Shown in pieces: positions 1 through 64,000 of a stretch of 64,000 bases of DNA; position 1 is the stretch's first letter, and each line of letters begins with the position of its first letter. The stretch is from an uncultured bacterium (GTDB lineage Bacteria > Hydrothermota > UBA3072), in contig CAYZBF010000002.1 in NCBI GenBank assembly GCA_964476585.1, forward strand, positions 66,354 to 130,353, in the 5' to 3' direction. A model generated the notes under the pieces. The model searched no databases. It was not told the origin of the DNA and saw nothing but the letters and a program-made list of their open reading frames with translations. The position numbers and the translations under genes were made by a program.

Positions 1-1597
<1,597 letters not shown>

Positions 1598-1606
1598 TCA
1601 TTCCTT

Positions 1607-2701
1607 CTAATCCAATTGCTTACGCAGGAATGTCGGGACATCCAGATCATCAATCTCAGTGTCTATATCACTTATTTCTCTGAAACTATGTTGAATTGGC
1701 GGTGCTTGTCGAAAACCTCGGAATTCTATCTTATCCAATTCGTCCTTCTCAGGCTCACCGATTCCTGTAGCAATAAGGGTTATTTCAGCTTTATAAAAAT
1801 TATCCTCGAATATAACTCCCATAAATACCTCTTTATTATCTCCCATCGCTTCACTTATCGTATCCATCGCTTCCTTCATATCTTTGAGTGTGAAGTTTTC
1901 CCTATCCACTGTTAGATTAATCAACGCCGCTTTTGCCTGGGAAATATCTGTATTATCCAAAAGAGGTGAATTCACAGCACCATGTGCTGCTTCTAGAGCT
2001 TTATTTTCTCCCTCTCCTACTCCTATTCCCATAATAGCTTTACCACGCTTTAACATCACCGATTTTACATCCGCAAAATCCATATTAATATAACCATTCT
2101 TAAGCACAAGATTACTGATACCGTGAACAGCCTTTAAAAGGACATCCATTGATTCTCTGCTAAGTGCATCTGCTAGGCTCACATTTCCCAAGCTCAAGAG
2201 TCTATCATTTGGAACAACAAGTAATGTATCTACAACTGGAGAAAGTTCTTTTATCCCTTGCTTTGAAGTTTCAATCCTCTGCGCCTCATATGAAAATGGT
2301 GTGGTAACGACTCCAACAGTAAGAACACCTTTCTCTTTGGCAAGCGAGGCTATAACCGGTGAAGCGCCCGTCCCAGTTCCACCTCCCATACCAGCAGCTA
2401 TAAACAACATATCAATACCTTGGACTAATCCCTGCAACTTCTCCAGATCTTCCTCCGCTGCTCTCTTACCGAGAATCGGATCTCCACCTGTTCCTCTACC
2501 ATCAGTTAATTCTCTCCCTATTTGTATTCTATCACTTGTTGACACCTGATTCATATCCTGAACATCAGTGTTGACAGCCCAGAACTCAATCCCCTTCATC
2601 CCTGAATCAACCATAGTAGTAACTGCATTACCACCACATCCTCCAACACCTACAACTCTTATTTTCGCTGGGCAATTATTCTTTCCTTTTGTTTTAAACA
2701 T
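1607..2701 (-). CDS. ftsZ: cell division GTPase FtsZ
   Basis: GGGTGTG tubulin signature (AAGMGGGTGTGASPVIA). I prefer the ATG at 2701, which is preceded by AAGGAGGG; the track's longer ORF uses a TTG at 2731. Confidence 0.95.
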   Translation of the reverse strand: MFKTKGKNNCPAKIRVVGVGGCGGNAVTTMVDSGMKGIEFWAVNTDVQDMNQVSTSDRIQIGRELTDGRGTGGDPILGKRAAEEDLEKLQGLVQGIDMLFIAAGMGGGTGTGASPVIASLAKEKGVLTVGVVTTPFSYEAQRIETSKQGIKELSPVVDTLLVVPNDRLLSLGNVSLADALSRESMDVLLKAVHGISNLVLKNGYINMDFADVKSVMLKRGKAIMGIGVGEGENKALEAAHGAVNSPLLDNTDISQAKAALINLTVDRENFTLKDMKEAMDTISEAMGDNKEVFMGVIFEDNFYKAEITLIATGIGEPEKDELDKIEFRGFRQAPPIQHSFREISDIDTEIDDLDVPTFLRKQLD

Positions 2702-2714
2702 TTTTCCCTCCTTA

Positions 2715-3953
2715 TTAAAAGAATTCTTCAAACCATTGCTTCATACGTTTTAATACTATGTCAAACATGCTTTTCCCTTTAAGTTCTTCGAGTTTCCCTC
2801 CGGTATGTAAAGCGCCATATTTTATAAGGCCTACAGCTGTAGCAAATGAAGGATCAGAGACCGTTTCTTTAAGACCGGTAATATGCTCTGATGGAATTCC
2901 TATCCTTACAGGCAGAGTGAATATATCCTCCGCTAACCCTGCTATACCATCTAACATAGCAGTACCGCCTGTCAGTATTACACCGGCACTCAACATATTA
3001 TAAAGTGAATCTTCAGAAAGTTCTCTGTGTGCTAGTGTCAGTATCTCTTCAATCCTAGGTTTAACTATCTGCTGTAACAACTCACGGGACACCTGCTTAT
3101 TACCTCTTCCCGAAAGACCTGGAACTGTTATCATGTCATTTCTATCCTTCTCAAGGATTTCCTTCACTGTAGCATATTCAAGTTTAATCCTCTCAGCTTC
3201 CTTAGGAGAAGTCCTGAGTCCCACTCCGATATCATTAGTCACATTTTCCCCCCCAAGACCAAATACCGAGGTTTTCCTGAGGCTTCCATTGTAAAAAATT
3301 GCCATATCAGTAGTTCCACCACCTATATCTACAAGGATAGCTCCCACTTCCTTTTCTTCCTCTGAAAGAATAGAGTAAGAAGAAGCAAGGGGTTGTAGGA
3401 CGATATCGCTAACTTCATAGCCTGCTTTATTCACACACTTACATATATTCTTTGCTGAAGTTACAGCTCCTGTCACAATAACAACATTAGCTTCTAGACG
3501 TTGCGAGAACATTCCTAACGGATCTCTAATCCCACCCTGTCCATCAAGTATGAATTCAGTCGGTATAATATGGATCACCTCTCTATCTACAGGAAGCGCC
3601 ATGGATTTTGCACTCTCCAGTACGCGATCAACATCTTCCCGAGTAACTTCATTGTCTACTCCAGTAACTGCGACTACACCACGGCCCTGTATATTTCTAA
3701 TGTGGTCCCCTGCAATACCTGTATAAACCCCTTTGGCCTCCTTGCCGGCCATCATCTCCGCCTCTCTCATCGCTTTGAGGATGGATTGCACCGTCTTGTC
3801 TATATTTATAACTACCCCTTTACGAAGACCCTCCGAAGGGTATTTACCCACTCCCATAATATTAGCCCCCTCATCATCAACCTCGGCTACCACAGCTGCT
3901 ATTTTAGTGGTACCAAGATCTAACCCCACCACAATATCCTTATCATCATTCAC
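2715..3953 (-). CDS. ftsA: cell division protein FtsA (actin-like ATPase)
   Basis: N-terminal VVGLDLGTTKIA and actin-fold motifs. GTG start with AAGGAGGT 5 nt upstream. Confidence 0.9.
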   Translation of the reverse strand: MNDDKDIVVGLDLGTTKIAAVVAEVDDEGANIMGVGKYPSEGLRKGVVINIDKTVQSILKAMREAEMMAGKEAKGVYTGIAGDHIRNIQGRGVVAVTGVDNEVTREDVDRVLESAKSMALPVDREVIHIIPTEFILDGQGGIRDPLGMFSQRLEANVVIVTGAVTSAKNICKCVNKAGYEVSDIVLQPLASSYSILSEEEKEVGAILVDIGGGTTDMAIFYNGSLRKTSVFGLGGENVTNDIGVGLRTSPKEAERIKLEYATVKEILEKDRNDMITVPGLSGRGNKQVSRELLQQIVKPRIEEILTLAHRELSEDSLYNMLSAGVILTGGTAMLDGIAGLAEDIFTLPVRIGIPSEHITGLKETVSDPSFATAVGLIKYGALHTGGKLEELKGKSMFDIVLKRMKQWFEEFF

Positions 3954-3956
3954 TTA

Positions 3957-4601
3957 TTACCTCCTTAAAACAACTTGATCATCAAACCTGAAATCCAATC
4001 TCCCAGACGAAACAATCCCTGTTTTATAAATTTTTTTCAAGAGTTTGTACTTCTCTGGATAACTATCCTTCCCCCAAAGAACCTTTATATTCCCAATCCT
4101 ACTCTCCAATCCATAGGATATGACTTTTACTTCCTCTACACGCACATCTCTTGTAATTTTCAGTATTTGTACTGCTTCCTGTAGTCCTTCGAGCAGCGAA
4201 TCGTCCTTAACTTTAATTATTGGGAGTGTATCTATACCCTCTGCTTTGAATAATACTCCTTCTTCATCTACACAAATTCCTTTCATATTAGAAATCCTGG
4301 CAATAGGTACTCTAGGTTGTATAAGAATTGAGACTACTCCTCTTATATTTTTATGCCATTTGACATTCTTTACCCAATCGAGTCCAATAATGTCCGATCT
4401 TACTGGCTGGATAGACTTTGGAAGCGGCTCTGATATTAGCTTCCTTACCTCCAATATTCTCTCATCCTGCACAGGTTGGGACCATTTTATTAAGTAACCC
4501 TTTATAGGCATAAATGCTTTCCATCCCTCATACACAAAGAAGAGGAGCATTAGTAATAGGAAATATCTCGCCCTAAATCTGGGTTTCTTCTTCTTTCCCA
4601 A
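3957..4601 (-). CDS. ftsQ: cell division protein FtsQ/DivIB (POTRA domain)
   Basis: Position between murB and ftsA; N-terminal TM helix followed by a POTRA-like region. Confidence 0.75.
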   Translation of the reverse strand: MGKKKKPRFRARYFLLLMLLFFVYEGWKAFMPIKGYLIKWSQPVQDERILEVRKLISEPLPKSIQPVRSDIIGLDWVKNVKWHKNIRGVVSILIQPRVPIARISNMKGICVDEEGVLFKAEGIDTLPIIKVKDDSLLEGLQEAVQILKITRDVRVEEVKVISYGLESRIGNIKVLWGKDSYPEKYKLLKKIYKTGIVSSGRLDFRFDDQVVLRR

Positions 4602-5466
4602 TTATCACCACCTCTGTTTCCAGAATAACGCCAAATTTCTTCTCCACTTCATCCCTCACACGCCGGATCAATTCAATAACATCCTCTGATGTGGCAGATG
4701 GATCGGTAAGTATGTAATTCGCATGGTCCATGGAAATCAGAGCTCCTCCAACCCTCCTTCCTTTAAGTCCTGCCTGTTCTATCAGATTACCAGCATGTCC
4801 TCCTTCTGGATTCTTAAAAACCGAACCGCAGGTTCCAATATGACTCGGTATCTTTGGTAGCCTACTCCTTCTCTTTTTAGAAATCTCCTCCATTCTGTTC
4901 TCAATTTCCTTTCTATTTCCTTTCTCTAACAAGAGATTTACATCAAGCACAATCTCTCTTTTAAGGGTGGAGTACCTATATCCAAATTGGAATTCCTCCA
5001 AATGTGATATTTCACTTCCGCGTAGGACAGAAATAGAAGAAACAAACTCTCCAATTTCTGTTCCATAGGCACCTGCATTCATAACGACTGCACCTCCAAT
5101 AGTTCCAGGAACACCAGTTAACGATTCAAACCCTGAAAGACAGGCATCTTTGCAACACTTAATAATCTCTAACAGAGAAGCACCGGCCTCTGCCCGAATC
5201 ATATCCTCTTCAAGTAAGATTCTATTCATCCTCTTTGTTGTCATAACAAGGCCTTTGAATCCTTCATCTAAAAAGAGGACATTTGAGCCATTACCTATTA
5301 TATAGTACGGAATTCCCTTTCCCTCACAGAACTCTATAGACTTTCTCATATCATCCATACTGGCAACGTACAAGAAATAACGAGCTTCTCCACCTACACG
5401 GAGATATGTATGGCTGGATAGGGGCTCTTTTCTCTTTAACTCACCTTTTATTTCTAATCCCTTCAA
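4573..5466 (-). CDS. murB: UDP-N-acetylenolpyruvoylglucosamine reductase MurB
   Basis: FAD-binding MurB family features (GGEARYF, GNGSN) and dcw context. Confidence 0.85.
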   Translation of the reverse strand: MKGLEIKGELKRKEPLSSHTYLRVGGEARYFLYVASMDDMRKSIEFCEGKGIPYYIIGNGSNVLFLDEGFKGLVMTTKRMNRILLEEDMIRAEAGASLLEIIKCCKDACLSGFESLTGVPGTIGGAVVMNAGAYGTEIGEFVSSISVLRGSEISHLEEFQFGYRYSTLKREIVLDVNLLLEKGNRKEIENRMEEISKKRRSRLPKIPSHIGTCGSVFKNPEGGHAGNLIEQAGLKGRRVGGALISMDHANYILTDPSATSEDVIELIRRVRDEVEKKFGVILETEVVIIGKEEETQI

Positions 5467-6820
5467 GAAGGTCCTCCGCTATCTTATAGATATTCCCCGC
5501 CCCAAGGAGAAGAATCATATCTCCCTCCCTTAACTCTGGGAGAAGATATTCTGGTACTTCTCTCATATTCTCTATATAAAGAACATCCTTATGACCAAAA
5601 TCTCTGCATTGATCCCTTATTATTGCTCCGCTGACCCCGGGTATCTCTTCCTCCCTTGCAGGGTAAATATCCGTTATTATCACCTTATCAGCCTGAAAGA
5701 ATGCTTTTCCAAACTCTTTTTTCAATAAGATTGTCCTTGAATAGAGATGAGGCTGAAACACTGCAATTATTCTTCCATTCCAGCTATCCCTGGCTGATTT
5801 AAGGGTAGATTCAATCTCCGTTGGATGATGAGCGTAATCATCTACAATAAGGATCCCGTTCACAAACCCTTTCCTTTCAAATCTCCTTGTAACTCCTTCA
5901 CATCCTTCAATACCCTTTTTTATCTTATCAAATTCTATGCCTAATTCCAGACAAACGCCACAGGCTGCAACCGCATTAATTACATTATGAACTCCAGGAA
6001 GAGAAAGTTTGATACGTCCTAATCTATCACCATTTGCGACAAGGGCAAAGGAATAGGTAAAATCCTTTTTATTTATTGCTAAACCTTTTATATCTGCGTT
6101 CGGAGAAAGACCAAACGTTATTACCCTTTTATCAATATCAGAACGTATTGATAGAGAATTAGGGTCATCCATACAGAGGTAGACACTTCCATAGAAAGGA
6201 ACAGAGTTAGCAAACTTCGTAAAGGCCTGCTTAATATCATCCAGGTCCCTATAGAAATCGAGATGCTCACGGTCTATATTAGTTATCACTGCAATTGTTG
6301 GAAAAAGCTTGAGGAAGGAGCGATCGCTTTCATCCGCCTCCGCAACTAAATACTCACTCTCTCCCAGCTTTGCGTTATTGCCGGAACCTTTCAACCTTCC
6401 ACCTAAAACGAGTGTTGGATCGAGAGCACCCTTAGAGAGTATTGAACCGATGAGGGATGCGGTAGTTGACTTTCCATGACTTCCTGCAACTGCAATAGAG
6501 AATTTCATACGCATTAGTTCTGCCAACATTTCAGCACGTGGTATAACAGGAATCTTTCGGAGAAAGGCTTCCTGCAATTCAACATTCTCCTCAAAGTTAA
6601 GAGCTGAGGTATAAACCACTACATCTGCATCTCCGAGATTCTCCTTTGAATGCGAAAGGTAAACCTCTATACCGAGTTCCTGAAGCCTCTTTGTATTCTC
6701 GGATTCCTTTATATCGGAACCTGTTATAATATATCCCATATTATGAAGTAGCTCAGCAATGCCACTCATACCTATACCACCTATACCAACAAAATGAATC
6801 TTTTCAATTCTTCCAAACAT
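5441..6820 (-). CDS. murC: UDP-N-acetylmuramate--L-alanine ligase MurC
   Basis: Mur ligase motifs (GIGGIGMSG, GSHGKSTT). Confidence 0.9.
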   Translation of the reverse strand: MFGRIEKIHFVGIGGIGMSGIAELLHNMGYIITGSDIKESENTKRLQELGIEVYLSHSKENLGDADVVVYTSALNFEENVELQEAFLRKIPVIPRAEMLAELMRMKFSIAVAGSHGKSTTASLIGSILSKGALDPTLVLGGRLKGSGNNAKLGESEYLVAEADESDRSFLKLFPTIAVITNIDREHLDFYRDLDDIKQAFTKFANSVPFYGSVYLCMDDPNSLSIRSDIDKRVITFGLSPNADIKGLAINKKDFTYSFALVANGDRLGRIKLSLPGVHNVINAVAACGVCLELGIEFDKIKKGIEGCEGVTRRFERKGFVNGILIVDDYAHHPTEIESTLKSARDSWNGRIIAVFQPHLYSRTILLKKEFGKAFFQADKVIITDIYPAREEEIPGVSGAIIRDQCRDFGHKDVLYIENMREVPEYLLPELREGDMILLLGAGNIYKIAEDLLEGIRNKR

Positions 6821-7853
6821 ATCCTTCCATCCTTTTTATTATCCTTTCTGTTGCATCCTCCTCCCTTTCAACACTTAATCTTTTACCAACCAACTGATTT
6901 ATTACCACAATCAGTCTATCTATATCTATGTCCTCTTCTCGTATCACCTTCACATTATTCCGCCTCGCGGCAGCCATTTTTGCATTATGGAATTGATGGT
7001 CCTTTGCGGCATAGGGATAAGGAATAAACACAGTTGGAATACCAGTCTTCTCGATCTCTGCAGTAACAAGCGCACCCGAACGAGAAATAATTATATCAGC
7101 TAAGGCATAAGCAAGACCCATCCTTTCAATGAAACTCAACTTTTTAATACTTTCACCATTAATTTGCAATCTATGTTTTCCTGTCTGTATGATAAATTGC
7201 CAATCCTTTGGATTTAGCTTTGGAATCAACTGCTCTGCAAGACCTACAAGGGTTTTTGCTCCTCTACTCCCACCTAATACAAGGAGTGTTTTCTTATCCC
7301 TGTCCAAGGAAAAATATTTTATTGCCTCATTTTTATCTGCAGAAAGTATCTCCTCTCTTACAGGAATTCCCGTCACTGTTTTCTTTAGAGATCGAATGGA
7401 AGGGAAAACACTATCAAAGGGTAAGAAAACCTCTTCTGAGTAGCGAGAAAAAACCCGTACTGCAAGACCAGGCTCGGAATCCAGTATAAGTGTAAAGATA
7501 GGCATTCGGTAAATGATTCCTGCAATTCCCACAGGGACAGAGGCAAATCCGCCTGTTAAAAGTATAGCCTTGGGTCTATACCGTAGAAGAATAAACAATG
7601 ACGAAAAGAAGGATGGAATGAACCTTAGTATAAACTCAACTTTTCCGAAAGTATTCCTGTCTACCCACCCTATAATAGGCAAAAGATACATCCACTCTCT
7701 TCGAGCTATTCTCTTTTCAATGCCCGAATTGCTTCCAATATAAATTGTCCTAACTCCCTTTCTTTCTAGACCGTCAGCTATGGAGAGTGCCGGGAATATA
7801 TGACCCCCGGTTCCTCCTCCTGATATCACCACCGTTTTTTGCGATAGAGACAA
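6804..7853 (-). CDS. murG: UDP-GlcNAc:lipid I GlcNAc transferase MurG
   Basis: ISGGGTGGHIFPAL N-terminal motif. The 5' end overlaps ftsW out of frame by ~60-80 nt. Confidence 0.9.
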   Translation of the reverse strand: MSLSQKTVVISGGGTGGHIFPALSIADGLERKGVRTIYIGSNSGIEKRIARREWMYLLPIIGWVDRNTFGKVEFILRFIPSFFSSLFILLRYRPKAILLTGGFASVPVGIAGIIYRMPIFTLILDSEPGLAVRVFSRYSEEVFLPFDSVFPSIRSLKKTVTGIPVREEILSADKNEAIKYFSLDRDKKTLLVLGGSRGAKTLVGLAEQLIPKLNPKDWQFIIQTGKHRLQINGESIKKLSFIERMGLAYALADIIISRSGALVTAEIEKTGIPTVFIPYPYAAKDHQFHNAKMAAARRNNVKVIREEDIDIDRLIVVINQLVGKRLSVEREEDATERIIKRMEGYVWKN

Positions 7854-8853
7854 TAATACCTCCAGCTATATAATTTACTACCAGAGCTGTTCCGCCACTC
7901 GATATAAATGGGAGTGGTACCCCTGTCACAGGAATACTCCCTAAAGCTACAAAGATGTGAATCAAAGCATTTATGAATATCATAGAAATAAGTCCGAGTC
8001 CCAAAACACCAGCATATTTATTTCGAGCTCGTAAACTAAATCTCGAAGCAGATATCAAATAAACAAGAAATGACCCGAGAACAAGAAAAGCTCCAGTAAA
8101 ACCTAATTCTTCTCCAACTATTGAGAATATAAAGTCAGAATCAGGAAGTGGTATATAGAAGAATTTTCTCATCCCACTCCCCAGGCCTAATCCTTTCCAA
8201 CCACCAGTAGCTATAGCCTTCACTGTATTACTTATAGAATCAGAACTAATATAGTCTGTTATCCTTTCTAATGCATACCCTCGACTGACTATATAACCAG
8301 TACCTGCAAGTATTAATATAGCCAAGAATAAAGCAACCTTCCAGAGATCTGTCCCATTAAGATACATCATAATACCACCAAGAGACGCAGTCACCAGGGC
8401 AGTTGATATATCCGGCTGGAATAAAATCAAAACTGTTGTAAGAGAAATGACCAAAACAGATATTCCAAAATCTCTCTTCTTTGCCAAGAAAGCAATAAAC
8501 GCGATCTGCGCAAAAATAGAAGGTTGGAAAGAAATTCGACCTATATATAACCACCTCTTTGCATAATTTATTCTTGTTCCGAAGACGTATGTAAGAGTAA
8601 GAAGAATAATTGCAAGGATAAAGAGATTACCGTTCAATCTTTCCCATACATCTAACTTTATCTTTGAAAATGTAAAGAACAACATGATAGCAAGAATAAA
8701 TACGATTAGCTGTTTTATAAATGAAATGGGTACTACTCTTTCGTAAACTGATATACCTGATGCGGCAGAAAATACCATAACAAGTCCCAATGCTCCCAGG
8801 AAAAGAGGTAGTATTTCTACTATTGATACTCTGAGTTTTTTCTCATTTACCAT
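7774..8853 (-). CDS. ftsW: peptidoglycan glycosyltransferase FtsW (SEDS family)
   Basis: Polytopic membrane protein of the SEDS family, between murD and murG. Confidence 0.85.
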   Translation of the reverse strand: MVNEKKLRVSIVEILPLFLGALGLVMVFSAASGISVYERVVPISFIKQLIVFILAIMLFFTFSKIKLDVWERLNGNLFILAIILLTLTYVFGTRINYAKRWLYIGRISFQPSIFAQIAFIAFLAKKRDFGISVLVISLTTVLILFQPDISTALVTASLGGIMMYLNGTDLWKVALFLAILILAGTGYIVSRGYALERITDYISSDSISNTVKAIATGGWKGLGLGSGMRKFFYIPLPDSDFIFSIVGEELGFTGAFLVLGSFLVYLISASRFSLRARNKYAGVLGLGLISMIFINALIHIFVALGSIPVTGVPLPFISSGGTALVVNYIAGGIIVSIAKNGGDIRRRNRGSYIPGTLHS

Positions 8854-10138
8854 AGATATCCCTTACTGCTCTCTTAAAATCCTCTCCCCTTTCAGCAAAA
8901 TTTTCATAAAGGTCAAAACTTGCGCCACCGGGGGAAAGCATAACCTTATTAATTCCGAAATCCTTGGTAAGCCTAACAGCATCTATTATTGAGGAAGCTA
9001 TTTTGTATCGATTAAATCCAGCGTCTTTTAAAATTCTCTCTATGGGAGCGCTGGATTCCCCAAGTAGAATAACTTGGGCTGCCCACTTCTGAATCGCCTC
9101 TATTATTGGAGCAGTATTTTCCACCTTCATCCTACCCCCCACTATCACGCAAGAGTCTGGAAATGCCTCAAGGGATTTTGCAAAAGCTATGGGATTCGTA
9201 CACATTGAGTTATTGATTATATGCAAGTTTTCGTTCTTTAAAACTGTTTCCATCCGGTGTTCCATCCCTTCAAACGAACGAATTCCCGATTGCACCTCTT
9301 CTCTGGACAGTCCCAAGACATTGCCTATAAGAGATGCAACCATTCCATCCTCAACAAATATATCTCCAGGAATGAATAGATCAGTTAAGGAAAAGACTAC
9401 TATACCCTCTTTGTCTCTTACCTCTTCCCCGATATAGTAGATATCTGCTTTTCTCCTCATTGAAAAAAATAGAATTTTAGAGTGTGTATCTATAGAAGAC
9501 AAACTCTCATCATCCATATTTAGGATGGAATAATCAGAATATGTTTGATTGGCTAAAATATTCAGCTTTGCATTCCTGTAATCCTCAAAGTTCTTATACC
9601 GGTCTAGATGATCCGGGCTTATATTTATAATCGCGGAGATTTTGGGGTGAAAATCAAGAATTCTCTCAAGTTGAAAGGAACTAACCTCTAACACTGTTAC
9701 GGTAGATTCATCACTCATCAGAACAAGTTCGCTTAATGGAACACCAGGATATATATTACCTCCCAGCAAGACCTTTTTGAACTTTTTAGATTGAGACAGA
9801 ATATGCGAAGTAAGTGCAGCCGTTGTGGTCTTTCCGTTAGTTCCTGTGATGGCAATCATCTTGCCTTTTAAGTGCCGGGAAGCAAATTCCAATTCTCCCA
9901 TAATTGGGATACCTCCTTCCCGTGCTTTTTCCAATATTGGAATGGAGAGAGGTACACCAGGAGATACAATGAGAAGATCCATTTTAAGCAACTCTTGCGA
10001 ATGATCGCCAACTTCATTTGGATAAGGGATATTTGAAAGAAATTCATTCTTCTCACTAATAAAAGGAGTTTCACCTAACCTATCTATTAGTCCGGCAACT
10101 GCCTTCCCACTTCTACCATATCCAATAACTCCTATCAT
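8843..10138 (-). CDS. murD: UDP-N-acetylmuramoylalanine--D-glutamate ligase MurD
   Basis: Mur ligase family protein (GTNGKTTT), between mraY and ftsW. Confidence 0.9.
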   Translation of the reverse strand: MIGVIGYGRSGKAVAGLIDRLGETPFISEKNEFLSNIPYPNEVGDHSQELLKMDLLIVSPGVPLSIPILEKAREGGIPIMGELEFASRHLKGKMIAITGTNGKTTTAALTSHILSQSKKFKKVLLGGNIYPGVPLSELVLMSDESTVTVLEVSSFQLERILDFHPKISAIINISPDHLDRYKNFEDYRNAKLNILANQTYSDYSILNMDDESLSSIDTHSKILFFSMRRKADIYYIGEEVRDKEGIVVFSLTDLFIPGDIFVEDGMVASLIGNVLGLSREEVQSGIRSFEGMEHRMETVLKNENLHIINNSMCTNPIAFAKSLEAFPDSCVIVGGRMKVENTAPIIEAIQKWAAQVILLGESSAPIERILKDAGFNRYKIASSIIDAVRLTKDFGINKVMLSPGGASFDLYENFAERGEDFKRAVRDIYGK

Positions 10139-10148
10139 TTTCTCCTCA

Positions 10149-11225
10149 CTATCGAATCTTAAGTGTACTCAGGCCCAGGAGAGCAAATAAGATGCCCCAG
10201 ATCCAGAATCTCACAACTACTTTGGATTCCTCCCAACCAAGAAGATGGAAATGGTAGTGTATCGGGGCCATTTTAAGCACCCTTTTGCCTCTAATTTTAA
10301 AAGAGCCAACCTGTAAGAACACAGATAAAGTTTCGATCACAAAGACTCCACCTATCACTAAAAGTAATATTTCCTGTTTAAGAAGCACAGCCACGAGACC
10401 CAGAATGCCTCCAATTGCAAGGGAGCCTGTATCTCCCATAAACACCTCAGCAGGATAACTATTAAACCACAAGAATCCTATGGCTGAACCCAGGAAAGCT
10501 GTACAGAAGATAGTGATCTCTCCAGCACCATCAATAAATAATATATTGAGATAACTTGAAAACTTTACGTTCCCAACCACATAAGCAACCACTGCAAAGG
10601 CAGATGCTACTATACCTGAAAGACCTATAGCTAGACCATCCATTCCATCAGTAAGATTTACCGCATTAGTAGTTCCTATAATCACAAGCATAAGGAATGG
10701 TATATAAAAATACCCCAAGTTTAAAAATATATTCTTGAGAAAGAGAGAACTTGTCATGGTTTCATATCCAGTTCGAAGAGGAAAATATAAAAGTAGAGTT
10801 CCTATGACGAGAGCAGGAATAACCTGTATAACTAATTTCTGCCACACACGGAACCCTTCTCCATTTTTAACCTTGAACCAATCATCTATAATCCCAAACC
10901 CAGCCATCCATAACGTTATCGAAACAAGATATAGAATAAGCCTGTTTGTCAAGTCACACCAGAGAAGAACCGAGATCAGGAGTGAGAAAAGTATAATAAT
11001 GCCACCCATTGTAGGGGTACCTTGTTTGTGTCCGTGGCTATCCTCAATATACTTTGATATAGGTTCTCTAATATTTTTCTGTGTTAGCCATCCAATTATT
11101 TTCCTGCCAAGAATTAAGGATATGAGTAATGAAGTAATGGAGGCATAAGCAGAACGGAATGTAATATATCTCAGAAGATTGAAGATTGTAAAATGCTCTC
11201 TTAAAGGGTATAAGAAATAGAACAT
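10149..11225 (-). CDS. mraY: phospho-N-acetylmuramoyl-pentapeptide transferase MraY
   Basis: Polytopic membrane protein with MraY motifs (NAVNLTDGMDGLA). Confidence 0.9.
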   Translation of the reverse strand: MFYFLYPLREHFTIFNLLRYITFRSAYASITSLLISLILGRKIIGWLTQKNIREPISKYIEDSHGHKQGTPTMGGIIILFSLLISVLLWCDLTNRLILYLVSITLWMAGFGIIDDWFKVKNGEGFRVWQKLVIQVIPALVIGTLLLYFPLRTGYETMTSSLFLKNIFLNLGYFYIPFLMLVIIGTTNAVNLTDGMDGLAIGLSGIVASAFAVVAYVVGNVKFSSYLNILFIDGAGEITIFCTAFLGSAIGFLWFNSYPAEVFMGDTGSLAIGGILGLVAVLLKQEILLLVIGGVFVIETLSVFLQVGSFKIRGKRVLKMAPIHYHFHLLGWEESKVVVRFWIWGILFALLGLSTLKIR

Positions 11226-12559
11226 ACATCCTCCGCTAAGACCGAAACCATTGTTTCAAGATGAAGAAGGTGAGAAGATTTAAACAATATTATATCACCT
11301 TCTCTTAGGATAGATTTCAACTCCTTTAAGGCTTCACCCTTATTCCTAACAAGTATACCATTTCCAAACCCCTCTATGAAGCCATTCGCCTCTTCTCCTA
11401 TAACAATCAATTCATCAATTTTACCTCGAATCCGTTCTCCAGATTCACGATGGAGTTCAAAGCTCTTGCTCCCTAGCTCTAACATAGGACCAAGAACTGC
11501 TACCTTTCTCCCAGGCATCCACTCAACAACCGAAACACTATTTAAAAGTGAATCGGGATTACTGTTATATGTATCATCTACGATTGTTATACTGCCTTTC
11601 CTCTTTATTTCCAATCTGTGAGGAATAGGTTTCACAGATGCTAATCCCATTCGGATGACATGGAATGGAATCCCATAATGGATAGCAACAGCAGTTGCAA
11701 TAGTTGCACTCCTTAAAGCACCCATACCTGGTAGATGAATGTAGAATTCTTCCTTCGCTACACCAAACATACTTCCATCAATAGACTCCTGTAGTATCCT
11801 AAATGAATAGTCGTTATCTTTATTGAATCCTACGCTAATCAACTCATTGTATTCGATTGAAGATAATAAATCATCATCGCCATTGATAAATAGTGGACCT
11901 TTTAACCCTGAAATAATGCTCTTTTTTTCTTCCAGCACACCTTGCCTGTCTTTGAACGCTTCAAGATGAGAACGACCAACACCGGTTATAAGAGCAAGGT
12001 CTGGTTTCACTATCTCGGTTAGTTTCTTTATTTCACCTCTCTCATTAGTTGCCAATTCAAGTATTGCAAATTTTTCATCCTTCAATCGGAATATGTTGAG
12101 CGGAACACCAACACGATTATTGTAATTCTTGAATGAAACAAGAGTGGGCTCTACTGAACGAAATATCGGCCCCAGAAATTCTTTGGTGGTGGTCTTCCCA
12201 ACAGAACCGGTAATCGCGATTACCAATGGATTCACAGTTTCCCGGTAATAACAGGCAAGAGCACCCAGAGCTTCTAAGGAGTCCCGGACTAGGATAAGAT
12301 TCTCATCTCTCGCTTTTTTCTCTGATACGATAGGAAGGCCGGATTTTTCGATTGCTTCATCTGAAAAATCATGGCCGTCAAAATTCTCACCCTTAAGCGC
12401 AAAGAACAATTCACCTTTCTTTATAGTTCTTGAATCCACACTGACACCGGTTATCACCTTCTTATCCAACCGATTCCCACCTATAGCCTTACCCTTTATT
12501 GCCTCGATTACCGTCTTAATCTCTAATGCTCTCATCTCTCGAAATACTCCTTCACACAT
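11201..12559 (-). CDS. murF: UDP-MurNAc-tripeptide--D-alanyl-D-alanine ligase MurF
   Basis: Mur ligase family protein (ITGSVGKTTTKE), in dcw order. Confidence 0.85.
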   Translation of the reverse strand: MCEGVFREMRALEIKTVIEAIKGKAIGGNRLDKKVITGVSVDSRTIKKGELFFALKGENFDGHDFSDEAIEKSGLPIVSEKKARDENLILVRDSLEALGALACYYRETVNPLVIAITGSVGKTTTKEFLGPIFRSVEPTLVSFKNYNNRVGVPLNIFRLKDEKFAILELATNERGEIKKLTEIVKPDLALITGVGRSHLEAFKDRQGVLEEKKSIISGLKGPLFINGDDDLLSSIEYNELISVGFNKDNDYSFRILQESIDGSMFGVAKEEFYIHLPGMGALRSATIATAVAIHYGIPFHVIRMGLASVKPIPHRLEIKRKGSITIVDDTYNSNPDSLLNSVSVVEWMPGRKVAVLGPMLELGSKSFELHRESGERIRGKIDELIVIGEEANGFIEGFGNGILVRNKGEALKELKSILREGDIILFKSSHLLHLETMVSVLAEDVCSISYTL

Positions 12560-13953
12560 TCTCTATCAGAAAAAGGAATCTTCTTCCCCATTATCTCCTG
12601 ATACTCTTCATGTCCTTTGCCGGCTATCAGAACCAAATCACCCTCACGAGCAAGATCTAAAGCTTTAAAGATAGCCTTTTTTCTATCGGATATACGGTAC
12701 ACTTCACCATCCTCAATTCCATCAAAGATATCATCGATTATACCCTCTGGATCTTCACTCCTTGGATTATCAGAAGTGACTATAGCGATATTAGAAAGTT
12801 TCGAGGATACCATTCCCATAATTGCTCTTTTACCCTTATCCCGTTCACCTCCAGCTCCAAATACTGTTATCACTTTATTTTGATTTAATTCCTTAAGGGA
12901 GGAAATCACGTTACTCAAAGCCTCAGGAGTATGTGCATAATCCACAATCACAGAAATGGGTCTGGGAACATTAATCTTTTCCGTTCGCCCCGGAAGAGAA
13001 TGAACATCCCAAATCCCTTCGATAATTCGGGTATCTTCTAATCCATCCATAATTGCAACAGACGTTGCAGCTAGGATATTGTACGCATTATAAGTGCCAA
13101 TAAGTGAACTCCTGACCTCTAAGCTTCTTCCCACACCCTCTATGCTCAAAACAAGATTTTCAAAAGTATTCTCAATAATGTGTCCTTGAATATTTCCTTT
13201 CCTAAATCCATAAGTAATCACCTTCGAGTCTGTGTTTTTTATAAAGTAAGGGGCATCCTGGTCATCTACATTAATCAACGCCATCTTATCCCGATGTAAG
13301 GCCTTAAAGAATCTCGATTTAACTTCTCTATAGGACTCAAAAGTTTTGTGGTAGTCAAGATGATCCCTGGAGATATTTGTAAATACACCATAATCAAAAT
13401 CTATAGAAAAAATCCTATCCTGAGCTATAGCATGAGAGGAAACTTCAATTACAGCAGTTTTAAACCCTTTATTTAAGGCATTATGAAGTTCTCTTTGGAG
13501 AATAAGGGGGCTCGGTGTAGTATTTATTGCCTTCATTTCACTATCAGGAGTGAAGTATTTGATCGTGCTGAAACAAATGGAATCTAAATAGATCGAAGAA
13601 AGTAGAAAAGCTGTCGTAGTTTTCCCATCGGTTCCAGTAACTCCGATGATCTTCATCTTTTCGGAAGGATTTCCATAAAAGTTAGATACAACTTGAGCAA
13701 AGGCTTTCCTTGAATTCGGAACTTTAATATTGGCTATATCGACTGAAATATCCTCTTCTACAATAAGGGCTACTGCTCCATTCCCAATAGCTTCCTTTAT
13801 GAATTTATGTCCATCTTCTACCTCACCTCTCAAAGCGGCAAATAGATAACCGTGCTCAACCTCCCTGGAATCATCAGTAACTCCAGTGATATCATTCACT
13901 TCTCCTTCACTTTTTACTATATCAACCCCTTTCAGTAGATCATCCAGCTTCAT
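12532..13953 (-). CDS. murE: UDP-MurNAc-L-Ala-D-Glu--2,6-diaminopimelate (or Lys) ligase MurE
   Basis: Mur ligase family protein (GVTGTDGKTTT), in dcw order. Confidence 0.85.
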   Translation of the reverse strand: MKLDDLLKGVDIVKSEGEVNDITGVTDDSREVEHGYLFAALRGEVEDGHKFIKEAIGNGAVALIVEEDISVDIANIKVPNSRKAFAQVVSNFYGNPSEKMKIIGVTGTDGKTTTAFLLSSIYLDSICFSTIKYFTPDSEMKAINTTPSPLILQRELHNALNKGFKTAVIEVSSHAIAQDRIFSIDFDYGVFTNISRDHLDYHKTFESYREVKSRFFKALHRDKMALINVDDQDAPYFIKNTDSKVITYGFRKGNIQGHIIENTFENLVLSIEGVGRSLEVRSSLIGTYNAYNILAATSVAIMDGLEDTRIIEGIWDVHSLPGRTEKINVPRPISVIVDYAHTPEALSNVISSLKELNQNKVITVFGAGGERDKGKRAIMGMVSSKLSNIAIVTSDNPRSEDPEGIIDDIFDGIEDGEVYRISDRKKAIFKALDLAREGDLVLIAGKGHEEYQEIMGKKIPFSDRECVKEYFER

Positions 13954-13959
13954 ATTCTA

Positions 13960-15618
13960 TTATAAGAACCTTTTTCTATAATCTTTAAGAAGGACAATCC
14001 GTTTTGCTGACTCACGAAAAGCAGGACATACAGTAACAGATGAGTAATAAGAGCTCTTTGGATTATCAACGAATATACCAATAACCAACTCCGGATCAGG
14101 ATAAGGAAGAATCCCTACGAATGATGATACATATTCACCCTCTCTGTATCTACCCTCTCCGTACTTCCATGCTGTCCCTGTCTTTCCAGCAATAGGGAGT
14201 ATTGAAAGAGAGGCTAACGCGCCTGTTCCCTTTTCCACTGTTTTGTGTAGGATCTGAAGAAGCATCTCAGCACTCTTATGGTCACCGATCTTCCTAGTAA
14301 CTTCGGGCTTGCTTCTCACTATAACCCTACCTTCCTTTCGTATCTCCTTCATCACTCTGGGTCTTAGCAATATGCCATCGTTTGCTATTGCTTGATATGC
14401 CATAACAATCTGGAGCGGTGTGGTATTAACCCCCTGGCCGAAACTCACCGTAGCTAACCTGATATCCCTCATTCGCTCAAGGATGGGTAATTTACCTGGA
14501 TATTCAACAGGAAGATCAATACCTGTTCTACATCCTATACCGAAAAAGCGTGCACAGCGATAAAGTTCCCTTTTTCCGATCTTTCTCCCTATATTAACAA
14601 ATGCTGCATTGGAGGAATAAACAACCGCGTCAGTGAAGGTATAGGCTGGATGTGAATGTGGGTCTTTGAAAATCTTTCCACCAAAATTAGTGAAGCCAGA
14701 AGAATCCACCACTATCTCGGTAAGAGAAAACCCCTTGCTAATCCATGCAAACGCTGGAATCAACTTGAAGACTGAGCCGGGTTCAAATTGCCAGGCAACG
14801 CATCCATTATTTCTCCATCCTTCGTCTGGAACAAATTCTGGAATGTTAACCATTGCAAGGATTTCTCCTGTTCTGATATCCACACAGAGTCCAAAAACCT
14901 GATCCGCTTTTGTATCTTCCTTTAACTTATGCAACTCATCTTCCAGGATATACTGAATATCAAGGTCGACAGTTAGATATACATCCTTACCTGGAACAGG
15001 GTCCTTATATCCTTCTTCACATCGTTTCAGAAGTTTTATTCCTGAATATCTCGGCACCTCAAGGTAATGCGCCCATCCATTTGAACCAGAGAGAAACTCA
15101 TTATACTCACGCTCAATCCCACTTATCCCTTTTCTCTCCCAATTAAGAGAACCTATGACTGTTCTACCAATCCTACCAGACGGATAATATCGGAACCATT
15201 CCCTTACAGCATACACTCCTTCAAGGTCAAGCTCTCTCACAACAGAATCATTTACACCTCGTGTGATTTTAATAAGTTCAAAATCTTGTTGGAGAAGTGA
15301 TTCCAGTTTCCGAACATTTCCCAATCCATAACCTGCAAGCTTAGCAGCAGTTTCTTTCGGATCAGAAATTCGATCCTTCTCCGCATAAAGTGTAAAAAGT
15401 TTAAGGTCCGTTGAAAGCACCTTACCATTCCTGTCAAGTATTTCACCTCTCCTAGCTTCTGTTTCAAGGTAACGCATCTCTTCAGCTTTGCCAATGTTCC
15501 CAATATTTCGGGATTGTAAGATCTGAAGATAAAACAATCGTCCAAAAGCAATAATCCAGAGAGAAACTAATAAAAGTATGAGAGAAATTGCTTTCAAGCG
15601 AAAAACTCTGCTTCCCAT
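13960..15618 (-). CDS. ftsI: penicillin-binding protein 3 / FtsI transpeptidase
   Basis: N-terminal TM helix and a transpeptidase domain (SVFK, SSN, KTG motifs present). Confidence 0.85.
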   Translation of the reverse strand: MGSRVFRLKAISLILLLVSLWIIAFGRLFYLQILQSRNIGNIGKAEEMRYLETEARRGEILDRNGKVLSTDLKLFTLYAEKDRISDPKETAAKLAGYGLGNVRKLESLLQQDFELIKITRGVNDSVVRELDLEGVYAVREWFRYYPSGRIGRTVIGSLNWERKGISGIEREYNEFLSGSNGWAHYLEVPRYSGIKLLKRCEEGYKDPVPGKDVYLTVDLDIQYILEDELHKLKEDTKADQVFGLCVDIRTGEILAMVNIPEFVPDEGWRNNGCVAWQFEPGSVFKLIPAFAWISKGFSLTEIVVDSSGFTNFGGKIFKDPHSHPAYTFTDAVVYSSNAAFVNIGRKIGKRELYRCARFFGIGCRTGIDLPVEYPGKLPILERMRDIRLATVSFGQGVNTTPLQIVMAYQAIANDGILLRPRVMKEIRKEGRVIVRSKPEVTRKIGDHKSAEMLLQILHKTVEKGTGALASLSILPIAGKTGTAWKYGEGRYREGEYVSSFVGILPYPDPELVIGIFVDNPKSSYYSSVTVCPAFRESAKRIVLLKDYRKRFL

Positions 15619-15620
15619 TC

Positions 15621-15902
15621 TTACCTCCTTATCTTGGAGGGCGCTCTCAAGTCTATTATTTCTCGCTTGCGTGGATATCTCATATTTAATTCTTCTCGTG
15701 CTCTTTTCTCAATCATAGGTACACTAGTAGCCTCTCTGTATCTGGATCGGAGCCTAACGACTTTATTCCATTCGATGCCAATTTCTTTCTTCAGGGCTTC
15801 AACTCTTAAGTTCAGATTAATAACCACATTCTTTCTCCAGATATGAAGAAGAAACGGAGAAATAATGATGAGAATTATCGCAAGCAGCTTTAATATTCTC
15901 AT
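15621..15902 (-). CDS. ftsL: cell division protein FtsL
   Basis: Small single-TM coiled-coil protein between rsmH and ftsI. Confidence 0.6.
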   Translation of the reverse strand: MRILKLLAIILIIISPFLLHIWRKNVVINLNLRVEALKKEIGIEWNKVVRLRSRYREATSVPMIEKRAREELNMRYPRKREIIDLRAPSKIRR

Positions 15903-16738
15903 TTTTCAAATGCCCTGAGATGTGCACTTCTGCACCTTGGGTTGTGGCTAAATTCCAAGTTTTTCGGAGTAATTGGTTTATTCGTAAGAGTTGAAAGTCC
16001 CTCCTTGTTCATAGTGTTAAGTATTAATTTCTCTTCACCAGAATGATAGGTAATAACTACCAGCCTCCCCTTGTTTTTCAGTATCCGAGAGGCTCCTATA
16101 ATACCTTCCGTAATATTTTCCATTTCTTTATTAACTACTATTCGGAATGCTTGAAATACCCTGCCAAGATGTTTATGTCCCGTTTTCCTCGGAACTGATT
16201 TTCTCACCAGTAAGGCAAGTTCATGAGTAGTTTTGGGTCTTTCATTCTTGATTTTCTTCGCAATGCTTCTAGAATGCCGCTCTCCCCCATATTGATAAAG
16301 AATATCTGCAATCTCTTCTTCATCCCTTTCTTCAATGAGATCATACGCCGTCATACCTTTCTTTCCATATCTCATATCAAGAGGTCCATCCAGACGATAT
16401 GAGAAACCTCTTTTCGGATCATCAAGTTGATATGAGGAATAACCAAGATCAAAGAGGACTCCATCTAAGGATTTCCCTATAAAGCAATCAATGAATCGGA
16501 AATTACTATTAACGAGTAAGAATCTATTCTCAAAATCAGAGAGCCTTTCTTTTGCCAATTTTAACTGCCTTCTATCAAGATCAACACCTATAATAGAGGC
16601 TTCGGTCCTTTGGAGAATAGCAAGAGAGTGCCCACCACAACCAAGGGTGGCATCAAGATAGAATCCACCCCTCTTTACTACTAATAAGTGAATTACCTCA
16701 TCCACCATCACGGGATGATGTATTACTGCATTCCCCAC
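15899..16738 (-). CDS. rsmH: 16S rRNA m4C1402 methyltransferase RsmH (MraW)
   Basis: HxPVM N-terminus (MGNAVIHHPVMVDEV) and a SAM-binding fold. Confidence 0.9.
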   Translation of the reverse strand: MGNAVIHHPVMVDEVIHLLVVKRGGFYLDATLGCGGHSLAILQRTEASIIGVDLDRRQLKLAKERLSDFENRFLLVNSNFRFIDCFIGKSLDGVLFDLGYSSYQLDDPKRGFSYRLDGPLDMRYGKKGMTAYDLIEERDEEEIADILYQYGGERHSRSIAKKIKNERPKTTHELALLVRKSVPRKTGHKHLGRVFQAFRIVVNKEMENITEGIIGASRILKNKGRLVVITYHSGEEKLILNTMNKEGLSTLTNKPITPKNLEFSHNPRCRSAHLRAFEK

Positions 16739-16747
16739 TTTTCCCCT

Positions 16748-17182
16748 CTAAAGCTCCAGCATTGAAAATAGTTCATTGGTATCCCCCTTATCTTTCGAGT
16801 ACTCTTCGTATACGGAGGGTGCCCATAATTCCACTTTATCAATGGCACCAAGGAAAAATACACCATCCTCAATCTTAGCATATTCTCGAAGTTCCTTTGG
16901 AAGGACAACTCGACCCTGGCTATCCATAGAAAGACGCTCGGCTCCATACGAAAAAGCCCTTATAGCATCCCTTATCCTCTTTTGGGAGTACTTCTTTTCC
17001 GAAAGTTTCTCAATAAATTTATTCCACTTGCTTAAGGGGAACAAAAGCAATGAAGCTTCAAATCCTTTGGTTATATAAAAACTGCTCTCATCCTGCTCAG
17101 TCAAAACCCCTCTGAATTTGGCAGGGATGAAGACCCTCCCTTTATGGTCTACAGAGTAAATATCATTTCCTATAAAATACAT
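16748..17182 (-). CDS. mraZ: transcriptional regulator MraZ
   Basis: Duplicated DxxxR-type MraZ motifs (VDHKGRVFIP, MDSQGRVVLP). Confidence 0.9.
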   Translation of the reverse strand: MYFIGNDIYSVDHKGRVFIPAKFRGVLTEQDESSFYITKGFEASLLLFPLSKWNKFIEKLSEKKYSQKRIRDAIRAFSYGAERLSMDSQGRVVLPKELREYAKIEDGVFFLGAIDKVELWAPSVYEEYSKDKGDTNELFSMLEL

Positions 17183-17940
17183 TTATCAACCCCCTGATAA
17201 TGGCTGGCTAACAATATATCCTCCACTTCTCCCCACTTATCCCCACAATTTTAGAGCAAAAATACAGTTTTGTCAAGGGGTAAAGTGATTTTTTTCTCTT
17301 TTAAAGGACAAAAAAGTTAAGAAGAAATCGAGAATCGTCCCACTTCATTAAAAAAAATATATTTAAAAATATAGGTTCATTCGATTTATAGCTGGATTTT
17401 AAACCTACTGATTCTTTACCAGTGCATTTAATAAACAAAACATATTTTATATCTTTGTTATGAATTAAGTATCGACAACGATTTTCGATACTTCAAATAA
17501 CTTGTAATCCTACAAATAAGAAGTAAGTACAAAGCGTGAGCCAGTTCTCTAACGTCTAATCAAAAACGTCTACAGTCAGAGCATTTTTAAGGACGTTCTA
17601 CTTGGCGTATTTCAAGGCATAGTTAAACATTACAACCATTTCCCCATTCATTTCTTCTCTATTTTAGGTATTTGAAAATATCCTCACGCAAGCACTTGAC
17701 TTTTCTTATATTTACTTTAAATTCAAGTTGATGTTAGGCCGTGTAAAAAAGAGTGTTAAAAGGGTTTAGCAGAGGAATAAGTTATTTGGAAATAGGTGCA
17801 TACCATCTGGATTTAGCAATTATCACGAAATATCGGATATAAAAAGCAATGCGCCAAAAAATGTTAAATTGTTTGATTTCCGACTGTATTCGGTTCCAAG
17901 CTGAAGGACAGTATGGAGATTACACAAGGAGGTTAGAGTA

Positions 17941-18222
17941 ATGACAAAGGAAATCTACGTTGGGAACTTACCCTTTAGTGCATCAGAAGAAGATATTTCT
18001 AAACTGTTTTCACAGCATGGAACCGTACATTCAGTAAAGTTGGTCACTGATCGTGATACCGGAAGGCCTCGTGGTTTTGGTTTTGTGGAGATGGATCAGG
18101 ACGAAGCCGATGCAGCCATTCAGGCGCTTAACGGTACTGAACTTGATGGGCGCAGTTTACGCATTAATGAGGCCAGAAAACGCGATTCTCGTAATTCTCG
18201 TCCTCAACGACGCAGGTATTAA
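17941..18222 (+). CDS. RRM-domain RNA-binding protein (bacterial Rbp-like)
   Basis: RNP2 (IYVGNL) and RNP1 (RGFGFVEM) motifs. Visibly GC-richer than its neighbours; long 5' leader. Confidence 0.85.
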   Translation: MTKEIYVGNLPFSASEEDISKLFSQHGTVHSVKLVTDRDTGRPRGFGFVEMDQDEADAAIQALNGTELDGRSLRINEARKRDSRNSRPQRRRY

Positions 18223-18322
18223 GATAAATGCTAAATATCGAAGCGCCATAAAGATCATAGCTCTTTTAGAGTCTGATTAGGATTCCTTCTATACCCTCGT
18301 ACTTGATTAAAAATGGCAAATA

Positions 18323-18514
18323 ACCTGGGTTATATGCTGGGAGGTTCACGCCTCCCAGCATTAGGGTCATTGGTTGCGCGCCAAAAGTCAAGAGTCAGGG
18401 TTTAACAGCAGTTTATAGCCTTTAGAGAAGCGATCCGGTGGTTCGCTGGGCCTTCTGTCTCCGGTTTACGGTTATACTATGGTTCAACATTCACGGACGC
18501 CATAAATCCCAGGG
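18323..18514. ncRNA. candidate structured RNA of unknown class (~190 nt, GC-rich, 13-bp closing helix)
   Basis: CCTGGGTTATATG (18323) pairs with CATAAATCCCAGG (18502), 11 of 13 positions. There is an internal perfect hairpin CTGGGAGG-ttcacg-CCTCCCAG (18337-18358). No ORF, and local GC is clearly above flanks. Confidence 0.3.
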
Positions 18515-18540
18515 AATATTAGCCGAATAGAATATGTTTT

Positions 18541-19464
18541 TTAACCGACGGAGTCAACCATCTTTCTTATAGCTCTGATGTGCTTTGGTGTTGTTCCACA
18601 GCAACCTCCAATGATTGACACACCTAAAGAAACTAATTCTTTTGCTTTTTCTGCCATAAACTCTGGTGTCTCGGGATAAACAACAGTATTTCCTTTTATC
18701 TCTGGAATACCTGCGTTAGATTGAATGATAATTGGAAGATGGCTAAATTCCCTGAATTCCCTGGCTATCTTTATCATGTTATCTATACCGTTTCCACAGT
18801 TCGAACCTATGATATCGGCTCCTGCATTTGTAAGTCCTTTTACAGCTTCTTCTATATTTATACCCATCACAGTATAAAAACCTCTGGGGATGGGATCAAA
18901 TGTCATTGTTGCAATAACAGGGGTTGACGACGAAACAGTTTTCGCCGCTTTAACGGCAATTGTTGCCTCTCTCAAATCGGTCATTGTCTCTACGCATATA
19001 ATGTCAACGTCTGCACTGATGAGTGCCTTCATCTGTCTTTCAAAACTATCGTACATTTCGGAATCTGATGTATCCCCATAAGGCTCCAGGAGTTTTCCAC
19101 TTGGGCCGCAGGAACCAGAGATATAAGCGCATTCTCCTACGATTTTTCTTACAGCAAGGACAGCATTTCTGTTTATTTCCTCTGTTTTATCCGCAAGCGA
19201 ATAAAACGAAAGCTTCAAGGGAGACGCTCCAAAGGTATTGGTCTGAACTATATCAGCCCCTGCCTCAAGATAAAGACTGGCAATCTCATGAAGGATCGGG
19301 AGACGTGTAAGGTTAAAAGATTCCGGAGGTTCCCCTGCCCCAAGACCACGTTCCATAAGCATTGTTCCCATTGCTCCATCAGAAACAAGTATCTCGCCAT
19401 TCTTCAATCGCTTGAGAAGTCCTTCCACCCTACCTCCCATTTTTAAAAGTAACCGCAGATACAC
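18541..19464 (-). CDS. homocysteine-binding (MetH N-terminal-like, PF02574) methyltransferase module with intact Zn-site cysteines
   Basis: ILVSDGAMGTM, EAGADIVQTNTF, SNCGNG and IIGGCCGTTPKHI align with the MetH Hcy domain, including the three Zn-ligand Cys. The ATG at 19440 is the probable start. Confidence 0.8.
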   Translation of the reverse strand: MYLRLLLKMGGRVEGLLKRLKNGEILVSDGAMGTMLMERGLGAGEPPESFNLTRLPILHEIASLYLEAGADIVQTNTFGASPLKLSFYSLADKTEEINRNAVLAVRKIVGECAYISGSCGPSGKLLEPYGDTSDSEMYDSFERQMKALISADVDIICVETMTDLREATIAVKAAKTVSSSTPVIATMTFDPIPRGFYTVMGINIEEAVKGLTNAGADIIGSNCGNGIDNMIKIAREFREFSHLPIIIQSNAGIPEIKGNTVVYPETPEFMAEKAKELVSLGVSIIGGCCGTTPKHIRAIRKMVDSVG

Positions 19465-19536
19465 ACAGATGTTCGCAAATACAATTACTTCTAAAATTCA
19501 TTTAATCTGTGTCTATTTGTGTTCATCTGCGGTTAC
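19450..19536. repeat. palindromic intergenic element (TAACCGCAGAT ... ATCTGCGGTTA) between corrinoid-protein and Hcy-module genes; carries dispersed motif TGTGTTCATCTGCGG
   Basis: 10-bp perfect arms 19451-19460 and 19526-19535; the 14-mer is shared with 44949. Confidence 0.6.
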
Positions 19537-20183
19537 ACAAATTTTTTTGAGTTTTTTATAAGTTCTTTCACAGTTTCCACCGCGTTAACGCTATCATAGC
19601 CGTATGCATCAGCTCCTATCTCTTTTGCATATTCTTCTGAGACAGGAGCTCCACCAATTATTATTTTTATTTTTCCTATAAGACCCTCTTCCCTTAAAAG
19701 ATCCATAACATTCTTCATAACAGGCATCGTTGTTGTAAGAAGTGCAGACATACCTATAACCGTAGCATTTTCTTTCTTTGCGGTTTGGATGAACTTCAAG
19801 GGCGAAACATTGTTGCCAAGGTTTATAACTTCAAAGCCAGCACCCTTAAGCATAATACCTACAAGGTTCTTTCCTATATCATGTAAATCCCCTTGAACCG
19901 TCCCGATGACCACCTTTCCAATAATTGGTATCCCTTCTTGTATAAACATCGGTCTAAGTAGGTCCATTCCTGCATACATTGCTGTGGCAGCAAGAAGCAC
20001 ATCTGGAAGGAAGATTTCATGAGCCTTGTACTTTTTTCCTATTATGTCCATGCCATAAATCAGACCCTCATCAAGTATCTCCTTGGGGGTTATTCTCTCT
20101 TCTATCGCTTCTTTCGTTAATGCTCTTACCTTTTCATCATTGCCCGACTGTAAGCTCTCTCGTATCTTGTTTAATATATCCAT
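19533..20183 (-). CDS. cobalamin-binding corrinoid protein (B12 cap + Rossmann, DxHxxG)
   Basis: GDLHDIGKN motif and the MtmC/MtbC/MetH B12-binding domain architecture. Confidence 0.85.
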   Translation of the reverse strand: MDILNKIRESLQSGNDEKVRALTKEAIEERITPKEILDEGLIYGMDIIGKKYKAHEIFLPDVLLAATAMYAGMDLLRPMFIQEGIPIIGKVVIGTVQGDLHDIGKNLVGIMLKGAGFEVINLGNNVSPLKFIQTAKKENATVIGMSALLTTTMPVMKNVMDLLREEGLIGKIKIIIGGAPVSEEYAKEIGADAYGYDSVNAVETVKELIKNSKKFV

Positions 20184-20926
20184 TATGCTATAACTTCCTT
20201 GTTGTTATGTCCTGATTCTCTAAACAACCCCCTTATCCTATCTCTGCAGGAGTGTGTTTTGCATTGACTGCAGAAAGGATAAGAGTCTTCAAAGTTATGA
20301 ATCTCTTTCTCCCCGGAAACTATTACACCCGATATTGATTTTAATGGTTTCATTAGATAACTACCCAGGAGTGTGATACCAATATCCTCTGGATGCAGAA
20401 ATTCAAATAGTTTTTTTTGCCCGCTCATATGCCAACCGCAATAACCTGGACTATATCTTAAAATCCCTGTTGATGCATTAATCTCACCCTTTTTTGAGAG
20501 CAACTTTAAAAAATGGTATTCAACAATGTCGGCCGCCTTTTCAACTCCATCTGATGCAACAGAATCTAACATACTTCCGAGAGCCAACTCATTTGCTTTG
20601 AAGAGTTCATCTATCTTTTGACTCAACCTATCCCCAAGTGTGACGGCGAAAATAGCAAGATTTCCTGCCTCCCTGAAGATATCATCAAGGGGAGTCCTCT
20701 TTTCATTCAATCCTTCACCGGTGTAGATAGATTCAAACTCGGGTATGGATATTTCTGAAATGATACCTTTCGGATGAGAAAATTCAATAAAAAGTTCCAT
20801 TGCCCTGTTAAAGAGTGCTTCAATTTTCCGAGGTAACTCTCTGTCAATAGTGATACCTTGAGTTTTTAAGACGGTAACTCTACTCGGTTTAACATCATAG
20901 ATAGGGATCTCGATAATTTCTCTCAT
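20183..20926 (-). CDS. MetH activation (AdoMet-binding reactivation) domain-like protein, stand-alone
   Basis: Size and motifs (RYSPGYCGW) resemble PF02965, Met_synt_B12. Confidence 0.55.
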   Translation of the reverse strand: MREIIEIPIYDVKPSRVTVLKTQGITIDRELPRKIEALFNRAMELFIEFSHPKGIISEISIPEFESIYTGEGLNEKRTPLDDIFREAGNLAIFAVTLGDRLSQKIDELFKANELALGSMLDSVASDGVEKAADIVEYHFLKLLSKKGEINASTGILRYSPGYCGWHMSGQKKLFEFLHPEDIGITLLGSYLMKPLKSISGVIVSGEKEIHNFEDSYPFCSQCKTHSCRDRIRGLFRESGHNNKEVIA

Positions 20927-22383
20927 AAAGTTATCTCCGGGAGACTCTCCATTCCATAACGATGCGCCTCAAGTTTCATAAGTTTTATCAACTCTTTTTT
21001 TGTACTATCCGGAAGTCTTGAGGGTTCATAATCTTTAATTAGTTTCTCTACCTCACTATGAGCCCTTTCTAAAAGTGCTAAACCACCTTCCTCTTGCCAT
21101 CTCGCCCTATTTGCCCTGTCAATTACAGGCCCTGGGAAATAAAATTCTTCATGTAAATACCGACGCGTATGTTCTGATATTAAGAGGTGCTGTTCCCTTA
21201 AGAGTTCTTGGAATCTCGGGAGCGATGGAAAGTCCTCTTTGGGTTCAATTCCCTTTATCAGACGGAGTGCCATTCCACATATCTCATTATCAAGAACAAG
21301 CTTTTCAAGACTCTGGCAACTTTCGAAATCAAGCATCCCAGGCCCTGAAATGTTATTTATACCAGATAGAGTAGCAAGCACAGCACCCATTCCCGATTCA
21401 AGACCTGCCTGTGCATCAAGCTGCTTCGCATCGCTCAGCGATATATAGCCCTGAGTGGGGATACCCAGATATTTCCCGATCTCATTATATGCACAGTCTA
21501 TCATCTGTGTTTCTACAGCCCCCATTGGAGTCGTCTCATATCGGACATCAAATATTGCCGGTGAGCCGCCATAAAGGATAGGTGTTCCTGGATTTATAAA
21601 CTGGCTGATTACTATACCACTCAGAGTCTCAGCTGTATGCTGCACCAATGTCCCGACAAGGGTGACCGGTGCCATAAATCCCGATAATGGCATGGAAACA
21701 AATTCTACGGGGATTGAGTAGAGTGCACAGTCAACAACATTCTGGGATGTAACATCACTCCATTTAAGAGGTGACGTTGGGCAGCAGGAGAATATCGTAA
21801 GAGGTTTTAGTGCAAGTTCCTCTTTTGTCCCACGTACACCAATCTGAAAATCCTTCATTACATTGAATGATTCAATGGTAAAGGCTCCTGTGACAACAGG
21901 TTTTTCACAGTATAGAAGGCTTAAGAACAGCCTATAACTGTCTGAAATTTTTTCATTAATATCTGCTGGTATAAATGCTGTGCTCTGTGAAGCAATGTTA
22001 TTAAGCTGACTTATAACTTTTGTATGTCTGATATAATCCTCTGTATTTGGCTTACGAATCTTCTTAGTTTCACAGTCAAGGATATTTAATGCAGCTGAAC
22101 CAGGCGTAAAATATACATTATAATCCGAAAAGTGATGTGTTTCATTACCAAGAACATCATAGAGTTTAAATGAGCGCGGGACTGTTTCCAAAGCTTTATC
22201 AATAATTTCATCCTTTAGAATAACATGATAGTTCTCCATTTCCACATTTGCACCAAAATCCCCCAGCATAGAAAGGATATCCTCATTGTGAATCTCCACG
22301 CCAAGTTTACAAAGAACTTCCCTCGCTTCCCTTATTATCTTTTCTATAAGCTCATCGCTCAGAAATCTTAAAACAGGCCTCAT
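20923..22383 (-). CDS. MttB-superfamily methyltransferase (non-pyrrolysine; quaternary-amine:corrinoid methyltransferase type)
   Basis: A 486-aa uninterrupted ORF with no in-frame TAG. TIM-barrel MttB family similarity throughout. Confidence 0.8.
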   Translation of the reverse strand: MRPVLRFLSDELIEKIIREAREVLCKLGVEIHNEDILSMLGDFGANVEMENYHVILKDEIIDKALETVPRSFKLYDVLGNETHHFSDYNVYFTPGSAALNILDCETKKIRKPNTEDYIRHTKVISQLNNIASQSTAFIPADINEKISDSYRLFLSLLYCEKPVVTGAFTIESFNVMKDFQIGVRGTKEELALKPLTIFSCCPTSPLKWSDVTSQNVVDCALYSIPVEFVSMPLSGFMAPVTLVGTLVQHTAETLSGIVISQFINPGTPILYGGSPAIFDVRYETTPMGAVETQMIDCAYNEIGKYLGIPTQGYISLSDAKQLDAQAGLESGMGAVLATLSGINNISGPGMLDFESCQSLEKLVLDNEICGMALRLIKGIEPKEDFPSLPRFQELLREQHLLISEHTRRYLHEEFYFPGPVIDRANRARWQEEGGLALLERAHSEVEKLIKDYEPSRLPDSTKKELIKLMKLEAHRYGMESLPEITL

Positions 22384-22472
22384 TATCTACTCCTTTTAAA
22401 TTCATAATAATTTGCTTAATCATACATAAAATCTCCAAATATTGCAAGGAATTTTTTAAATACAAATGTCAC

Positions 22473-22502
22473 TTGACTTTTTTCTTTCTCCGCTATTATA
22501 AT
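22473..22502 (+). promoter_or_regulatory. sigma70-type promoter for the TetR gene (TTGACT-N17-TATAAT)
   Basis: TTGACT at 22473 and TATAAT at 22497. The -10 overlaps the left operator arm. Confidence 0.5.
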
Positions 22503-22532
22503 AATGACTGACCGTTCGGCCATTATTATAAT
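22495..22532. promoter_or_regulatory. perfect 12-bp inverted repeat ATTATAATAATG-N14-CATTATTATAAT (putative TetR operator)
   Basis: Seen directly. It sits in the divergent region between mttB-like (minus) and tetR (plus). Confidence 0.55.
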
Positions 22533-22568
22533 GAAAGTAAATCAAGGAAATTTTAAAGGAGTATTTCA

Positions 22569-23210
22569 GTGCCAAAGATTGTAAATAAAGAACAGCGTAA
22601 AAAAGAAATAGCTCTTGCTGCATTGGATATATTTGCAGAAAAGGGTTTTGAGGCAGCCACTATAAATGAAATAACCAGGTTTGCAGGAATAGGCAAAGGT
22701 ACCATCTATGAGTATTTCAAATCAAAGGATGACCTGATTTTCAACTCAATAAAGGTGTGGCTCGAACTTATAGAGAAAAAAACTAAAGATCAGATTGTTG
22801 AAATTAATGATCCTGCCCAGCGCCTTCGTACATTTGTACAGGCTTCAATGGAGGCTTTTATATCGGATGAACACGCTATGAAGCTTTCAATTGCTTTAAT
22901 GCAAATAACATTAAGTGAAACAAAGCCTTACATAGAAAAAAAAGTTTTTTTTGAGACACTTATGAATATGTCCAAAATTATTGTGGACATTCTTCAAGAT
23001 GGAGTATCTAAGGGGGTATTCAAACCGGAAGTATCAAAAAATGCCGAAAAGATAGCTGTTAACTTATTAGCATACCTTGATGGCATAAGCGCATATTATT
23101 GTATAAACAAAGCTCACATTAATCTCAAGAAACAGATTGATATCTTCCTCAAGCAGCTTATGGCAAGTATAATGATGCCCCAATCTACCCAAAAAAAAAG
23201 GAGAGTATGA
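22569..23210 (+). CDS. TetR/AcrR family transcriptional regulator
   Basis: N-terminal HTH (ATINEITRFAGIGKGTIYEYFKSKDDL). Confidence 0.9.
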   Translation: MPKIVNKEQRKKEIALAALDIFAEKGFEAATINEITRFAGIGKGTIYEYFKSKDDLIFNSIKVWLELIEKKTKDQIVEINDPAQRLRTFVQASMEAFISDEHAMKLSIALMQITLSETKPYIEKKVFFETLMNMSKIIVDILQDGVSKGVFKPEVSKNAEKIAVNLLAYLDGISAYYCINKAHINLKKQIDIFLKQLMASIMMPQSTQKKRRV

Positions 23211-23242
23211 TTATGGTGGGGGCAGAAGCTCGCTCTCACTAA

Positions 23243-23276
23243 TGGAAAAGTCATGCTTTTCCCCCAATATTTTTTC
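23243..23276 (+). terminator. putative intrinsic terminator after tetR (GGAAAAG-tcatg-CTTTTCC + T-run)
   Basis: 7-bp stem and T-rich tail, seen directly. It overlaps the start of a dispersed-repeat copy. Confidence 0.35.
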
Positions 23277-23340
23277 TCTGTGCTCTCTGCCTACCCCGTA
23301 GGGAGGAACCGACCGTATCGAGGTATCTCTGTGGCAAAAA
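23275..23340. repeat. dispersed element copy (CTCTGTGCTCTCTGCCTACCCCGTAGGGAGGAACCGACCGTATCGAGGTATCTCTGTGGCAAAAAG)
   Basis: The 27-bp core is identical (reverse-complemented) to 59809-59838. The 3' part resembles the reverse complement of 44701-44722. Confidence 0.65.
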
Positions 23341-23379
23341 GTCAACTTGCAAAATGGAATTTTAACAATATATTGGACT

Positions 23380-23772
23380 ATGGTGCGCTGGATAGGTCTT
23401 GATATCGGAAGTAAATGGACTGGGATTGCAATGACCGATGAGTTGAACATTATAGAGCCCAGGGATACGATAAAAACTGAAGACTTAATCAAGGAACTGA
23501 AGAGATACAAGCAGGAATATGAGATAGAAGGTTTGGTAGTGGGATTTCCTTTGACGACAAAGGGAAAGGTAGGAGAGAGAGCAAAAATGGTGGAGAGGAT
23601 AAAAGAGGAGATACAGATCGAATTAAACCTTCCTGTCCATCTCCATGATGAACGCTTTACAACAAAAGAAGCGATGGAAATAGCTTTGGAAATAGGTAAA
23701 GCAAAGGATAAGCGACTACTCGATAGAATAAGTGCAACGTTAATCCTAAAGAGGTTCTTTGAAGAGAATTAA
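23380..23772 (+). CDS. ruvX: Holliday junction resolvase-like RuvX/YqgF
   Basis: MVRWIGLDIGSKWTGIA N-terminus; RNase H-like YqgF family. Confidence 0.8.
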   Translation: MVRWIGLDIGSKWTGIAMTDELNIIEPRDTIKTEDLIKELKRYKQEYEIEGLVVGFPLTTKGKVGERAKMVERIKEEIQIELNLPVHLHDERFTTKEAMEIALEIGKAKDKRLLDRISATLILKRFFEEN

Positions 23773-24745
23773 GATTTTCTGTATTCCCTTAATTATTGCT
23801 CTCCTTTTATCCCCAATAGCCTTTTCCAAATTAAAGAACGAAGAAATAGCTGTAAAGATTGAAAAGGGGAAGAATGTCAATGAGATTGCTTCACTCTTAG
23901 CTCAAGGGCGAATAATTGAGGATAGATACGGATTTCGAATATTGTGTACCCTTAGCGGGAAAGCAAATAAGCTCTCCTACGGGTGGTACAAACTGAGAAC
24001 TTACCAGGAGCCTCGTTCCGTTCTAACTATTCTATCAAAGGGTCAAAGAATGACTGTCTGTGTAACTATACCAGAGGGATTAACTGTGGAGCAGACGATA
24101 AATCTTTTAGCATTGAAGACTGATATCGACGTAGAAGGCCTGGATTCTTTATCCCATGATGCGGAATTTATACACAGTTTAGGAATAAATGTTAACTCCC
24201 TGGAGGGTTTTCTCTTTCCTGATACATATATCTTTTATAGAAGTGAAGACCCGGGGAAGGTTATAAAAAATATGGTTTTTAACCTATTTTCCATATTAAA
24301 ACCCGCTTCCAGAATCAGTGATTCCAGAATTGTGATTCATTCAATGGAATTTAACCCATATGAGATACTAACGATAGCATCCCTTGTTGAGAAGGAAGCA
24401 ATGGTGGATAGAGAAAAACCAATTATAGCTTCTGTCATCTATAACAGATTAAAGAAAAGAATTAGACTTCAAATCGATGCAACAGTGCTTTATGCTTTAG
24501 GATATCATAAGCCGCGCGTTTATTACAAAGATCTCAAAATAGACTCACCGTATAACACGTATAAAAACAAGGGTCTTCCTCCAGGACCAATCGCCAATCC
24601 CGGATACCAAGCAATAATTGCTGCAATGCATCCAGCAAAAACTGATTATCTTTATTATGTGGCCACTGGTAAAGGAGACCACATCTTTACAAAAACCCTT
24701 AGTGAACACAATAGGGCAAAATTTGAGGTAAAGAGAAACCAGTAG
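23759..24745 (+). CDS. mltG: endolytic murein transglycosylase MltG (YceG family)
   Basis: N-terminal TM anchor and a YceG-like domain; classic ruvX-mltG pairing. Confidence 0.8.
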   Translation: MKRIKIFCIPLIIALLLSPIAFSKLKNEEIAVKIEKGKNVNEIASLLAQGRIIEDRYGFRILCTLSGKANKLSYGWYKLRTYQEPRSVLTILSKGQRMTVCVTIPEGLTVEQTINLLALKTDIDVEGLDSLSHDAEFIHSLGINVNSLEGFLFPDTYIFYRSEDPGKVIKNMVFNLFSILKPASRISDSRIVIHSMEFNPYEILTIASLVEKEAMVDREKPIIASVIYNRLKKRIRLQIDATVLYALGYHKPRVYYKDLKIDSPYNTYKNKGLPPGPIANPGYQAIIAAMHPAKTDYLYYVATGKGDHIFTKTLSEHNRAKFEVKRNQ

Positions 24746-24850
24746 TCGCTACACCCCATTGAAAAAGTATTTGGACGCAGATTAACGCAGAAAAATGGGT
24801 TAATAGGAAAATGAGTAAATGGGTGAATGAGGTGGTCTATTTAAACAATT

Positions 24851-24888
24851 ATCGAGGATCGAGCATCTAGCATCGAGAATCCAGTATC
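24851..24888. repeat. 5.4 x 7-bp tandem repeat ATCGAGN
   Basis: ATCGAGG ATCGAGC ATCTAGC ATCGAGA ATCCAGT ATC, seen directly. Confidence 0.7.
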
Positions 24889-24959
24889 TTTCACTGAAAC
24901 CTAAAGTTGTATTTTTTATCTGTATAGATCAGTGTCTAAAATTGGGGTTGGGAATTTTG

Positions 24960-25736
24960 TTATTTCTTTAATGCTTGAATCAATCCGGAAATTGTATATT
25001 CCATAGGAACATTAATGCCATTTTCTCTAAGTTTTTTGGACACAGAAATTGCATAAGGAATATCACAACCAGCTTCAAATACCACATCCCAATCCACTTC
25101 CCTCGGTGGGCAAGAGCACACAATCTTACCATCAACGATTAGAGTAAGTTGGTCTACGCATTCAATAATATCATTCGAGTGATGAGCAATCAATATGACC
25201 CCAACCTCACCCTTTAGTGATTCAATAATAGTTACCATCCTTTTCCTCGTCTCCCAGTCAAGCCCGCTAAAAGGTTCGTCAAGGATTATCCATGATGGTT
25301 CCCAAACTAGTATTGAAGCAAGGGCCACTAATCTCTTTTCACCCTCAGAAAGAGTAAAAGGGGATCCCGAAAGGATCTCATCTCTCAACCCAACCAATTC
25401 AACTACACGCGAAACTTGTTCATCTATGCGTTCCAAATGGTGTTTCCTGGCACCATAAGCAATCTCTTCATAAACACTCTCCTTAAAGAAAAGATCTTCC
25501 GGAAACTGAAAGAGAAATCCCATCTCCTTACGAACACCTTGAATTTTTCCCCTGGGAAATACTACCCTCCCACTTCGAGGCTTCATTAGATGTGCAATTA
25601 GGAGAGCAAGAGTAGTCTTACCTGCAGCAGTGGGACCTACGATAAGATGAACTTCACCGGATTCAAATCTAAGAGAACAATTCTTTAATACTAAGGAATC
25701 GCCATATCCAAAGCTTACATTCTTTAAGAGTACCAT
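24960..25736 (-). CDS. ABC ATPase, ECF-transporter EcfA-type
   Basis: Walker A (GPTAAGKTT), ABC signature, EcfA-like Q-loop region. Confidence 0.75.
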   Translation of the reverse strand: MVLLKNVSFGYGDSLVLKNCSLRFESGEVHLIVGPTAAGKTTLALLIAHLMKPRSGRVVFPRGKIQGVRKEMGFLFQFPEDLFFKESVYEEIAYGARKHHLERIDEQVSRVVELVGLRDEILSGSPFTLSEGEKRLVALASILVWEPSWIILDEPFSGLDWETRKRMVTIIESLKGEVGVILIAHHSNDIIECVDQLTLIVDGKIVCSCPPREVDWDVVFEAGCDIPYAISVSKKLRENGINVPMEYTISGLIQALKK

Positions 25737-26491
25737 CAGAGAATTTCCAGAATCTCCTCAAATTTCGGAATATCGCTCTTATTTTCTTTAAGCAGTTTTT
25801 TAAACAAAGCCTTCTGCGTAGGAATGATATCCTTCTCCATTAGACTTTGGATCGAGGATTCGAAATTTACCTCCCCATTCTCAAGTAAAATCACTCTGTC
25901 CCCCCATCTTATTTCTTCAAAATCCTGCGTTATTATAAGTAGTGACGAGGAACACTCATCCCACAATCTATAAATCCTCTCTCGTGTTCTCCTGTCCAGA
26001 AATGAAGTTACTTCGTCAAAAATAAGGTAATCAGGAGACATTGCGTAGATACTAGCTATAGCTACGAGTTGCTTCTCTCCTCCTGAAAGTTCAGCGGGAT
26101 CTCGATTGAGCATATCCTTCAAATCCAATTCGTCAATAATGGAATCTATCCTTCCTCGAATTTTCTCGTGGTTCTCTTCAATATTACTCAAACCAAATGC
26201 TATCTCCCGCTCTACATCAGTTGTAACAAACTGGGTTTCTGGATCTTGAAAAACAATACCTATCTTCTGTCTAAGGGAGGTAAGACCATAAGCAGAAACC
26301 GGTCTGGAATCAATAATTATATCTCCTGAAGCAGGTTTAAGAATACCTGAGAGTGATAATGCTAAGGTAGTTTTACCAGCACCATTTGGTCCTAAAAGAA
26401 TTAAATTTTCTCCTTTATGCCATGAGAAAGAAACATTCCGGATGACAACTTTTTCTCCCCTCTCAATGGTTAAGGAATCGACTCTTATCAC
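25736..26491 (-). CDS. ABC ATPase, ECF-transporter EcfA-type
   Basis: Walker A (GPNGAGKTT), LSGGEKQ signature, FQDPETQF EcfA motif. Confidence 0.75.
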   Translation of the reverse strand: MIRVDSLTIERGEKVVIRNVSFSWHKGENLILLGPNGAGKTTLALSLSGILKPASGDIIIDSRPVSAYGLTSLRQKIGIVFQDPETQFVTTDVEREIAFGLSNIEENHEKIRGRIDSIIDELDLKDMLNRDPAELSGGEKQLVAIASIYAMSPDYLIFDEVTSFLDRRTRERIYRLWDECSSSLLIITQDFEEIRWGDRVILLENGEVNFESSIQSLMEKDIIPTQKALFKKLLKENKSDIPKFEEILEIL

Positions 26492-26500
26492 ATGTAGAGA

Positions 26501-27406
26501 TTAGTAAGTATTCTTATAAGTATCTAAATAGTCATAAGGATTTATAGGTTGACCTAGAACCCTTACCTCGTAATGTAGATGTGGACCTGTAACCCTACCT
26601 GATGATCCGATACAACCAACCCTTTTACCCCTTTTAACCTTCTGTCCTTCCACCACATAGATCTTTTTCAGGTGAGCATATCTTGTCTCAAAGCCAAATC
26701 CATGTTTTATCTTCACTGTGTTACCATATCCAGGTCTCAATTTGGTTGAAGTGACAATACCATCAGCAGCAGCTACAACAGGAGTCCCGGGATAATTTGC
26801 TATGTCAAGACCCTCATGAAATTGACGCTTGTGGGTTATAGGATGTGTTCTCCATCCAAAGCCATCAGTAAGCCAACCGTATGTAGGCCAGATAGAAGGG
26901 GTATGAGAGAGACACCTTTCGAGTTTAGTGAGTTTATCTTCTGAATCCTCTAAAGATTTCCTCTCAAGACCTATTAAATTCTGTATTCTATTAATATGAC
27001 TTTCCACCTGTTTGACACTAATGTCAATCGCATCAGAATAGAATTCTTTCCTCTCAGGAAATCCACCTACACCCATCTGCTTCACAGATTTGCTAATCGG
27101 ACTCAATTCACTGGCAAGCAGGAGTAAAGTATTATTCTGCCCTACTTTTTCCAGGCTTCCATCAAGAAGGGAAACTTCGTTACTTATTATCTCGAGCTTC
27201 CTGAAATATTGCTCATTTTCCTTTTTGAGTTCTGCATACTCTCTAAGAAGTGCTTTATTCTTATTCCCTTCAACTACAATATAACTAAATGCTCCACTCA
27301 ATATACCTAAAATTATGATAAGGGAACATACTAATTTTTCAGAAAAAGTAAAACCCCATACCTTTTCCCTGGTATTGAATATTATACTCCATTTATGCAG
27401 AAACAT
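26501..27406 (-). CDS. M23 family metallopeptidase with N-terminal coiled coil (EnvC-like)
   Basis: HxxxD and HLHYE M23 motifs, with a coiled-coil segment after an N-terminal TM helix. Confidence 0.8.
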   Translation of the reverse strand: MFLHKWSIIFNTREKVWGFTFSEKLVCSLIIILGILSGAFSYIVVEGNKNKALLREYAELKKENEQYFRKLEIISNEVSLLDGSLEKVGQNNTLLLLASELSPISKSVKQMGVGGFPERKEFYSDAIDISVKQVESHINRIQNLIGLERKSLEDSEDKLTKLERCLSHTPSIWPTYGWLTDGFGWRTHPITHKRQFHEGLDIANYPGTPVVAAADGIVTSTKLRPGYGNTVKIKHGFGFETRYAHLKKIYVVEGQKVKRGKRVGCIGSSGRVTGPHLHYEVRVLGQPINPYDYLDTYKNTY

Positions 27407-27700
27407 AATATATCTCTATAATGATTTATATTAAAATGTCAAGTGTTTTTTTTTAAAAAATTAGTATTTTTTTATATTTAAAATCCCAAAATAATCCGAA
27501 AATTTTAATAATTTATCTCAAGGCATTTAGAGATTAAAACCGAATATGTAATATTTTATGCAAATGAATATTACAAAACCCAAGGAGGAAATTATCACTT
27601 TTATTTTCAACCATGGATAAACGCGGATTTATAAATGTTTCTATCTAAATATTGTTATAAACGAATTGAGGGGCTAATGTGTGTGAACTACTTAAATTAA

Positions 27701-28285
27701 TTAACCAATTAACTGATCAACTAATCCACTATTTTTATAAAGGCCATGTTTTTTAATATAATCAAACACTCTATATGGTAAATAATAATCCACAGGTTCT
27801 TTGTCACTTATAGCATTCCTGATCTCTGTAGATGAAATTTCTATGATCTTTGATTGTAATGGATTTAAATAAGGAGGGTATTCCTTTGGGGATTTACTCC
27901 TTCTAAGAACGTATACTTCAGCTATTTCAATAATCTCGTTCCATCTATGCCAGGAAGCAAATTCTTCTGCCTGATCTTCCCCTATGAGTAGGCAAAGCTC
28001 GCTCTCTTTCTCTTTAAGTTCCTTCAGGGTATCATAGGTATACGAAATACCCTTTCTCCTTCCTTCTATACCAAGGACCTCGAAGAAAGGATTATTCTCG
28101 GTAGCAAGGCATAACATTTCGAATCGATGATGGAAAGGTGTGGTTTTAATATCTTTCTTAAAAGGGGAGATCCAGGTAGGAACAAAGAGAACCTTTTCGA
28201 GGCCCAAAATTCGAACGGCATCTATAGCTACTATTAAATGCCCGATATGAACGGGATCGAAATTACCTCCGAAGACTCCCTTCAC
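27701..28285 (-). CDS. nadD: nicotinate-nucleotide adenylyltransferase NadD
   Basis: GGNFDPVHIGH N-terminal motif. Confidence 0.9.
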   Translation of the reverse strand: MKGVFGGNFDPVHIGHLIVAIDAVRILGLEKVLFVPTWISPFKKDIKTTPFHHRFEMLCLATENNPFFEVLGIEGRRKGISYTYDTLKELKEKESELCLLIGEDQAEEFASWHRWNEIIEIAEVYVLRRSKSPKEYPPYLNPLQSKIIEISSTEIRNAISDKEPVDYYLPYRVFDYIKKHGLYKNSGLVDQLIG

Positions 28286-28995
28286 TGAATTTGATCTAAC
28301 CTTTCTTTTGCTTCCCCCCCAAAATCTCCACCCACCTTGCTATAATAAAAGATTGCAAGAGAATCATTACCAGCACTATGGTAAATGTCTCCGAGAAGTA
28401 GGTAAGCCTTATCATCCCACTTATCGCTCTTTTTGATTACTCCTTTGAGGTATACCTTAGCTGCCTCATACCTACCCATTTTCATATAGATCTCCGCTAT
28501 ATCAAGGAGCTTTTGGTTACGTTTCTCATACACTCTATCCTTTCCTTCTTTTGCCTCTTCTAAATAGCTTGAGTAGGGATATCTAACAATAAACTCTTCA
28601 TACACTGTAAGAGCTTCTTTTGCCATCGTCTGATCGCGTTGAGCTATCGGAGACAAATTCTCAAGACACTCTGCCTTTCGTAGCAGTGCCTTCTCTGCAT
28701 ACTCAGAACTTGGAAAATTGGCTATCAAGAATTGAAACTCTGGAAGGGCTTCTTCGTATTCTCTAATCTTGTAGTAAGACTCTGCATAGTAGAACTGTGC
28801 ATCATCTACCCACTCACTACCTGGATACCTGTTGAAGAAAAACTTAAAATACTCTATACTTTTTCTATAATCTCCCTTTTCAAAATATCCATAGGCTCTT
28901 TGGTATTCTTCATCTGATGATAAAAGGGTTGGCTTTATGTCATGAATACATGTAGTAAAAGTAAGACATAAGACTGCTATAATAAGTTTTTTCAA
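28282..28995 (-). CDS. BamD/YfiO-like TPR lipoprotein
   Basis: TPR repeats and a lipoprotein signal (LKKLIIAVLCLTFTTC). I place the start at TTG 28995, which has GGAGG 5 nt upstream and overlaps the upstream stop. The track's longer ORF to 29097 would overlap the upstream gene by 106 nt. Confidence 0.6.
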   Translation of the reverse strand: MKKLIIAVLCLTFTTCIHDIKPTLLSSDEEYQRAYGYFEKGDYRKSIEYFKFFFNRYPGSEWVDDAQFYYAESYYKIREYEEALPEFQFLIANFPSSEYAEKALLRKAECLENLSPIAQRDQTMAKEALTVYEEFIVRYPYSSYLEEAKEGKDRVYEKRNQKLLDIAEIYMKMGRYEAAKVYLKGVIKKSDKWDDKAYLLLGDIYHSAGNDSLAIFYYSKVGGDFGGEAKERLDQIQ

Positions 28996-29867
28996 GATCC
29001 CTCCTCCATACTTCCTACGACTCTGAGTCTCTCTTTCGCGTCCCTTACAATCCTTGGTTTTGCAAATTGATTTATGCTCAGGACCTTCTTGTAGCACGAT
29101 TCCGCTTCCTTATATTTCTCCTGTGCGAACCTAATGTCCCCTAAAAGAAAATAGGCATCGTCTAGGAGCACCTTGGGAAGACCTAGAGAGATAACTTGAG
29201 CAAGATACAATTCAGAAGAGGAATAATTTCTCTCTTCAAACCTTTTCTTTGCAAGCATGAAGGACACCTTTCCTAACCAGTATTTAACCCTCCAATGCTT
29301 ATGAATCTCTACCCCCTCCTTCAGTTCCTGATAAGCAGACAATAGCTCACCATCATGTATATAGCACTGTGCCAATTGGAATCTGGCATCCATATTTAAA
29401 CTATCATACCCAATTCCAACCTTATAGAAATCAATAGCCTTATCATAGTTCATGGAATCAAAGTACCAATCGCCCATAAAGAAATTCCTTGCTCCCAGAT
29501 CAAATCCTGGATCATATTCGAGTATCTTCTCCAGCATTAAATGAGCAGTGAAATCCATACCTCTTGTTATCGCATTATCAGCTGCCTTCTCTAGATCCAA
29601 AAGGACATTTGGCTTCCATGAAGGGTTAAGATCCAGTAGTCTATCAAAAGCTCTTATTGCCCTGCGCGGGTCATTCAGACGCAAATAAATATCTCCCTCC
29701 AGATATATTTCCCTTGGAACATTTGAATTTTTTAAAAGAAGCAATGCTTGTGTGGCCTTCATCGAATTGTAATACTCCATTGCTTTCTCATAATTACTCC
29801 GCCTACTGCAATTTTGAGAAAACAGGAGAGCCAAGATAAGGATTGTTAACTTACAAACGTTCGACAA
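28992..29867 (-). CDS. TPR-repeat lipoprotein
   Basis: Signal peptide plus lipobox-like LFSQNC, then multiple TPR repeats. Confidence 0.6.
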   Translation of the reverse strand: MSNVCKLTILILALLFSQNCSRRSNYEKAMEYYNSMKATQALLLLKNSNVPREIYLEGDIYLRLNDPRRAIRAFDRLLDLNPSWKPNVLLDLEKAADNAITRGMDFTAHLMLEKILEYDPGFDLGARNFFMGDWYFDSMNYDKAIDFYKVGIGYDSLNMDARFQLAQCYIHDGELLSAYQELKEGVEIHKHWRVKYWLGKVSFMLAKKRFEERNYSSSELYLAQVISLGLPKVLLDDAYFLLGDIRFAQEKYKEAESCYKKVLSINQFAKPRIVRDAKERLRVVGSMEEGS

Positions 29868-30690
29868 TGTTAACTACTAACCTTGACAATTTTGGGGCAG
29901 CTTCCCCTGCAGCCTTTAGGACCAGTTCATGATTTATCGGCAGAAGTGCGTCAGGGAGACCCAAATCGCTTATAATGGAAAGACCAAGAACTTTAGAACC
30001 CATCCATCTTGCAACAATCACCTCAGGCACAGTTGACATCCCAACAGCATCAGCTCCTAGTGTCCTTATCATTCTGTATTCGGCTGCAGTTTCAAAAGTG
30101 GGTCCCTGAAGCCCAAAATAGACCCCCTTTCTTACCTTTATGCCTATATCTAAAGCTGTATCTTCAGCAAGTTTCACTAGATCTTTATCATATGTATTGC
30201 ACATATCAGGAAATCTTTGTCCCAATCTCTCATCATTTGGACCTCTCAAGGGATGTTCTGGAAAGAAGTTTATATGATCAGTTATTATCATTATATCGCC
30301 TCTTACAAATTGAGGGTTCAATCCTCCTGCAGCATTTGAGGCTATAAATGTTTCAATCCCTAGAAAGCACAGTAACTTTGCTCCGTACGTAACCTTCCCC
30401 ATATCATACCCTTCATAATAATGAAATCTTCCCTTCATTGCACAAACATTCTTCCCCGAAAGTTTACCTCCAATCAGCATTCCTTCGTGCCCTTTTACTG
30501 TAGAAATCGGGAAATTTGGGATATCCTCATAGGGAATTCCTACCGGATTTTCTATTTTATCTGCCACTCCCCCAAGGCCTGATCCAAGTATAATCCCAAC
30601 ATCAGGCTTATCAAAACTTAAATGCTCAAGAACAGATTCTTTACTCCTGGACAGTCTTTCATATTCCAAGTCTTTCTCTTTTACTTCCAT
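29851..30690 (-). CDS. punA: purine nucleoside phosphorylase (PNP family I, PunA-type)
   Basis: Family motifs (GSGLGG, ASNAAGGLN, GMSTVPE). Confidence 0.8.
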   Translation of the reverse strand: MEVKEKDLEYERLSRSKESVLEHLSFDKPDVGIILGSGLGGVADKIENPVGIPYEDIPNFPISTVKGHEGMLIGGKLSGKNVCAMKGRFHYYEGYDMGKVTYGAKLLCFLGIETFIASNAAGGLNPQFVRGDIMIITDHINFFPEHPLRGPNDERLGQRFPDMCNTYDKDLVKLAEDTALDIGIKVRKGVYFGLQGPTFETAAEYRMIRTLGADAVGMSTVPEVIVARWMGSKVLGLSIISDLGLPDALLPINHELVLKAAGEAAPKLSRLVVNIVERL

Positions 30691-30699
30691 TCTAACTCC

Positions 30700-31236
30700 T
30701 TATTCTTCAAACAGATCACCTACTTTTTTACTCGATTTTGGGGAGACTGAGCCCTCCTTAACCCCTCTTTCTTTCACTTCATATACCTTTATTCTTTCCA
30801 TCTCATCAAGCATCTTTAACTGTGATGAAAGGAACCCTCGAAGTTGCGCTATGAAACCATCCCTTTGACTCTTTAAGGCGCTTATTTGATTCTTCAGATC
30901 ACGAACCCGGGCTGTCACATCTTCTAAAATCTCCCTCGCTTGCATTTTAGCCCTTTTCACTATCATCTCTGCTTCTTTTCGAGCGTTCCTTCGGATCTCG
31001 TCTGTGGTTTTTTGCGCTGATGTAAGGGTATCCTGAAGAGTTTTTTCCATCCTTTTGTAATCCTCAATCTTTATATCCAACTCCCGGAGTTGCTCCTGTA
31101 AACTTTTGTTTTCTCGAACTAGATTTTCCATATCTTTTGCTGTCATCTCAAGAAAAATATCTACTTCATTCTTGTCGTAACCTTTAAATGATTTTTTAAA
31201 CTCTTGCTTTCTAATATCTAATGGTGTGATTTTCAT
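30700..31236 (-). CDS. divIVA: DivIVA domain protein
   Basis: MKITPLDIRKQEFKKSFKGYDKNEVDIFLE N-terminus and a coiled coil. ATG at 31236 with GGAGGT upstream. Confidence 0.8.
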   Translation of the reverse strand: MKITPLDIRKQEFKKSFKGYDKNEVDIFLEMTAKDMENLVRENKSLQEQLRELDIKIEDYKRMEKTLQDTLTSAQKTTDEIRRNARKEAEMIVKRAKMQAREILEDVTARVRDLKNQISALKSQRDGFIAQLRGFLSSQLKMLDEMERIKVYEVKERGVKEGSVSPKSSKKVGDLFEE

Positions 31237-31264
31237 AATTACCTCCACGGTCTTGGAAGTTTTA

Positions 31265-31614
31265 TGGTGGAGGCGGCGGGAATCGAACCCGCGTCCGAAA
31301 TGGCTGTTTGAAAGCGTCTACATGCTTAGTGGTTGTTTTTCTCTCGCCTTCCCAACACCCAACCACAGGACTAAGAAAGGCTATGCCAGTAATTTTTCAT
31401 CCACAATCCCCTGGCAATGATTGCAGACTATTCTCCTTCTATGACACCCTACAAGAGAGTAGGAGAAGAACTCTCTCGCGGACGGGCAGCTAAATTAAGC
31501 TGCCAGAGCGTAATTAACGTTGCCGTTTATATTTATGACCACAGTTTTTCGAGTTATGGCAGCTCGGCATGCAACTTTCAATCCAATTCACTCCGTCGAG
31601 ACCTTTTCGCCCCC
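31265..31614 (-). ncRNA. ssrA: tmRNA (ssrA)
   Basis: The minus strand begins GGGGGCGAAAAGGTCTCGACGG and ends GGTTCGATTCCCGCCGCCTCCACCA, a tRNA-Ala-like T-arm and acceptor. The internal tag reading frame is ...GGC AAC GTT AAT TAC GCT CTG GCA GCT TAA (GNVNYALAA*). Confidence 0.9.
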
Positions 31615-31657
31615 GCTCCTTTTAATATTTTAATGCTTTATATTGAATAGTCAAGGG

Positions 31658-31771
31658 GGAGACAATAGTCTTCAGTCTTTAGTCATAAGTCCTAAGTTAT
31701 TTTTTCTAAAACTTACAATAAATTTTTAAATTTGACTACTGACTATCGACTATAGACTGAAGACTATCTCC
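31658..31771. repeat. long imperfect palindrome (GGAGACAATAGTCTTCAGTCT ... AGACTGAAGACTATCTCC) built from inverted arrays of 7-bp GACTNNN units
   Basis: Arms at 31658-31678 and 31754-31771. Heptads AGTCTTC AGTCTTT AGTCATA AGTCCTA on the left; GACTACT GACTATC GACTATA GACTGAA GACTATC on the right. Confidence 0.75.
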
Positions 31772-31877
31772 TGCATTTATGCAGGAAATAAGGGGTTGAC
31801 AAACCCTACTTAGATATAAATGATATAGAAAATCTAATATCTCAAAGTTAAAATTAAATGCTTAATGAGGAGGTAGT

Positions 31878-33512
31878 ATGGGAAATTCTTTATACAAAAT
31901 AGATAAACCGTCAAATGAACCTATTTATCCTTATGGCCCCGGAAGTTTAGAGAAAAAGGAATTAAGAGAAAAAATAAAAGAACTTAAAGGTAAAGAGCTC
32001 GAGATTCCACTTATTATAGGTGGTGAAGAGATAATGACAGGAGATATTGGAGAATGTGTTATACCACATGAAAACGATAAGATTCTGGGCAAGTATCACA
32101 AGGCTGGAAAGGATGAAGTGGAGATGGCAATAAATGCAGCACTAAAAGCAAGGAAAAAGTGGTCAGAGACACCATGGGAACATCGTGCTTCTATCTTTAA
32201 GAGAGCAGCGGAACTACTGTCCGGGCCTTGGAGAAGCACCTTGAATGCAGCCTGCATGCTATGTCAGAGTAAGACGGTTTTTCAGGCCGAAATTGATTCT
32301 GCATGCGAACTAATAGATTTCTTCCGCTTTAATTCCTACTATATGACAGAGATTTACACCGAGCAGCCAAACTCACCAGGAGCAGTTTATAATAGATTGG
32401 AACATAGACCCCTTGAAGGATTTGTATTCGCTGTAACGCCATTCAACTTTGCTTCAATAGCAGGGAATCTTCCCACTTCACCCATTCTTATGGGTAATGT
32501 AACTGTCTGGAAACCAGCGTCTTCTGCAGTATATACGGCTTATTGGATAATGAAGTTATTACAGGAAGCAGGTGTTCCTGATGGAGTAATAAATTTTGTC
32601 CCTGGATCAGGTGGACAGGTTGGGCAACCTGCTCTCACCAATCTAAACCTTGCCGGTATCCATTTCACCGGTTCAACTGCAACATTCCAGTATATGTGGA
32701 AAACAATTGGGGAAAACATCATGAACTATAAGACCTATCCAAGAATCGTAGGAGAAACTGGTGGTAAAAACTTTATCTTCGTTCACGAAAGCGCTAACAT
32801 GAAAGAAGTGCTTACCGCACTTATAAGAGGAGCCTTTGAATATCAGGGACAGAAATGTTCTGCAGCTTCGCGTGCTTATATTCCTCTCACCATGTGGAAG
32901 AGTGGATTAAAAGAGGAACTTATCCAAACAACTGAAGAACTAAAAATGGGGTCTCCTGAGGATTTTAGAAACTTCCTGACTGCAGTAATAGATAAGGCTG
33001 CATTCAATTCAATAGTGAAATATATCGACGATGCAAAAGAATCTTCTGATGCTCTGGTAATTACCGGTGGAGAATATGACGATTCAAAAGGATACTTTAT
33101 AAAACCAACAATAATCCTGACGACAAACCCAAGTTATAAATCAATGAAAGAAGAGATCTTTGGTCCAGTCCTCACCATCTATGTCTACAAAGACGATGAA
33201 TATGAAGAAACGTTAGAAATCTGTGATAAGACCTCTCCCTACGCCCTAACTGGTTCTATATTCGCAAAAAACCGCAATGCAATTATAAAGGCTGAAAAAC
33301 TCCTCACACATGCTGCCGGTAACTTTTATATAAACGATAAACCTACAGGAGCAGTAGTGGGACAGCAACCATTTGGAGGGAGCCGGGCATCAGGGACAAA
33401 TGATAAAGCAGGAAGTAAGTTGAACCTCCTTAGATGGGTCACTCCAAGAACAATAAAAGAAAACTTAGCTCCTCCAACTGACTACCGTTATCTATTTATG
33501 CAGGATAAGTAA
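31878..33512 (+). CDS. aldehyde dehydrogenase family protein, delta-1-pyrroline-5-carboxylate dehydrogenase-like (~540-aa form)
   Basis: ALDH catalytic region (FEYQGQKCSA, ETGGKN) and overall similarity to the Thermus/Bacillus-type P5CDH. Confidence 0.75.
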   Translation: MGNSLYKIDKPSNEPIYPYGPGSLEKKELREKIKELKGKELEIPLIIGGEEIMTGDIGECVIPHENDKILGKYHKAGKDEVEMAINAALKARKKWSETPWEHRASIFKRAAELLSGPWRSTLNAACMLCQSKTVFQAEIDSACELIDFFRFNSYYMTEIYTEQPNSPGAVYNRLEHRPLEGFVFAVTPFNFASIAGNLPTSPILMGNVTVWKPASSAVYTAYWIMKLLQEAGVPDGVINFVPGSGGQVGQPALTNLNLAGIHFTGSTATFQYMWKTIGENIMNYKTYPRIVGETGGKNFIFVHESANMKEVLTALIRGAFEYQGQKCSAASRAYIPLTMWKSGLKEELIQTTEELKMGSPEDFRNFLTAVIDKAAFNSIVKYIDDAKESSDALVITGGEYDDSKGYFIKPTIILTTNPSYKSMKEEIFGPVLTIYVYKDDEYEETLEICDKTSPYALTGSIFAKNRNAIIKAEKLLTHAAGNFYINDKPTGAVVGQQPFGGSRASGTNDKAGSKLNLLRWVTPRTIKENLAPPTDYRYLFMQDK

Positions 33513-33514
33513 AA

Positions 33515-34726
33515 ATGAAAAAAGCAACTGTTGGCACTTTAGGGGAAGAGAAAAGAGTAGATTGTAATATACATCTTGAGTTAAAAAACACCGGTGGTAT
33601 CAATCTTGATCTTAGTTCCAAGGTCGAGGTTATGTATGGTAATTCCATACGTGAGATTGTCCACAGAGAGTTATCATTCTTTGGGATAGAAAATACCAAG
33701 ATAGTGATTGAGGATTACGGAGCGTATCCCTTCGTACTGCAAGCAAGACTGGAAACCGTTGTAAAGAGGGCCCTTCCTGATATAGGTAAGGAATTCCTGC
33801 CAGAGTTTTCAGAAAAGTGTCTCTATAAATCTTCAAGAGATAGATTTCGAAGGACTCGTCTGTATCTACCCGGGAATTCCCCCAACTTTATGATTAATGC
33901 CGGGCTACATAAGCCTGATGGAATTATACTGGATTTAGAGGATTCTGTTGCACCATTCGAAAAAGATGCTGCAAGGGCTTTGGTGCGGAATGCCCTCAGG
34001 GTTGTCAACTTTCACAATGCAGAACGTATGGTTAGAATTAACCAGTTCCCAATGGGACTTCTGGACCTCGAGTGCGTAATCCCGCACAACACCCATCTCA
34101 TACTCATTCCTAAATGTGAATCCAAAGAGACAGTCCATAAGGTAGATGAAAAAATAAAGGAAATCAAGAAAAAAAATAATATTGAACAGGAGATATTCTT
34201 AATGCCTATTATCGAGAGTGCATTGGGTGTAATTAGTGCATATGAGATAGCCTCAGCATCTCCCAATGTAGTCGCTCTCACTATTGGTCTTGAAGACTAT
34301 ACAGCTGACATAAGTACTCATCGGACTAAGGAAGGCAGAGAGAGTTTCCTTGCGCGTGGAAGTTTAGTAAACGCTGCACGCGCAGCAGGGGTACAACCCA
34401 TTGACACAGTATTCACAGATGTAGATGATGCTGAAGGGTTAAGGGAGGTAACCCTTGAAGCAAAATCCCTTGGATTTGTAGGAAAGGGCTGTATCCATCC
34501 TCGCCAGATAGAAGTAATACACGAGGCATTTGCACCAACAGAGGAAGAGATTGAAAAGGCAAAGAAAATAGTTAGGGCTTTTGAAGAAGCTAAATTACAC
34601 AATCTCTCTGTAGTCTCACTTGGCAGCAAGATGATAGATCCTCCAGTTGTAAAAAGGTCAGAGCAGACAGTCAAACTTGCAATCAAAACAGGAAATTTAG
34701 ATGAGAATTGGAGGGATAATGAATGA
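33515..34726 (+). CDS. citE: fused citrate-lyase gamma-like (CitD) + beta (CitE, citryl-ACP/CoA-ester lyase) protein
   Basis: Residues ~1-90 resemble CitD (VGTL..., ...ARLETVVKRAL). The remainder is CitE-like (LYLPGNSPNFM, ILDLEDSV, LTIGLEDY, GCIHPRQI). Confidence 0.8.
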   Translation: MKKATVGTLGEEKRVDCNIHLELKNTGGINLDLSSKVEVMYGNSIREIVHRELSFFGIENTKIVIEDYGAYPFVLQARLETVVKRALPDIGKEFLPEFSEKCLYKSSRDRFRRTRLYLPGNSPNFMINAGLHKPDGIILDLEDSVAPFEKDAARALVRNALRVVNFHNAERMVRINQFPMGLLDLECVIPHNTHLILIPKCESKETVHKVDEKIKEIKKKNNIEQEIFLMPIIESALGVISAYEIASASPNVVALTIGLEDYTADISTHRTKEGRESFLARGSLVNAARAAGVQPIDTVFTDVDDAEGLREVTLEAKSLGFVGKGCIHPRQIEVIHEAFAPTEEEIEKAKKIVRAFEEAKLHNLSVVSLGSKMIDPPVVKRSEQTVKLAIKTGNLDENWRDNE

Positions 34727-36287
34727 AGATTATAAGTTGAAGAAGAATGCAGCAGGGAGATTGATCCCTACTATAATAAACGGTAAAATTTCTATCCCCT
34801 ATCAGGGGATAGGCAAATACAAACCAACAGGCAAAAAGGCTGCACCCCCCATAGCAAGTTGCGCGGATTATCCTGCCAATGGAAATAAGGTAGTAAAGGA
34901 TCTTAAAACAGCATTAACTGAGACAGGAATAAAAGACGGTATGACTATCTCAACCCACCACCACTTCAGGAATGGAGATTATGTTGCAAACGCCGTCTTT
35001 GAGGCAGCTGCAGAAATAGGGGTAAAAAACCTATGCTGGTTTCCCTCAGCATCCTTTCCCTGTCATGCTCCCATAATTGAACATCTAAAATCAGGTATGG
35101 TTCATCACATTGAAGGCAGTATGAATGGACCTTTAGGAGAGTTTGCCTCCAGAGGAGGAATGAAGGGTATGGGGGTCCTGCGCTCCCATGGTGGTCGATA
35201 TCAAGCTGTGCAGGATGGAGAAGTCCATATAGATATTGCAGTCATTGCTGCTCCGACTGCAGATTCCTTCGGTAATGCTAATGGCCTTTTAGGGGAATCA
35301 GCCTGCGGATTACTCGGTTTCGCACTAGCTGATTCCCAATATGCTGATAAGGTTATTGTTGTAACAGATAATCTGATTGACTTCCCCTGCCACCCATGGC
35401 AGATACAGGGTAACCACGTGGATTATGTGGTAGTAATGGATAAGATTGGCGACCCCGAGAAGATAGTATCGGGAACCACAAGGATAACAAAAAGCCCTGA
35501 TAGGCATCGTATTGCAAGAATGGCAGCACAGTTCTTAAGAGATACTGGTATAATGAGGAATGGATTTTCCTTCCAGGCAGGGGCAGGTGGCACATCACTT
35601 GCCTTTGTTGATTACCTTTCCGGATATATGCGGGAAGCAGGAGTAACAGCACGATTTATAAGGGGTGGAAGTACTAAATTCCTGGTAGATATGTTGGAAG
35701 AAGGGCTTACTGATTACATACTTGATGGACAGACATTTGACCTTAAAGGCGTCCAGTCAATGAGGGAGCATCCAAACCATGCGGATACCAGCCCCTTCAC
35801 AAGTTACAACTATCACGGGAAAGGGATGTTTGCGACGATGGTCGATGCAGCAATCCTGGGTGCAACAGAGGTAGATATCAATTTTAACGGGAATGTGGTT
35901 ACTCATTCAGATGGGATGTTACTTCATGGGATAGGAGGATGGCAGAATACACTATTCTCCAAATGCACCATACTCACCGTTCCTACCTTTAGAAACAGGA
36001 TTCCCATTATTGTAGACGAGGTTACAACTCTAGTAGGACCCGGCGAACTCATTGACGTAGTAGTCACAGAGAGGGGAATTGCAATAAATCCCAGAAGGAA
36101 AGACCTTTTATGTTCAGTGAAGGATTCAAATCTCCCAATACGTTCCATAGAAGAGTTGAAAGAAGAAGCAGATGAGATATGTGGTGGTAAACCCCAAAAG
36201 CCAAAATTAGGAGATAGAATAATCGCCGCAATCAAATGGGTCGATGGCACAGTGATTGATGCAGTAAAAATAGTCGAGGGTCCATAG
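34701..36287 (+). CDS. citF: citrate lyase alpha subunit (citrate CoA-transferase) CitF
   Basis: GMTISTHHHFRNGD, FPCHAPIIEHL, FGNANG and a C-terminal DRIIAAIKWVDGTVIDAV match E. coli CitF blocks. Confidence 0.85.
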   Translation: MRIGGIMNEDYKLKKNAAGRLIPTIINGKISIPYQGIGKYKPTGKKAAPPIASCADYPANGNKVVKDLKTALTETGIKDGMTISTHHHFRNGDYVANAVFEAAAEIGVKNLCWFPSASFPCHAPIIEHLKSGMVHHIEGSMNGPLGEFASRGGMKGMGVLRSHGGRYQAVQDGEVHIDIAVIAAPTADSFGNANGLLGESACGLLGFALADSQYADKVIVVTDNLIDFPCHPWQIQGNHVDYVVVMDKIGDPEKIVSGTTRITKSPDRHRIARMAAQFLRDTGIMRNGFSFQAGAGGTSLAFVDYLSGYMREAGVTARFIRGGSTKFLVDMLEEGLTDYILDGQTFDLKGVQSMREHPNHADTSPFTSYNYHGKGMFATMVDAAILGATEVDINFNGNVVTHSDGMLLHGIGGWQNTLFSKCTILTVPTFRNRIPIIVDEVTTLVGPGELIDVVVTERGIAINPRRKDLLCSVKDSNLPIRSIEELKEEADEICGGKPQKPKLGDRIIAAIKWVDGTVIDAVKIVEGP

Positions 36288-36341
36288 ATTCTAACTTTTC
36301 TTTAACTTTTAAAGCTTCCGACTTTTTATTCTTCAACTAAT

Positions 36342-36369
36342 GACATTCGACTACTGACTAATGACTCAT
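36342..36369. repeat. 7-bp tandem repeat array GACATTC GACTACT GACTAAT GACTCAT
   Basis: Seen directly; shares GACTACTGACTA with the array at 31734. Confidence 0.65.
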
Positions 36370-36657
36370 TATTGCTCATCCACTCATTTACCCATCTCCC
36401 ACCTTGACTTATTAAATTTTTTAATAGGGTTTTATGAATGAGAAGATGAAAAATGATTTACAAAAACTATGCGATTCAGAAAAAGGAGGAGGTTTTGATG
36501 AATTATTTAGAAAAGTTTATCCCTTCAATTTCTGTTCTTTTGGTACCTTTGGAATGCGCCAGGGGAAATGCATCATGGGATAATACATAAGGTGTGTAGC
36601 TATCAAAAATACTATCACAGATGGATAGAGTACCCCCAGCGACCTGTATGCAATAAA

Positions 36658-37251
36658 TTATTTTTGAATCCGATCTCTTATTACAAACGGTTCCTTCATT
36701 TCTTCGGGTTTAAGTATTTTCCTCGGTTTATAGCCTAAAATAAAGTATTTCGTTCCTATCAAATTCAATAAATCAACGTCTTTAAAGAATGTCCATATCA
36801 GAGCACCAACTTCTGCCAGACCCCACATAAAGAGTTCTGTGGTTACTGGCTTTGTTGGATTGGTAAAATTAATATATGTCCTTTTACATGTTCCCTTGGT
36901 CACGTCGTAACCCGTATGAAAACTCATAATAAATTTCTCCGAATCTAAGATCTCTGCCAGAGACCACTTATAGCCTTGATTTAAAAATATACGGCTTCTT
37001 CTATCAGATTCATCTACAATAAAGAGACCATCATCTACAAGTATTTGACTGACCGAATAGAAGAGTCTGACGATATCCCATGGATTGAAATGCGGTGTAG
37101 AAAGTCCATAAATTAATGCAATATCAAACTTTTCTTTTAGTTCGTGTACTTCTCTTGCATCTATAGTCAAAATCCTTACATCTTTATCGAGAATCTCACT
37201 TCCCCACTCTTTACCCATATTCAAGGCATCTTTTCTTAAATCTGTTATCAT
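36658..37251 (-). CDS. hypothetical protein
   Basis: ORF track only; no confident family assignment. Confidence 0.4.
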   Translation of the reverse strand: MITDLRKDALNMGKEWGSEILDKDVRILTIDAREVHELKEKFDIALIYGLSTPHFNPWDIVRLFYSVSQILVDDGLFIVDESDRRSRIFLNQGYKWSLAEILDSEKFIMSFHTGYDVTKGTCKRTYINFTNPTKPVTTELFMWGLAEVGALIWTFFKDVDLLNLIGTKYFILGYKPRKILKPEEMKEPFVIRDRIQK

Positions 37252-37361
37252 CGGAAAGTTCTATCTTTTCCTTCTTATCTCTCATATCAACACCCCCTTA
37301 AATCTCTACATTATTGACTGTCATATAAAACCGGAGACCAAACTTATAGTATTAAATAAAG

Positions 37362-38018
37362 TTAACACTCAACTATTTTTCCTGCTGTTATATTTCTTTC
37401 TTTATCGCCTCTTCTATTAGAATAAAATGCATCTGATGAATATGTGTCTTCAGGAAAGGTATAAACGGTTCTCACTCCCATCTCCTCCATTTCCCTCACA
37501 TTTGCTTCCTTAAGATCAAGAAAATAACGAGCCTTTTCAATGTGAACACCAGGGATTCCTTCAATTTTAAACAAATCATATATCTCAACTCCAACCTCAT
37601 AGTTTTCTCTTCTAATGGAGGGTCCAAAGGCCACAATCCAGTCAGAGATGTCCAATTTCAAATCATTTTTCATTTTTAGAAAAAACTTTCTTGTGATTCG
37701 GAGCAATGTTCCCCTCCATCCTGCATGCAAGATTGCTAAAATTTTCTTCCCGGTGTGGTAAAGTACGACAGGGAGACAATCCGCTGTTTTTACGTATATG
37801 ATAATATCTTTCTCGTCTGTAAAAATTCCATCTCCGACCAGTTTAACTCCTGGGTAAGCTCTGTGAATTACTGAAGAATGAATCTGTCCAAGTCCACACG
37901 GCCTCCCTTGGATCTCCTTCAGTGGATCAAAGGATTTTGTCCCCTGCAAAACCAGAGCGTCCGAATCAAAGCTTAACTCATACCAGATTTTGCCTTCTCT
38001 TTCTTTCCTTTCCCACAT
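37362..38018 (-). CDS. pgeF: peptidoglycan editing factor PgeF (YfiH/DUF152, polyphenol-oxidase-like)
   Basis: ILHAGWRGT motif and family size. Confidence 0.75.
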   Translation of the reverse strand: MWERKEREGKIWYELSFDSDALVLQGTKSFDPLKEIQGRPCGLGQIHSSVIHRAYPGVKLVGDGIFTDEKDIIIYVKTADCLPVVLYHTGKKILAILHAGWRGTLLRITRKFFLKMKNDLKLDISDWIVAFGPSIRRENYEVGVEIYDLFKIEGIPGVHIEKARYFLDLKEANVREMEEMGVRTVYTFPEDTYSSDAFYSNRRGDKERNITAGKIVEC

Positions 38019-38036
38019 CCCCTTACTCCTACTTCA

Positions 38037-40625
38037 TCACTTTATTACTGGTGCGAAATAGCCTTGAGATTCACTTACACTCCAATTATTATCGAAGAAG
38101 CCTGCCGCAAGAAAATCTCCCGAGATCTCAGTCTGCCTGTTATAAATCAGGTAATCCGGTATACCTGCACCTGCATAAAGCGTATTTATTGAACCCGTCA
38201 AATATAGACCTCCTTGATCAGTACCCTCATTAACAACGACAAATTTCTGTTGATTCAGAGGATTGGGATATAAAAATTTTACTGCAATACCACCACCTTT
38301 AAAGGTATGTTTTCCAATTTTGACCCGGTTGCCATTGAGGGTAATGGGCAGATCTCTATTGATTCTATTCGTCACAGAATTAACCTCAGGGCCTCCAAAG
38401 AGAATCAGATTATAATTCCGGATGATCTCTTCAGTCACTGCGGTATCTGGGATTATACACACGTAGCCATTTGCTCTACGCCACCATTGTTGCGCCTCTA
38501 TTCTTGCCAGGTTCAGACTTATCTTTTGCATCTCATTCTCATTCTTGGTTCCGTAAATCAACACAAATGGGGTAAAGTAAGCTGCCTTAATCGGGCCATA
38601 CATATCTGGTGTTTTTTTCAAGTCCTTCCTGCACACCTCTCCTAAGGCAAATTTCCCCTCTAGCGTCCGATGAATCTTAACTTCTCCGTACTTATCCAAT
38701 TCAGTTGTTATCTTGGTCCCATTCACTACAATTTCTAATTTACCCAGCTCTACTAAGCCCTTTTTCAGATAAAGCGTAAACTCGTTGACATTGGCAACAT
38801 TTACTCCTATGGACTGAACGCCAGTAACTTGAGCTTCTATCATGGACTCACTGAAAACCTCATTCTGTCTCTCAATGCTTACCCAATAAGCCCTGTTATT
38901 CAAGCCCAGGTCCATAGTTTTATACACCACGTGTTTTGGTAATGGATTCCTCACTTTCTCCCTCAGGAATTTCATAAGTTCAGGGTGGTTTACACAGGCT
39001 GTGCCTGGGATACCTTCTTCTCTCCACCAGTACCCCTTTCCAGGCACCTCATTGTATTTCACCTCATAGCCCAGCCTACGCAGAGTTTTCACTGCCCGGC
39101 GCGGATGAGTAGGAGGTACTGATTCATCATCACTTCCTTGTAAAACATATATCGGTAGGTCAAGTGCATTCTCCATAAGCACTAATGAGCGATTAGCTCG
39201 CCTTACTCGCTCAAATATGGTTCGTTGTTTCGGGGAAGCAAAAGTGTGGTCTTTACGAAGAAAGAAAGGAATATAAAGTTCAAAGCTGTTCCAACCAGCA
39301 CTTGGAGCAATAGCAGCAAATTGATCGGGGTGCTGAAGTCCTATATTCCACACTCCGTGACCTCCCATAGAATGGCCTGTCAGGTAGATTCTGTTCTCAT
39401 CTATGTCAAAACGCTTTACCGCTTCTTCCAAAGTATTTAAGGCATTGAGGCGTCCCCAATCCTGCCAATCGAAACCATAACGACGCCTGTTGGTAGGTGC
39501 AACTACATAGGCCCAGTCCTTTTTTGTATAGGCATTGACCTGTCCTTCGCATCTAACCCCCGCTCCATGAACAGTTAGAATCAGACCATAGGACTTAGTC
39601 GAATCAAAGTCCTCTGGAGGGAGAACTGAAAAGCATTGAACTGAGTTATCAAGTGATAATAGGAAGGTGGTTGTATAAGCCATTCCTCTGGCTTTGGTTA
39701 TGAGAGCAATCTTGCTCTCGCCTTTCCATCCAGTGGTAGAAACTTCTATAGGAATTTGCACCTTATCTTCCTCAACTTCACTTTTTGACAGGGGTCTCTT
39801 TCCAATAAGTTGAATGGGAACCTTCTGGATAGAAAGCGGAGCCAGGTACTCAATCATCTTTGTAATCTTACAAAATCGTTCATCTCCTCCCAGAGTAAGT
39901 TTCACATCCAACGTCTTAGTCGTGGTATTTATCACTGGCACTCCTATCCAACTATTTATGGTTTGACCATAAACAACATCAGGTGCAGTTACATCTTTAA
40001 CCTGCAACATAACAGGCCCTTCAACGGGAAGAATCCGGAAAGTAAAACTCAGCGCTTCATAACCACTTAGTTTTATTAGCAATCGGTTTATACCATCCTT
40101 TAATACCACGGGTATATGGACAAAGCCATGTCCATAAGGACCTCCTAAATGGGGAGTCCCGTTAAGCCAAAACCGACTTGCCTTTTCTGCCAGGATTAAA
40201 GCACGCTTCCATCCTTTATTCTCGAATTCCGTATATCCATAGCTCATATTCTGAAGTGCAGGCCAGCCCTGATTCTTCTGCAGTGACTCCCAACCCACTC
40301 CTTTATATGCAATGTCAACCTTGCCCTTCTCGTCAGCTTTAGTTTCCTGCCACTCTATGATGCCACCTTCTGCCATGCTGCTGGAATGTTTCATACCCTT
40401 CTTCGGTGTGATATTTAGTTGGCCACCCTGTTCGTATAGTGGGTCTATATAGCCTTCTCGTGTACCAGCGGAGAAGGGACCCACTGTTAACCAATCTGTT
40501 ATCATCCGTTCTTCTGCTTGAGCAGGTAAGAAATCCTCAGAGCCTGACACAGCGATTGACAACAAGAGAATAACCAAAAAAATTACTGAGCATTTTAGTT
40601 TACTAAGAAACATACTTACCTCCAT
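38037..40625 (-). CDS. secreted 862-aa protein with alpha/beta-hydrolase (S9 peptidase/esterase-like) domain
   Basis: N-terminal signal peptide and a GHSMGG nucleophile elbow in the central region. Confidence 0.5.
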   Translation of the reverse strand: MEVSMFLSKLKCSVIFLVILLLSIAVSGSEDFLPAQAEERMITDWLTVGPFSAGTREGYIDPLYEQGGQLNITPKKGMKHSSSMAEGGIIEWQETKADEKGKVDIAYKGVGWESLQKNQGWPALQNMSYGYTEFENKGWKRALILAEKASRFWLNGTPHLGGPYGHGFVHIPVVLKDGINRLLIKLSGYEALSFTFRILPVEGPVMLQVKDVTAPDVVYGQTINSWIGVPVINTTTKTLDVKLTLGGDERFCKITKMIEYLAPLSIQKVPIQLIGKRPLSKSEVEEDKVQIPIEVSTTGWKGESKIALITKARGMAYTTTFLLSLDNSVQCFSVLPPEDFDSTKSYGLILTVHGAGVRCEGQVNAYTKKDWAYVVAPTNRRRYGFDWQDWGRLNALNTLEEAVKRFDIDENRIYLTGHSMGGHGVWNIGLQHPDQFAAIAPSAGWNSFELYIPFFLRKDHTFASPKQRTIFERVRRANRSLVLMENALDLPIYVLQGSDDESVPPTHPRRAVKTLRRLGYEVKYNEVPGKGYWWREEGIPGTACVNHPELMKFLREKVRNPLPKHVVYKTMDLGLNNRAYWVSIERQNEVFSESMIEAQVTGVQSIGVNVANVNEFTLYLKKGLVELGKLEIVVNGTKITTELDKYGEVKIHRTLEGKFALGEVCRKDLKKTPDMYGPIKAAYFTPFVLIYGTKNENEMQKISLNLARIEAQQWWRRANGYVCIIPDTAVTEEIIRNYNLILFGGPEVNSVTNRINRDLPITLNGNRVKIGKHTFKGGGIAVKFLYPNPLNQQKFVVVNEGTDQGGLYLTGSINTLYAGAGIPDYLIYNRQTEISGDFLAAGFFDNNWSVSESQGYFAPVIK

Positions 40626-40764
40626 CCCTGCTCTATAATCGCAAACAATATAATTATAAACTCATCGTCTATCTCCGGTTTTCCATCCTCGGCCATCCTT
40701 ATCCCCCACCTATTTATCGTAGGTAATTGACTAAATAGAATCAAGAGTAAGGAGCAAAAGATGT

Positions 40765-41847
40765 TTAAAATCGGTGAGAAAACATTAAAAATGCACGACT
40801 GCGAGGGTCTTGCAGCATATTGGAAAGAGGCCACTCTAGTTCAATCACTTCTCGAATAGCAATATATGTCTTCTTCTTAAACCGGAATTCTATGCTTAGG
40901 CCACCCCTCAACTCCGAACTTTCCTCCCCGATTAATCTACTCCATGATTTTTGAATCCCAACCAGAAGAGTTAGCCAGTCACGAAACTGATAATTATAAA
41001 GAAGGGTAATCCCAATCCCTTTTCTTTCGTAGTCGAGTGTATCCCTGGATATCCTCTTATAATTCATTGGAAAACCTATATGTAGATTGTCCCTTCCTAA
41101 TAAACAAATCTCTAAAAACGGCTCAGCAAACAAGTGTTCCCATTGCCAATTGAAATCCTCTTCGGTATTGAATGAAACATAAGATGAATCTCTCTCTAAA
41201 TAACTGAGCCTTAATCCACCCGATAAATTTTTCATCAGGCGATAATGGGAACTTATAGATAATGCCTTACCACCTTGTTCTCCCCTGCCAATAACCTCAT
41301 CAAACAGAAAAAAATCTTTTTTACCTGGAAGTGTGAAACGATAATAATAAGAAAGATTCGCCCAATTATTTCGGATTCTCCCCTCCAGTTCCATCCTTAT
41401 GGGAAATCGACTGTAGCGATTGTAATGATGGAAATCTTCTACAATTAGATAAAGAGAGTGATTATTCGCCAGATTCCTCCAGTACCCAAAACCCAAACCT
41501 ATCATACTGTACCTTTTCTGGTATGCAGGCGCAACCACAAAGGAATAAACCCATGGAGGAAGAGTGTTTTCCCTTGGAATCCAGTTGAGTTCAAATCGGT
41601 GCAGCTCTTCTTGTAAATCATAACTATTCTCTTTATAAAAACGATAGTAAAAAGAAAGCTCCGAGAATAGCGGTATCTCAAATTTAGCCTCATATCTCTG
41701 CTTTAATCCATCAATATCAGAAAATCCCTGAACTATCCTGATGGCTCTCCTGCTTCCTATAAATAGAGTTTCCTCATTCGTTGGGAACCACGTAAAACTC
41801 TCGTCCAATAAATAGGTAGAAGGGAGTAAAAATAAGAGAATAATCAC
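40765..41847 (-). CDS. putative outer-membrane beta-barrel protein
   Basis: Hydrophobic N-terminus, alternating amphipathic pattern, C-terminal ...FSHRF. Confidence 0.4.
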   Translation of the reverse strand: MIILLFLLPSTYLLDESFTWFPTNEETLFIGSRRAIRIVQGFSDIDGLKQRYEAKFEIPLFSELSFYYRFYKENSYDLQEELHRFELNWIPRENTLPPWVYSFVVAPAYQKRYSMIGLGFGYWRNLANNHSLYLIVEDFHHYNRYSRFPIRMELEGRIRNNWANLSYYYRFTLPGKKDFFLFDEVIGRGEQGGKALSISSHYRLMKNLSGGLRLSYLERDSSYVSFNTEEDFNWQWEHLFAEPFLEICLLGRDNLHIGFPMNYKRISRDTLDYERKGIGITLLYNYQFRDWLTLLVGIQKSWSRLIGEESSELRGGLSIEFRFKKKTYIAIREVIELEWPLSNMLQDPRSRAFLMFSHRF

Positions 41848-42671
41848 TCTATAATTAGAGACATATCAATTGATGGATATGAATGTGTAAGAACCCCGAT
41901 AGAGATAAAATCAACGCCTGTTTCTGCAATCTCCCTAACGTTTGAGAGGGTTATTCCTCCTGAGGCTTCAAGAGTTATATTCCTGTCCTTTGTAATAGTA
42001 ACTACCTCCCTCAATTCCTGAATATTCATATTATCAAGAAGTAAATGCGTTGCTCCATTTTCAATCGCCTCCTTCATTTCCTGAAGGTTTCTAACCTCTA
42101 TCTCTCCCCTGATTTTAGAAAGCGCCTCTCTTATCCCACCAGCGATACTTATATGGTTCTCTTTTATGAGGACCTCATCATAAAGTCCCATTCGATGGTT
42201 AACCCCTCCTCCAACCCTTACCGCATACTTTTCTAAATATCGAAAGGTCGGAGTGGTCTTTCTTGTATCAAGGATTTTGGCACCAGTACCTTCTATTGCA
42301 TCAACGAATCTCTTTGTATAAGTTGAAATTCCAGAAAGCCTCTGGATGAAATTAAGAGCAACTCTCTCCCCCATAAGAATCGCCCTGGCGTCACCCTTAA
42401 GGGAAATGATATCAATCAGGTTGTGACCTTGAGGATCCAGCCAGACTCCCTCGCCAACAAGGACTTTCATCTCTATTTCTTCCAGTTCCTCAAATACCCA
42501 TCCTGTTATCTCTAATCCGGAAAGCACAGCCTTTTCCTTTAACTGTATCTTACCGGAAGTTGTATAGCACTCTGGAACTAAGTGCAGAGTAGTGATATCT
42601 CCTTTACCGATATCCTCTCTCAATGCCCTTCTTATTATAAGAAGCACCTTTTCTTTCTCTAATCTGTTCAT
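41844..42671 (-). CDS. nadC: nicotinate-nucleotide pyrophosphorylase (quinolinate phosphoribosyltransferase) NadC
   Basis: ALREDIGKGDITT N-terminal motif; QPRTase family. Confidence 0.85.
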   Translation of the reverse strand: MNRLEKEKVLLIIRRALREDIGKGDITTLHLVPECYTTSGKIQLKEKAVLSGLEITGWVFEELEEIEMKVLVGEGVWLDPQGHNLIDIISLKGDARAILMGERVALNFIQRLSGISTYTKRFVDAIEGTGAKILDTRKTTPTFRYLEKYAVRVGGGVNHRMGLYDEVLIKENHISIAGGIREALSKIRGEIEVRNLQEMKEAIENGATHLLLDNMNIQELREVVTITKDRNITLEASGGITLSNVREIAETGVDFISIGVLTHSYPSIDMSLIIE

Positions 42672-44655
42672 TCATTATCCTCCTTATCTCATCCCGTAGT
42701 TTTGCAGCTCTTTCAAACTCCAGTAATTCTGCATGTTCTTTCATTTTTCTCGTTAGGTTTTCTATTGCTTCCATTCTTTCCATCTCTGAGGAAAATTCCT
42801 CGGGGATGTCAAACTGAACCTTAATATCTGTGCTCTCCTCTTTCTTGGCTCCAGCAACAGCAGTAGTCCTAAGGATTTCCTCCCTGGACTTTTCAATACT
42901 CTTAGGAGTAACATTGTGCTTTATGTTATATTCTAACTGAACATTCCTACGTCTATCAATCTCTTCCAATGCTCGCCTGATAGCCTCTGTCTCTTTATCT
43001 GCATAAAGAATTACCTTGCCCTCTATATTCCTTGCAGCTCGACCAGACGTCTGGATGAGTGAAGTCTCGGAACGTAAGAATCCCGCTTTATCAGCATCCA
43101 GTATTGCAACAAGGGAAACCTCAGGAAGGTCAAGACCTTCCCGGAGGAGGTTGATACCTACCAAACAATCAAAATCGCCCAGTCTGAGTCCCCTTAAAAG
43201 ATCAACCCGTTCAACAGAATCTATCTCGGAATGTAAATATCGGACATTCAAACCCACATCTATTAAATATTCAGTTAATTCTTCAGACATCCTTTTTGTG
43301 AGGGTTGTAACAAGGACTCTTCCACCAGATTCAACAACCCTTCTTATCTCCTCGATAAGGTCGTCTATCTGATTTTGGACAGGGCGAATTTCCATATCAG
43401 GGTCTATAAGCCCAGTCGGTCTTATTAGTTGCTCTACTACTCCCCCAGATTCTTTGATCTCCCACTTATCAGGTGTTGCAGAAACATAGATAACTTTATC
43501 CACTTTTCCGAGGAATTCCCTAAAATTTAACGGTCTATTATCAAGGGCAGAAGGGAGTCTAAATCCATACTCAACAAGGGTTTCCTTTCTTGAACGATCT
43601 CCACGGAACATACCTCTTATCTGAGGAACCGTTCGATGAGACTCATCTATTATCGTGAGAAACTCATCTGGAAAGAAATCGATTAGAGTATAAGGAGGCT
43701 GTCCTTCCTCTCTTAAAGAGAGATAGCGGGAATAATTCTCAATGCCAGAACAATAACCTATTTCTCTTAGGAATTCGATATCATATCTCGTTCTACTCTC
43801 AAGTCTTTGTGCTTCTACGTATTTTTCTTTATCAAGAAGATATTTAACCCTCTCCTCCAGTTCCCTCTCTATTTGTTCTATTGTGAACGTAATCCTGTCT
43901 TTGGGGAGGACAAAATGATGCGCAGGATAAATATGAAAGGCCTCTAATTCTTCTATTTTCTTGCCACTGACCGGATCTATTCGGTAAATACTATCGATCT
44001 CATCGCCAAAGAATTCTACCCGCAACCCTTTAAATTCATACGATGGGTAGATATCCACCACATCACCCTTTACCCTGAAATTGCCCTGCACAAATTCTAT
44101 ATCATTCCTCCGATACTGATTATTTACCAGGTTCCTGAGCAATCCTTCTCTGGAAATCTCCATCCCCTTATTGATCTCGATTACCAGTGCTTTAAAATCA
44201 GCAGGTGAGCCGAGACCATAGATACAGGATACAGATGCAATAACAATTACATCTCTTCTTTCAAGTAGAGATGTTGTGGCTTTCATCCTGAGCCTCTCAA
44301 TCTCTTCATTAATTGAGGCATCCTTCCCTATATAAGTATCGGTCTCAGGGACATAGGCTTCTGGTTGATAGTAATCATAATATGATACAAAATATTCAAC
44401 TGCACTATCCGGGAAAAACTGTTTGAATTCGCCATATAACTGTGCTGCAAGGGTCTTATTATGTGACATTACAAGGGTTGGCAACCCTGCCCTCTCAATA
44501 ACATTAGCCATAGTAAAGGTTTTTCCGGAACCCGTTACTCCAAGGAGGGTCTGATGTCTCTTTCCTTTCTTTAACCCCAATGATAGTTTATCTATAACCT
44601 GAGGCTGATCCCCAGTTGGTTTGAAACTCGATTGTAGTTTGAATTCACCATGCAT
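42604..44655 (-). CDS. uvrB: excinuclease ABC subunit B UvrB
   Basis: Helicase motifs (GVTGSGKT) and a UvrC-binding C-terminal coiled coil (AAKLRDEIRRI). Confidence 0.95.
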   Translation of the reverse strand: MHGEFKLQSSFKPTGDQPQVIDKLSLGLKKGKRHQTLLGVTGSGKTFTMANVIERAGLPTLVMSHNKTLAAQLYGEFKQFFPDSAVEYFVSYYDYYQPEAYVPETDTYIGKDASINEEIERLRMKATTSLLERRDVIVIASVSCIYGLGSPADFKALVIEINKGMEISREGLLRNLVNNQYRRNDIEFVQGNFRVKGDVVDIYPSYEFKGLRVEFFGDEIDSIYRIDPVSGKKIEELEAFHIYPAHHFVLPKDRITFTIEQIERELEERVKYLLDKEKYVEAQRLESRTRYDIEFLREIGYCSGIENYSRYLSLREEGQPPYTLIDFFPDEFLTIIDESHRTVPQIRGMFRGDRSRKETLVEYGFRLPSALDNRPLNFREFLGKVDKVIYVSATPDKWEIKESGGVVEQLIRPTGLIDPDMEIRPVQNQIDDLIEEIRRVVESGGRVLVTTLTKRMSEELTEYLIDVGLNVRYLHSEIDSVERVDLLRGLRLGDFDCLVGINLLREGLDLPEVSLVAILDADKAGFLRSETSLIQTSGRAARNIEGKVILYADKETEAIRRALEEIDRRRNVQLEYNIKHNVTPKSIEKSREEILRTTAVAGAKKEESTDIKVQFDIPEEFSSEMERMEAIENLTRKMKEHAELLEFERAAKLRDEIRRIMNEQIRERKGASYNKKGIERGYR

Positions 44656-44707
44656 ATTAAAAAATAGGGGCCTTGTGCCCTTTTCGCAAGGTGTCTCTTT
44701 TTTATTG

Positions 44708-44962
44708 CCACAGAGACACGGAGGGTAGAGAGAAGAAATTTTTTAAGCCGCGATCCCTGCACGGTTCAATATAAATATTTATTAATTAAAGGGTTCAAGC
44801 GTATATATGACCGGAGACAGAGGTTGGGTTTTAGGTATGGAGTCCTAGGTCTTTGGGTTTAGAAGGTTGTGAAATAGGCGGATTTAGTGTGGAGAACTAA
44901 GACCTAAAATCTAACACCTTCCAGAGTGTCTTTGTGGTGAATTTTATCTGTGTTCATCTGCG
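44708..44962. repeat. dispersed element copy with termini CCACAGAGACAC ... GTGTCTTTGTGG, plus TCTGTGTTCATCTGCG tail
   Basis: Termini are inverted repeats with 1 mismatch. The 16-mer GTGTCTTTGTGGTGAA also occurs at 60085, and TGTGTTCATCTGCG also at 19518. The interior holds phased 7-bp units (TTTTAGG TATGGAG TCCTAGG TCTTTGG). Confidence 0.6.
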
Positions 44963-44967
44963 TCCTA

Positions 44968-45651
44968 TTAATGTGTCCTTTCTCCAAATATCAATGACCC
45001 AATCCTGACCATATTAGACCCCTCCTCAATGGCAACCGTATAAGAATTGCTCATACCCATAGATAGTATCTCCATCCTGGAGTTTTTCGTATTAACCTCT
45101 TTCAACTTTCCGAAGAGTTCCCTTGTAATCCTGAAGTAAGGACGTGCGATCTCTAGATCTCCAAATCGAGGTCCCATTGTCATAAGACCTTTTATCCTTA
45201 TATGCTTTAATTCCTCCACCTTTATAATCGCCTCTTTAATCGTGGAAAAATCTGGAGGGAACCCTGACTTTGCGGCTTCTCGCCCACTGTTTATCTCCAG
45301 TAAAACAGGGATAACGGATTTGCCCGCCTTCTCTGCACGTTTATCAATCTCTCTTGCATTACGTGAAGAATCAACTGTCTGGATGAGACCGAATATTGGA
45401 AGTGCTTTATTTATCTTGTTCTTTTGTAAAGGGCCTATGAGATGCCATTTGACAGTTCTCGCTATCTCTCCTAATGATTGATATTTATTGAAAGCCTCCG
45501 GATATACATAATTCTCACCTATATCTGTTGCACCTGCTTGTATTACTTCCTCGATCTCATCAGGTGTTCTTGTCTTTGATGCAACAACGATGGCTACATA
45601 ATCTGGAATTGTATCGCGAAGCCTCTTATAATTCTCTTCAATCTTCCCCAT
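44968..45651 (-). CDS. yggS: YggS family pyridoxal-phosphate homeostasis protein
   Basis: Alanine-racemase-N-like fold; the PLP Lys is in AIVVASKTR. Confidence 0.85.
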   Translation of the reverse strand: MGKIEENYKRLRDTIPDYVAIVVASKTRTPDEIEEVIQAGATDIGENYVYPEAFNKYQSLGEIARTVKWHLIGPLQKNKINKALPIFGLIQTVDSSRNAREIDKRAEKAGKSVIPVLLEINSGREAAKSGFPPDFSTIKEAIIKVEELKHIRIKGLMTMGPRFGDLEIARPYFRITRELFGKLKEVNTKNSRMEILSMGMSNSYTVAIEEGSNMVRIGSLIFGERTH

Positions 45652-45744
45652 TATTAGTCCTTTTCAGGATTCTTTTCTGTGGTTTTAGAGTCTGTCCTTC
45701 ATCCGCTTGGAGAGAAACCATAAAAATATTAACCACTAACCCCA

Positions 45745-45813
45745 AAATCCTAAATCCCAATCCCTAAATTTCGCATTCTACTAATGACTATAGACCTCAG
45801 ACTTCGGACTACA
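45745..45813. repeat. 7-bp phased repeats (AAATCCT AAATCCC AATCCCT ... GACTATA GACCTCA GACTTCG GACTACA)
   Basis: Seen directly. Confidence 0.6.
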
Positions 45814-45825
45814 AACAAACCCATT

Positions 45826-46782
45826 TTACCTCTTTCTTCCCTTATGGACTCTTATAAAGAACCTGTTACCACCATATCTGGTATCAATAATCTCGTTATT
45901 CTCTATCATGCGAGATACAACTGACCAGTCTTCTCCTGTCTTTGCAAGCATTTCTCTAACGGCTTCCTCCTTCATCGGATGAACCGCTGTTATATCAAGG
46001 ATATCGTTCCGAACGTTACCACTGGAGGCAAATTTATTCCCTTCATAACCGATAAGGAGTTCTACCTGATCAATCTTCTCACGAAACACATTGTAGGCAA
46101 TATTTATCATTTCCTCTCGCGGAGGTTTTACCCACTTGTACAGAGGAGGACGCGTAGGAATTGCAATATAAGCCTTTTTAGGCCCAAGCCGTTTGATGAA
46201 ATCCGCAATCCTCTTCATTTCCTCTTCATCAGCATTTATTCCATCAATAAGCATCGTTTCAGTATTGAGTTCTCCTTCGTATTTCTTGCTGAACGCTATC
46301 ATTCCAGAAAGCACATCAGAGAGGATAATTTCAGGATGTGGACGATTCACTCTTCTCCATACTTCTTCAGTGAGGGCATCAATCTTTAAGGATACCCAAT
46401 CCGCTTTCCCTAACTCTTTCCTTGCTTGGGGAGACGTCATAAATGTACCGTTGCTAATCACGGCAATAGGAATACCTAAGTCTTTTAATAAAACTATCTC
46501 TTTCCCTAAATTTATATCCAGTGTGGGTTCCCCATCAGGGACAAAACTCAGGTAATCTATCCTTTCTCCTTTTTCTTTTAATCCTCCTACCTTCTCCTCA
46601 AGCTGAATCTTAATCTCATCTGGCTTATAAAAGAACTCCCTCTTATTGGTTAGCCTTAATGTCTTTCCCACCTGACAGTAAACGCAGGAATAGGTACATA
46701 TCTTAGGTGGGATGTGATTTATTCCAAGGCTACGGCCCAGTCTTCTTGACGGGATTGGGCCGAATGGAATCCTATTCTTCAT
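45826..46782 (-). CDS. radical SAM domain protein (CxxxCxxC near N-terminus)
   Basis: CTYSCVYCQ cluster at residues 30-38. Confidence 0.7.
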   Translation of the reverse strand: MKNRIPFGPIPSRRLGRSLGINHIPPKICTYSCVYCQVGKTLRLTNKREFFYKPDEIKIQLEEKVGGLKEKGERIDYLSFVPDGEPTLDINLGKEIVLLKDLGIPIAVISNGTFMTSPQARKELGKADWVSLKIDALTEEVWRRVNRPHPEIILSDVLSGMIAFSKKYEGELNTETMLIDGINADEEEMKRIADFIKRLGPKKAYIAIPTRPPLYKWVKPPREEMINIAYNVFREKIDQVELLIGYEGNKFASSGNVRNDILDITAVHPMKEEAVREMLAKTGEDWSVVSRMIENNEIIDTRYGGNRFFIRVHKGRKR

Positions 46783-47752
46783 CTGCTTCCAGTCTCAAAT
46801 ATTTCCTGCCCCTTTTTTTTAATTTCTTCAATAATTCATTCTCGTATATCTCTGCAAAATAACATCCTACAGTTTTACTTAAATAGCTAATCGCTACGAC
46901 CTCAGCAATAGTGGAAATATTCTTTCCCGACATAACTGGAATATCAACACAGGGAATTGAAACTCCCAGAATACTCACCTCTTGAGTTTCCAGTCCTGTC
47001 CGTGTATAATCTTTGCCTTTCTCCCATTCAACCAGTTTCATCTGTAATTCAACCCTTTTATGCAATCTTATACCTTTAATACCAAAGATAACAGCCACAT
47101 TTAGTATACCCACACCTCGAATCTCGATATTATGGCGAAGCACATCCTCCTTCTCCAACTCTTCACCTATTAACACATCTTTTTTCCTCTTCACAATAAC
47201 AACATCGTCGGCCACCAAACGGTGTCCTCGTTCAACGAGATCAAGGGCTAATTCACTCTTACCTATTCCACTCTCTCCCGTAATCAGCAATCCAACTCCA
47301 TACACATCTACCAGATCCCCATGAATGCTAAATAATTCAGCCAACTGGTCTTCGAGGTAAGATTGAATTGTAACACTAACTTTCCAGCTTGGCGCTCTGG
47401 AGCTCATAAGGGGTATCTCTAATTCCTTACATCCCTTAACCAATTCGGGTAAAGGTTTATGCCCACAACTAATTATTATGGCAGGGGGATTGAGGGAAAG
47501 GAGCCGAGAGATCACCTTGACCCTCTCTCTTTTGGTTAAATGAGAAAGAAAACCAAAATCTCGATTACCCAACAATTGAACAGAGTCAGCAGGAAAATCC
47601 TTAAGGTATCCAGCAAATATATATCCAGGTCTATTTGCAAACTTTTCTTTAATAAGTCTTTTTAGTCCTACTTCACCCGCCAGAAGTTCAACATCAATAT
47701 ATTCCTTAAGATCGTTTAGTAGATCTTTAACTGTTACTTTAGTGGTTGCCAT
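46772..47752 (-). CDS. hprK: HPr kinase/phosphorylase
   Basis: P-loop GESGIGKSELALDL, characteristic of HprK. Confidence 0.85.
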   Translation of the reverse strand: MATTKVTVKDLLNDLKEYIDVELLAGEVGLKRLIKEKFANRPGYIFAGYLKDFPADSVQLLGNRDFGFLSHLTKRERVKVISRLLSLNPPAIIISCGHKPLPELVKGCKELEIPLMSSRAPSWKVSVTIQSYLEDQLAELFSIHGDLVDVYGVGLLITGESGIGKSELALDLVERGHRLVADDVVIVKRKKDVLIGEELEKEDVLRHNIEIRGVGILNVAVIFGIKGIRLHKRVELQMKLVEWEKGKDYTRTGLETQEVSILGVSIPCVDIPVMSGKNISTIAEVVAISYLSKTVGCYFAEIYENELLKKLKKRGRKYLRLEADEE

Positions 47753-48038
47753 GATGGTCAGTAACCTTGCTTTCGAATTCCTTTACCTGCCTCTCGATCT
47801 TTGAGAGAGCTGTGATAAAGGTATTATATGCATCTCTTCCTTCAGCTTCTGCGTTAATGTTCTTATGTTCCAGATACGCATTGATCTCAGTGCTCCTTCT
47901 ATCCCCTTCTCCCTTTATAATAACCTCAACATCTTTTATCCATTTATTAAATTTTCTCAATCTCTTCATCTTTTTATCTATTTGTCTCTGTAACTCCTTA
48001 GATACATCAAAATGCCGTGTGATAAGCTTATAGTTCAT
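47739..48038 (-). CDS. hpf: ribosome hibernation promoting factor (short HPF/RaiA)
   Basis: ~99-aa S30AE family protein with typical N-terminus. Confidence 0.75.
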   Translation of the reverse strand: MNYKLITRHFDVSKELQRQIDKKMKRLRKFNKWIKDVEVIIKGEGDRRSTEINAYLEHKNINAEAEGRDAYNTFITALSKIERQVKEFESKVTDHHGNH

Positions 48039-49615
48039 TATACCTCCTTCCTTATCACTGTGTGTTTCTTGTAACTTTCATTCTCATCTGGATGATCCTT
48101 GTTATAATGCAATCCACGTGATTCCTTCCTTGAGATAGCTGACCGTGTAATGAGATAGGCTACCGTAATAAGCGATCGGAGTTCTATAATATCCTGCGAA
48201 AGGTAACTATTTTTGTAGAGCTCTTCAATCTCTTCGAGATACAGTTCAAATCTTCTCTGGGCACGGTTGAGCAAATAATCCCTTCTTACGATACCCACAT
48301 AATCCCACATTGTCTGCTTTATTTCCTTCCTCGTATGGACAGCCAGAACACTCTCCTCAATAGTAGATCTTCTTTTCATTGAGGGTAAAAGGTCTTCTGG
48401 AGGAGGTCCTTGTATCATCCAATCCATTGCTACTTTTCCAGCCCTTGCCGAAAAGACAAGAGCTTCAAGAAGAGAATTGCTGGCCAATCGATTAGCGCCA
48501 TGGACTCCTGTAAAGGCAACTTCCCCGGCTGCCAATAAACCCCTTATATCTGTTTTTCCAAAAAGGTCGGTATAAACCCCCCCACACATATAATGTGCTG
48601 CAGGAACTACTGGTATTGGCTCTTTTGCTATATTAATTGAATACTTCAAACACTCCCTGTAAATATTCGGGAACTTTCTCTTTATCTCATCTTCATCTTC
48701 ATGAGATATATCAAGATAGACAAAATCTTCTCCCCTCTTCTTCAACACAGAATCACATGCCCTCGCCACTACATCTCGAGGGGCAAGCTCCATCTTTGGG
48801 TGAAATCCCTCCATAAATCTATTTCCTTCCTGGTCATATAACCGCCCACCTTCACCCCTGAGGGCTTCTGAGATGAGAAACTGTCTCTCCTGAGGTTCCG
48901 GAGTGTATAATGTGGTTGGGTGAAATTGGAAGAACTCCATATCTGCTATCTTACATCCAGCATTATAGGCCACAGCCACACCATCTCCTGTAGCAACACT
49001 TGGATTTGAAGTGTGCTGATAAACCTGTCCTGCTCCACCTGTAGCTAGAAGAGTCAATCTGGAAATAACCTGAATTATCTCTCCAGTGGATACATCAAGT
49101 GCATACGCCCCGTAGCAGGAATTATCTGCTATGATAAGTTCATAAGCAAGATGATGCTCGAATATCCGGATATTTGAATAGCTTTTTATGGCGGAAATAA
49201 GGGCCTTCTCAACCTCTCGTCCTGTAAAATCGCCAGAATGAACAATCCTTTTGTGAGAATGTCCACCTTCTTTCCATAATTCAAGTGCGGAAGATTCATC
49301 CCTGGTAAATTCTACTCCCCAGTTGATAATATCTTTTACCCTTGAGGGGCCTTCTCTAACCATTACATCAACGGCTTCCTCTTCAGATAATCCCTTCCCC
49401 ACCCGCAATGTATCTTCCTTATGACTTTCAAAGGAGTCTTCACTGTTAAAAACAGATGCTATACCACCTTGAGCATAATTGGTGTTTGCATCCGTCCTTT
49501 TCTTTTTGGTCAGTATAAGGATCTTACCTTTATCTATAACATGAAGTGCAAAGTTCAAAGCAGCGATTCCACTACCTATCAAGAGAAAATCAGTTTCTAT
49601 TCTTTTAATCTCCAA
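48038..49615 (-). CDS. nadB: L-aspartate oxidase NadB
   Basis: FAD-binding N-terminus (DFLLIGSGIAAL) and a fumarate-reductase-like fold. Confidence 0.85.
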   Translation of the reverse strand: MEIKRIETDFLLIGSGIAALNFALHVIDKGKILILTKKKRTDANTNYAQGGIASVFNSEDSFESHKEDTLRVGKGLSEEEAVDVMVREGPSRVKDIINWGVEFTRDESSALELWKEGGHSHKRIVHSGDFTGREVEKALISAIKSYSNIRIFEHHLAYELIIADNSCYGAYALDVSTGEIIQVISRLTLLATGGAGQVYQHTSNPSVATGDGVAVAYNAGCKIADMEFFQFHPTTLYTPEPQERQFLISEALRGEGGRLYDQEGNRFMEGFHPKMELAPRDVVARACDSVLKKRGEDFVYLDISHEDEDEIKRKFPNIYRECLKYSINIAKEPIPVVPAAHYMCGGVYTDLFGKTDIRGLLAAGEVAFTGVHGANRLASNSLLEALVFSARAGKVAMDWMIQGPPPEDLLPSMKRRSTIEESVLAVHTRKEIKQTMWDYVGIVRRDYLLNRAQRRFELYLEEIEELYKNSYLSQDIIELRSLITVAYLITRSAISRKESRGLHYNKDHPDENESYKKHTVIRKEV

Positions 49616-50859
49616 ATAGCAGCTCCTAACGTGGCTAACCTCGTTTCTATACTCTCATAACCTCTATCTATGTGATAAATCCTTGATATCTCTGTCGTCC
49701 CCTCTGCAGCAAGTCCAGCAATTAACAGTGCAGCAGAAGCACGAAGATCCGATGCCATAACCTGAGCTCCGCTTAGACATGGGACACCTTTGATAATTAC
49801 ATAGTCAACCTCACGCTTGAGATTTGCTCCCATCCTAACTAATTCTGGAACATGCATGAAGCGTTCTTCGAAGATTGAGTCCTTGACAACCGAAACACCA
49901 TTTGATAAGGAAAGGAGGCTGGTAAATTGGGCCTGCATATCAGTAGGAAAACCTGGATATGGTGCTGTTTCAATATCTATGGGCATTATATCTCCATCCA
50001 TTCTAACTCCAACACAGTCTTCTTCCAATGAAATAGTAGCCCCAATTTCCTTTAACTTGGAGAGAATCGATCCAATATAATTGCAGCTAACATCTCTAAG
50101 ATATATGTCTCCTCCGGTTATAGTAGCTGCTACAGCAAATGTTCCAGCCTCGATTCGATCAGGGATTACCCTGTATTTGCATCCCGAGAGTTTCTTGACT
50201 CCCCTGATCTCAATCTTACGAGTGCCTTCACCCTGAATATCGGCTCCACACCTCTTCAGAAAGTTTACAACATCTACAACCTCTGGCTCCATGGCTGCAC
50301 CTTCAATCATTGTAACCCCATCGGCTTTTACTGCTGCCATCATTGTATTGATGGTTGCACCAACTGAAGGACCGTTTGGTCCAAGAAGTAGGATCTTAGA
50401 ACCTTTCAATCTTTCCCCGTAGCCTTCAATATATCCATGAACCACTGAGATATCCGCCCCAAGTGCTTTAAGGCCTTTTATATGGAGATCAATGGGTCTG
50501 GGGCCAATAGCACACCCTCCAGGTAAAGAAACCCTTGTTCTACCCAACCTTGAAAGAAGAGGACCCAGGACGTAATAACTCGCCCTCATTTGTTTAACCA
50601 AATTATAAGGGGCCTCAAATCCAACCGCTCCTCTCGTATCAATATAAATGGTATCATCTTCTAGAGAGATAGAAACTCCAAGGGTTTCCAATACCCTCTT
50701 CATGGTAAAAATATCCCTGACCCTTGGGATATTTTCTATAATAAATTCATCCTCTGCTAAAAGAGTAGCAGCAAGAATAGGAAGCGTAGAATTCTTAGCA
50801 CCTTTAACACTAACGTCCCCAACTAATCTCTTCCCGCCTTCAATGACAAACTTATCCAT
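49597..50859 (-). CDS. murA: UDP-N-acetylglucosamine 1-carboxyvinyltransferase MurA
   Basis: EPSP-synthase fold with the MurA active-site Cys region (PGGCAIGPRPID). Confidence 0.9.
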   Translation of the reverse strand: MDKFVIEGGKRLVGDVSVKGAKNSTLPILAATLLAEDEFIIENIPRVRDIFTMKRVLETLGVSISLEDDTIYIDTRGAVGFEAPYNLVKQMRASYYVLGPLLSRLGRTRVSLPGGCAIGPRPIDLHIKGLKALGADISVVHGYIEGYGERLKGSKILLLGPNGPSVGATINTMMAAVKADGVTMIEGAAMEPEVVDVVNFLKRCGADIQGEGTRKIEIRGVKKLSGCKYRVIPDRIEAGTFAVAATITGGDIYLRDVSCNYIGSILSKLKEIGATISLEEDCVGVRMDGDIMPIDIETAPYPGFPTDMQAQFTSLLSLSNGVSVVKDSIFEERFMHVPELVRMGANLKREVDYVIIKGVPCLSGAQVMASDLRASAALLIAGLAAEGTTEISRIYHIDRGYESIETRLATLGAAIWRLKE

Positions 50860-52570
50860 TTCTTTTAATTACTTTTAGAAGAGCATTGAGATCCAGGGTA
50901 TTTATTATTGCATCGGCTGGTATCCATGCCCTTCTGGCAATACCAACTCCAAGTACCATCCAATCAAACATCCGTAGATCATGAGCATCGGTATTTATAC
51001 AAAGTTTAATTCCTTTTTTATAAGCTTTTCTTGCATTATGTAAATTGAGATCTAATCTATCATAGTAAGAGTTTATTTCAAGGACCTTCCCTTCTGTACT
51101 GGCCTTCTCCATTACCCTTTCCAGGTTAACATCATACCCTTTTCTACCTGATATGAGACGCCCTGTTGGGTGAGCCAGGATTGTAAGATAGGGATTCTCC
51201 AGAGCTTTTTCCATCCTCTCTGTGACTTTCTTTTTAAAGTTAGAATGTATCGCCCCAATCACAAAATCAAGGGTCTTTAGAACATCATCATCATAGTCAA
51301 GGCTTCCATCCGGAAGGATATCGCATTCTATTCCTTTTAATATCTTAATTTTATCAAATTCTTCATTGAGTTTATCAATCTCTTCGGACTGTCTTTTAAG
51401 TTCGTCAACCGATAATCCATTGGCATAGATTGCAGTTCTTGAATGATCCGTGATACCAAGATATAAGTATCCCAATTCAAGAGCTCTTTTAGTAAGTTCT
51501 CTAATTGTATTCTCTCCATCTGAGTATTTACTATGAGTGTGGAGATTTCCTTTTATATCATCATACCCCACCAATTGTGGAAGTTTGCCTTCCATGGCTT
51601 TTTGAATCTCTCCTCTATTTTCCCGGATTTCAGGCGGTATAAACTGCAAATTCAGGAGCTTATAAATCTCCTCCTCAGTTTCACCTGCTACTTTTGTATT
51701 ATTCTTAAAAACACCGTATTCATTAACTTTTAACCCTTGCTTTAAAGCTAAGCTGCGAATACGCACGTTGTGGTCCTTTGAACCGGTAAAATACATGAGT
51801 GCTGCCCCATATGATTCCTTTGGGATAACACGAAGATCCATCTGTATATCTAAACCTTCTATCACTACAGAGGTCTTTGTCTCACCGGATTCAAGAATTT
51901 TCTTTATCTCAGGAAATGAAGTAAACTTCTTCATCACTCTTATGTTGTCATTTGATTCAACAAGAATGTCTATATCACCTACCGTCTCCTTCATTCTCCT
52001 ATAGGAGCCTGCAGGAGCTACCCGTGAAACTGAATCAACGCTTTTCAACTTACCTACAATCTGATCCACAGTTGCCATAACCTCTCCTATCCCGAAACGT
52101 CTTTTCCTTCCCATTCTTTCTTCGTATACCTTTATATTCTCCATAGTTTTCTCTGCTGTTCTTCCTCCCAACCCTTCTAATTTCTGAAAAGAACCATCTT
52201 TTATAACCCTCTTCAGGTCATCTAAATTCTTTATCCCTAATTCTCTATGGAGAGCCATAAGTGTCTTTGGACCAAGATCCCTTATCTCAAGAAGAGCAAG
52301 AAGGGATTTTGGTATATCCCGAGTAACCTCTTCATACTTAGACATTTTCCCGGTTTCCAAATATTCCTTAATCTTTTTAGCTATCCCTTCCCCTACACCA
52401 GGTATATCTGTAAGAGACCCATTTTTATTTATCTCCTCTATGTCCTCTGAAAGGTCTTTTATTGCCCGTGCAGCCCGTTCGTATGCTCTTATCTTAAAGA
52501 AATTTTCATTTTTTAGGGCTAAAGTTTTAGCGATCTTTGAAAAAATTTCAGCAACCTCGTAGTTCTTCAT
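50852..52570 (-). CDS. polX: DNA polymerase X family protein with C-terminal PHP domain
   Basis: Pol-beta-like N-terminal HhH/palm motifs and PHP histidines (HTHSKYSDG). Confidence 0.85.
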   Translation of the reverse strand: MKNYEVAEIFSKIAKTLALKNENFFKIRAYERAARAIKDLSEDIEEINKNGSLTDIPGVGEGIAKKIKEYLETGKMSKYEEVTRDIPKSLLALLEIRDLGPKTLMALHRELGIKNLDDLKRVIKDGSFQKLEGLGGRTAEKTMENIKVYEERMGRKRRFGIGEVMATVDQIVGKLKSVDSVSRVAPAGSYRRMKETVGDIDILVESNDNIRVMKKFTSFPEIKKILESGETKTSVVIEGLDIQMDLRVIPKESYGAALMYFTGSKDHNVRIRSLALKQGLKVNEYGVFKNNTKVAGETEEEIYKLLNLQFIPPEIRENRGEIQKAMEGKLPQLVGYDDIKGNLHTHSKYSDGENTIRELTKRALELGYLYLGITDHSRTAIYANGLSVDELKRQSEEIDKLNEEFDKIKILKGIECDILPDGSLDYDDDVLKTLDFVIGAIHSNFKKKVTERMEKALENPYLTILAHPTGRLISGRKGYDVNLERVMEKASTEGKVLEINSYYDRLDLNLHNARKAYKKGIKLCINTDAHDLRMFDWMVLGVGIARRAWIPADAIINTLDLNALLKVIKRNG

Positions 52571-52658
52571 TCCTTTTTATTATAATTTCAAAAATATAAA
52601 AAGTCAACCATCAAACCTCTAACATTCGAGCCAACCCTTTGAGATTTTACTCAAATTA

Positions 52659-52687
52659 TTGACTTTTACTTTCTAATGAGTTATTAT
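52659..52687 (+). promoter_or_regulatory. sigma70-type promoter TTGACT-N17-TATTAT
   Basis: Seen directly; ~100 nt upstream of the TPR gene. Confidence 0.4.
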
Positions 52688-52793
52688 AAATCTACATCAG
52701 TATAGTAGAGTTAGAAAATAACCACAGAGGCATAGAGAACACAAAGTAGGCTTCAATTGTATGCTATTCTTGGCATAAGAAAGGAGGTACATT

Positions 52794-53501
52794 ATGCAAT
52801 ATTTACTTTTATTTCTTTCGTTAACAATTCAGGAGAAATTACTTAGAGTCGATTATCTATATGAGAACCGTCACACAGAAGAAAATTCTCTTGAGGAGAG
52901 TAAACTTTTACTTAAAGAAGTGCTTAATGAAGATTCAAAAAATGAAGCAGCGCTGTGGAAATTTGCTCGATTTTACTACACCTATGGAGATCAATCAACC
53001 GACAAAGATGAAAAAATTGACTTTTACGAAAAAGGTAAGGAACTATCCGAAAAATTGATAAAAATCAACGATAATAATCCCGAAGGGCACTTCTGGCTTG
53101 GTGTAAATCACGGAAGGATAGGACAGCAAAGAGGAGTAATGAAATCTTTATCCCTTGTCCCTACTATAAGAAGAGAATTTGAAAAGACACTGGAGTTGAA
53201 CCCAGAATATACAGGCGCAATGGATGGCTTGGCTGTATTGTACTATGAACTCCCGGGCCTCTTTGGTGGAAATTTAGATAGGTCACTTGAATTTCTTAAT
53301 AAAGCACTTGATATAGACCCCAACTACTCAATCCTCTATATAGACCTTGCAAAAGTATATATAAAGAAAAGGGAATACAAAATTGCAGAGGATTACCTGA
53401 ATAAGATGTTGGAATTAACGAACCCCACCCATCCCGCAGATTTCTATCTTAAGGATAAAAAAGAAGCGGAAAAGCTGTTGGGAGAAATCGAAGGGAAATA
53501 A
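52794..53501 (+). CDS. TPR-repeat protein
   Basis: Multiple 34-aa TPR-like repeats. Confidence 0.55.
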   Translation: MQYLLLFLSLTIQEKLLRVDYLYENRHTEENSLEESKLLLKEVLNEDSKNEAALWKFARFYYTYGDQSTDKDEKIDFYEKGKELSEKLIKINDNNPEGHFWLGVNHGRIGQQRGVMKSLSLVPTIRREFEKTLELNPEYTGAMDGLAVLYYELPGLFGGNLDRSLEFLNKALDIDPNYSILYIDLAKVYIKKREYKIAEDYLNKMLELTNPTHPADFYLKDKKEAEKLLGEIEGK

Positions 53502-53515
53502 AAAGGGAGGACAGA

Positions 53516-53971
53516 ATGACCAGGTTAATCACTTTACTAATTGTTGGATCATTATTTTTCTGTAGTTCTACACAAGCACAGGAGAGTGGGTTTGGATTAG
53601 GAGTTGTTATTGGAGCCCCTACTGGAATCGGTGTTAAGGTATGGATGGGAAAGGAAAAAGCAATTTGTGGAATCGCCGGTTGGTCATTAGAAGAATGGAA
53701 ATATGTTCATCTCCAAGGGGATTACGTATTCCATAATTTCAACATCTTTAAATTAGAAGAGGGAAAACTCCCAGTATACTACGGAATCGGAGGAAGGATC
53801 GTTATCCAAGACAAAGTAAGATTAGGTATCCGAATCCCAGCAGGTATGGATTACTTACTTCCGAAGGCACCTTTAGATATATTCCTTGAACTCGCTCCCC
53901 TGCTCTATATAATGCCTGAAACTAAGTTCTATCTTAATGGCTCTATTGGTATAAGATTCTTCTTCGGGTAA
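53516..53971 (+). CDS. small secreted beta-rich hypothetical protein (possible small OM barrel)
   Basis: Signal peptide, Gly/aromatic alternation, C-terminal ...RFFFG. Confidence 0.4.
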   Translation: MTRLITLLIVGSLFFCSSTQAQESGFGLGVVIGAPTGIGVKVWMGKEKAICGIAGWSLEEWKYVHLQGDYVFHNFNIFKLEEGKLPVYYGIGGRIVIQDKVRLGIRIPAGMDYLLPKAPLDIFLELAPLLYIMPETKFYLNGSIGIRFFFG

Positions 53972-54024
53972 GTTATAGTCAGGTTAATAAAAATTAGAAT
54001 CAAAATAGCAGTAGGCAGCAGGGA

Positions 54025-54801
54025 ATGGTTAGCAACGATCATATAAAATTTTTAGGAACCGCTGGTGCACGATATGTTGTTGCAAAGCAACTTAGATACT
54101 CAGCAGGAACTTTTATCAGAATGAGCCACAAAAACATCATCCTAGATCCTGGGCCAGGAACTCTTCTAAGATGTGCAAAATCAAGACCACCTATAGAGGT
54201 AACTGACCTTGATGCGATTATATTTACTCACGCACACATTGACCATACAAACGATGCAAACATCCTTATAGATGCTATGACAGAAGGAGGCATAAAAAAG
54301 AGAGGAATCCTCTTTGCTCCTATTAGCTGCCTTGAGGGCGAAAACCGAGTTATCTTGAATTATTTGAAGGATCTTTTAGAGAACATAATAATTTTAGAGG
54401 AGAATAAAAAATATAACATAGGGGAACTTTCATTTAATACATCCATAAAACATAAGCATCCCGTTGAAACCTATGGTATAATTTTCAATTTAAATGGAAA
54501 GAAGATCTCATTCATGGTAGACACAGAATACTTTCCCGAATTAATTAAAAGCTATAAGGATTCTTACATATTAGTGTTAAACGTGGTAAGGTATAAACCT
54601 CATAAGAGCGGTAAAGTAATGCATCTTTCTATAAGTGATGCCAAAGAGATTATTCGGAAAATAAAACCTGACAGAGTAATTCTAACACATTTTGGTATGT
54701 CAATGCTAAGAGCCAAACCATGGGAAGTTGCGGAAAGATTAACTTCCGAGTTGGGGGTAGAAGTGCGGGCTGCTTCAGATGGGATGAAAGTAGAACTTTA
54801 A
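54025..54801 (+). CDS. MBL-fold metallo-hydrolase
   Basis: HAHIDH motif. Confidence 0.75.
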   Translation: MVSNDHIKFLGTAGARYVVAKQLRYSAGTFIRMSHKNIILDPGPGTLLRCAKSRPPIEVTDLDAIIFTHAHIDHTNDANILIDAMTEGGIKKRGILFAPISCLEGENRVILNYLKDLLENIIILEENKKYNIGELSFNTSIKHKHPVETYGIIFNLNGKKISFMVDTEYFPELIKSYKDSYILVLNVVRYKPHKSGKVMHLSISDAKEIIRKIKPDRVILTHFGMSMLRAKPWEVAERLTSELGVEVRAASDGMKVEL

Positions 54802-54845
54802 GGGTAATCTATTTCAACCATCCTCTCGGCAGGAAGGAGGAAGTT

Positions 54846-55808
54846 ATGAAAACAAGAAAATTAGGTTATACTGATTTAAATCTGACAACTATTGGCCTGG
54901 GAACATGGGCAATAGGAGGTGGTGGTTGGAAATTTGGATGGGGTCCACAGTATGATAAAGACTCGATAGACACCATTTTATATGCGCTAGAATTAGGAGT
55001 TAACTGGATCGATACAGCGCCGATTTATGGATTTGGCCATTCTGAAGAAATAATAGGTAAAGCTATGGAAGGATTAGACAAAAGACCTTTCATTTCAACC
55101 AAATGTGGTCGGAGATGGGATAAGGATGGTAATATTTTTGGAAGACTTAAAAGAGATAGTATCCGAAGAGAAGTTGAAGAAAGTCTAAAGAGACTAAAAG
55201 TTGATGTTATTGATCTTTATCAAATTCACTGGCCAATACCTGATGAGGATATTGAAGAGGCCTGGGAAACAATAGCAGATTTTATAGAAGAAGGTGTAAT
55301 CCATTATGGAGGAGTCTCAAACTTTTCTCTAGAACAAATGGACCGAGTCCATGCGATTCACCCTGTAGCATCTCTACAACCACCCTATAGTCTGCTCAAG
55401 CGTGAGGTGGAAGACAAACTTCTTCCTTATTGTAAAGAGAACAATATCGGAGTCATTGTATATAGCCCAATGCAAAAGGGTTTGCTAACGGGAAGGTTTA
55501 GCAAAGAGAGAATCCAAAACCTGCCTAAGGATGACCACCGCAGCAGAGATCCGGACTTTCTCGAACCGAAAATAACTTTCAATCTTAAACTGATTGAGGC
55601 CTTAGGTCCCATTGCAAAAAAGAATAATAAAACCTTAGCACAGTTAGCCATAGCATGGACCTTAAGAAAAGAAGAGGTGACTGCTGCCATTGTTGGCGTA
55701 AGAGTGGCGTTTCAAATTGAAGAAACTGCAGAGGCTTCCAACTGGAAGCTTTCAGAAGAAGATATTACAAAAGTAGATGAGATTCTAAAGGAAAAAGAAG
55801 TCAAATAG
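54846..55808 (+). CDS. aldo/keto reductase
   Basis: AKR family motifs (IDTAPIYG, LQPPYSLL); ATG at 54846 is preceded by GGAGG. Confidence 0.85.
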   Translation: MKTRKLGYTDLNLTTIGLGTWAIGGGGWKFGWGPQYDKDSIDTILYALELGVNWIDTAPIYGFGHSEEIIGKAMEGLDKRPFISTKCGRRWDKDGNIFGRLKRDSIRREVEESLKRLKVDVIDLYQIHWPIPDEDIEEAWETIADFIEEGVIHYGGVSNFSLEQMDRVHAIHPVASLQPPYSLLKREVEDKLLPYCKENNIGVIVYSPMQKGLLTGRFSKERIQNLPKDDHRSRDPDFLEPKITFNLKLIEALGPIAKKNNKTLAQLAIAWTLRKEEVTAAIVGVRVAFQIEETAEASNWKLSEEDITKVDEILKEKEVK

Positions 55809-55969
55809 TACTGGTGGTAATAAAGTAATCTTTGATCTTTTTCCTTCTCCCCAAAAGTCCCAATTCTATATAAAGAATAATCATCACTATACTACCTAAA
55901 TGTAACATTTCCATACAGAGATATGGGTAGGTATGTATGAGAAAGAATAACAAAAATGATAATAAATCC

Positions 55970-55998
55970 TTGACAAATTAAGAATTTTTCATTATAAG
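55970..55998 (+). promoter_or_regulatory. sigma70-type promoter TTGACA-N17-TATAAG, ~230 nt upstream of the GntP-family gene
   Basis: Seen directly. Confidence 0.45.
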
Positions 55999-56231
55999 CT
56001 GATTAAATGAGTCAAGTGTGCTTTTCTAAAAAAGTGGGAAAGTTCATGCACTTGGTGGTACAGTTAGAAAGTTAAAAATAATGTCAAAGGAAAGGACTAA
56101 ACAATTAAGGGTGGCTAAAATCCATAAAAAGTTCATAAAACTTTGTCATGTACATTTCAGTAATGAAAATTCAAACTCTTACAGAGTGATACGAAGGTCA
56201 ACATGGGCAAAGTCCTTTTAAAGGGGGTAAT

Positions 56232-57575
56232 ATGGTACAAGGACCAATGTTGATAGTTATATTAGTATGCAGTGTGTTATTCATAGTGGTGATGACTGCA
56301 AAGGTTAGATTGAATGCTTTCATCGTGCTGCTTTTAGCAGCTTTTGGGGTCGGACTATTTACCGGTCTGCCATTAGATAAAATTACTGGGGCGATAAGAA
56401 ACGGCTTTGGAGGAACCCTGGGCTATATTGGAATTGTAATTATTGCAGGGACTATTATTGGCACAATCTTAGAAAAGACAGGAGCAGCTCTCAGTATGGC
56501 TAACTGCATTTTAAGAATTGTGGGTAAGAAGCGAGCCGATTTAGCCGTGAGTATAGCAGGATATATCGTATCTATTCCTGTATTTTGTGATTCAGGTTTT
56601 GTCATACTAACGCCCTTAAATAAAGCACTTGCAGAAAGAACTAAGCGTTCCATGGCGGTTATGGGAACTGCGCTGGCAACAGGCCTTTATGCAACTCATG
56701 TGTTTGTGCCACCTACTCCCGGACCCATTGCTGCCGCAGGGCTCCTGGGAGCCGATTTAGGTAGGGTTATCCTATTGGGACTCATTGTTTCTGTCCCGGC
56801 TATGCTCATTGGTTGGGTTTGGGCCAGAAAAATTGGAGGAAAATTTGACATTGAAGCCAAGCCTGAATTCACATATGATGAATTAATAGCAAAATATGGC
56901 GGATTTCCAAATGCAGCTCACTCCTTTGCACCTCTGGTTATTCCAATATTACTGATAGCATTAAAATCAGTGGCAGCCTTTCCTACCCATCCTTTCGGGA
57001 CAGGAACTACATCATCAATCATTCAATTTATTGGTGACCCAGTAACAGCTCTTTTAATCGGTGTCTTTATAGCACTGTCGTTGGTTAAGAAATGGAATGA
57101 AGAAGTATTAAGGGGCTGGATAGGACATGGGATAGTCAATGCTGCTGTAATACTTGCTATCACCGGTGCTGGTGGGTCTTTCGGACAGATCATTAAAACC
57201 ACTCCAATTGGTGATTATCTGGGTAACATATTAGCACCTCTTGGACTTGGAATCTTCTTACCATTCATCATAGCCGCCGCATTAAAGACTGCCCAGGGTT
57301 CATCAACCGTGGCTATGATTACAACACCTGCAATCATTGGTTCATTACTGCCCATGTTAGGGTTAGCTGGTCCCTGGGGTAGAGTGCTTACAGTCCTTGC
57401 AATTGGTGCAGGAGCAATGACTGTTTCCCACGCAAATGATAGTTACTTCTGGGTTGTATCTCGCTTTTCGGGCATGGATGTTCCAACTGCTTATAAGGTT
57501 TATACTACAGCTACCTTGGTCCTCGGATTAGTCTCTATGGCAGTAATCGCTATAATGGCAGTGATCATTCTATAG
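56232..57575 (+). CDS. GntP family permease
   Basis: ~12-TM protein with GntP/DsdX family similarity. Confidence 0.8.
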   Translation: MVQGPMLIVILVCSVLFIVVMTAKVRLNAFIVLLLAAFGVGLFTGLPLDKITGAIRNGFGGTLGYIGIVIIAGTIIGTILEKTGAALSMANCILRIVGKKRADLAVSIAGYIVSIPVFCDSGFVILTPLNKALAERTKRSMAVMGTALATGLYATHVFVPPTPGPIAAAGLLGADLGRVILLGLIVSVPAMLIGWVWARKIGGKFDIEAKPEFTYDELIAKYGGFPNAAHSFAPLVIPILLIALKSVAAFPTHPFGTGTTSSIIQFIGDPVTALLIGVFIALSLVKKWNEEVLRGWIGHGIVNAAVILAITGAGGSFGQIIKTTPIGDYLGNILAPLGLGIFLPFIIAAALKTAQGSSTVAMITTPAIIGSLLPMLGLAGPWGRVLTVLAIGAGAMTVSHANDSYFWVVSRFSGMDVPTAYKVYTTATLVLGLVSMAVIAIMAVIIL

Positions 57576-57703
57576 AAAATGCATGATGGCACGAGTGGTA
57601 AGTAAAAATTTGGGATAAAAAGGGAGGTTTATCATGGACTTTCGCTAAAGCGGCCAACAATAAAGGTATCAGGGAATATTTTAACCTTAAAAAGGGAGGT
57701 AAA

Positions 57704-59224
57704 ATGGAAGGAAGTATCAAAAAATTAAGTGTCATAGCTTTAGTACTCATCCTTGGACTTAGCATATCAGGTCAGGCTTCCACGTATGAGCAACCTCCAG
57801 TCAGCTGTGACACATGGGTAGCTATGTCAGATGCTACTGCTCCAGGTGCAACAATCCTTGGTAAGAATAGTGACCGTCCGATCTACGACTGTCAACCCTT
57901 AATGTTTCATCCAGGAAAGAAATATCCAAATGGTACCACGTTGAACCTTGAGTATATAGACATTCCACAAGTGAAAGAGACATATACAACATTGGGCTCA
58001 AGTCCTTACTGGTGTTGGGGTTACGAAGAAGGTGTTAACGAATACGGCGTTGCTATTGGAAATGAAGCAATATTCACAAAAACATTCAAGGAAGCCGCCG
58101 AGGCATACAAAAAAGGCAAGGGACCCGAATTAGGGCTTCTTGGAATGGATCTTCTGAGACTCGGTCTCGAGAGAGGAAAAACAGCACAGGAAGCACTGGC
58201 TGTTATAACCAGTCTTCTTGAGAAGTACGGACAGTTTGGCTCAGGTGTCCCAACCGCTGACCATCCTGGGGGAGGATATGACAACTCATACATCATTGTT
58301 GACAGTAAAGAAGCATGGATTCTTGAGACTTGTGGGAAGCGTTGGGTAGCTAAGAAGGTCACAAAAGGGACAACTTCTATTTCCAACCAACCAAGCATCA
58401 GAACCGAATGGGATAAAGCTTGCTCAGATCTTGTCGAGTATGCAATTAATAAAGGTTGGTGGCCAAGAGATAAAAAAGCATCCTTTGACTTCGCCTGGGC
58501 ATATATCGATCCAGAGACTCCTCGTCATCTCTCCCACTGTAGAATGATGATAACACGCAAGCTCCTTAAAGAAAAAGTTGGTGTTTTCTCTAAGGTAGAC
58601 GTCCGTTGGATGATGAGGATAGCAAGGGATCATTATGAAGGGACTTTCCTGGGAGGTCCATACTTTAATCCGGCTTCTCCAGACTTTCTGACAATTGACA
58701 TGTATGCATCCCCAGCTGGATTTACCTGGGGTAACACTGCCAGTTCCTGTGTGGCGGTCCTACCCACCTCCGACAATGAATTACCTGTGTTCTGGTGGGC
58801 TCCTACTCCTCCTGGTAACAGCTGTTATGTCCCATTCTTTGTCCATGGTAGCAAGTTACCTGATATAGTCTCTACTGCTGGTACCTTTGGGAAGAGGGTT
58901 GTTGCACCGAATATAGCAACACAAGACAGCTTCTCTGAAAATTCATACTGGTGGTTATTCAGAAACCTTCTTGATAAAACCAGAGGTGCACCTGTTGGAA
59001 GTAAGCCAGGTTATTGGGAAACACGCCATCCTACAGTTCGTGCAAAGTTTGACGCTCTCGAAAAGAAATTTGAAGCCGGACTTCCGAAGGTCATAAAGGA
59101 AGCTGTGAGTCTCAGGAAAGCTGGCAAAGAGGATGAAGCAGCAAAAGTCCTCGATGATTATACCGCTAAATGTGTAAAAGAAGTGGTAGAAACGATTAAC
59201 GAGCTAAGAAAGAAATTTGATTGA
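57704..59224 (+). CDS. secreted C69-family dipeptidase-like (Ntn-hydrolase, Cys nucleophile after signal peptide)
   Basis: Signal peptide followed by CDTWVAMSDATAPGATILGKNSDRP, resembling the C69 N-terminal block. Confidence 0.55.
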   Translation: MEGSIKKLSVIALVLILGLSISGQASTYEQPPVSCDTWVAMSDATAPGATILGKNSDRPIYDCQPLMFHPGKKYPNGTTLNLEYIDIPQVKETYTTLGSSPYWCWGYEEGVNEYGVAIGNEAIFTKTFKEAAEAYKKGKGPELGLLGMDLLRLGLERGKTAQEALAVITSLLEKYGQFGSGVPTADHPGGGYDNSYIIVDSKEAWILETCGKRWVAKKVTKGTTSISNQPSIRTEWDKACSDLVEYAINKGWWPRDKKASFDFAWAYIDPETPRHLSHCRMMITRKLLKEKVGVFSKVDVRWMMRIARDHYEGTFLGGPYFNPASPDFLTIDMYASPAGFTWGNTASSCVAVLPTSDNELPVFWWAPTPPGNSCYVPFFVHGSKLPDIVSTAGTFGKRVVAPNIATQDSFSENSYWWLFRNLLDKTRGAPVGSKPGYWETRHPTVRAKFDALEKKFEAGLPKVIKEAVSLRKAGKEDEAAKVLDDYTAKCVKEVVETINELRKKFD

Positions 59225-59244
59225 GGCGGAAACTAAGTGATCTT

Positions 59245-59280
59245 GAAGAAGGGGGGAATTATCCCCCCTTCTTTTTTATA
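59245..59280 (+). terminator. intrinsic terminator (AAGAAGGGGGG-aattat-CCCCCCTTCTT + TTTTTAT)
   Basis: 11-bp GC-rich stem and T-tract, immediately after the dipeptidase stop. Confidence 0.8.
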
Positions 59281-59389
59281 TCAGAAAACTACATTTTACA
59301 CAAAATTTTAACCTCTTAGATGTATACAATTAGTCATTTCTGACTTTAGTTCTTGACAGATTAAGATTTTTTTTTATAATTATATTAAT

Positions 59390-59462
59390 GGTGAGATAGC
59401 TCAGTAGGTAGAGCACGGGACTGAAAATCCCGGTGTCGGCGGTTCGATTCCGTCTCTCACCA
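59390..59462 (+). tRNA. tRNA-Phe (anticodon GAA)
   Basis: Cloverleaf folded by hand: acceptor GGTGAGA/TCTCACC, D-arm GCTC/GAGC, anticodon loop CTGAAAA, T-arm GGCGG-TTCGATT-CCGTC. CCA is not encoded. Confidence 0.9.
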
Positions 59463-59481
59463 TTTCTTTTTGGAGGTCATA

Positions 59482-59787
59482 ATGAAATGGTTCATCTTTT
59501 TCGTTTGTCTTTTATTTCTTTCCGGGTGTAAAGAAGGCAAAGAAGCCGTCAAGGAAACAGATAAAATTGTGAAAGACTATTCAAAAGGGTTGATAGAAGC
59601 ACCAAAAAAGACAAAAATTTTAACAGAGATTGCAACCATCAGGCAGGCATTAGAGATATACAGAATTGAAAATGGTGAATATCCAGAGAGTCTAAGTGTT
59701 CTCCCTATTAAGATCAAAGAGATTGATAAATATCAATATGACAGTGAATCTGGTAAAGTAAAAAGCAAACATTATCCAAATCTATAA
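59482..59787 (+). CDS. small lipoprotein with pseudopilin (GspG)-like C-terminal motif
   Basis: LFLSGC lipobox. ...ALEIYRIENGEYPESLSVL resembles the GspG/ComGC YxxDNGxYP block, but there is no prepilin leader. Confidence 0.45.
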   Translation: MKWFIFFVCLLFLSGCKEGKEAVKETDKIVKDYSKGLIEAPKKTKILTEIATIRQALEIYRIENGEYPESLSVLPIKIKEIDKYQYDSESGKVKSKHYPNL

Positions 59788-59797
59788 GGGAAAAATT

Positions 59798-60098
59798 ACA
59801 CAGAGACACCCCGATACGGTCGGTTCCTCCCTACGGGGCAAGCAGAGGACACAGAGACAGAGAATACAGAGAAATATAAATGTTTAAAATTAAAAAATTC
59901 TATAAGAAGAACTTTGTGAACTCTGTGTCTTTGCGAGAGATCAAAATGATAGTAGGGTTTTTACATTTTTCATTTTACATTTTTAAATTTGCATTTTACA
60001 ATGAAGCTTAGATACTTTCTTTGTGACCTTTGCTTGCCCCGTGTAATAGAAACTATTTGGGGAATACTTATTATTACACAGGGGGTGTCTTTGTGGTG
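59798..60098. repeat. dispersed element copy (~300 bp) with termini ACACAGAGACACCCC ... GGGGTGTCTTTGTGG and a 27-bp core shared with 23293-23319
   Basis: CCCCGATACGGTCGGTTCCTCCCTACGGGG (59809-59838) is the reverse complement of the 27-mer CCCCGTAGGGAGGAACCGACCGTATCG at 23293. Termini match those at 44708/44926 with the same single mismatch. Confidence 0.65.
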
Positions 60099-60119
60099 AA
60101 AATATATTAAGGAGGGGAA

Positions 60120-61187
60120 ATGGTAAAAAGAGTTCTTGTTATAAATCCAGGTGCAACTTCTACAAAAATTGCTTTATTTGAATCAAATAAGGAAATAAAA
60201 AATAAAAAGATAGAATATTCGGCCGATGAACTAAAAGGATTTTCTAAATCCACTGACCAGATTGAGTTCCGATGGAAGGATATTAAAAAGACAATTCTGG
60301 AATGGGAGATAGATAAAGTTGATGGAGTCGTAGGAAGGGGAGGATTATTCCATCCACTTGAAAGCGGTATATACAGAGTTAATGATAAAATGGTTAGGGA
60401 CATAACAGATGGCAATATGGTAGCAGAGCATATCTCAAATATTGGAGCGATACTTGCGCGGAAAGCCGCAGAAGAGCTCTCCAGTGATGCATTTATAGTT
60501 GATCCGGTATCAGTGGATGAATTTGATGATGTTGCACGAATCTCTGGAATGCCTGAGATAGAAAGAAAAGCCCTTCAACATACTCTAAATATTAAACAGG
60601 TGGTGAGGAAGGCCTGCAAGGAATTGGAGATAGAAGAAAGCGAGGCAAACTTTGTAGTGGCACACTTAGGCAGCGGAATCTCTATATGTCCCATAAAGAA
60701 CGGACGTATTATTGATGCAAATAATGCTATCGAAGAAGGGCCATTTTCACCAGAAAGAAGCGGTGGACTCCCTGCAACTTCGTTCTTCAAATTATGCTTT
60801 TCAGGAAAATATGAGAAAGATTGGATAAAAAAAAGATTGAAAGGTAATGGTGGCTTAGTTGCATATCTTGGGACCAATGATCTCAGAAAAGTAGAAGAAA
60901 TGATCCATAACAATGATAAGAAAGCAGACCTTATATATAGAGCTATGGTGTATCAGACTGCAAAGGAGATAGGTGCAATGTCTGCTGCCCTGGGCATGAA
61001 ACCGAAAAGTATTATACTTACAGGGGGATTAGCCTATCAGAAACGTTTTGTAGAAGAGCTTTGCGAACGAATCGCATTCTTTACAGAAAAAATTCTCATT
61101 TATCCTGGAGAAGATGAACTCACCTCCATGGCTGATGCAGCATTCAGAGTTTTTAGTGGGAAAGAAAAAGTAAAGGAATACGAATAA
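60120..61187 (+). CDS. buk: butyrate kinase
   Basis: Acetate/butyrate kinase family with Buk-type N-terminus (VLVINPGATSTKIALF). Confidence 0.85.
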   Translation: MVKRVLVINPGATSTKIALFESNKEIKNKKIEYSADELKGFSKSTDQIEFRWKDIKKTILEWEIDKVDGVVGRGGLFHPLESGIYRVNDKMVRDITDGNMVAEHISNIGAILARKAAEELSSDAFIVDPVSVDEFDDVARISGMPEIERKALQHTLNIKQVVRKACKELEIEESEANFVVAHLGSGISICPIKNGRIIDANNAIEEGPFSPERSGGLPATSFFKLCFSGKYEKDWIKKRLKGNGGLVAYLGTNDLRKVEEMIHNNDKKADLIYRAMVYQTAKEIGAMSAALGMKPKSIILTGGLAYQKRFVEELCERIAFFTEKILIYPGEDELTSMADAAFRVFSGKEKVKEYE

Positions 61188-61260
61188 ATTAAGAGTTCAA
61201 GTTAAATTATTAAATTATCAACCGCAGATAGACGTAGATTAGTCGCTTCGCTCAAATGAA

Positions 61261-61366
61261 GACTTTGGACTTCGGACATCGGACTTTTTTATACAAACTC
61301 AATAAACCCAGAACTCCGAACCCAGAACTCAGTACTCCGAACTCAGATCCCAGCACTTACTCCTTA
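61261..61366. repeat. 7-bp tandem repeat arrays (GACTTTG GACTTCG GACATCG GACTTTT; then GAACTCC GAACCCA GAACTCA GTACTCC GAACTCA GATCCCA ...)
   Basis: Seen directly. Confidence 0.7.
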
Positions 61367-61394
61367 ATCCCTGCTATTCTTTATGTTTTCTCTT

Positions 61395-62540
61395 CTAATC
61401 CTTCTTCACGAAGTGCTCTGCCATTTCCAATCTCTCTCCCACTGGTGGATGGTTGTAATATAAGAGCTTTATCCAAAGGCTTGGATATGCATTAGATAGA
61501 TTGCGATTGGCAAGCCCTGCCATCGCTCCCTGGAAAGCTTTAGGGTCATGCAATAGTCTTAGGGCTTCTATATCCGCTTCTCTTTCGTATCGCCTTCCAA
61601 TCCAGTTTTGTATTATATTTAAAACGACTAAGTCAATTAATCCAAGGTAGAATAACAACATAGGGAGCAACGTCAGGTTTTCTCTGAATCCTGTAAGGAA
61701 TCCAGGGAATAAAACGGATATTATTTTATGTAGTAGAAAAAAGGCAACTATCTGAAGTAGGGTTCCTGTAGTAATATACTTCACCATATGCCTCTTCCTG
61801 TAGTGTCCTATCTCGTGAGCAAGAACCGCTTTTATCTCATCCCTTTCCATCTGCTTGATTATGTTGTCAGTAAGTATTACCCTTTTTGTAGTACCCATAC
61901 CAGCGAGCATTGCATTCTCTTTTGTGGTCTTTCTGCTCGTATCCTCTTTATAGAATCCTTCAATATTAATACCTGCTTTCTCTAAAACATCTGATAGACT
62001 ACTTTTTAGTTCTTCATTTTCGATTCTGTCGTAATGATGGAAGATTGGCATGATAAGCACAGGATATATAGTTGAAAGTATTACTGAAAAAAGGGCAATA
62101 AAACCACCTGCAATCAACCACCACAAGTTTGGAAACCTTTGAAAGAGTATTAATAAAACACCAAATACTATAATCCCAAAGATTAAGGATATCAGGAATC
62201 CTTTTATATGATCGTGGAACCACTGCCTTCTGGACTGTTTAGAAAAACCATATTTATGTTCATGGGAAAATCCGGAGAGATAAGAAATAGGTAGATTGAC
62301 GATATCCTGCAAGAGAGAATAGATAATCATAAAGATAATGAATACCCATATAAAAGAAGATAATATATTCCAGTTTGCGATAATAGATGATAAGCCGCTG
62401 AAATAAAAGCATAACTGAACTATTGCAGTCAACAGTAGCCCCCAGAAACCAAGAATTCTTTTTTCCCGCTCATAGATTTTTGCTTTCCCCTGCCTATCTT
62501 TATCTAATAGTGGATGTATTTTTTCTATTACCTTCTCCAT
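61395..62540 (-). CDS. M48 family zinc metallopeptidase (HtpX/Ste24-like)
   Basis: HEIGH motif and multiple N-terminal TM helices. Confidence 0.8.
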   Translation of the reverse strand: MEKVIEKIHPLLDKDRQGKAKIYEREKRILGFWGLLLTAIVQLCFYFSGLSSIIANWNILSSFIWVFIIFMIIYSLLQDIVNLPISYLSGFSHEHKYGFSKQSRRQWFHDHIKGFLISLIFGIIVFGVLLILFQRFPNLWWLIAGGFIALFSVILSTIYPVLIMPIFHHYDRIENEELKSSLSDVLEKAGINIEGFYKEDTSRKTTKENAMLAGMGTTKRVILTDNIIKQMERDEIKAVLAHEIGHYRKRHMVKYITTGTLLQIVAFFLLHKIISVLFPGFLTGFRENLTLLPMLLFYLGLIDLVVLNIIQNWIGRRYEREADIEALRLLHDPKAFQGAMAGLANRNLSNAYPSLWIKLLYYNHPPVGERLEMAEHFVKKD

Positions 62541-62641
62541 ACAGTATAAAATAACAATATTTGTAAAATTTCAAGGCCTCAAGCGTTTTAATATATTTTC
62601 TTATATTCTTAATTCTAAATGATCAGCTAAAAATTAACTCG

Positions 62642-62750
62642 GTACTCCGAACTCAGAACCCAAAACTAATCCTAAACTCCAAATCCGGACTCCTAATCAC
62701 TTACCCCTTAATCCTTGCTATTACTTATTTCTTCTCTCATAATCCTAACT
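62642..62750. repeat. imperfect direct repeat of 61338-61405 (GTACTCCGAACTCAGA...CTTAATCCYTGCTATT...TCTTCTNATAATCCT), also with 7-bp phasing
   Basis: A 16-mer is identical; downstream blocks are similar, with a ~27-bp insertion. Confidence 0.6.
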
Positions 62751-62772
62751 TCCGTCTCCGGTCCTATATCCG

Positions 62773-62800
62773 TTGACAAATCAGTGCTTTTGAATATTAT
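62773..62800 (+). promoter_or_regulatory. sigma70-type promoter TTGACA-N16-TATTAT for osmC
   Basis: Seen directly. Confidence 0.45.
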
Positions 62801-62806
62801 AAAAAC

Positions 62807-63235
62807 ATGAAAGTTGAAGTAAGACAGGTTGATGGTTTAACACTTTTAGCTAAAGGTAAATCCGGACACTGGATGATCCTTGATGGTTCAAAAGAATTCG
62901 GGGGAAGTGAGGCAGCCGCAAAGCCCATGGAACTTTTTCTTATTTCCCTTGCAGGATGCACTGGTATGGATGTAATCTCTCTCCTCAATAAAATGAGAGT
63001 TGAATTCCAAGATCTAAGGGTAAATGTCGAAGCAGAGAGAAAGGATGAACACCCAAGGGTTTTCACGTCTATAAAACTGGAATACATTGTCTATGGGGAT
63101 AATATAGACGAGGAGAAATTAAAAAAAGCGATTAATAAATCGCAGGAGAAATATTGTGCAGCTTCTGCTATGTTAAAAAAGTGTGTTCCTATCACCCATA
63201 CATATAAGGTGATACAAAGAATTAATAGCCACTAA
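62807..63235 (+). CDS. OsmC/Ohr family protein
   Basis: OsmC fold with the conserved Cys pair region (LAGCTGMD ... CAASAM). Confidence 0.8.
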
Positions 63236-63257
63236 GGCAGAGAGAACACAAAGAAAA

Positions 63258-64000
63258 ATGGACGAAGATAGATTTACAGAGAGAACAAAAGAAACTCTAA
63301 GTATTGCACAATCCTCTCTATCTAAGTTTAATCACACGGAACTTACGCCACTTCATCTTTTATATGGACTCTTGGGCAACCCAGAAGGTGTAGTTCCAAA
63401 TATCTTAAAGGATATGGGGATAAATCCAGATCAGGTGAAGAACAAAGTTATTGATGAACTTGACAAATTACCTAAAGCTTATGGGGGAACTCTTCAAGCC
63501 TACATATCTTCTGGAGCAAAAAGTATTCTAGATAATGCCTGGGAAGAAGCAAGAAGACTGAAAGATAAATACATAGGCACAGAACATATTCTTCTCGCTC
63601 TAACCGAGGATAGAGGAAAAGCAGGGGAAATCCTCTCTGCATTCGGTATCTCTGAAGAAAATATATATAACTCTCTTAAGAATGTGCGCGGAGAGAAAAG
63701 GATAGAAGAACCTGATGCTGAGAGTAAGTATAAAATCCTTGAAAAATACACTAGGGATCTTACAGAGTCAATAGGGGATCCTGTAATAAACAGAGAGAAA
63801 GAAATAAAGAGGGTAATGCAGATACTCATAAGAAAGACAAAGAACAACCCTGTTCTTGTTGGGGAAGCAGGTGTAGGGAAAACTGCGATTGTTGAAGGAC
63901 TCGCCCAGAGAATAGTGGGGGGTAAGGTTCCAGACTTATTGAAGGATAAAAGGATTCTGGCCCTTGATATCGGAGGACTCATTGCAGGAACCAAATTTAG
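63258..64000 (+). CDS. clpB: ClpB-type AAA+ chaperone, N-terminal part (continues beyond window)
   Basis: Clp N-domain repeats and the first Walker A ([17 protein letters not shown]). Not in the ORF track because there is no stop in the window. Confidence 0.85.

Follow-up and report, generated by a model that had tools for sequence, protein, structure and literature searches.

A conserved four-gene operon of an uncultured Hydrothermota bacterium, predicted to encode a corrinoid-dependent methyl-donor:homocysteine methyltransferase

The MtgB/MtgC/MtgA, MtpB, MtcB, MtyB and MthB systems of Desulfitobacterium and Eubacterium combine a non-pyrrolysine (non-Pyl) MttB-family methyltransferase (MT1), with leucine at the pyrrolysine position, and a cognate MttC-type corrinoid protein with a second methyltransferase (MT2) that is a pterin-binding methylcobalamin:THF methyltransferase, and with an activase of the RamA type. 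A split methionine synthase/glycine betaine demethylase, MtgBCDE, has been studied experimentally in Ruegeria pomeroyi, Phaeobacter and Sinorhizobium (Mausz et al. 2025; PMC12478193). In that system the corrinoid protein forms the functional link between a PF06253 methyltransferase and a PF02574 homocysteine module, all three being separate proteins; it belongs to aerobic Proteobacteria, its genes are often scattered, its MtgB is glycine-betaine specific, it needs the pterin methyltransferase MtgD, with the methyl group passing via THF, and it uses separate reductive-reactivation modules (PMC12478193). Closest of all is the cluster that Williams et al. (2022, Environ Microbiol) described in Electryoneota and "diverse bacteria", whose MttB homologue is non-Pyl and lies outside the MtgB and MttB clades, and for which the authors proposed that methionine is made by a corrinoid-dependent route, the methyl donor being left unspecified (PMC9324843).

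We analysed a 64,000-nucleotide stretch of contig CAYZBF010000002.1 (the window) from an uncultured bacterium of the Hydrothermota, in which the same four components are encoded together. Compared by description, nothing essential distinguishes it from the cluster of Williams et al., the proposed function included; it is a further example, in a WOR-3/Stahlbacteria-like genome, and what the window adds is a TetR insertion confined to its lineage and a hairpin between two cistrons. The function put forward in an earlier sequence-only reading of this DNA is not new: corrinoid-dependent methionine synthesis by such a cluster had appeared in 2022 as a hypothesis drawn from genomes (PMC9324843). Beyond that proposal we found no biochemical or genetic work on any member of the clade. 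The system is widespread and uncharacterized, yet already noticed, and our additions are a species count, a survey of gene order, placement of MT1 in a putative third lineage with its own pocket, a Cys4 motif in the activation protein, and the assignment of TetR as an apparent lineage-specific insertion.

Components of the operon

The four-gene operon is real. Its genes are co-directional and tightly packed on the minus strand in the 5' to 3' order MttB, Act, Cor, Hcy, and all four open reading frames lie where the sequence-only reading had placed them. The MttB and Act genes overlap by 4 nt and the Act and Cor genes by 1 nt, and the genes of the operon are translationally coupled; the gap between Cor and Hcy is at least 68 nt and folds as a strong hairpin.

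The first gene (20923-22383, minus strand) encodes MT1, a non-pyrrolysine MttB-superfamily protein of 486 aa with a predicted role as methyl-donor:corrinoid methyltransferase. Its match to PF06253 (MTTB) is full-length (E 1.2e-68; 231.8 bits, GA 25; profile positions 29-489 of 500), and the reading frame is uninterrupted, with no in-frame UAG, as had been claimed. The pyrrolysine position, aligned to X of 7xcl, is Leu316 (CTG), a leucine in 77 of 78 orthologues, and the score against TIGR02369, the model for the Pyl-type trimethylamine methyltransferase MttB, is 344 bits for a cutoff of 525. Among PDB entries MT1 scores 175 bits with MtgB and 165 bits with Methanosarcina barkeri MttB, and in a multiple alignment it is 28.5% identical to MtgB and 29.5% to Pyl-MttB, while its identity to orthologues from more than 15 phyla is 71-84%. 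Judged from these alignments, the MT1 clade is a third lineage about equally distant from MtgB and Pyl-MttB, a placement that, with the pocket described next, would be consistent with the uncharacterised clade of Williams et al.

This placement is accompanied by a distinct, invariant pocket: S96/M231/Q311/L316/S346/E354. In MtgB, glycine betaine is bound by Y97 and F356, through pi-cation interactions with the quaternary nitrogen, and by R312 and H348, which contact the carboxylate (PMC13080624); the corresponding MT1 residues are S96, E354, Q311 and S346, invariant across 78 orthologues. In Pyl-type MttB, Pyl334 is accompanied by the fully conserved Gly110 and Tyr364 (PMC9842639), at which positions MT1 has Leu316, Ser96 and Ser346; only Met249 is retained, as Met231. 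Because all four betaine-binding residues of MtgB are replaced by invariant Ser, Gln, Ser and Glu, betaine or carnitine is disfavoured as the methyl donor.

Act (20183-20926, minus strand; 247 aa) is a stand-alone activation (reactivation) protein of MetH type, as the sequence-only reading had supposed: it matches PF02965 with 33.8 bits (gathering score 25) and Thermotoga maritima TM0269 (PDB 1J6R) with E 1e-9, and the top 18 PDB matches that Foldseek returned for its AlphaFold model (pLDDT 83) are all MetH activation domains. A stand-alone activation protein is likewise found in the split MetH of T. maritima (TM0268 and TM0269), but TM0269 lacks a Cys4 motif that Act possesses, comprising C163 (within PGYCGW) and C219-x2-C222-x4-C227. 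These four cysteines are 98-100% conserved among 65 orthologues, and 148 of 150 family representatives have them. They adjoin an AdoMet-type RxxxGY motif (R157..G161-Y162), the arginine of which is retained in only ~40% of family representatives, so that use of AdoMet by Act is not certain. The Cys4 site probably binds a metal, as either structural Zn or a redox-active, electron-accepting Fe-S cluster.

The corrinoid protein Cor (19533-20183, minus strand; 216 aa) consists of a helical cap and a Rossmann B12-binding domain (PF02607 and PF02310) and carries the expected His-on DxHxxG motif as D99-L-H101-D-I-G104. Its best NCBIfam models are MtgC_2 (211 bits), pyl_corrinoid (195) and MtbC (187), ahead of MetH (137), all of these scores being below the cutoffs. 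Because Cor scores higher with MtgC/MttC-type models than with MetH, the operon is a chimera in which an MttB/MttC-type front half is joined to a MetH-type back half. The earlier picture of the locus, a complete MetH set in which MttB substitutes for the pterin-binding part, is sound in its domain assignments but fits only one half of the operon.

The last gene (18541-19464, minus strand) encodes MT2, a stand-alone, Zn-dependent S-methyltransferase module of 295-307 aa that matches the MetH-type homocysteine-binding family PF02574 (E 1.4e-66) and not a pterin-binding one, in agreement with the initial assignment. The three predicted Zn ligands, C223 (SNCGNG) and C289/C290 (GGCCGT), align to those of T. 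maritima MetH, Glu159 is the counterpart of its Glu146, and the N-terminal DGAxGT motif is retained; these motifs are conserved among 56 orthologues. Among PDB entries the homocysteine domain of T. maritima MetH scores 169 bits, BHMT 80 and an MmuM-like protein 42, and the alphaproteobacterial BHMT/MtgE-type model PRK07534 gives 211 bits for a cutoff of 338. The true start of MT2 is probably ATG 19440 or GTG 19428, because the listed GTG sits within the hairpin.

Taken against MetH itself, the operon has the homocysteine Zn-Cys3 module, the His-on B12 domain and the AdoMet-type activation domain, but lacks the pterin-binding PF00809 module, in whose place stands an MttB-family TIM barrel, and its corrinoid protein is of MttC/MtgC type. 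The modules are moreover all separate polypeptides, three of which score 166, 137 and 18.5 bits against TIGR02082 (cutoff 1010.85).

Distribution and gene neighbourhood

The MttB clade is encoded by at least 593 GTDB species, and the order MttB, Act, Cor, Hcy is kept in 52 of the 60 evaluable loci, which span more than 15 phyla (WOR-3, Stahlbacteria, TA06, Zixibacteria, Ignavibacteria, Cloacimonadota, Gemmatimonadota, Planctomycetota, Acidobacteriota, Fidelibacterota and Elusimicrobiota among them). Recurrence on this scale, in so many phyla, places the four-gene arrangement far beyond chance. At the other eight loci at least one partner gene is missing; the exceptions include one in which a remnant of Act is fused to PriA and one in an assembly with runs of N. 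Even Act homologues of only 36% identity still have the MttB and Cor genes on their flanks. The four-gene cluster is widespread in uncultured anaerobic bacteria.

No other family recurs beside the four partners at the 80 loci surveyed, whether RamA, pterin methyltransferase or transporter, and none of these loci has a linked BCCT or Opu transporter. Nor is the window's operon flanked by a RamA-type activase or a THF methyltransferase: none was found beside it, and the 30 ORFs profiled elsewhere in the window (24960-62540) contain no RamA, PF00809 or DUF4445 protein. The pterin MT2 (MtgA) and RamA-type activase of the MtgB system, and the MtgD and separate reductive-reactivation modules of MtgBCDE, are all missing from the operon, from the profiled ORFs and from the recurrent neighbours of related loci. 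A survey of MttB neighbourhoods, which the sequence-only reading had suggested, shows the homocysteine module as the regular companion of this clade. No SAM, B12 or T-box riboswitch was found upstream of the operon in the window or at 23 other loci, which counts against a tie to methionine regulation.

Proposed function and its rivals

Direct observation covers which domains are present, their catalytic and ligand motifs, the layout of the operon and the conservation of order across phyla, and the most economical reading of this cross-phylum module would be a route from X-CH3 via the corrinoid to homocysteine. We consider it reasonably probable, on sequence grounds, that the operon encodes a self-sufficient system of four proteins which transfers a methyl group from its donor to homocysteine by way of a corrinoid, and so acts as a B12-dependent methionine synthase independent of methyl-THF. 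By analogy with the families concerned, the MttB-like TIM barrel would bind an activated methyl donor, most likely an onium cation lacking a carboxylate, and pass one methyl group to corrinoid Co(I). The methyl-Co(III) corrinoid protein would then dock on the Zn-Cys3 module, where homocysteine thiolate would be converted to methionine and Co(I) regenerated. Upon accidental oxidation of Co(I) to Co(II), reductive methylation by Act and AdoMet would restore methyl-Co(III). The net reaction type predicted here, an onium methyl donor and homocysteine giving methionine by way of a PF02574 Zn enzyme, resembles that of BHMT, but in BHMT the methyl group goes straight from donor to acceptor without the help of a corrinoid, an MT1 or an activation protein, and MT2 is closer to MetH than to BHMT. 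As the MAGs of Williams et al. also carry a full MetH (PMC9324843), the four-gene system need not be the sole methionine synthase of the cell.

A bolder version, which we regard as rather improbable, would make the clade a major methionine synthase of many uncultured anaerobic phyla, drawing not on methyl-THF but on a non-betaine donor such as choline, tetramethylammonium or, independently of Pyl, a methylamine; Act would then be a corrinoid reactivase of a new type, its Cys4 Fe-S site, placed directly after the AdoMet-binding GY motif, receiving the electron. Were this true, RamA-like electron delivery and MetH-like AdoMet methylation would be united in one 25-kDa protein.

Three rival explanations have to be weighed against a dedicated methyl-donor:homocysteine route. 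MtgBCDE is an experimental precedent for MttB-family and homocysteine modules sharing one corrinoid protein (PMC12478193), and it also suggests that Cor might be used in addition by an unlinked pterin methyltransferase (MtgD or MetH-pterin-like), with methionine normally derived from methyl-THF, the MttB-like enzyme mainly feeding THF for catabolism and the homocysteine module a side branch. Indeed, MtgB and MtgD/MtgE of R. pomeroyi draw on one MtgC, and their genes need not be clustered; mtgE, however, is usually the unlinked gene in marine bacteria (PMC12478193), whereas the operon of the MttB clade has the homocysteine module, and no pterin module, as its fixed member. With only the four partner families recurring at the surveyed loci, PF00809 missing from the profiled ORFs, and MT1 only ~27% identical to its Ruegeria and Sinorhizobium homologues, we think such a dual system unlikely. 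Its reactivation differs too: Act is of MetH type, as against the separate reductive-reactivation modules of the proteobacterial system, which were reportedly described as RamA-like by Price et al. in 2018.

The other two rivals concern the substrates at either end of the pathway. The donor could be a betaine-type quaternary amine (glycine betaine, proline betaine or carnitine), as the sequence-only reading proposed, making the system a B12-dependent analogue of BHMT induced by its substrate via TetR. Quaternary amines are the substrates of all characterised non-Pyl MttB members (PMC13080624), the best NCBIfam model of Cor is the glycine-betaine-specific MtgC, though below cutoff, and the divergent TetR protein is weakly BetI-like (64 bits). 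But R312, the carboxylate-binding arginine that the characterised enzymes for betaine, carnitine and butyrobetaine share and that is conserved in the MtgB, MtpB, MtcB, MtyB and MthB systems, is Gln in MT1, and H348, Y97 and F356 are Ser, Ser and Glu; the missing BCCT/Opu linkage points the same way, and the BetI score is weaker than that of FadR (74 bits), both being, like all NCBIfam matches of this TetR, below cutoff, in a gene absent from all other loci. The corrinoid route to homocysteine proposed with these donors survives as the economical one, and a betaine-type donor appears improbable. As to the acceptor, methanogens have methylcobamide:thiol methyltransferases, different in fold, that act on coenzyme M, the methyl donors of PF02574 enzymes vary, as BHMT and MmuM show, and all specific NCBIfam matches are below cutoffs. 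Sulfide, a mercapto-acid or selenohomocysteine might then take the methyl group, and the operon would serve methyl disposal or the formation of volatile methylated sulfur compounds instead of methionine synthesis. We judge this very improbable: MT2 is much closer to MetH homocysteine domains than to BHMT or MmuM, its partner in the operon is an activation protein of MetH type, and it keeps the DGAxGT motif and Glu159, which we take to hold the amino-acid moiety of homocysteine, as in the MetH and BHMT structures.

The TetR gene, its palindrome and the intercistronic hairpin

Divergent from the operon lies a gene for a TetR-family regulator of 213 aa (22569-23210, plus strand; PF00440, E 1.2e-14). 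The substrate-inducible control once suggested for the locus was based on this gene and on a perfect 12-bp inverted repeat over its own -10, both of which are real: the repeat forms the outer arms, ATTATAATAATG (22495-22506) and CATTATTATAAT (22521-22532), of a 38-bp palindrome (22495-22532) that overlaps the TATAAT of the tetR promoter (TTGACT-18-TATAAT, 22473-22502) and is a probable TetR operator. It lies ~48 nt upstream of the -35 of a candidate sigma-70-type operon promoter, TTGCAA-17-TATGAT (22419-22447, minus strand), which a consensus scan matched at 9 of 12 positions, a weak match not above shuffle expectation. This candidate falls within a stretch of ~75 nt, upstream of the MttB gene, which is also found in a sister lineage, L082 (matching block 22300-22458).

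The TetR gene and palindrome, for their part, are absent at 79 other loci and at the syntenic loci L082-L085, including the closest relative with the same chromosomal context. Homology to L082 breaks at 22459-23342 of the window, and the palindrome was gained or lost together with tetR. These comparisons indicate a lineage-specific insertion beside the operon rather than a conserved part of the module, and control by TetR does not belong to the system at large.

The hairpin in the Cor-Hcy spacer (19449-19536, minus strand) has 42-nt arms and a free energy of -30.1 kcal/mol (z -5.74), and none of 200 shuffles was as stable. It is specific to the host lineage; in the sister lineage the same spacer holds a PDDEXK_3 gene instead. 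Its candidate roles are those of an mRNA stabiliser, a partial attenuator or an insertion scar.

Architecture and proposed chemistry of the operon

Four co-directional ORFs on the minus strand make up the operon, and profile searches recover in full the four-gene architecture read earlier from the sequence alone. The first gene (20923-22383) encodes a 486-aa MttB-family methyltransferase, MT1 (PF06253 MTTB, E 1.2e-68), followed by a 247-aa activation protein, Act (20183-20926; PF02965 activation domain, 33.8 bits against a GA of 25), a 216-aa corrinoid protein, Cor (19533-20183; PF02607 and PF02310), and a 307-aa homocysteine-binding module, Hcy (18541-19464; PF02574, E 1.4e-66). The ORFs overlap by 4 nt at the MttB/Act junction and by 1 nt at the Act/Cor junction, so the MttB, Act and Cor genes are probably translationally coupled. 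The last product thus belongs to the homocysteine-binding family, not to a pterin-binding one, and the Act match lies above its threshold. The closest match to the Hcy module is the homocysteine domain of T. maritima MetH (169 bits, with 80 for BHMT and 42 for MmuM-like enzymes). The Hcy and activation modules both resemble MetH, whereas Cor, whose B12 motif is D99-x-H101-x-x-G104, scores higher against MtgC-type (211 bits), MttC-type (195) and MtbC-type (187) models than against MetH (137). The operon is thus, judged by its sequences, a chimera of two systems, in which the front half of a methylamine/quaternary-amine methyltransferase system is joined to the back half of MetH.

In the mechanism we propose, MT1 would methylate the Co(I) of the corrinoid protein from a putative onium donor, the Zn-Cys3 module would pass the methyl group to homocysteine to yield methionine, and the activation protein would rescue the Co(II) corrinoid. 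We believe that the operon probably encodes such a methionine-forming system, running from MT1 through the corrinoid to homocysteine. Because homocysteine would be consumed in each turnover, flux would be tied to the methionine/SAM cycle, which favours a role in anabolism or the methyl cycle over bulk catabolism. The exact four-component cluster was described, with the same interpretation, by Williams et al. in 2022, in MAGs that also have a normal MetH (PMC9324843), and the present operon is a further instance of that cluster type. A related system was studied experimentally in Ruegeria by Mausz et al. in 2025, where the corrinoid protein MtgC connects MtgB, an MttB-family glycine betaine methyltransferase, with MtgD, a pterin methyltransferase, and MtgE, the Hcy module (PMC12478193). 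Literature searches found no biochemical characterisation of a cluster of the type seen here. What is new is the scale and rigidity of the synteny, an invariant non-betaine pocket, a dedicated Cys4 activation subfamily, and the incidental status of the TetR gene.

Substrate pocket, rival readings and the activation protein

The MttB ORF has no internal stop, and its Leu316 aligns with pyrrolysine-334 of M. barkeri MttB, as in MtgB. When 78 orthologues were aligned together with MtgB of D. hafniense and MttB of M. barkeri, the window MT1 showed 28.5% identity to the former and 29.5% to the latter, and MtgB and MttB shared 30.5%; these near-equal values place MT1 in a third lineage beside MtgB and Pyl-MttB. 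At the pocket positions the clade is almost uniform: S96 (Y97 in MtgB, G110 in Pyl-MttB) and L316 (Leu, Pyl334) are each conserved in 77 of 78 sequences, and M231 (Leu, M249), Q311 (R312, Y329), S346 (H348, Y364) and E354 (F356, Gly) in all 78. In MtgB the quaternary nitrogen is held by Y97 and F356 and the carboxylate by R312 and H348; R312 is reported to be conserved in the enzymes characterised for proline betaine, carnitine, butyrobetaine and choline (PMC13080624). The catalytic set of Pyl-MttB is Gly110, Pyl334 and Tyr364 (PMC9842639); MT1 differs in lacking this set, and only Met249 is retained, as Met231.

These residues bear directly on the donor. The sequence-only reading proposed betaine-type substrates, but the invariant Gln in place of R312 and the invariant Glu at the F356 position disfavour a carboxylate-bearing donor, and we regard a betaine-specific version of the operon as quite improbable. 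Activation of a tertiary amine depends on the Pyl adduct, which non-Pyl members do not have; the most reasonable guess is therefore an onium donor, a compound that is already cationic and free of carboxylate. The main rival to the methionine-forming system is an MtgBCDE-like arrangement, as in Ruegeria, with an unlinked pterin methyltransferase. The operon is flanked by TetR, RuvX and YceG on one side and by an RRM protein, MraZ and RsmH on the other, and neither a RamA-type activase nor a THF methyltransferase was found beside it, in keeping with the earlier reading. Among the 30 ORFs profiled outside these flanks at 24960-62540 (a set that excludes 12 ORFs of at least 150 aa at 1607-15618, by mraZ/rsmH), there is no RamA/DUF4445, PF00809, MetH, MetE, MetF or betaine transporter. 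We consider this rival unlikely. In the Hcy module, C223 and C289/C290 coincide with the Zn ligands of T. maritima MetH, and Glu159 aligns with its Glu146. To a methyl acceptor other than homocysteine we give very little weight.

An Rfam PYLIS_3 match lies inside the MttB ORF at 21339-21442 (minus strand), with 35 bits against a gathering score of 38, and the same model exceeds that score (38.5-50.3 bits) in 8 of 23 orthologous loci without pyrrolysine (L039:1383-1482, L051:10948-11045, L053, L056, L033, L045, L041 and L002, all handles for related loci in other genomes). The match begins at the Pyl-equivalent codon, in the window CTG for Leu316. We rejected it as a sign of pyrrolysine, given the CTG codon and its occurrence in non-Pyl orthologues, and read it as coding-sequence homology, not a recoding element. 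Such matches in non-Pyl ORFs are a warning for Rfam-based Pyl annotation.

The weak PF02965 match of Act is backed by two independent results: a match to the stand-alone T. maritima activation protein TM0269 (1J6R; E 1e-9, residues 19-206), and an AlphaFold model (pLDDT 83, pTM 0.81, with a low-pLDDT tail) whose top 18 PDB neighbours are all MetH activation/reactivation domains. Four cysteines, C163, C219, C222 and C227, are 98-100% conserved across 65 orthologues; C163 immediately follows G161-Y162 of the RxxxGY AdoMet motif, and the others form C219-x2-C222-x4-C227. Of the best 150 representatives of the Act family (210 clusters at E <= 1e-30), 148 have all four, in contrast to TM0269, which has Gly at the C163 position and stops before the CxxCxxxxC motif. 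Their position beside the AdoMet/cobalamin interface suggests a metal site; structural Zn is one candidate, and an Fe-S centre accepting the electron for reductive methylation another. A literature search found no publication on this site. The Arg of RxxxGY is present in only about 40% of the family representatives, and use of AdoMet by Act is thus likely, not certain. Act, with its Cys4 motif, is a candidate for a new mechanism of corrinoid reactivation, and one that is accessible to experiment.

Distribution and rigidity of the cluster

With the window MttB as query against one genome per GTDB species, relatives were found in at least 593 species. The best 80 of these are all at least 71% identical to the query and include WOR-3, Stahlbacteria, TA06, Zixibacteria, Ignavibacteria/Bacteroidota, Cloacimonadota, Gemmatimonadota, Phycisphaerae/Planctomycetota, Aminicenantes/Acidobacteriota, Fischerbacteria, Fidelibacterota, Elusimicrobiota, Calditrichia, Krumholzibacteriia and Fermentibacteria. 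The order MttB>Act>Cor>Hcy is kept on a single strand in 52 of the 60 loci with sufficient downstream sequence. Across these loci, identity to the window proteins is 71-83% for MttB, 59-81% for Cor, 51-87% for Hcy and 38-73% for Act. That MT1 is so unusually well conserved is therefore due to constraint on this protein and not merely to recent transfer. Complete genomes with the cluster include CP070664, CP070705, CP070686, CP070839, CP070638, CP070718, CP070744 and CP070685. Even Act homologues of only 36% identity have MttB and Cor alongside, and no further gene family recurs beside the module among the neighbours of the best 80 loci. Plasmid or phage carriage was considered as a cause of the cross-phylum identity and rejected, since plasmid and phage collections gave only MttB-family genes of at most 28% identity.

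In the 8 loci missing partner genes, the neighbours profiled comprise PriA (fused to an Act remnant), ferric-reductase-like, pyruvate kinase, solute-binding and photolyase-related proteins, with no methyltransferase among them to serve as an alternative MT2; the exceptional loci examined look decayed or rearranged. On the complete WOR-3 chromosome CP070795 (L017:11422-13338), MttB is followed by about 98 Act residues fused in frame to a PriA helicase, without Cor and Hcy, and this copy is thus a decayed one. In a Fischerbacteria MAG (L039:3483-6206), the genes after MttB-Act-Cor encode an SBP_bac_1 solute-binding protein and an ABC ATPase, in place of Hcy. This is the only transporter seen adjoining the cluster, and is possibly a substrate clue.

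If the proposed chemistry is right, hundreds of species in more than 15 mostly uncultured anaerobic phyla would make or recycle methionine without methyl-THF, and their methionine/SAM cycle would have a direct link to B12 availability and to a methylated compound from the environment or the cell. Elsewhere mttB has been read as a sign of TMA use or of a source of methyl groups for mercury methylation (PMC12484752). In metagenomes, annotations as "TMA methyltransferase" would gain a new reading, as would methionine auxotrophy and dependence on folate. With MT1 at least 71% identical across phyla and its non-betaine pocket invariant, identification of the donor becomes a well-defined biochemical problem.

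Local regulation and surroundings

The TetR gene (22569-23210, plus strand) and the perfect 12-bp arms of a 38-bp palindrome (22495-22532), overlapping the -10 of a TTGACT-18-TATAAT promoter, are present as first described. Substrate-inducible control of the system by TetR, proposed at the same time, does not hold up: both elements are lineage-specific. In the closest relative, L082 (Act 91% identical), the cluster has the same chromosomal surroundings (NadD, M23 peptidase, two ABC ATPases, YceG and RuvX, then the cluster, then MraZ), and tetR and the palindrome are both missing. Homology to L082 is interrupted at 22459-23342, and the roughly 75 nt directly upstream of the MttB gene, with the candidate operon promoter, are common to both. 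The break spans both elements, so palindrome and tetR move together, consistent with the palindrome being the TetR operator; control by TetR is an addition of this lineage and uninformative on the substrate. We rejected TetR as a conserved regulator, the gene being missing from 79 other loci apart from one weak match (32% identity) about 3 kb upstream in the related locus L018, and also as a betaine sensor, its BetI-like score of 64 bits lying below the cutoff and below its FadR score. Searches for SAM, cobalamin and T-box elements in the sequence before the cluster, both in the window and in 23 other loci with upstream spacers of at least 200 nt, found none, which is no evidence either way on regulation.

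The Cor-Hcy spacer (19449-19536) holds a predicted RNA hairpin of very high stability (-30.1 kcal/mol, z -5.7), with 42-nt arms and UUUU after it. The Hcy ORF as listed begins at a GTG within the hairpin, which makes ATG 19440 or GTG 19428 (with GGGAGG 4 nt upstream) the probable true start. A hairpin-arm motif, CGCAGATGAACACA(G/A)AT, occurs on the minus strand at 19518-19534 and again at 44949-44965, an intergenic copy downstream of a YggS-like gene; it is possibly a short dispersed repeat. The closest relatives have, between Cor and Hcy, an inserted gene for a 127-aa PDDEXK_3 (nuclease-fold) protein (L082:9398-9781; likewise in L083, L084, L086 and L087), at the same position as the hairpin.

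Farther out, an aldehyde dehydrogenase gene is followed by a citrate-lyase-type ACP-CitE fusion (HpcH_HpaI and ACP) and CitF at 31878-36287 (plus strand), with a 40-nt imperfect inverted repeat (31665-31767) just upstream. Two adjacent ABC-transporter ATPase genes at 24960-26491 (minus strand), with no permease or binding-protein gene of at least 150 aa beside them, are conserved at this place in L082, the sister lineage.

Follow-up and report, generated by a model that had tools for sequence, protein, structure and literature searches.

Among the long simple repeats of many prokaryotes, heptanucleotides come first in abundance, and polymerase slippage has been proposed as their cause, according to the accounts of Mrazek et al. 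2007 that are given in PMC4679880 and PMC4692102. Several families of such repeats have been described: the TAACTGA direct repeats, located in the intergenic regions of marine Beggiatoaceae, some Cyanobacteria and Bacteroidetes, show 7-nt indels between close strains, and both cold-shock proteins (one per heptamer) and translational control have been proposed for them (PMC4679880); the GGGAATC/GGGANTN repeats of Xanthomonas and the GGGGAYT repeats of Nostoc combine conserved with free positions, occur in inverted pairs and vary between close species, and the same source accepts heterogeneous arrays as heptanucleotide repeats and mentions [quoted passage not shown] (PMC4692102). In Nostoc, the deletion of a GAC(C/T)AAT x8 array upstream of recO altered the response of the promoter to NtcA and LexA in reporter assays (bioRxiv 10.1101/2022.06.06.494920), while in Geobacter metallireducens dozens of paired, opposite-strand sites with 3-5 tandem 7-9-nt units at variable spacing have been guessed to be sites of IHF/HU or of a global regulator (PMC2700814).

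Here, we have analysed a 64-kb stretch of DNA from an uncultured bacterium, which we refer to as the window, where a first-pass annotation had pointed to 7-bp units at several intergenic loci and had proposed that they form a distinct class of short phased repeats, different from plain AT-rich spacer DNA. This proposal stands, as the repeats recur across loci with a common vocabulary. The arrays belong to a known class, that of the prokaryotic heptanucleotide tandem repeats (STRR / LSSR type), and are not a new kind of element: their 7-nt units are arranged head to tail above chance, they are located in non-coding DNA at many loci, and their copy number differs in multiples of 7 nt.

The comparison with the STRR and the other Nostoc/Anabaena heptamers reveals tandem 7-nt units, intergenic location and several families per genome in both cases, as well as GACT-containing units; GACTAAT also occurs, the AATCCC-type units are similar to GGGGATT, and GACTGGG is the complement of the classic STRR unit CCCCAGT. 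The STRR, however, are long, near-perfect and cyanobacterial, whereas those of the window have only 4-8 units each, with three degenerate positions per unit. The omega repressor of plasmid pSM19035 is a ribbon-helix-helix protein that coats contiguous 7-bp heptads, and its operators may be compared with the present arrays as a functional analogy only: in both, contiguous 7-bp heptads with a conserved core, direct and inverted, are located beside promoters, but the core is another one, no ribbon-helix-helix partner has been found in the window, and the arrays reported here are chromosomal, with many unit types.

Period 7 is the leading period both among the long simple sequence repeats (LSSR) of many prokaryotes (Mrazek) and among the listed multi-phylum loci that we introduce below, although SSR surveys count near-perfect repeats, whereas the GACT-family units of the window are ~60-70% identical to each other. 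The GGGAATC/GGGANTN and GGGGAYT repeats (PMC4692102) are likewise intergenic, perfect or heterogeneous, found in some inverted pairs and variable at the same locus between close species; they are G-rich and quadruplex-capable, which GACTWNN cannot be, and they come from another host lineage. The TAACTGA repeats (PMC4679880) share the intergenic location, copy numbers of 2-6, a patchy distribution across phyla and 7-nt indels, with mixed heptamers in some Bacteroidetes, but the unit is different, and the Beggiatoaceae arrays are in forward orientation just upstream of start codons, where most of the present arrays are not. In the Geobacter metallireducens sites (PMC2700814), too, 7-8-nt units follow one another in tandem, four to five at a time, and the two members of a pair are on opposite strands at a variable distance; these sites are present in many copies per genome and absent from the sister species. 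Their consensus units are different (GTTGCTYN, TCTCCGTS, MTYCTGA), and some of them are located at a fixed distance from IS elements, which is not seen here. No mention of such repeats in WOR-3, the group of the present host, has been found in the titles and abstracts of the WOR-3 papers that a literature search retrieved.

The assignment of the host to the WOR-3 / "Stahlbacteria" group is based on a dehydrogenase of the window: in its protein cluster at 90% identity, the members that have names carry the labels "candidate division WOR-3 bacterium" and "Candidatus Stahlbacteria bacterium". Six other proteins of the window are singletons at this identity level. As to gene content, the window is an ordinary piece of chromosome, with an mraZ-to-ftsZ cell-wall/division cluster, uvrB, a family-X DNA polymerase and metabolic genes, and with no transposase among its genes. 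Genes have been called from long ORFs and the remainder, ~7 kb (~11% of the window), has been treated as intergenic; with ~8 kb from relatives, the intergenic sample for the lineage amounts to ~15 kb in total. The relatives with syntenic contigs form two lineages, L003-L005 and L006-L009, and the DNA identity of the window to either of them is ~78-83%, while the genes of L003 and L006 are 96.5-98.5% identical. Two other assemblies of the same organism (L001 and L002) are 100% identical to the window and, because of this, uninformative on population variation; one metagenome scan, with the M48 peptidase as the query, has returned two relatives only.

A local scan for period 7, which required 21 pairs at lag 7 to reach an identity of 70% or more, has returned 10 segments in the window, all 10 of them intergenic and spread over 8 of the 24 spacers (first row of the table), versus 0-4 segments for each of the other periods within 4-12, of which 0-1 are intergenic. 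Chance and low complexity are ruled out by shuffles: when the intergenic DNA was shuffled 200 times with its dinucleotides preserved, the mean number of period-7 segments was 0.2 (sd 0.43, maximum 2). Base identity in the intergenic DNA is 0.311 at lag 7, 0.302 at lag 14 and 0.304 at lag 21, versus ~0.274 in dinucleotide shuffles, with autocorrelation z values of 6.9, 4.9 and 5.5, respectively, and of 4.3 at lag 8. The lag-7 signal is absent from the coding DNA of the window, which shows a period of 3 only, and lag 7 is again the peak in the pooled intergenic DNA of the relatives (~8 kb). The genome-wide occurrence that the first-pass annotation had suggested has been assessed on these two samples.

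Phased 7-bp units are present at or near all of the positions where that annotation had placed them; the locus at 44836-44916 is weakly periodic, with the stretch 44892-44920 passing the scan and the remainder falling below it. A TTTTACA array at 59955-60000 had not been listed there, and some period-8 arrays also occur (24793-24829, 27698-31). The k-mers that had been described as common to several loci are real: at k=12, 49 k-mers are common to different spacers, versus 9.8±4.1 in shuffles (about five times as many), and GACTACTGACTA is found at both 31734 and 36349.

Table. Features of the window that carry or adjoin the repeat arrays (coordinates from the first nucleotide of the window).
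Feature	Coordinates	Strand	Remarks
Period-7 segments of the local scan	24844-24890, 31663-31701, 31730-31768, 36342-36376, 44892-44920, 45728-45760, 59955-59993, 61255-61289, 61304-61354, 62635-62669		
yceG 3' end, 8-mer array and ATCGAGN array	24707-24902	+	99% identical to L007/L009; absent from L003
Period-8 array (AAATGGGT-type, 24793-24829), then period-7 ATCGAGN x6 (24851-24892)	24793-24892	+	Array at 24851 between convergent genes
ssrA promoter-like site TTGACT-16-TAAAAT	31627-31654	-	Delimits the variable segment on the left; also conserved in L003 and L006
Left arm of the inverted pair	31664-31698	-	Minus-strand reading AACTTAG GACTTAT GACTAAA GACTGAA GACTATT
AT-rich inter-arm spacer	31699-31733	.	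23-35 nt depending on arm boundaries (~28); ~140 nt in L003
Right arm of the inverted pair	31734-31768	+	GACTACT GACTATC GACTATA GACTGAA GACTATC
Small hairpin TCCTGCAtttaTGCAGGA	31769-31786	+	Follows the right arm, ahead of the ALDH -35 box; also in L003
ALDH-citrate lyase operon promoter-like site TTGACA-17-AATGAT	31796-31824	+	Right boundary of the variable segment
GACT-family array GACATTC GACTACT GACTAAT GACTCAT	36342-36369	+	TTGACT box 35 nt downstream, ahead of a truncated gene remnant
Element bounded by inverted CCACAGAGACAC / GTGTCTTTGTGG motifs	44708-44937	-	Weak heptad arrays at ~44836-44920 (minus strand)
AAATCCN / AATCCCT-type array	45728-45765	+	Unit type also in L003, L006, L007 and other phyla
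GACT-family array GACTATA GACCTCA GACTTCG GACTACA	45786-45813	+	Faces gene 3' ends
Second element with the same inverted CCACAGAGACAC/GTGTCTTTGTGG pair	59798-60096	+	Contains the TTTTACA x6 array, 59955-60000
GACT-family array GACTTTG GACTTCG GACATCG GACTTTT	61261-61288	+	Between convergent genes
GAACYCN array, ~7 units, 14-/21-nt higher-order periods, and non-repeat tail	61304-61400	+	Truncated copy of the 62635-62745 module
Full module upstream of the OsmC-like gene	62635-62790	+	GAACYCN array, AAAYTCC/AAATCC units, tail, GTCTCCGGTC, 9 nt, TTGACA

The inverted pair is located between the 5' end of the tmRNA gene (ssrA; 31265-31614, minus strand) and an aldehyde dehydrogenase (ALDH)-citrate lyase operon that starts at 31878, and has the layout (NNNAGTC)x5, AT-rich spacer, (GACTNNN)x5, followed by the small hairpin. 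The imperfect palindrome that had been recognised here is confirmed, with arms of 40 nt each (31665-31704 and 31728-31767) that are 75% complementary and separated by 23 nt; the folding energy of the single-stranded DNA is -22.7 kcal/mol, versus -7.3±2.3 kcal/mol in shuffles (z = -6.8). The left arm stops 9 nt upstream of the -35 box of ssrA and, since promoter-like sites are located on both flanks, the palindrome lies wholly between two divergent -35 boxes; the GACT strand of each arm is directed toward its own gene, i.e. ssrA or ALDH.

At least six unrelated unit types occur side by side in the 64 kb. The coexisting families are GACTNNN, GAACYCN, AAATCCN, ATCGAGN, TTTTACA and GTCTCCG, together with a few 8-mers. 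In the GACT family (22 units from 5 arrays), the residues GAC are found at positions 1-3 in 65 of 66 cases and T is found at position 4 in 19 of the 22 units, while positions 5-7 are near-random, with an information content of 0.07-0.44 bits. Departures from the majority of a unit's own array are seen in 4 of 88 core positions versus 25 of 66 variable positions (Fisher p=1.5e-7); pure slippage with subsequent neutral decay would be expected to produce equal decay at all seven positions and a random vocabulary at each locus, and this is contradicted by the core bias. The near-identity of units that defines a strict simple sequence repeat is not found in the GACT family, while the ATCGAGN and GAACYCN arrays are closer to perfect.

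The arrays behave as modular, dispersed repeat elements do, which goes beyond slippage in place. The M48 peptidase gene is flanked by the segments 61290-61420 and 62620-62770, which are 79% identical over ~125 nt that include both the array and the non-repeat tail. The block order GAACYCN array, AAATCCN array, GTCTCCGGTC, ~10-16 nt and TTGAC(A/T) is seen upstream of the OsmC-like gene and, in a looser form, upstream of uvrB, where the 44708-44937 element also holds GTCTCCGGTC (44810-44818) and a TTGAAC -35-like box; the order (GAACYCN)n-(AAATCCN)n-GTCTCCGGTC-TTGAC is found again in L003 and L006, at a site that is not orthologous. The multiple alignment of the modules is gappy and backs the common block order qualitatively only. 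The CCACAGAGACAC/GTGTCTTTGTGG motif has 14 matches versus 2.7 expected; as to terminal inverted repeats, the arms of the array pair are inverted and CCACAGAGACAC/GTGTCTTTGTGG pairs bound two elements, but defined termini could not be set. The motif GTCTCCGGT is not enriched in the window (6 matches versus 6.1 expected, with one mismatch allowed); it is unusual in its placement only, as all five of its good matches are intergenic, the motif having been picked after the data were seen.

The comparison of the relatives reveals that the replacement of array-bearing spacers far outpaces the divergence of genes. Three spacers have been replaced outright between L003 and L006: the ssrA-ALDH spacer, the distal arrays downstream of CitF and the uvrB-yggS spacer. 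The ssrA-ALDH spacer has a length of 222 nt in L003 versus 37 nt in L006; in L006-L009 there are no arrays between the two genes, where an unrelated sequence of 37 nt (by BLAST breakpoints) is located between the same two promoter regions, and the promoter-like sites of both ssrA and ALDH are kept in L006 despite the absence of arrays between them. Downstream of CitF, the promoter-proximal 100 nt are 98% identical between L003 and L006, the 8-mer arrays that lie upstream of it differ, and the distal arrays are (GAACTCG)5 in L003 versus (GAACTTG)4 in L006, all units of the latter having T in place of C. The length of the yggS-uvrB spacer varies from 312 nt in the window to 168 nt in L006 and 31 nt in L003, where a GTCTCCG array makes up the spacer. 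The unit vocabulary is common within a genome and different between lineages: the more distant relative L130 carries 8-mers, and L131 carries GTGATAT and its inverse, plus 9-mers.

The arrays differ by whole units, and their units can become homogenised. Copy-number variation among relatives, for which the first-pass annotation had proposed a check, is present, as the left arm in L003 has exactly one additional 7-nt unit, GACTAAT, and the arrays downstream of CitF have 5 units in L003 versus 4 in L006, with all units changed. Five units make up the right arm in the window as well as in L003, with differences at 0 of 20 core and 4 of 15 variable positions (p=0.026). Between two 99.8%-identical strains, two substitutions are seen in the right array and the hairpin, and the number of units is unchanged, which indicates that the arrays are not very unstable. 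The interpretation given in the first-pass annotation is upheld in part: changes in 7-nt steps do occur between relatives, but the tracts are not hypermutable. A strain-level SNP in L004 restores the stem of the TCCTGCAtttaTGCAGGA hairpin. At least one array-bearing segment has moved recently between species: a sliding-window scan finds the 196 nt at 24707-24902 to be 99% identical to L007/L009, versus 75-86% in the flanks and a background of 79%.

Phase-variation tracts, in which a perfect repeat within a reading frame or between the -35 and -10 boxes switches a gene through its unit number, are ruled out for these arrays, which are located upstream of -35 boxes or between convergent genes, have degenerate units and are stable in length at 99.8% identity. 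Known structured RNAs are also ruled out, as Rfam gives, at the gathering score, only the tmRNA and a tRNA-Phe in the window; in the region 24650-24990 it returns nothing at E<=1, and in the region 31615-31880 only far sub-threshold plant miRNA hairpin models.

A scan for five GACT cores spaced at 7 nt, in which each species was represented by one genome, has returned at least 120 loci, which, among the matches listed, come from Cyanobacteria, Bacteroidota, Acidobacteriota, Verrucomicrobiota, Planctomycetota, Gemmatimonadota, Actinomycetota, Firmicutes and others; GACT-core arrays are also found on at least 120 viral contigs. Both pure arrays and arrays with free NNN positions are present among the listed loci, e.g. 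ten all-different units in a Pedobacter; 111 of the 147 arrays of these loci are located outside long ORFs, period 7 accounts for 302 segments versus 46 for period 8, and the units AAAATCC and AAATCCC recur. A polarity of the GACT arrays toward gene starts has not been found across phyla in the listed loci (27 versus 37) and, if anything, the arrays lean toward gene 3' ends. In inverted pairs among the matches listed that are at most 150 nt apart, the AGTC-then-GACT order, which is that of the window, occurs 25 times versus 5 times for the opposite order, with double counts removed (p=3e-4). These AGTC…GACT pairs come from WOR-3, Acidobacteriota, Bacteroidota, Cyanobacteria, Actinomycetota, Firmicutes and viral contigs, and the arms of the pairs in other phyla often differ at NNN, with the core kept.

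Neither slippage nor hairpin stability explains the retention of the core, the differences between arms and the bias in the order. Because the core is kept while NNN drifts, the arms differ at NNN and the order is 25 to 5, GACTNNN might be taken as a cross-phylum recognition array with the outward-facing form 5'-(NNNAGTC)n-spacer-(GACTNNN)n-3', which a putative protein or a small mobile-element machinery would read; we put this forward tentatively, as an idea with a minor share of the probability.

The joint reading toward which we lean, with moderate confidence, is that the arrays are made and resized by slippage or unequal exchange, within modular elements that are recombined or moved, and that they are largely dispensable. 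Short arrays of 4-8 imperfect 7-bp units (and a few of 8-9 bp) would arise and be remodelled in non-coding DNA through replication slippage, which we infer as the generating process, or through unequal exchange; they would be embedded in small, modular, partly palindromic intergenic repeat elements, and these elements would be copied, swapped or replaced between intergenic sites, even of related species, much faster than point mutation acts, by recombination or by a putative mobility process. Most of the arrays are probably tolerated, self-propagating spacer DNA and not dedicated regulatory sites; their dispensability is suggested by the promoters of ssrA and ALDH, which exist with or without arrays. 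Some observations weigh against this joint reading, among them the unchanged unit number of the 99.8%-identical strains. The GAC(T) core, kept at a 7-bp spacing, and the preferred polarity of the pairs imply that something sequence-specific acts, i.e. a heptad-reading protein or a moving machinery; and near-identical dispersed copies, target-site duplications and a transposase have not been found in the 64 kb, which counts against the step in which elements would be moved around. Heptad-reading proteins and miniature transposons stay alive as rivals because core conservation, genome-specific vocabularies and pair polarity are not explained by slippage.

If the arrays were operator-like, as the first-pass annotation had already considered possible, each heptad would be the putative site of one subunit of an omega-like ribbon-helix-helix protein or of a nucleoid protein, and the coated arrays would tune the adjacent promoters. 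This reading, which we consider doubtful, would account for a conserved 3-4-bp core at a fixed 7-bp spacing with free flanks, for the position of the arrays directly upstream of the -35 boxes of ssrA, ALDH and the gene remnant at 36404, with GACT toward the gene in each case, for the pair arms in other phyla that keep the core and differ at NNN, and for the strong bias in pair polarity; it is also in line with the effect of the GAC(C/T)AAT x8 deletion in Nostoc (bioRxiv 10.1101/2022.06.06.494920) and with the paired heptamers/octamers of Geobacter that have been proposed as global-regulator sites (PMC2700814). It is, however, hard to reconcile with at least six unrelated unit types within 64 kb, with the same promoters occurring without arrays in a 97%-identical relative, with arrays that are located between convergent genes (24851, 61261) or face gene 3' ends (45786) and with the lack of polarity toward gene starts across phyla (27 versus 37), and no candidate binding protein has been found among the window proteins that were scanned. 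The fixed polarity of the inverted arms relative to an interior of varying length (25 versus 5; ~28 versus ~140 nt) would also suit miniature transposable elements, in which the inverted arrays or the CCACAGAGACAC/GTGTCTTTGTGG pairs would be the subterminal sites of a transposase encoded elsewhere, the unit inserting and excising as a whole. Presence and absence between 97%-identical genomes, the motif pairs that bound 44708-44937 and 59798-60096 with arrays inside each, the 196-nt segment that is 99% identical across a background of 79%, and the same arrays being common on viral contigs all point in this direction, but there is no clean empty site, L006 having 37 nt of unrelated sequence instead, target-site duplications are not recognised, the copies within the window are only 79-82% identical, many arrays are unpaired, and no transposase is encoded in the window; we rate the transposable elements as improbable, a little below the operators.

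An action at the RNA level, in which the arrays would form terminating or stabilising hairpins in transcripts, or would offer tandem 7-nt sites to a single-strand binder (e.g. a cold-shock protein) with an effect on translation, is the reading to which we give the least credit and which we consider very improbable. The 31-nt yggS-uvrB spacer of L003, entirely (GTCTCCG)n and abutting the start codon, the pair that abuts a start codon in a Pelatocladus locus (L115), the lean of the arrays toward gene 3' ends across phyla and the cold-shock proteins and translational control proposed for TAACTGA (PMC4679880) would be consistent with it. The two best arrays of the window, however, are located upstream of both -35 boxes, outside the predicted transcripts, both orientations relative to genes occur, there is no Rfam match, and the folding of the spacer at 24746-24959 does not surpass that of shuffles for either of its strands.

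No new type of system is revealed by these arrays, and the cross-phylum polarity of the GACT pairs is the part that is most worth following. Heptamer repeats are among the commonest long repeats of bacteria, and the present case extends the class to the uncultured phylum WOR-3, with unusually clear comparative evidence: array-bearing spacers have been replaced between 97%-identical genomes, while the flanking promoter-like sites have stayed. If the conservation of the core and the polarity do not reflect a reader protein or a mobility machine, the lesson would be one for annotation and assembly, i.e. that, given the speed at which they evolve, such spacers should not be treated as conserved regulatory regions; if they do, the arrays would offer a handle on a widespread, unexplained component of intergenic DNA.

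In the inverted pairs of GACT-core heptad arrays, the two arms show a preferred polarity: among the matches listed from other phyla and viral contigs (L010-L129 and L132 onward), the order (NNNAGTC)n…(GACTNNN)n occurs 25 times, versus 5 occurrences of the opposite order (p=3e-4). The variable positions are often unlike between the two arms of the pairs among these matches, and hairpin stability, considered as a cause of the preferred order, does not account for it. The more distant relative L131 has its own array vocabulary (5153-5318, 9700-9830 and 11244-11284), i.e. (GTGATAT)n paired with (ATATCAC)n in the opposite orientation, together with the 9-nt units CGTCTATAG and GTTCGTAGG; the pSM19035 omega repressor binds a heptad that TATCACA resembles.

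CCACAGAGACAC, taken together with its inverse GTGTCTTTGTGG, is an intergenic motif dispersed in the window, with 14 matches against 2.7 expected; its inverted pairs and further sites are listed in the table below, and the segment at 59799-59874 has an inverted copy at 23258-23333 (82% identity). The motif (G/A)TCTCCGGT occurs five times in the window (18457, 37330, 40671, 44810 and 62754), which is no excess over chance, only its placement being unusual: all five sites are intergenic. At two of the five, a TTGAC-like box lies 9-10 nt downstream, and these two sites are located inside a block of about 32 nt (AACYTCYGTCTCCGGTCMTATATMCG) that is about 80% identical between them.

Coordinates of individual features in the window
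Feature	Position	Remark
Segment 99% identical to L007/L009	24707-24902	last codons of yceG and spacer bearing an 8-mer array and a 7-mer array
tmRNA gene	31265-31614	short predicted tag GNVNYALAA
Hairpin GTGTCTCT…AGAGACAC, then terminator-like stem with T-run	44656-44707	directly upstream of uvrB start codon
CCACAGAGACAC/GTGTCTTTGTGG inverted pair	44708-44719 / 44926-44937	bounds 230-nt element
CCACAGAGACAC/GTGTCTTTGTGG inverted pair	59798-59809 / 60085-60096	bounds 299-nt element
Further CCACAGAGACAC/GTGTCTTTGTGG sites	23323-23334; 52722-52733	
Family-X DNA polymerase with PHP domain	50852-52570	

The hairpin and stem that precede uvrB may constitute a leader or attenuator of this gene; in the syntenic contig L006, a comparable stem-plus-TTTCGCAAGGTGTCT layout is located upstream of uvrB, with a different stem sequence, while the whole leader is missing from L003, a syntenic contig of the other related lineage. 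Two minus-strand genes are separated by a long, imperfect hairpin at 19449-19536, whose 42-nt arms are 71% complementary and enclose a 4-nt loop; it is composed of words resembling CGCAGAT/CACAGAT, and such words recur at 24775, 44955 and 61225. The region of about 1.36 kb upstream of mraZ (17183-18540) contains a single short ORF, and its Rfam search gave no match at the gathering score. At 36498-36590 lies a gene remnant with a stop after 30 codons, the L003 counterpart of which has 242 residues and a lipoprotein-like start (MNYSKKFF…), as far as can be judged from its sequence.

At the beginning of the aldehyde dehydrogenase gene, about 220 nt of coding sequence (31905-32128) have at least 97% identity in all the relatives (L003, L004, L006, L007 and L009), versus about 83% for the remainder of the operon; the protein belongs to a 90%-identity cluster with 23 members, and the other window proteins checked at this identity are singletons or have one further member each.

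The 196-nt segment that includes the end of yceG is 99% identical to its counterparts in L007 and L009, versus 75-86% in the flanking genes, and within the same genome pairs the tmRNA gene is less well conserved than this segment; in the comparison with relatives, the segment is missing from L003. It looks like a small segment that was recently exchanged between species.

What the first reader, a model, noticed from the sequence alone, without database searches (positions are those of the whole stretch)
31878..36287. P5C-dehydrogenase-like ALDH co-operonic with citrate-lyase-type CitD-CitE fusion and CitF; the CitD acyl-carrier serine motif appears to be missing
Three + strand genes are separated by 2 nt (ALDH-citDE) or overlap by 26 nt (citDE-citF). 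They encode an ALDH that looks like the ~540-aa P5CDH form, a fused gamma-beta (CitD-CitE) protein, and the CitF alpha subunit. CitE and CitF align block-for-block with E. coli citrate lyase.

In canonical CitD the 2'-(5''-phosphoribosyl)-3'-dephospho-CoA prosthetic group sits on the Ser of a conserved AGTLES(S/G)D motif. Here the matching stretch reads VGTLGEEKRVD, and by eye there is no Ser at or near the expected position. No citC (ligase) or citX/citG (prosthetic-group synthesis) genes are nearby. That points to a CoA-ester-dependent lyase/transferase pair that keeps a vestigial ACP domain, rather than a classical citrate lyase. Citramalate or malyl-CoA-type chemistry is possible.

The pairing with a proline/glutamate-pathway dehydrogenase is unusual. 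It could link P5C or glutamate catabolism to a C5/C6 acid lyase step in amino-acid fermentation.
Basis: partly seen in the sequence, partly recalled or inferred. Interest (0 to 1): 0.62.

Follow-up and report, generated by a model that had tools for sequence, protein, structure and literature searches.

The report
Citrate-lyase-type operon lacking its cofactor serine
A small lineage of uncultured WOR-3 bacteria carries a citrate-lyase-like enzyme pair whose built-in carrier domain has lost the serine that normally holds the enzyme's covalent cofactor, so it probably runs on free coenzyme A; the gene pair sits directly behind an ordinary proline-pathway dehydrogenase gene.

Summary
Three co-directional genes encode a bona fide P5C dehydrogenase (TIGR01236, 777 bits), a CitD-CitE fusion and CitF. 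CitF more likely starts at 34719, giving an 8-nt overlap rather than 26.

The fusion itself is known. It was noted in Ignavibacterium album in 2012, and I found it in at least 592 species genomes across many phyla. The Ser loss is the new part.
- 108 of 108 other family members carry an invariant R-S-D-C motif. The Ser sits one residue closer to the conserved Asp than E. coli Ser14.
- A monophyletic clade of 12 protein clusters, which includes the window and at least two WOR-3 MAG proteins, has Val, Leu or Thr there.
- The carrier domain is not decaying: dN/dS is about 0.15-0.28 and pLDDT is 86-95.
- CitE and CitF motifs are intact.
- No citC, citX or citG lies in the window or in about 88 related loci.

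The most likely mechanism is a lyase/transferase pair working on free acyl-CoA. The substrate is unresolved.

The ALDH link is clade-specific. The same P5CDH is solitary in sister WOR-3 genomes, which suggests insertion of citDE-citF behind it. Elsewhere the family sits with LeuCD/HacAB-like, LeuB-like and HD genes.

Verdict: a new variant of a known kind, of moderate interest.

The parts
31878..33512 (+). L-glutamate gamma-semialdehyde (P5C) dehydrogenase, 544 aa; first gene of the operon
   Evidence: TIGR01236 equivalog at 776.9 bits (cutoff 613.6) and PF00171. It is 67-88% identical to proteins that sources name P5CDH in WOR-3, Cloacimonadota, KSB1, Calditrichota and Firmicutes. A GAGGAGG ribosome-binding site lies 5 nt upstream of the ATG.
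33515..34726 (+). CitD-CitE fusion, 403 aa: N-terminal citrate-lyase ACP-like domain joined to a citryl-CoA-lyase-type beta subunit
   Evidence: PF06857, PF03328 and PF15617; best NCBIfam hit citE TIGR01588 at 281 bits, below cutoff; 2-nt gap after the ALDH stop. AF2 mean pLDDT 85.5. The closest solved folds are all free-CoA-ester lyases: malyl-CoA lyase, CLYBL, Mtb CitE and citramalyl-CoA lyase.
33518..33772 (+). ACP-like (CitD/MdcC family) domain, residues 2-86
   Evidence: PF06857 E=3.9e-16. pLDDT 86-95 with a beta-beta-beta-alpha-beta-alpha topology. dN/dS 0.15-0.28 within the clade. Its identity relative to the CitE domain is no lower than in Ser-bearing relatives.
33557..33559 (+). Codon 15 (GTA, Val) at the position that is Ser in every other family member; the presumed prosthetic-group attachment site is lost
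   Evidence: Position 15 is S in 108/108 other members and V7/L4/T1 in the clade. The neighbouring R14 is 108/108 elsewhere but variable in the clade. D16 and C17 are kept. E. coli Ser14 aligns one residue upstream.
33842..34681 (+). CitE (HpcH/HpaI TIM-barrel lyase) domain, residues 110-389
   Evidence: TIGR01588 over residues 110-389. The motifs DLEDSV, VRINQ, PIIES, GLEDYT and MIDPPVVKR are invariant or nearly so across both clades, and the first four are also largely conserved in E. coli CitE.
34719..36287 (+). CitF, citrate-lyase alpha subunit (acyl-CoA/ACP:citrate transferase type), 522 aa from the preferred start; the longest ORF begins at 34701
   Evidence: PF04223 at 477 bits and TIGR01584 at 516 bits, above the 501 cutoff. 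phmmer against E. coli CitF gives E=5.5e-117. It is 71% identical to the CitF of Ser-bearing relatives, with only 4 clade-specific switched positions.
31796..31824 (+). Possible sigma-70-like promoter of the operon (TTGACA-17-AATGAT)
   Evidence: Consensus scan, 10/12 matches. The number of such sites in the region is not above the shuffled expectation, so this is weak evidence.

Best explanation
This is a three-gene operon of an uncultured WOR-3-related bacterium. Gene 1 is a standard NAD-dependent P5C dehydrogenase. Genes 2 and 3 are a derived form of the citrate-lyase machinery: a CitF-type CoA-transferase and a CitE-type acyl-CoA lyase that carries an N-terminal CitD-like domain.

In this clade the carrier domain has lost the serine that is invariant in the rest of the fused family, and with it the constraint on the neighbouring Arg. 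It therefore cannot bear a covalently attached phosphoribosyl-dephospho-CoA arm on that residue.

The inferred mechanism has two steps. CitF moves CoA from free acetyl-CoA onto the hydroxy-acid substrate, releasing acetate. The CitE domain then cleaves the resulting acyl-CoA into a 2-oxoacid and regenerated acetyl-CoA. Acetyl-CoA thus acts as a diffusible catalytic cofactor in place of a tethered one. The carrier domain is kept for a structural or assembly role.

What is shown: the gene identities, the operon structure, the Ser loss being derived and clade-specific, the continued constraint on all three domains, and the absence of citC, citX and citG nearby.

What is inferred: the use of free CoA, and the substrate. 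Citrate is the default by family assignment, but another 2-hydroxy acid is about equally likely. Co-transcription with P5CDH most likely arose when citDE-citF inserted downstream of a pre-existing solitary P5CDH gene. A metabolic link at the glutamate/2-oxoglutarate/oxaloacetate node is possible but untested.
For: - Gene identities.
- R14-S15-D16-C17 are conserved in 108/108, 108/108, 107/108 and 108/108 other family members. The clade has V, L or T at position 15 and a variable position 14. Only 2 of 403 positions are at least 95% conserved elsewhere yet switched in the clade.
- About 130 of 150 representatives at 50% identity carry [RK]SD at this site.
- The clade is monophyletic and nested in the family; its sister, P0015, keeps Ser.
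- The ACP domain is still constrained: dN/dS 0.15-0.28, no excess divergence and pLDDT 86-95.
- CitE motifs are invariant, and CitF is 71% identical to relatives with 4 switched sites.
- No CitC, CitX or CitG homolog appears in the window or in about 88 related loci. Unbiased neighbour clustering finds no unexplained conserved neighbour that could be one.
- Every solved structure similar to the CitE domain is a lyase of free CoA esters.
- From established knowledge (Dimroth and Eggerer 1975; Heider 2001, recalled, not read here): isolated citrate-lyase alpha and beta subunits accept acetyl-CoA and citryl-CoA in place of the ACP-bound forms.
- Operon conservation across two different flank contexts.
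- The ALDH is solitary in sister WOR-3 genomes, and in L089 it is followed directly by the same Cu-oxidase_4 neighbour.
Against: - No biochemical data exist for any member of the fused family.
- Whether the family's R-S-D-C Ser really carries a prosthetic group was not shown. It lies one residue off the canonical position, and no citX or citG was seen near any member.
- I could not search whole genomes, so a separate CitD plus CitX/CitG/CitC elsewhere is not excluded.
- The phmmer screen used only E. coli seeds, and its sensitivity to distant CitX was not controlled.
- Classical subunits use free CoA esters with poor affinity, so efficient function would need adaptation. I could not detect any; few clade-specific changes exist.
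- The NJ tree rests on the 120 closest homologs only.
Confidence: 0.55

Rival explanations
1. The whole fused CitDE family, with or without the Ser, never uses the classical prosthetic group. The invariant R-S-D-C Ser then has another role, structural or catalytic, or carries a different modification made by a non-CitX enzyme. On this view the Ser loss in the window clade is not a switch from a tethered to a free cofactor.
For: No citC, citX or citG lies within 10 kb of any of about 80 family loci from more than 10 phyla, whereas canonical systems cluster them (PMC2996986). The family Ser is preceded by Arg rather than Glu and sits one residue closer to the Asp than E. coli Ser14.
Against: Absolute conservation of R-S-D in 108/108 sequences and in most of the 150 distant representatives. 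The motif lies in the same Gly-to-Asp loop as the canonical attachment Ser, which is best explained by an attachment or recognition motif. Accessory genes can lie elsewhere, as in Geobacter. Whole genomes were not searched.
Confidence: 0.2
2. Classical mechanism with the carrier supplied in trans. A separate holo-CitD, with CitX, CitG and CitC, is encoded elsewhere in the genome and serves CitE and CitF. The fused Ser-less domain is then only a docking or scaffold module.
For: Only 64 kb of the genome is visible. The ACP-like domain is conserved, so it still interacts with something.
Against: No second PF06857-like ORF and no citC/X/G in the window or in the clade's other contigs. A fused family that elsewhere keeps its own Ser has no obvious need for a second carrier.
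Confidence: 0.1
3. The lyase pair has changed substrate, to (S)- or (R)-citramalate, malate or another chiral 2-hydroxy acid. It is functionally tied to P5CDH in a Pro/Arg/Glu catabolic route.
For: - The sister lineage (L092) has a LarA-family 2-hydroxyacid racemase/epimerase gene 94 nt upstream of citDE-citF.
- The wider family is linked to LeuCD/HacAB-like isomerases and a LeuB/homoisocitrate-DH-like dehydrogenase rather than to citrate-fermentation genes.
- The CitE domain is below the citE equivalog cutoff.
- The ALDH-citDE-citF trio is kept through a rearrangement of its flanks.
Against: - CitF passes the citF equivalog cutoff, and citE is the best CitE-domain hit, ahead of RipC/Ccl and malyl-CoA lyase models.
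- The ALDH is a typical P5CDH that is solitary in close relatives.
- No glutamate mutase, methylaspartase, mesaconase, PRODH or similar gene lies in the window.
- The LarA link rests on one 6-kb contig.
Confidence: 0.3
4. The citDE-citF genes of this clade are non-functional relics on the way to loss.
For: Loss of a residue that is invariant elsewhere. Loss of the usual gene neighbourhood.
Against: Intact ORFs in 12 clusters from independent samples, spanning 71-88% identity. dN/dS is 0.09-0.28. Catalytic motifs are invariant. Translational coupling is preserved.
Confidence: 0.04

Closest known systems
Classical citrate lyase CitDEF of E. coli / Klebsiella pneumoniae (EC 4.1.3.6), with CitC, CitX and CitG
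   Same: Homologous alpha (CitF, 38% identity, above the TIGR01584 cutoff), beta (CitE, 38%) and gamma (CitD, 28%) modules in the same D-E-F gene order. The expected two-step chemistry is the same: acyl transfer, then C-C cleavage.
   Different: Gamma is fused to beta. The attachment Ser is absent: E. coli Ser14 aligns with Arg14, and the family's Ser position holds Val15. No citC, citX or citG is nearby. The operon partner is a P5CDH instead of citrate transport and regulation genes.
Fused CitD-CitE plus CitF of Ignavibacterium album (IALB_1147/IALB_1146; Liu et al. 2012, PMC3362086) and its relatives, found in at least 592 species genomes
   Same: Same architecture and family (58-69% identity). 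No adjacent citC, citX or citG. CitF lies immediately downstream.
   Different: Those proteins keep the invariant R-S-D-C motif. They usually sit in an IsoDH-HD-aconitase-family(x2 or +PrpD)-CitDE-CitF cluster. The window clade has Val, Leu or Thr in place of Ser, none of those neighbours, and a P5CDH upstream.
Stand-alone CitE-like acyl-CoA lyases acting on free CoA esters (M. tuberculosis CitE, human CLYBL, malyl-CoA/beta-methylmalyl-CoA lyase, (S)-citramalyl-CoA lyase Ccl/RipC)
   Same: Same TIM-barrel fold and best structural matches. They work without any ACP, which is how the window's CitE domain is proposed to work.
   Different: Those enzymes have no CitD domain and no CitF partner. 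The window's CitE domain scores higher against citE (281 bits) than against RipC/Ccl (159 bits) or malyl-CoA lyase (62 bits).
Citramalate lyase of Clostridium tetanomorphum (EC 4.1.3.22)
   Same: From recalled knowledge: a CitDEF-like three-subunit complex acting on a different hydroxy acid. This shows that the scaffold can change substrate.
   Different: It uses the covalent prosthetic group on its ACP.

Membership tests
Citrate lyase holoenzyme (CitDEF, EC 4.1.3.6) | CitF alpha subunit (citrate:acetyl-ACP transferase family) | tested here: met
   TIGR01584 at 516.4 bits, above the 501.45 cutoff; PF04223 at 477 bits.
Citrate lyase holoenzyme (CitDEF, EC 4.1.3.6) | CitE beta subunit at equivalog level | tested here: inconclusive
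   TIGR01588 is the best hit, but 280.9 bits is below the 443.4 cutoff. The fold and motifs are conserved.
Citrate lyase holoenzyme (CitDEF, EC 4.1.3.6) | CitD acyl-carrier domain of the PF06857 family | tested here: met
   PF06857 at 59.5 bits, above the 25.1 cutoff. TIGR01608 at 59.5 bits is just below its 63.5 cutoff.
Citrate lyase holoenzyme (CitDEF, EC 4.1.3.6) | Serine in the N-terminal loop that carries 2'-(5''-phosphoribosyl)-3'-dephospho-CoA | tested here: not met
   No Ser in residues 1-33. The family Ser position is Val15, and E. coli Ser14 aligns with Arg14.
Citrate lyase holoenzyme (CitDEF, EC 4.1.3.6) | Accessory genes citC (ligase), citX (holo-ACP synthase) and citG (prosthetic-group precursor synthase) | tested here: not met
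   Absent from the 64-kb window and from about 88 related loci by phmmer with E. coli seeds and by neighbour clustering. Presence elsewhere in the genome could not be tested.
Fused CitDE/CitF family (I. album type) | N-terminal PF06857 domain fused to PF03328, with CitF immediately downstream | tested here: met
   58-82% identity to family members.
Fused CitDE/CitF family (I. album type) | Invariant R-S-D-C motif | tested here: not met
   The window has R-V-D-C. The clade has V, L or T at the Ser position.
Fused CitDE/CitF family (I. album type) | Neighbourhood of IsoDH, HD and aconitase-family/PrpD genes (seen in about half of the loci) | tested here: not met
   No homologs in the window or in the clade's loci.
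P5C dehydrogenase (L-glutamate gamma-semialdehyde dehydrogenase, TIGR01236 type) | Full-length match above the equivalog cutoff and close identity to annotated P5CDHs | tested here: met
   776.9 bits against a 613.6 cutoff; 67-88% identity to P5CDHs of several phyla. Substrate specificity was not tested experimentally.
Free-CoA CitE-like lyases (Ccl/RipC, malyl-CoA lyase, CLYBL) | Equivalog-level match to RipC/Ccl or malyl-CoA lyase models | tested here: not met
   NF038242 at 158.8 bits (cutoff 375) and NF041626 at 61.8 bits (cutoff 500). Similarity is at the fold level only.

The most novel reading that the evidence does not exclude
Two linked claims. First, a natural citrate-lyase-type complex has given up its covalently tethered cofactor and runs on diffusible acetyl-CoA, while keeping the carrier domain as a scaffold. 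Second, the much larger fused CitDE/CitF family it derives from is not a citrate-fermentation enzyme. That family occurs in at least 592 species genomes from more than 10 phyla, is never next to citC/X/G, and is usually next to two LeuCD/HacAB-type hydro-lyases (or one plus PrpD), a LeuB/homoisocitrate-DH-like dehydrogenase and an HD protein. It would instead be the lyase of an undescribed, widespread tricarboxylate or 2-oxoacid chain-shortening pathway, possibly with a non-canonical way of loading its Ser.
Probability: 0.3. Interest if true: 0.7.

Novelty: new variant of a known kind. Interest (0 to 1): 0.5.

Why it matters
Citrate lyase is the textbook case of an enzyme that needs a dedicated covalent CoA-like arm and three accessory genes to make and prime it. 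A conserved natural variant without the attachment serine would show that the arm is dispensable in vivo. It would also offer a simple two-protein, CoA-recycling C-C lyase for study or engineering.

The comparison also exposes a very large, uncharacterised fused CitDE/CitF family in uncultured phyla. Genome annotation calls it "citrate lyase", and this label feeds metabolic reconstructions such as reverse-TCA claims. The family's gene context instead suggests a different tricarboxylate pathway.

Tried and rejected
1. Looked for CitC, CitX and CitG with E. coli seeds in the window and in all fetched loci. There were no hits.
2. Searched the PDB by sequence for a CitD-like structure on which to map the Ser loop. 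Nothing was found at E<=10, so no residue-level structural mapping was possible. The AF2 output gives no coordinates.
3. Tested whether the ACP domain is decaying. This was rejected: identity ratios and dN/dS show constraint.
4. Looked for compensating changes in CitF and CitE. Only 4 and 1 clade-specific switched positions exist, and they cannot be interpreted without a complex structure.
5. Looked in the window for proline, arginine or glutamate pathway partners (PRODH, glutamate mutase and similar) and for the family's usual IsoDH, aconitase, PrpD and HD partners. None were found.
6. Searched the literature for a homocitrate lyase, for a Ser-less CitD, for citrate lyase in WOR-3 and for fused citDE. 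Only the I. album genome paper mentions the fusion.
7. Checked for a riboswitch or other known RNA upstream of the operon. Only the tmRNA was found.
8. Considered the invariant Cys17 as an alternative acyl carrier. I set this aside because more distant family members have Leu, Val or Ala there.

Full report
**Observation**

The region contains three co-directional + strand ORFs at 31878-33512, 33515-34726 and 34701-36287.
- The first is a 544-aa aldehyde dehydrogenase. It matches the TIGR01236 P5C-dehydrogenase equivalog model at 776.9 bits (cutoff 613.6).
- The second, 403 aa, combines a CitD/MdcC-type ACP domain (PF06857, residues 2-86, 59.5 bits) with an HpcH/HpaI-CitE lyase domain (PF03328, residues 113-329). 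Its best NCBIfam hit is citE, at 281 bits and below the 443 cutoff.
- The third is CitF: PF04223 at 477 bits, and TIGR01584 at 516 bits, above the 501 cutoff.

Identity to the E. coli proteins is 38% for CitF, 38% for CitE and 28% for CitD.

The ALDH stop and the citDE start are 2 nt apart. The reported 26-nt citDE/citF overlap comes from the longest ORF. A GGAGGG ribosome-binding site at 34710-34715 precedes an ATG at 34719. That start gives the same 8-nt ATGAATGA overlap and roughly 521-aa CitF seen in all close relatives.

**The missing serine**

The window protein has no Ser in residues 1-33. I aligned it with 120 homologs. The other 108 sequences carry an invariant motif, R14-S15-D16-C17, conserved in 108/108, 108/108, 107/108 and 108/108 sequences. 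The window protein and its 11 closest 90%-identity clusters have Val (7), Leu (4) or Thr (1) at position 15 and a variable residue at 14, while keeping D16 and C17. Only two of 403 positions are at least 95% conserved elsewhere yet switched in this clade, and the Ser is one of them.

Pairwise phmmer, MAFFT and a family HMM all align E. coli G10 and D16 with the family's G10 and D16. E. coli Ser14 then falls opposite the family's Arg14, and the family Ser falls opposite E. coli Gly15. The family Ser therefore lies in the same Gly-to-Asp loop as the canonical attachment Ser but one residue closer to the Asp.

It is not correct for the architecture in general.

**How general the family is**

The CitE-CitD fusion was already noted for Ignavibacterium album IALB_1147, with CitF as IALB_1146, by Liu et al. 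2012 (PMC3362086). A scan of one genome per species found at least 592 genomes encoding a relative. They span WOR-3, Ignavibacteria/Melioribacteraceae, KSB1, Cloacimonadota, Gemmatimonadota, Zixibacteria, Eisenbacteria, Planctomycetota, Anaerolineales, Aminicenantes and others. Every member outside the window clade keeps the S-D dipeptide.

I also ran an exhaustive profile search with the ACP domain against 1.84 billion representatives. It gave 1066 hits at E<=0.001. About 130 of the best 150 show [RK]-S-D. Rare exceptions are P0325 (R-A-D), P0375 (R-L-D) and a small group of short stand-alone proteins with Q-P-Q-D-C.

An NJ tree rooted with E. coli CitD+CitE places the 12 Ser-less clusters as a monophyletic group. 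Its sister is a Cloacimonadota-labelled protein, P0015, that still has R-S-D-C. The loss is therefore derived.

**Whether the carrier domain is a dead remnant**

It is not.
- Within the clade, ACP-domain identity at a given CitE-domain identity is as high as in Ser-bearing lineages, or higher.
- Nei-Gojobori dN/dS for the ACP domain is 0.15-0.28, against 0.09-0.11 for the CitE domain. dS is near saturation.
- AlphaFold2 predicts a confident beta-beta-beta-alpha-beta-alpha domain (pLDDT 86-95). Residue 15 sits at the end of the loop before strand 17-23.
- The CitE motifs DLEDSV, VRINQ, PIIES, GLEDYT and MIDPPVVKR are conserved across both clades, and the first four are also largely conserved in E. 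coli.
- CitF is 71% identical to the CitF of Ser-bearing relatives, with only four clade-specific switched positions.

The genes are clearly functional.

**Accessory genes**

phmmer with E. coli CitC, CitX and CitG found nothing in the six-frame translation of the window. It also found nothing among 1,238 ORFs from the window plus about 88 related loci.

An unbiased all-against-all clustering of neighbours gives no unexplained conserved neighbour that could be a divergent accessory gene.

Two caveats apply. Only E. coli seeds were used, and whole genomes could not be searched. Canonical systems do cluster these genes (Geobacter bemidjiensis citCDEFXG, PMC2996986).

**Genomic context**

In the Ser-bearing family the recurrent neighbourhood is IsoDH - HD-domain protein - aconitase-family hydro-lyase(s) - (PrpD-like) - CitDE - CitF.
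- The I. album hydro-lyase scores 891 bits on the homoaconitase model TIGR00139 (cutoff 530).
- In lineages without PrpD there are two LeuCD/HacAB-type enzymes.
- The dehydrogenase is closest to the homoisocitrate/isopropylmalate dehydrogenase models, though below their cutoffs.

This looks like a 2-oxoacid chain-elongation module with a lyase in place of the synthase. It does not look like a citrate-fermentation locus.

None of these partners occurs in the window or in the Ser-less clade's contigs. Instead, every clade member with enough sequence has the P5CDH gene immediately upstream: L003, L005, L007, L009 and L093, with the upstream gene cut by the contig edge in L004, L006 and L008. This holds even where the flanks differ; L005 has PolA upstream and a phosphoribosyltransferase downstream.

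**The ALDH**

It is 67-70% identical to proteins annotated as P5CDH in Cloacimonadota, KSB1, Calditrichota and even Firmicutes. That marks it as a conservative housekeeping-type enzyme.

In WOR-3 relatives whose ALDH is 71-77% identical, the gene stands alone.
- In L089 it is followed directly by the convergent Cu-oxidase_4 (PF02578) gene. The same gene lies just beyond citF in the window (37362-38018) and in L003.
- In L090 and L091 it sits between cobalt-transport genes and the era gene.

The simplest history is that citDE-citF was inserted behind a resident, solitary P5CDH gene, or lost from that site in the sister lineage. The unit has since been kept together. This weakens the case for a dedicated P5C-to-lyase pathway but does not exclude one.

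The rest of the window is housekeeping: the dcw cluster, ligA, nadB/nadC, uvrB, hprK, murA and others.

**Mechanism**

The CitD-like domain cannot be modified at the family's conserved Ser, and no accessory genes are in view. Every solved homolog of the CitE domain is a lyase of free CoA thioesters: malyl-CoA lyase, CLYBL, M. tuberculosis CitE and citramalyl-CoA lyase. From recalled literature (Dimroth and Eggerer 1975; Heider 2001), isolated citrate-lyase alpha and beta subunits accept acetyl-CoA and citryl-CoA.

I therefore consider the following scheme most likely (confidence about 0.55):
1. CitF transfers CoA from free acetyl-CoA to the substrate acid.
2. The CitE domain cleaves the acyl-CoA and regenerates acetyl-CoA.
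3. The carrier domain is retained for assembly.

The substrate is open. Citrate is the default by family models. Two observations leave other 2-hydroxy acids, such as citramalate, malate or homocitrate-type compounds, about equally plausible: the LarA-like 2-hydroxyacid racemase beside the sister lineage's genes (L092) and the LeuCD/LeuB-like context of the wider family.

**Rivals**
- The fused family never uses the classical arm, so the Ser loss is not a mechanistic switch (0.2).
- A holo-CitD is supplied in trans from elsewhere in the genome (0.1).
- The substrate has changed and there is a true metabolic coupling to P5CDH (0.3; this is not exclusive of the main mechanism).
- The genes are pseudogenising (0.04; contradicted by the constraint data).

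**Verdict**

The feature is a new variant of a known kind: a citrate-lyase-type system whose carrier has lost its attachment serine, in a small WOR-3-related clade. Interest is moderate (0.5).

The larger surprise lies outside the finding's coordinates. The huge fused CitDE/CitF family is routinely annotated as citrate lyase, yet it has a gene context and motif that do not match classical citrate lyase, and it lacks adjacent cofactor-loading genes.

Noticed in passing
window 31265-31614 (-): tmRNA gene (tag peptide GNVNYALAA), divergent from the ALDH gene. Rfam RF00023 at 193.8 bits. The same tmRNA-ALDH arrangement occurs in L003 and L007.
   Followed up: yes
window 31667-31768 and 36349-36369; L003 8169-8264; L007 7873-8067: Arrays of a 7-nt unit, AGTCNNN x4 followed by the inverted GACTNNN x5, form a long imperfect hairpin between the tmRNA and ALDH genes (DNA fold -22.7 kcal/mol, z = -6.8). 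The feature is conserved in two syntenic relatives. In the window a third GACTNNN x3 array lies just after citF, so the motif brackets the operon. Its function is unknown; it could be a regulatory site or a REP-like element.
   Followed up: partly
L002 2389-12886; L010 5614-12770; L013 762-8404; L081 320-8631 and about 40 further loci: The Ser-bearing fused CitDE/CitF family has a conserved neighbourhood in many phyla: a LeuB/homoisocitrate-DH-like dehydrogenase, a small HD-domain protein, and two LeuCD/HacAB-type hydro-lyases (or one plus a PrpD-like dehydratase). The I. album hydro-lyase scores 891 bits on the homoaconitase model. This suggests an undescribed tricarboxylate or 2-oxoacid pathway rather than citrate fermentation.
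   Followed up: partly
L092 1514-5772: The Ser-bearing sister lineage of the window clade (P0015, labelled Cloacimonadota) has a LarA-family (PF09861) putative 2-hydroxyacid racemase/epimerase gene 94 nt upstream of citDE-citF. This hints at a chiral hydroxy-acid substrate in this branch. The evidence is a single 6-kb contig.
   Followed up: partly
P0325, P0375, P0338, P0300; P0356, P0366, P0385, P0380 (representative search): Rare other departures from the R-S-D motif: R-A-D, R-L-D, K-N-D and R-T-D. There is also a group of short, roughly 90-aa stand-alone CitD-like proteins with Q-P-Q-D-C or K-K-G-D and no Ser at the site. These are possible independent losses of the attachment residue.
   Followed up: no
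window 18541-23210: A cluster on the - strand comprises an MttB-superfamily methyltransferase (486 aa), a MetH-activation-like protein, a corrinoid-binding protein and a homocysteine S-methyltransferase-family protein, with a divergent TetR regulator. It looks like a quaternary-amine (for example glycine- or proline-betaine) demethylation system, about 10 kb from the P5CDH operon.
   Followed up: no
window 36658-37251 (-): This 197-aa ORF has no Pfam hit. It is 64% identical to residues 92-282 of the 286-aa SAM-methyltransferase that occupies the same position in L003. The window copy lacks the N-terminal ~91 residues and may be a truncated gene.
   Followed up: partly
L089 6127-7693 (-): A complete 16S rRNA gene lies immediately upstream of the solitary P5CDH gene in the WOR-3 MAG GCA_034658955.1. 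It would be useful for placing the lineage.
   Followed up: no
window 56232-57575 (+): A GntP-family permease with weaker similarity to the CitMHS citrate-transporter family lies 20 kb downstream of the operon. It is the only candidate organic-acid transporter seen in the window.
   Followed up: no
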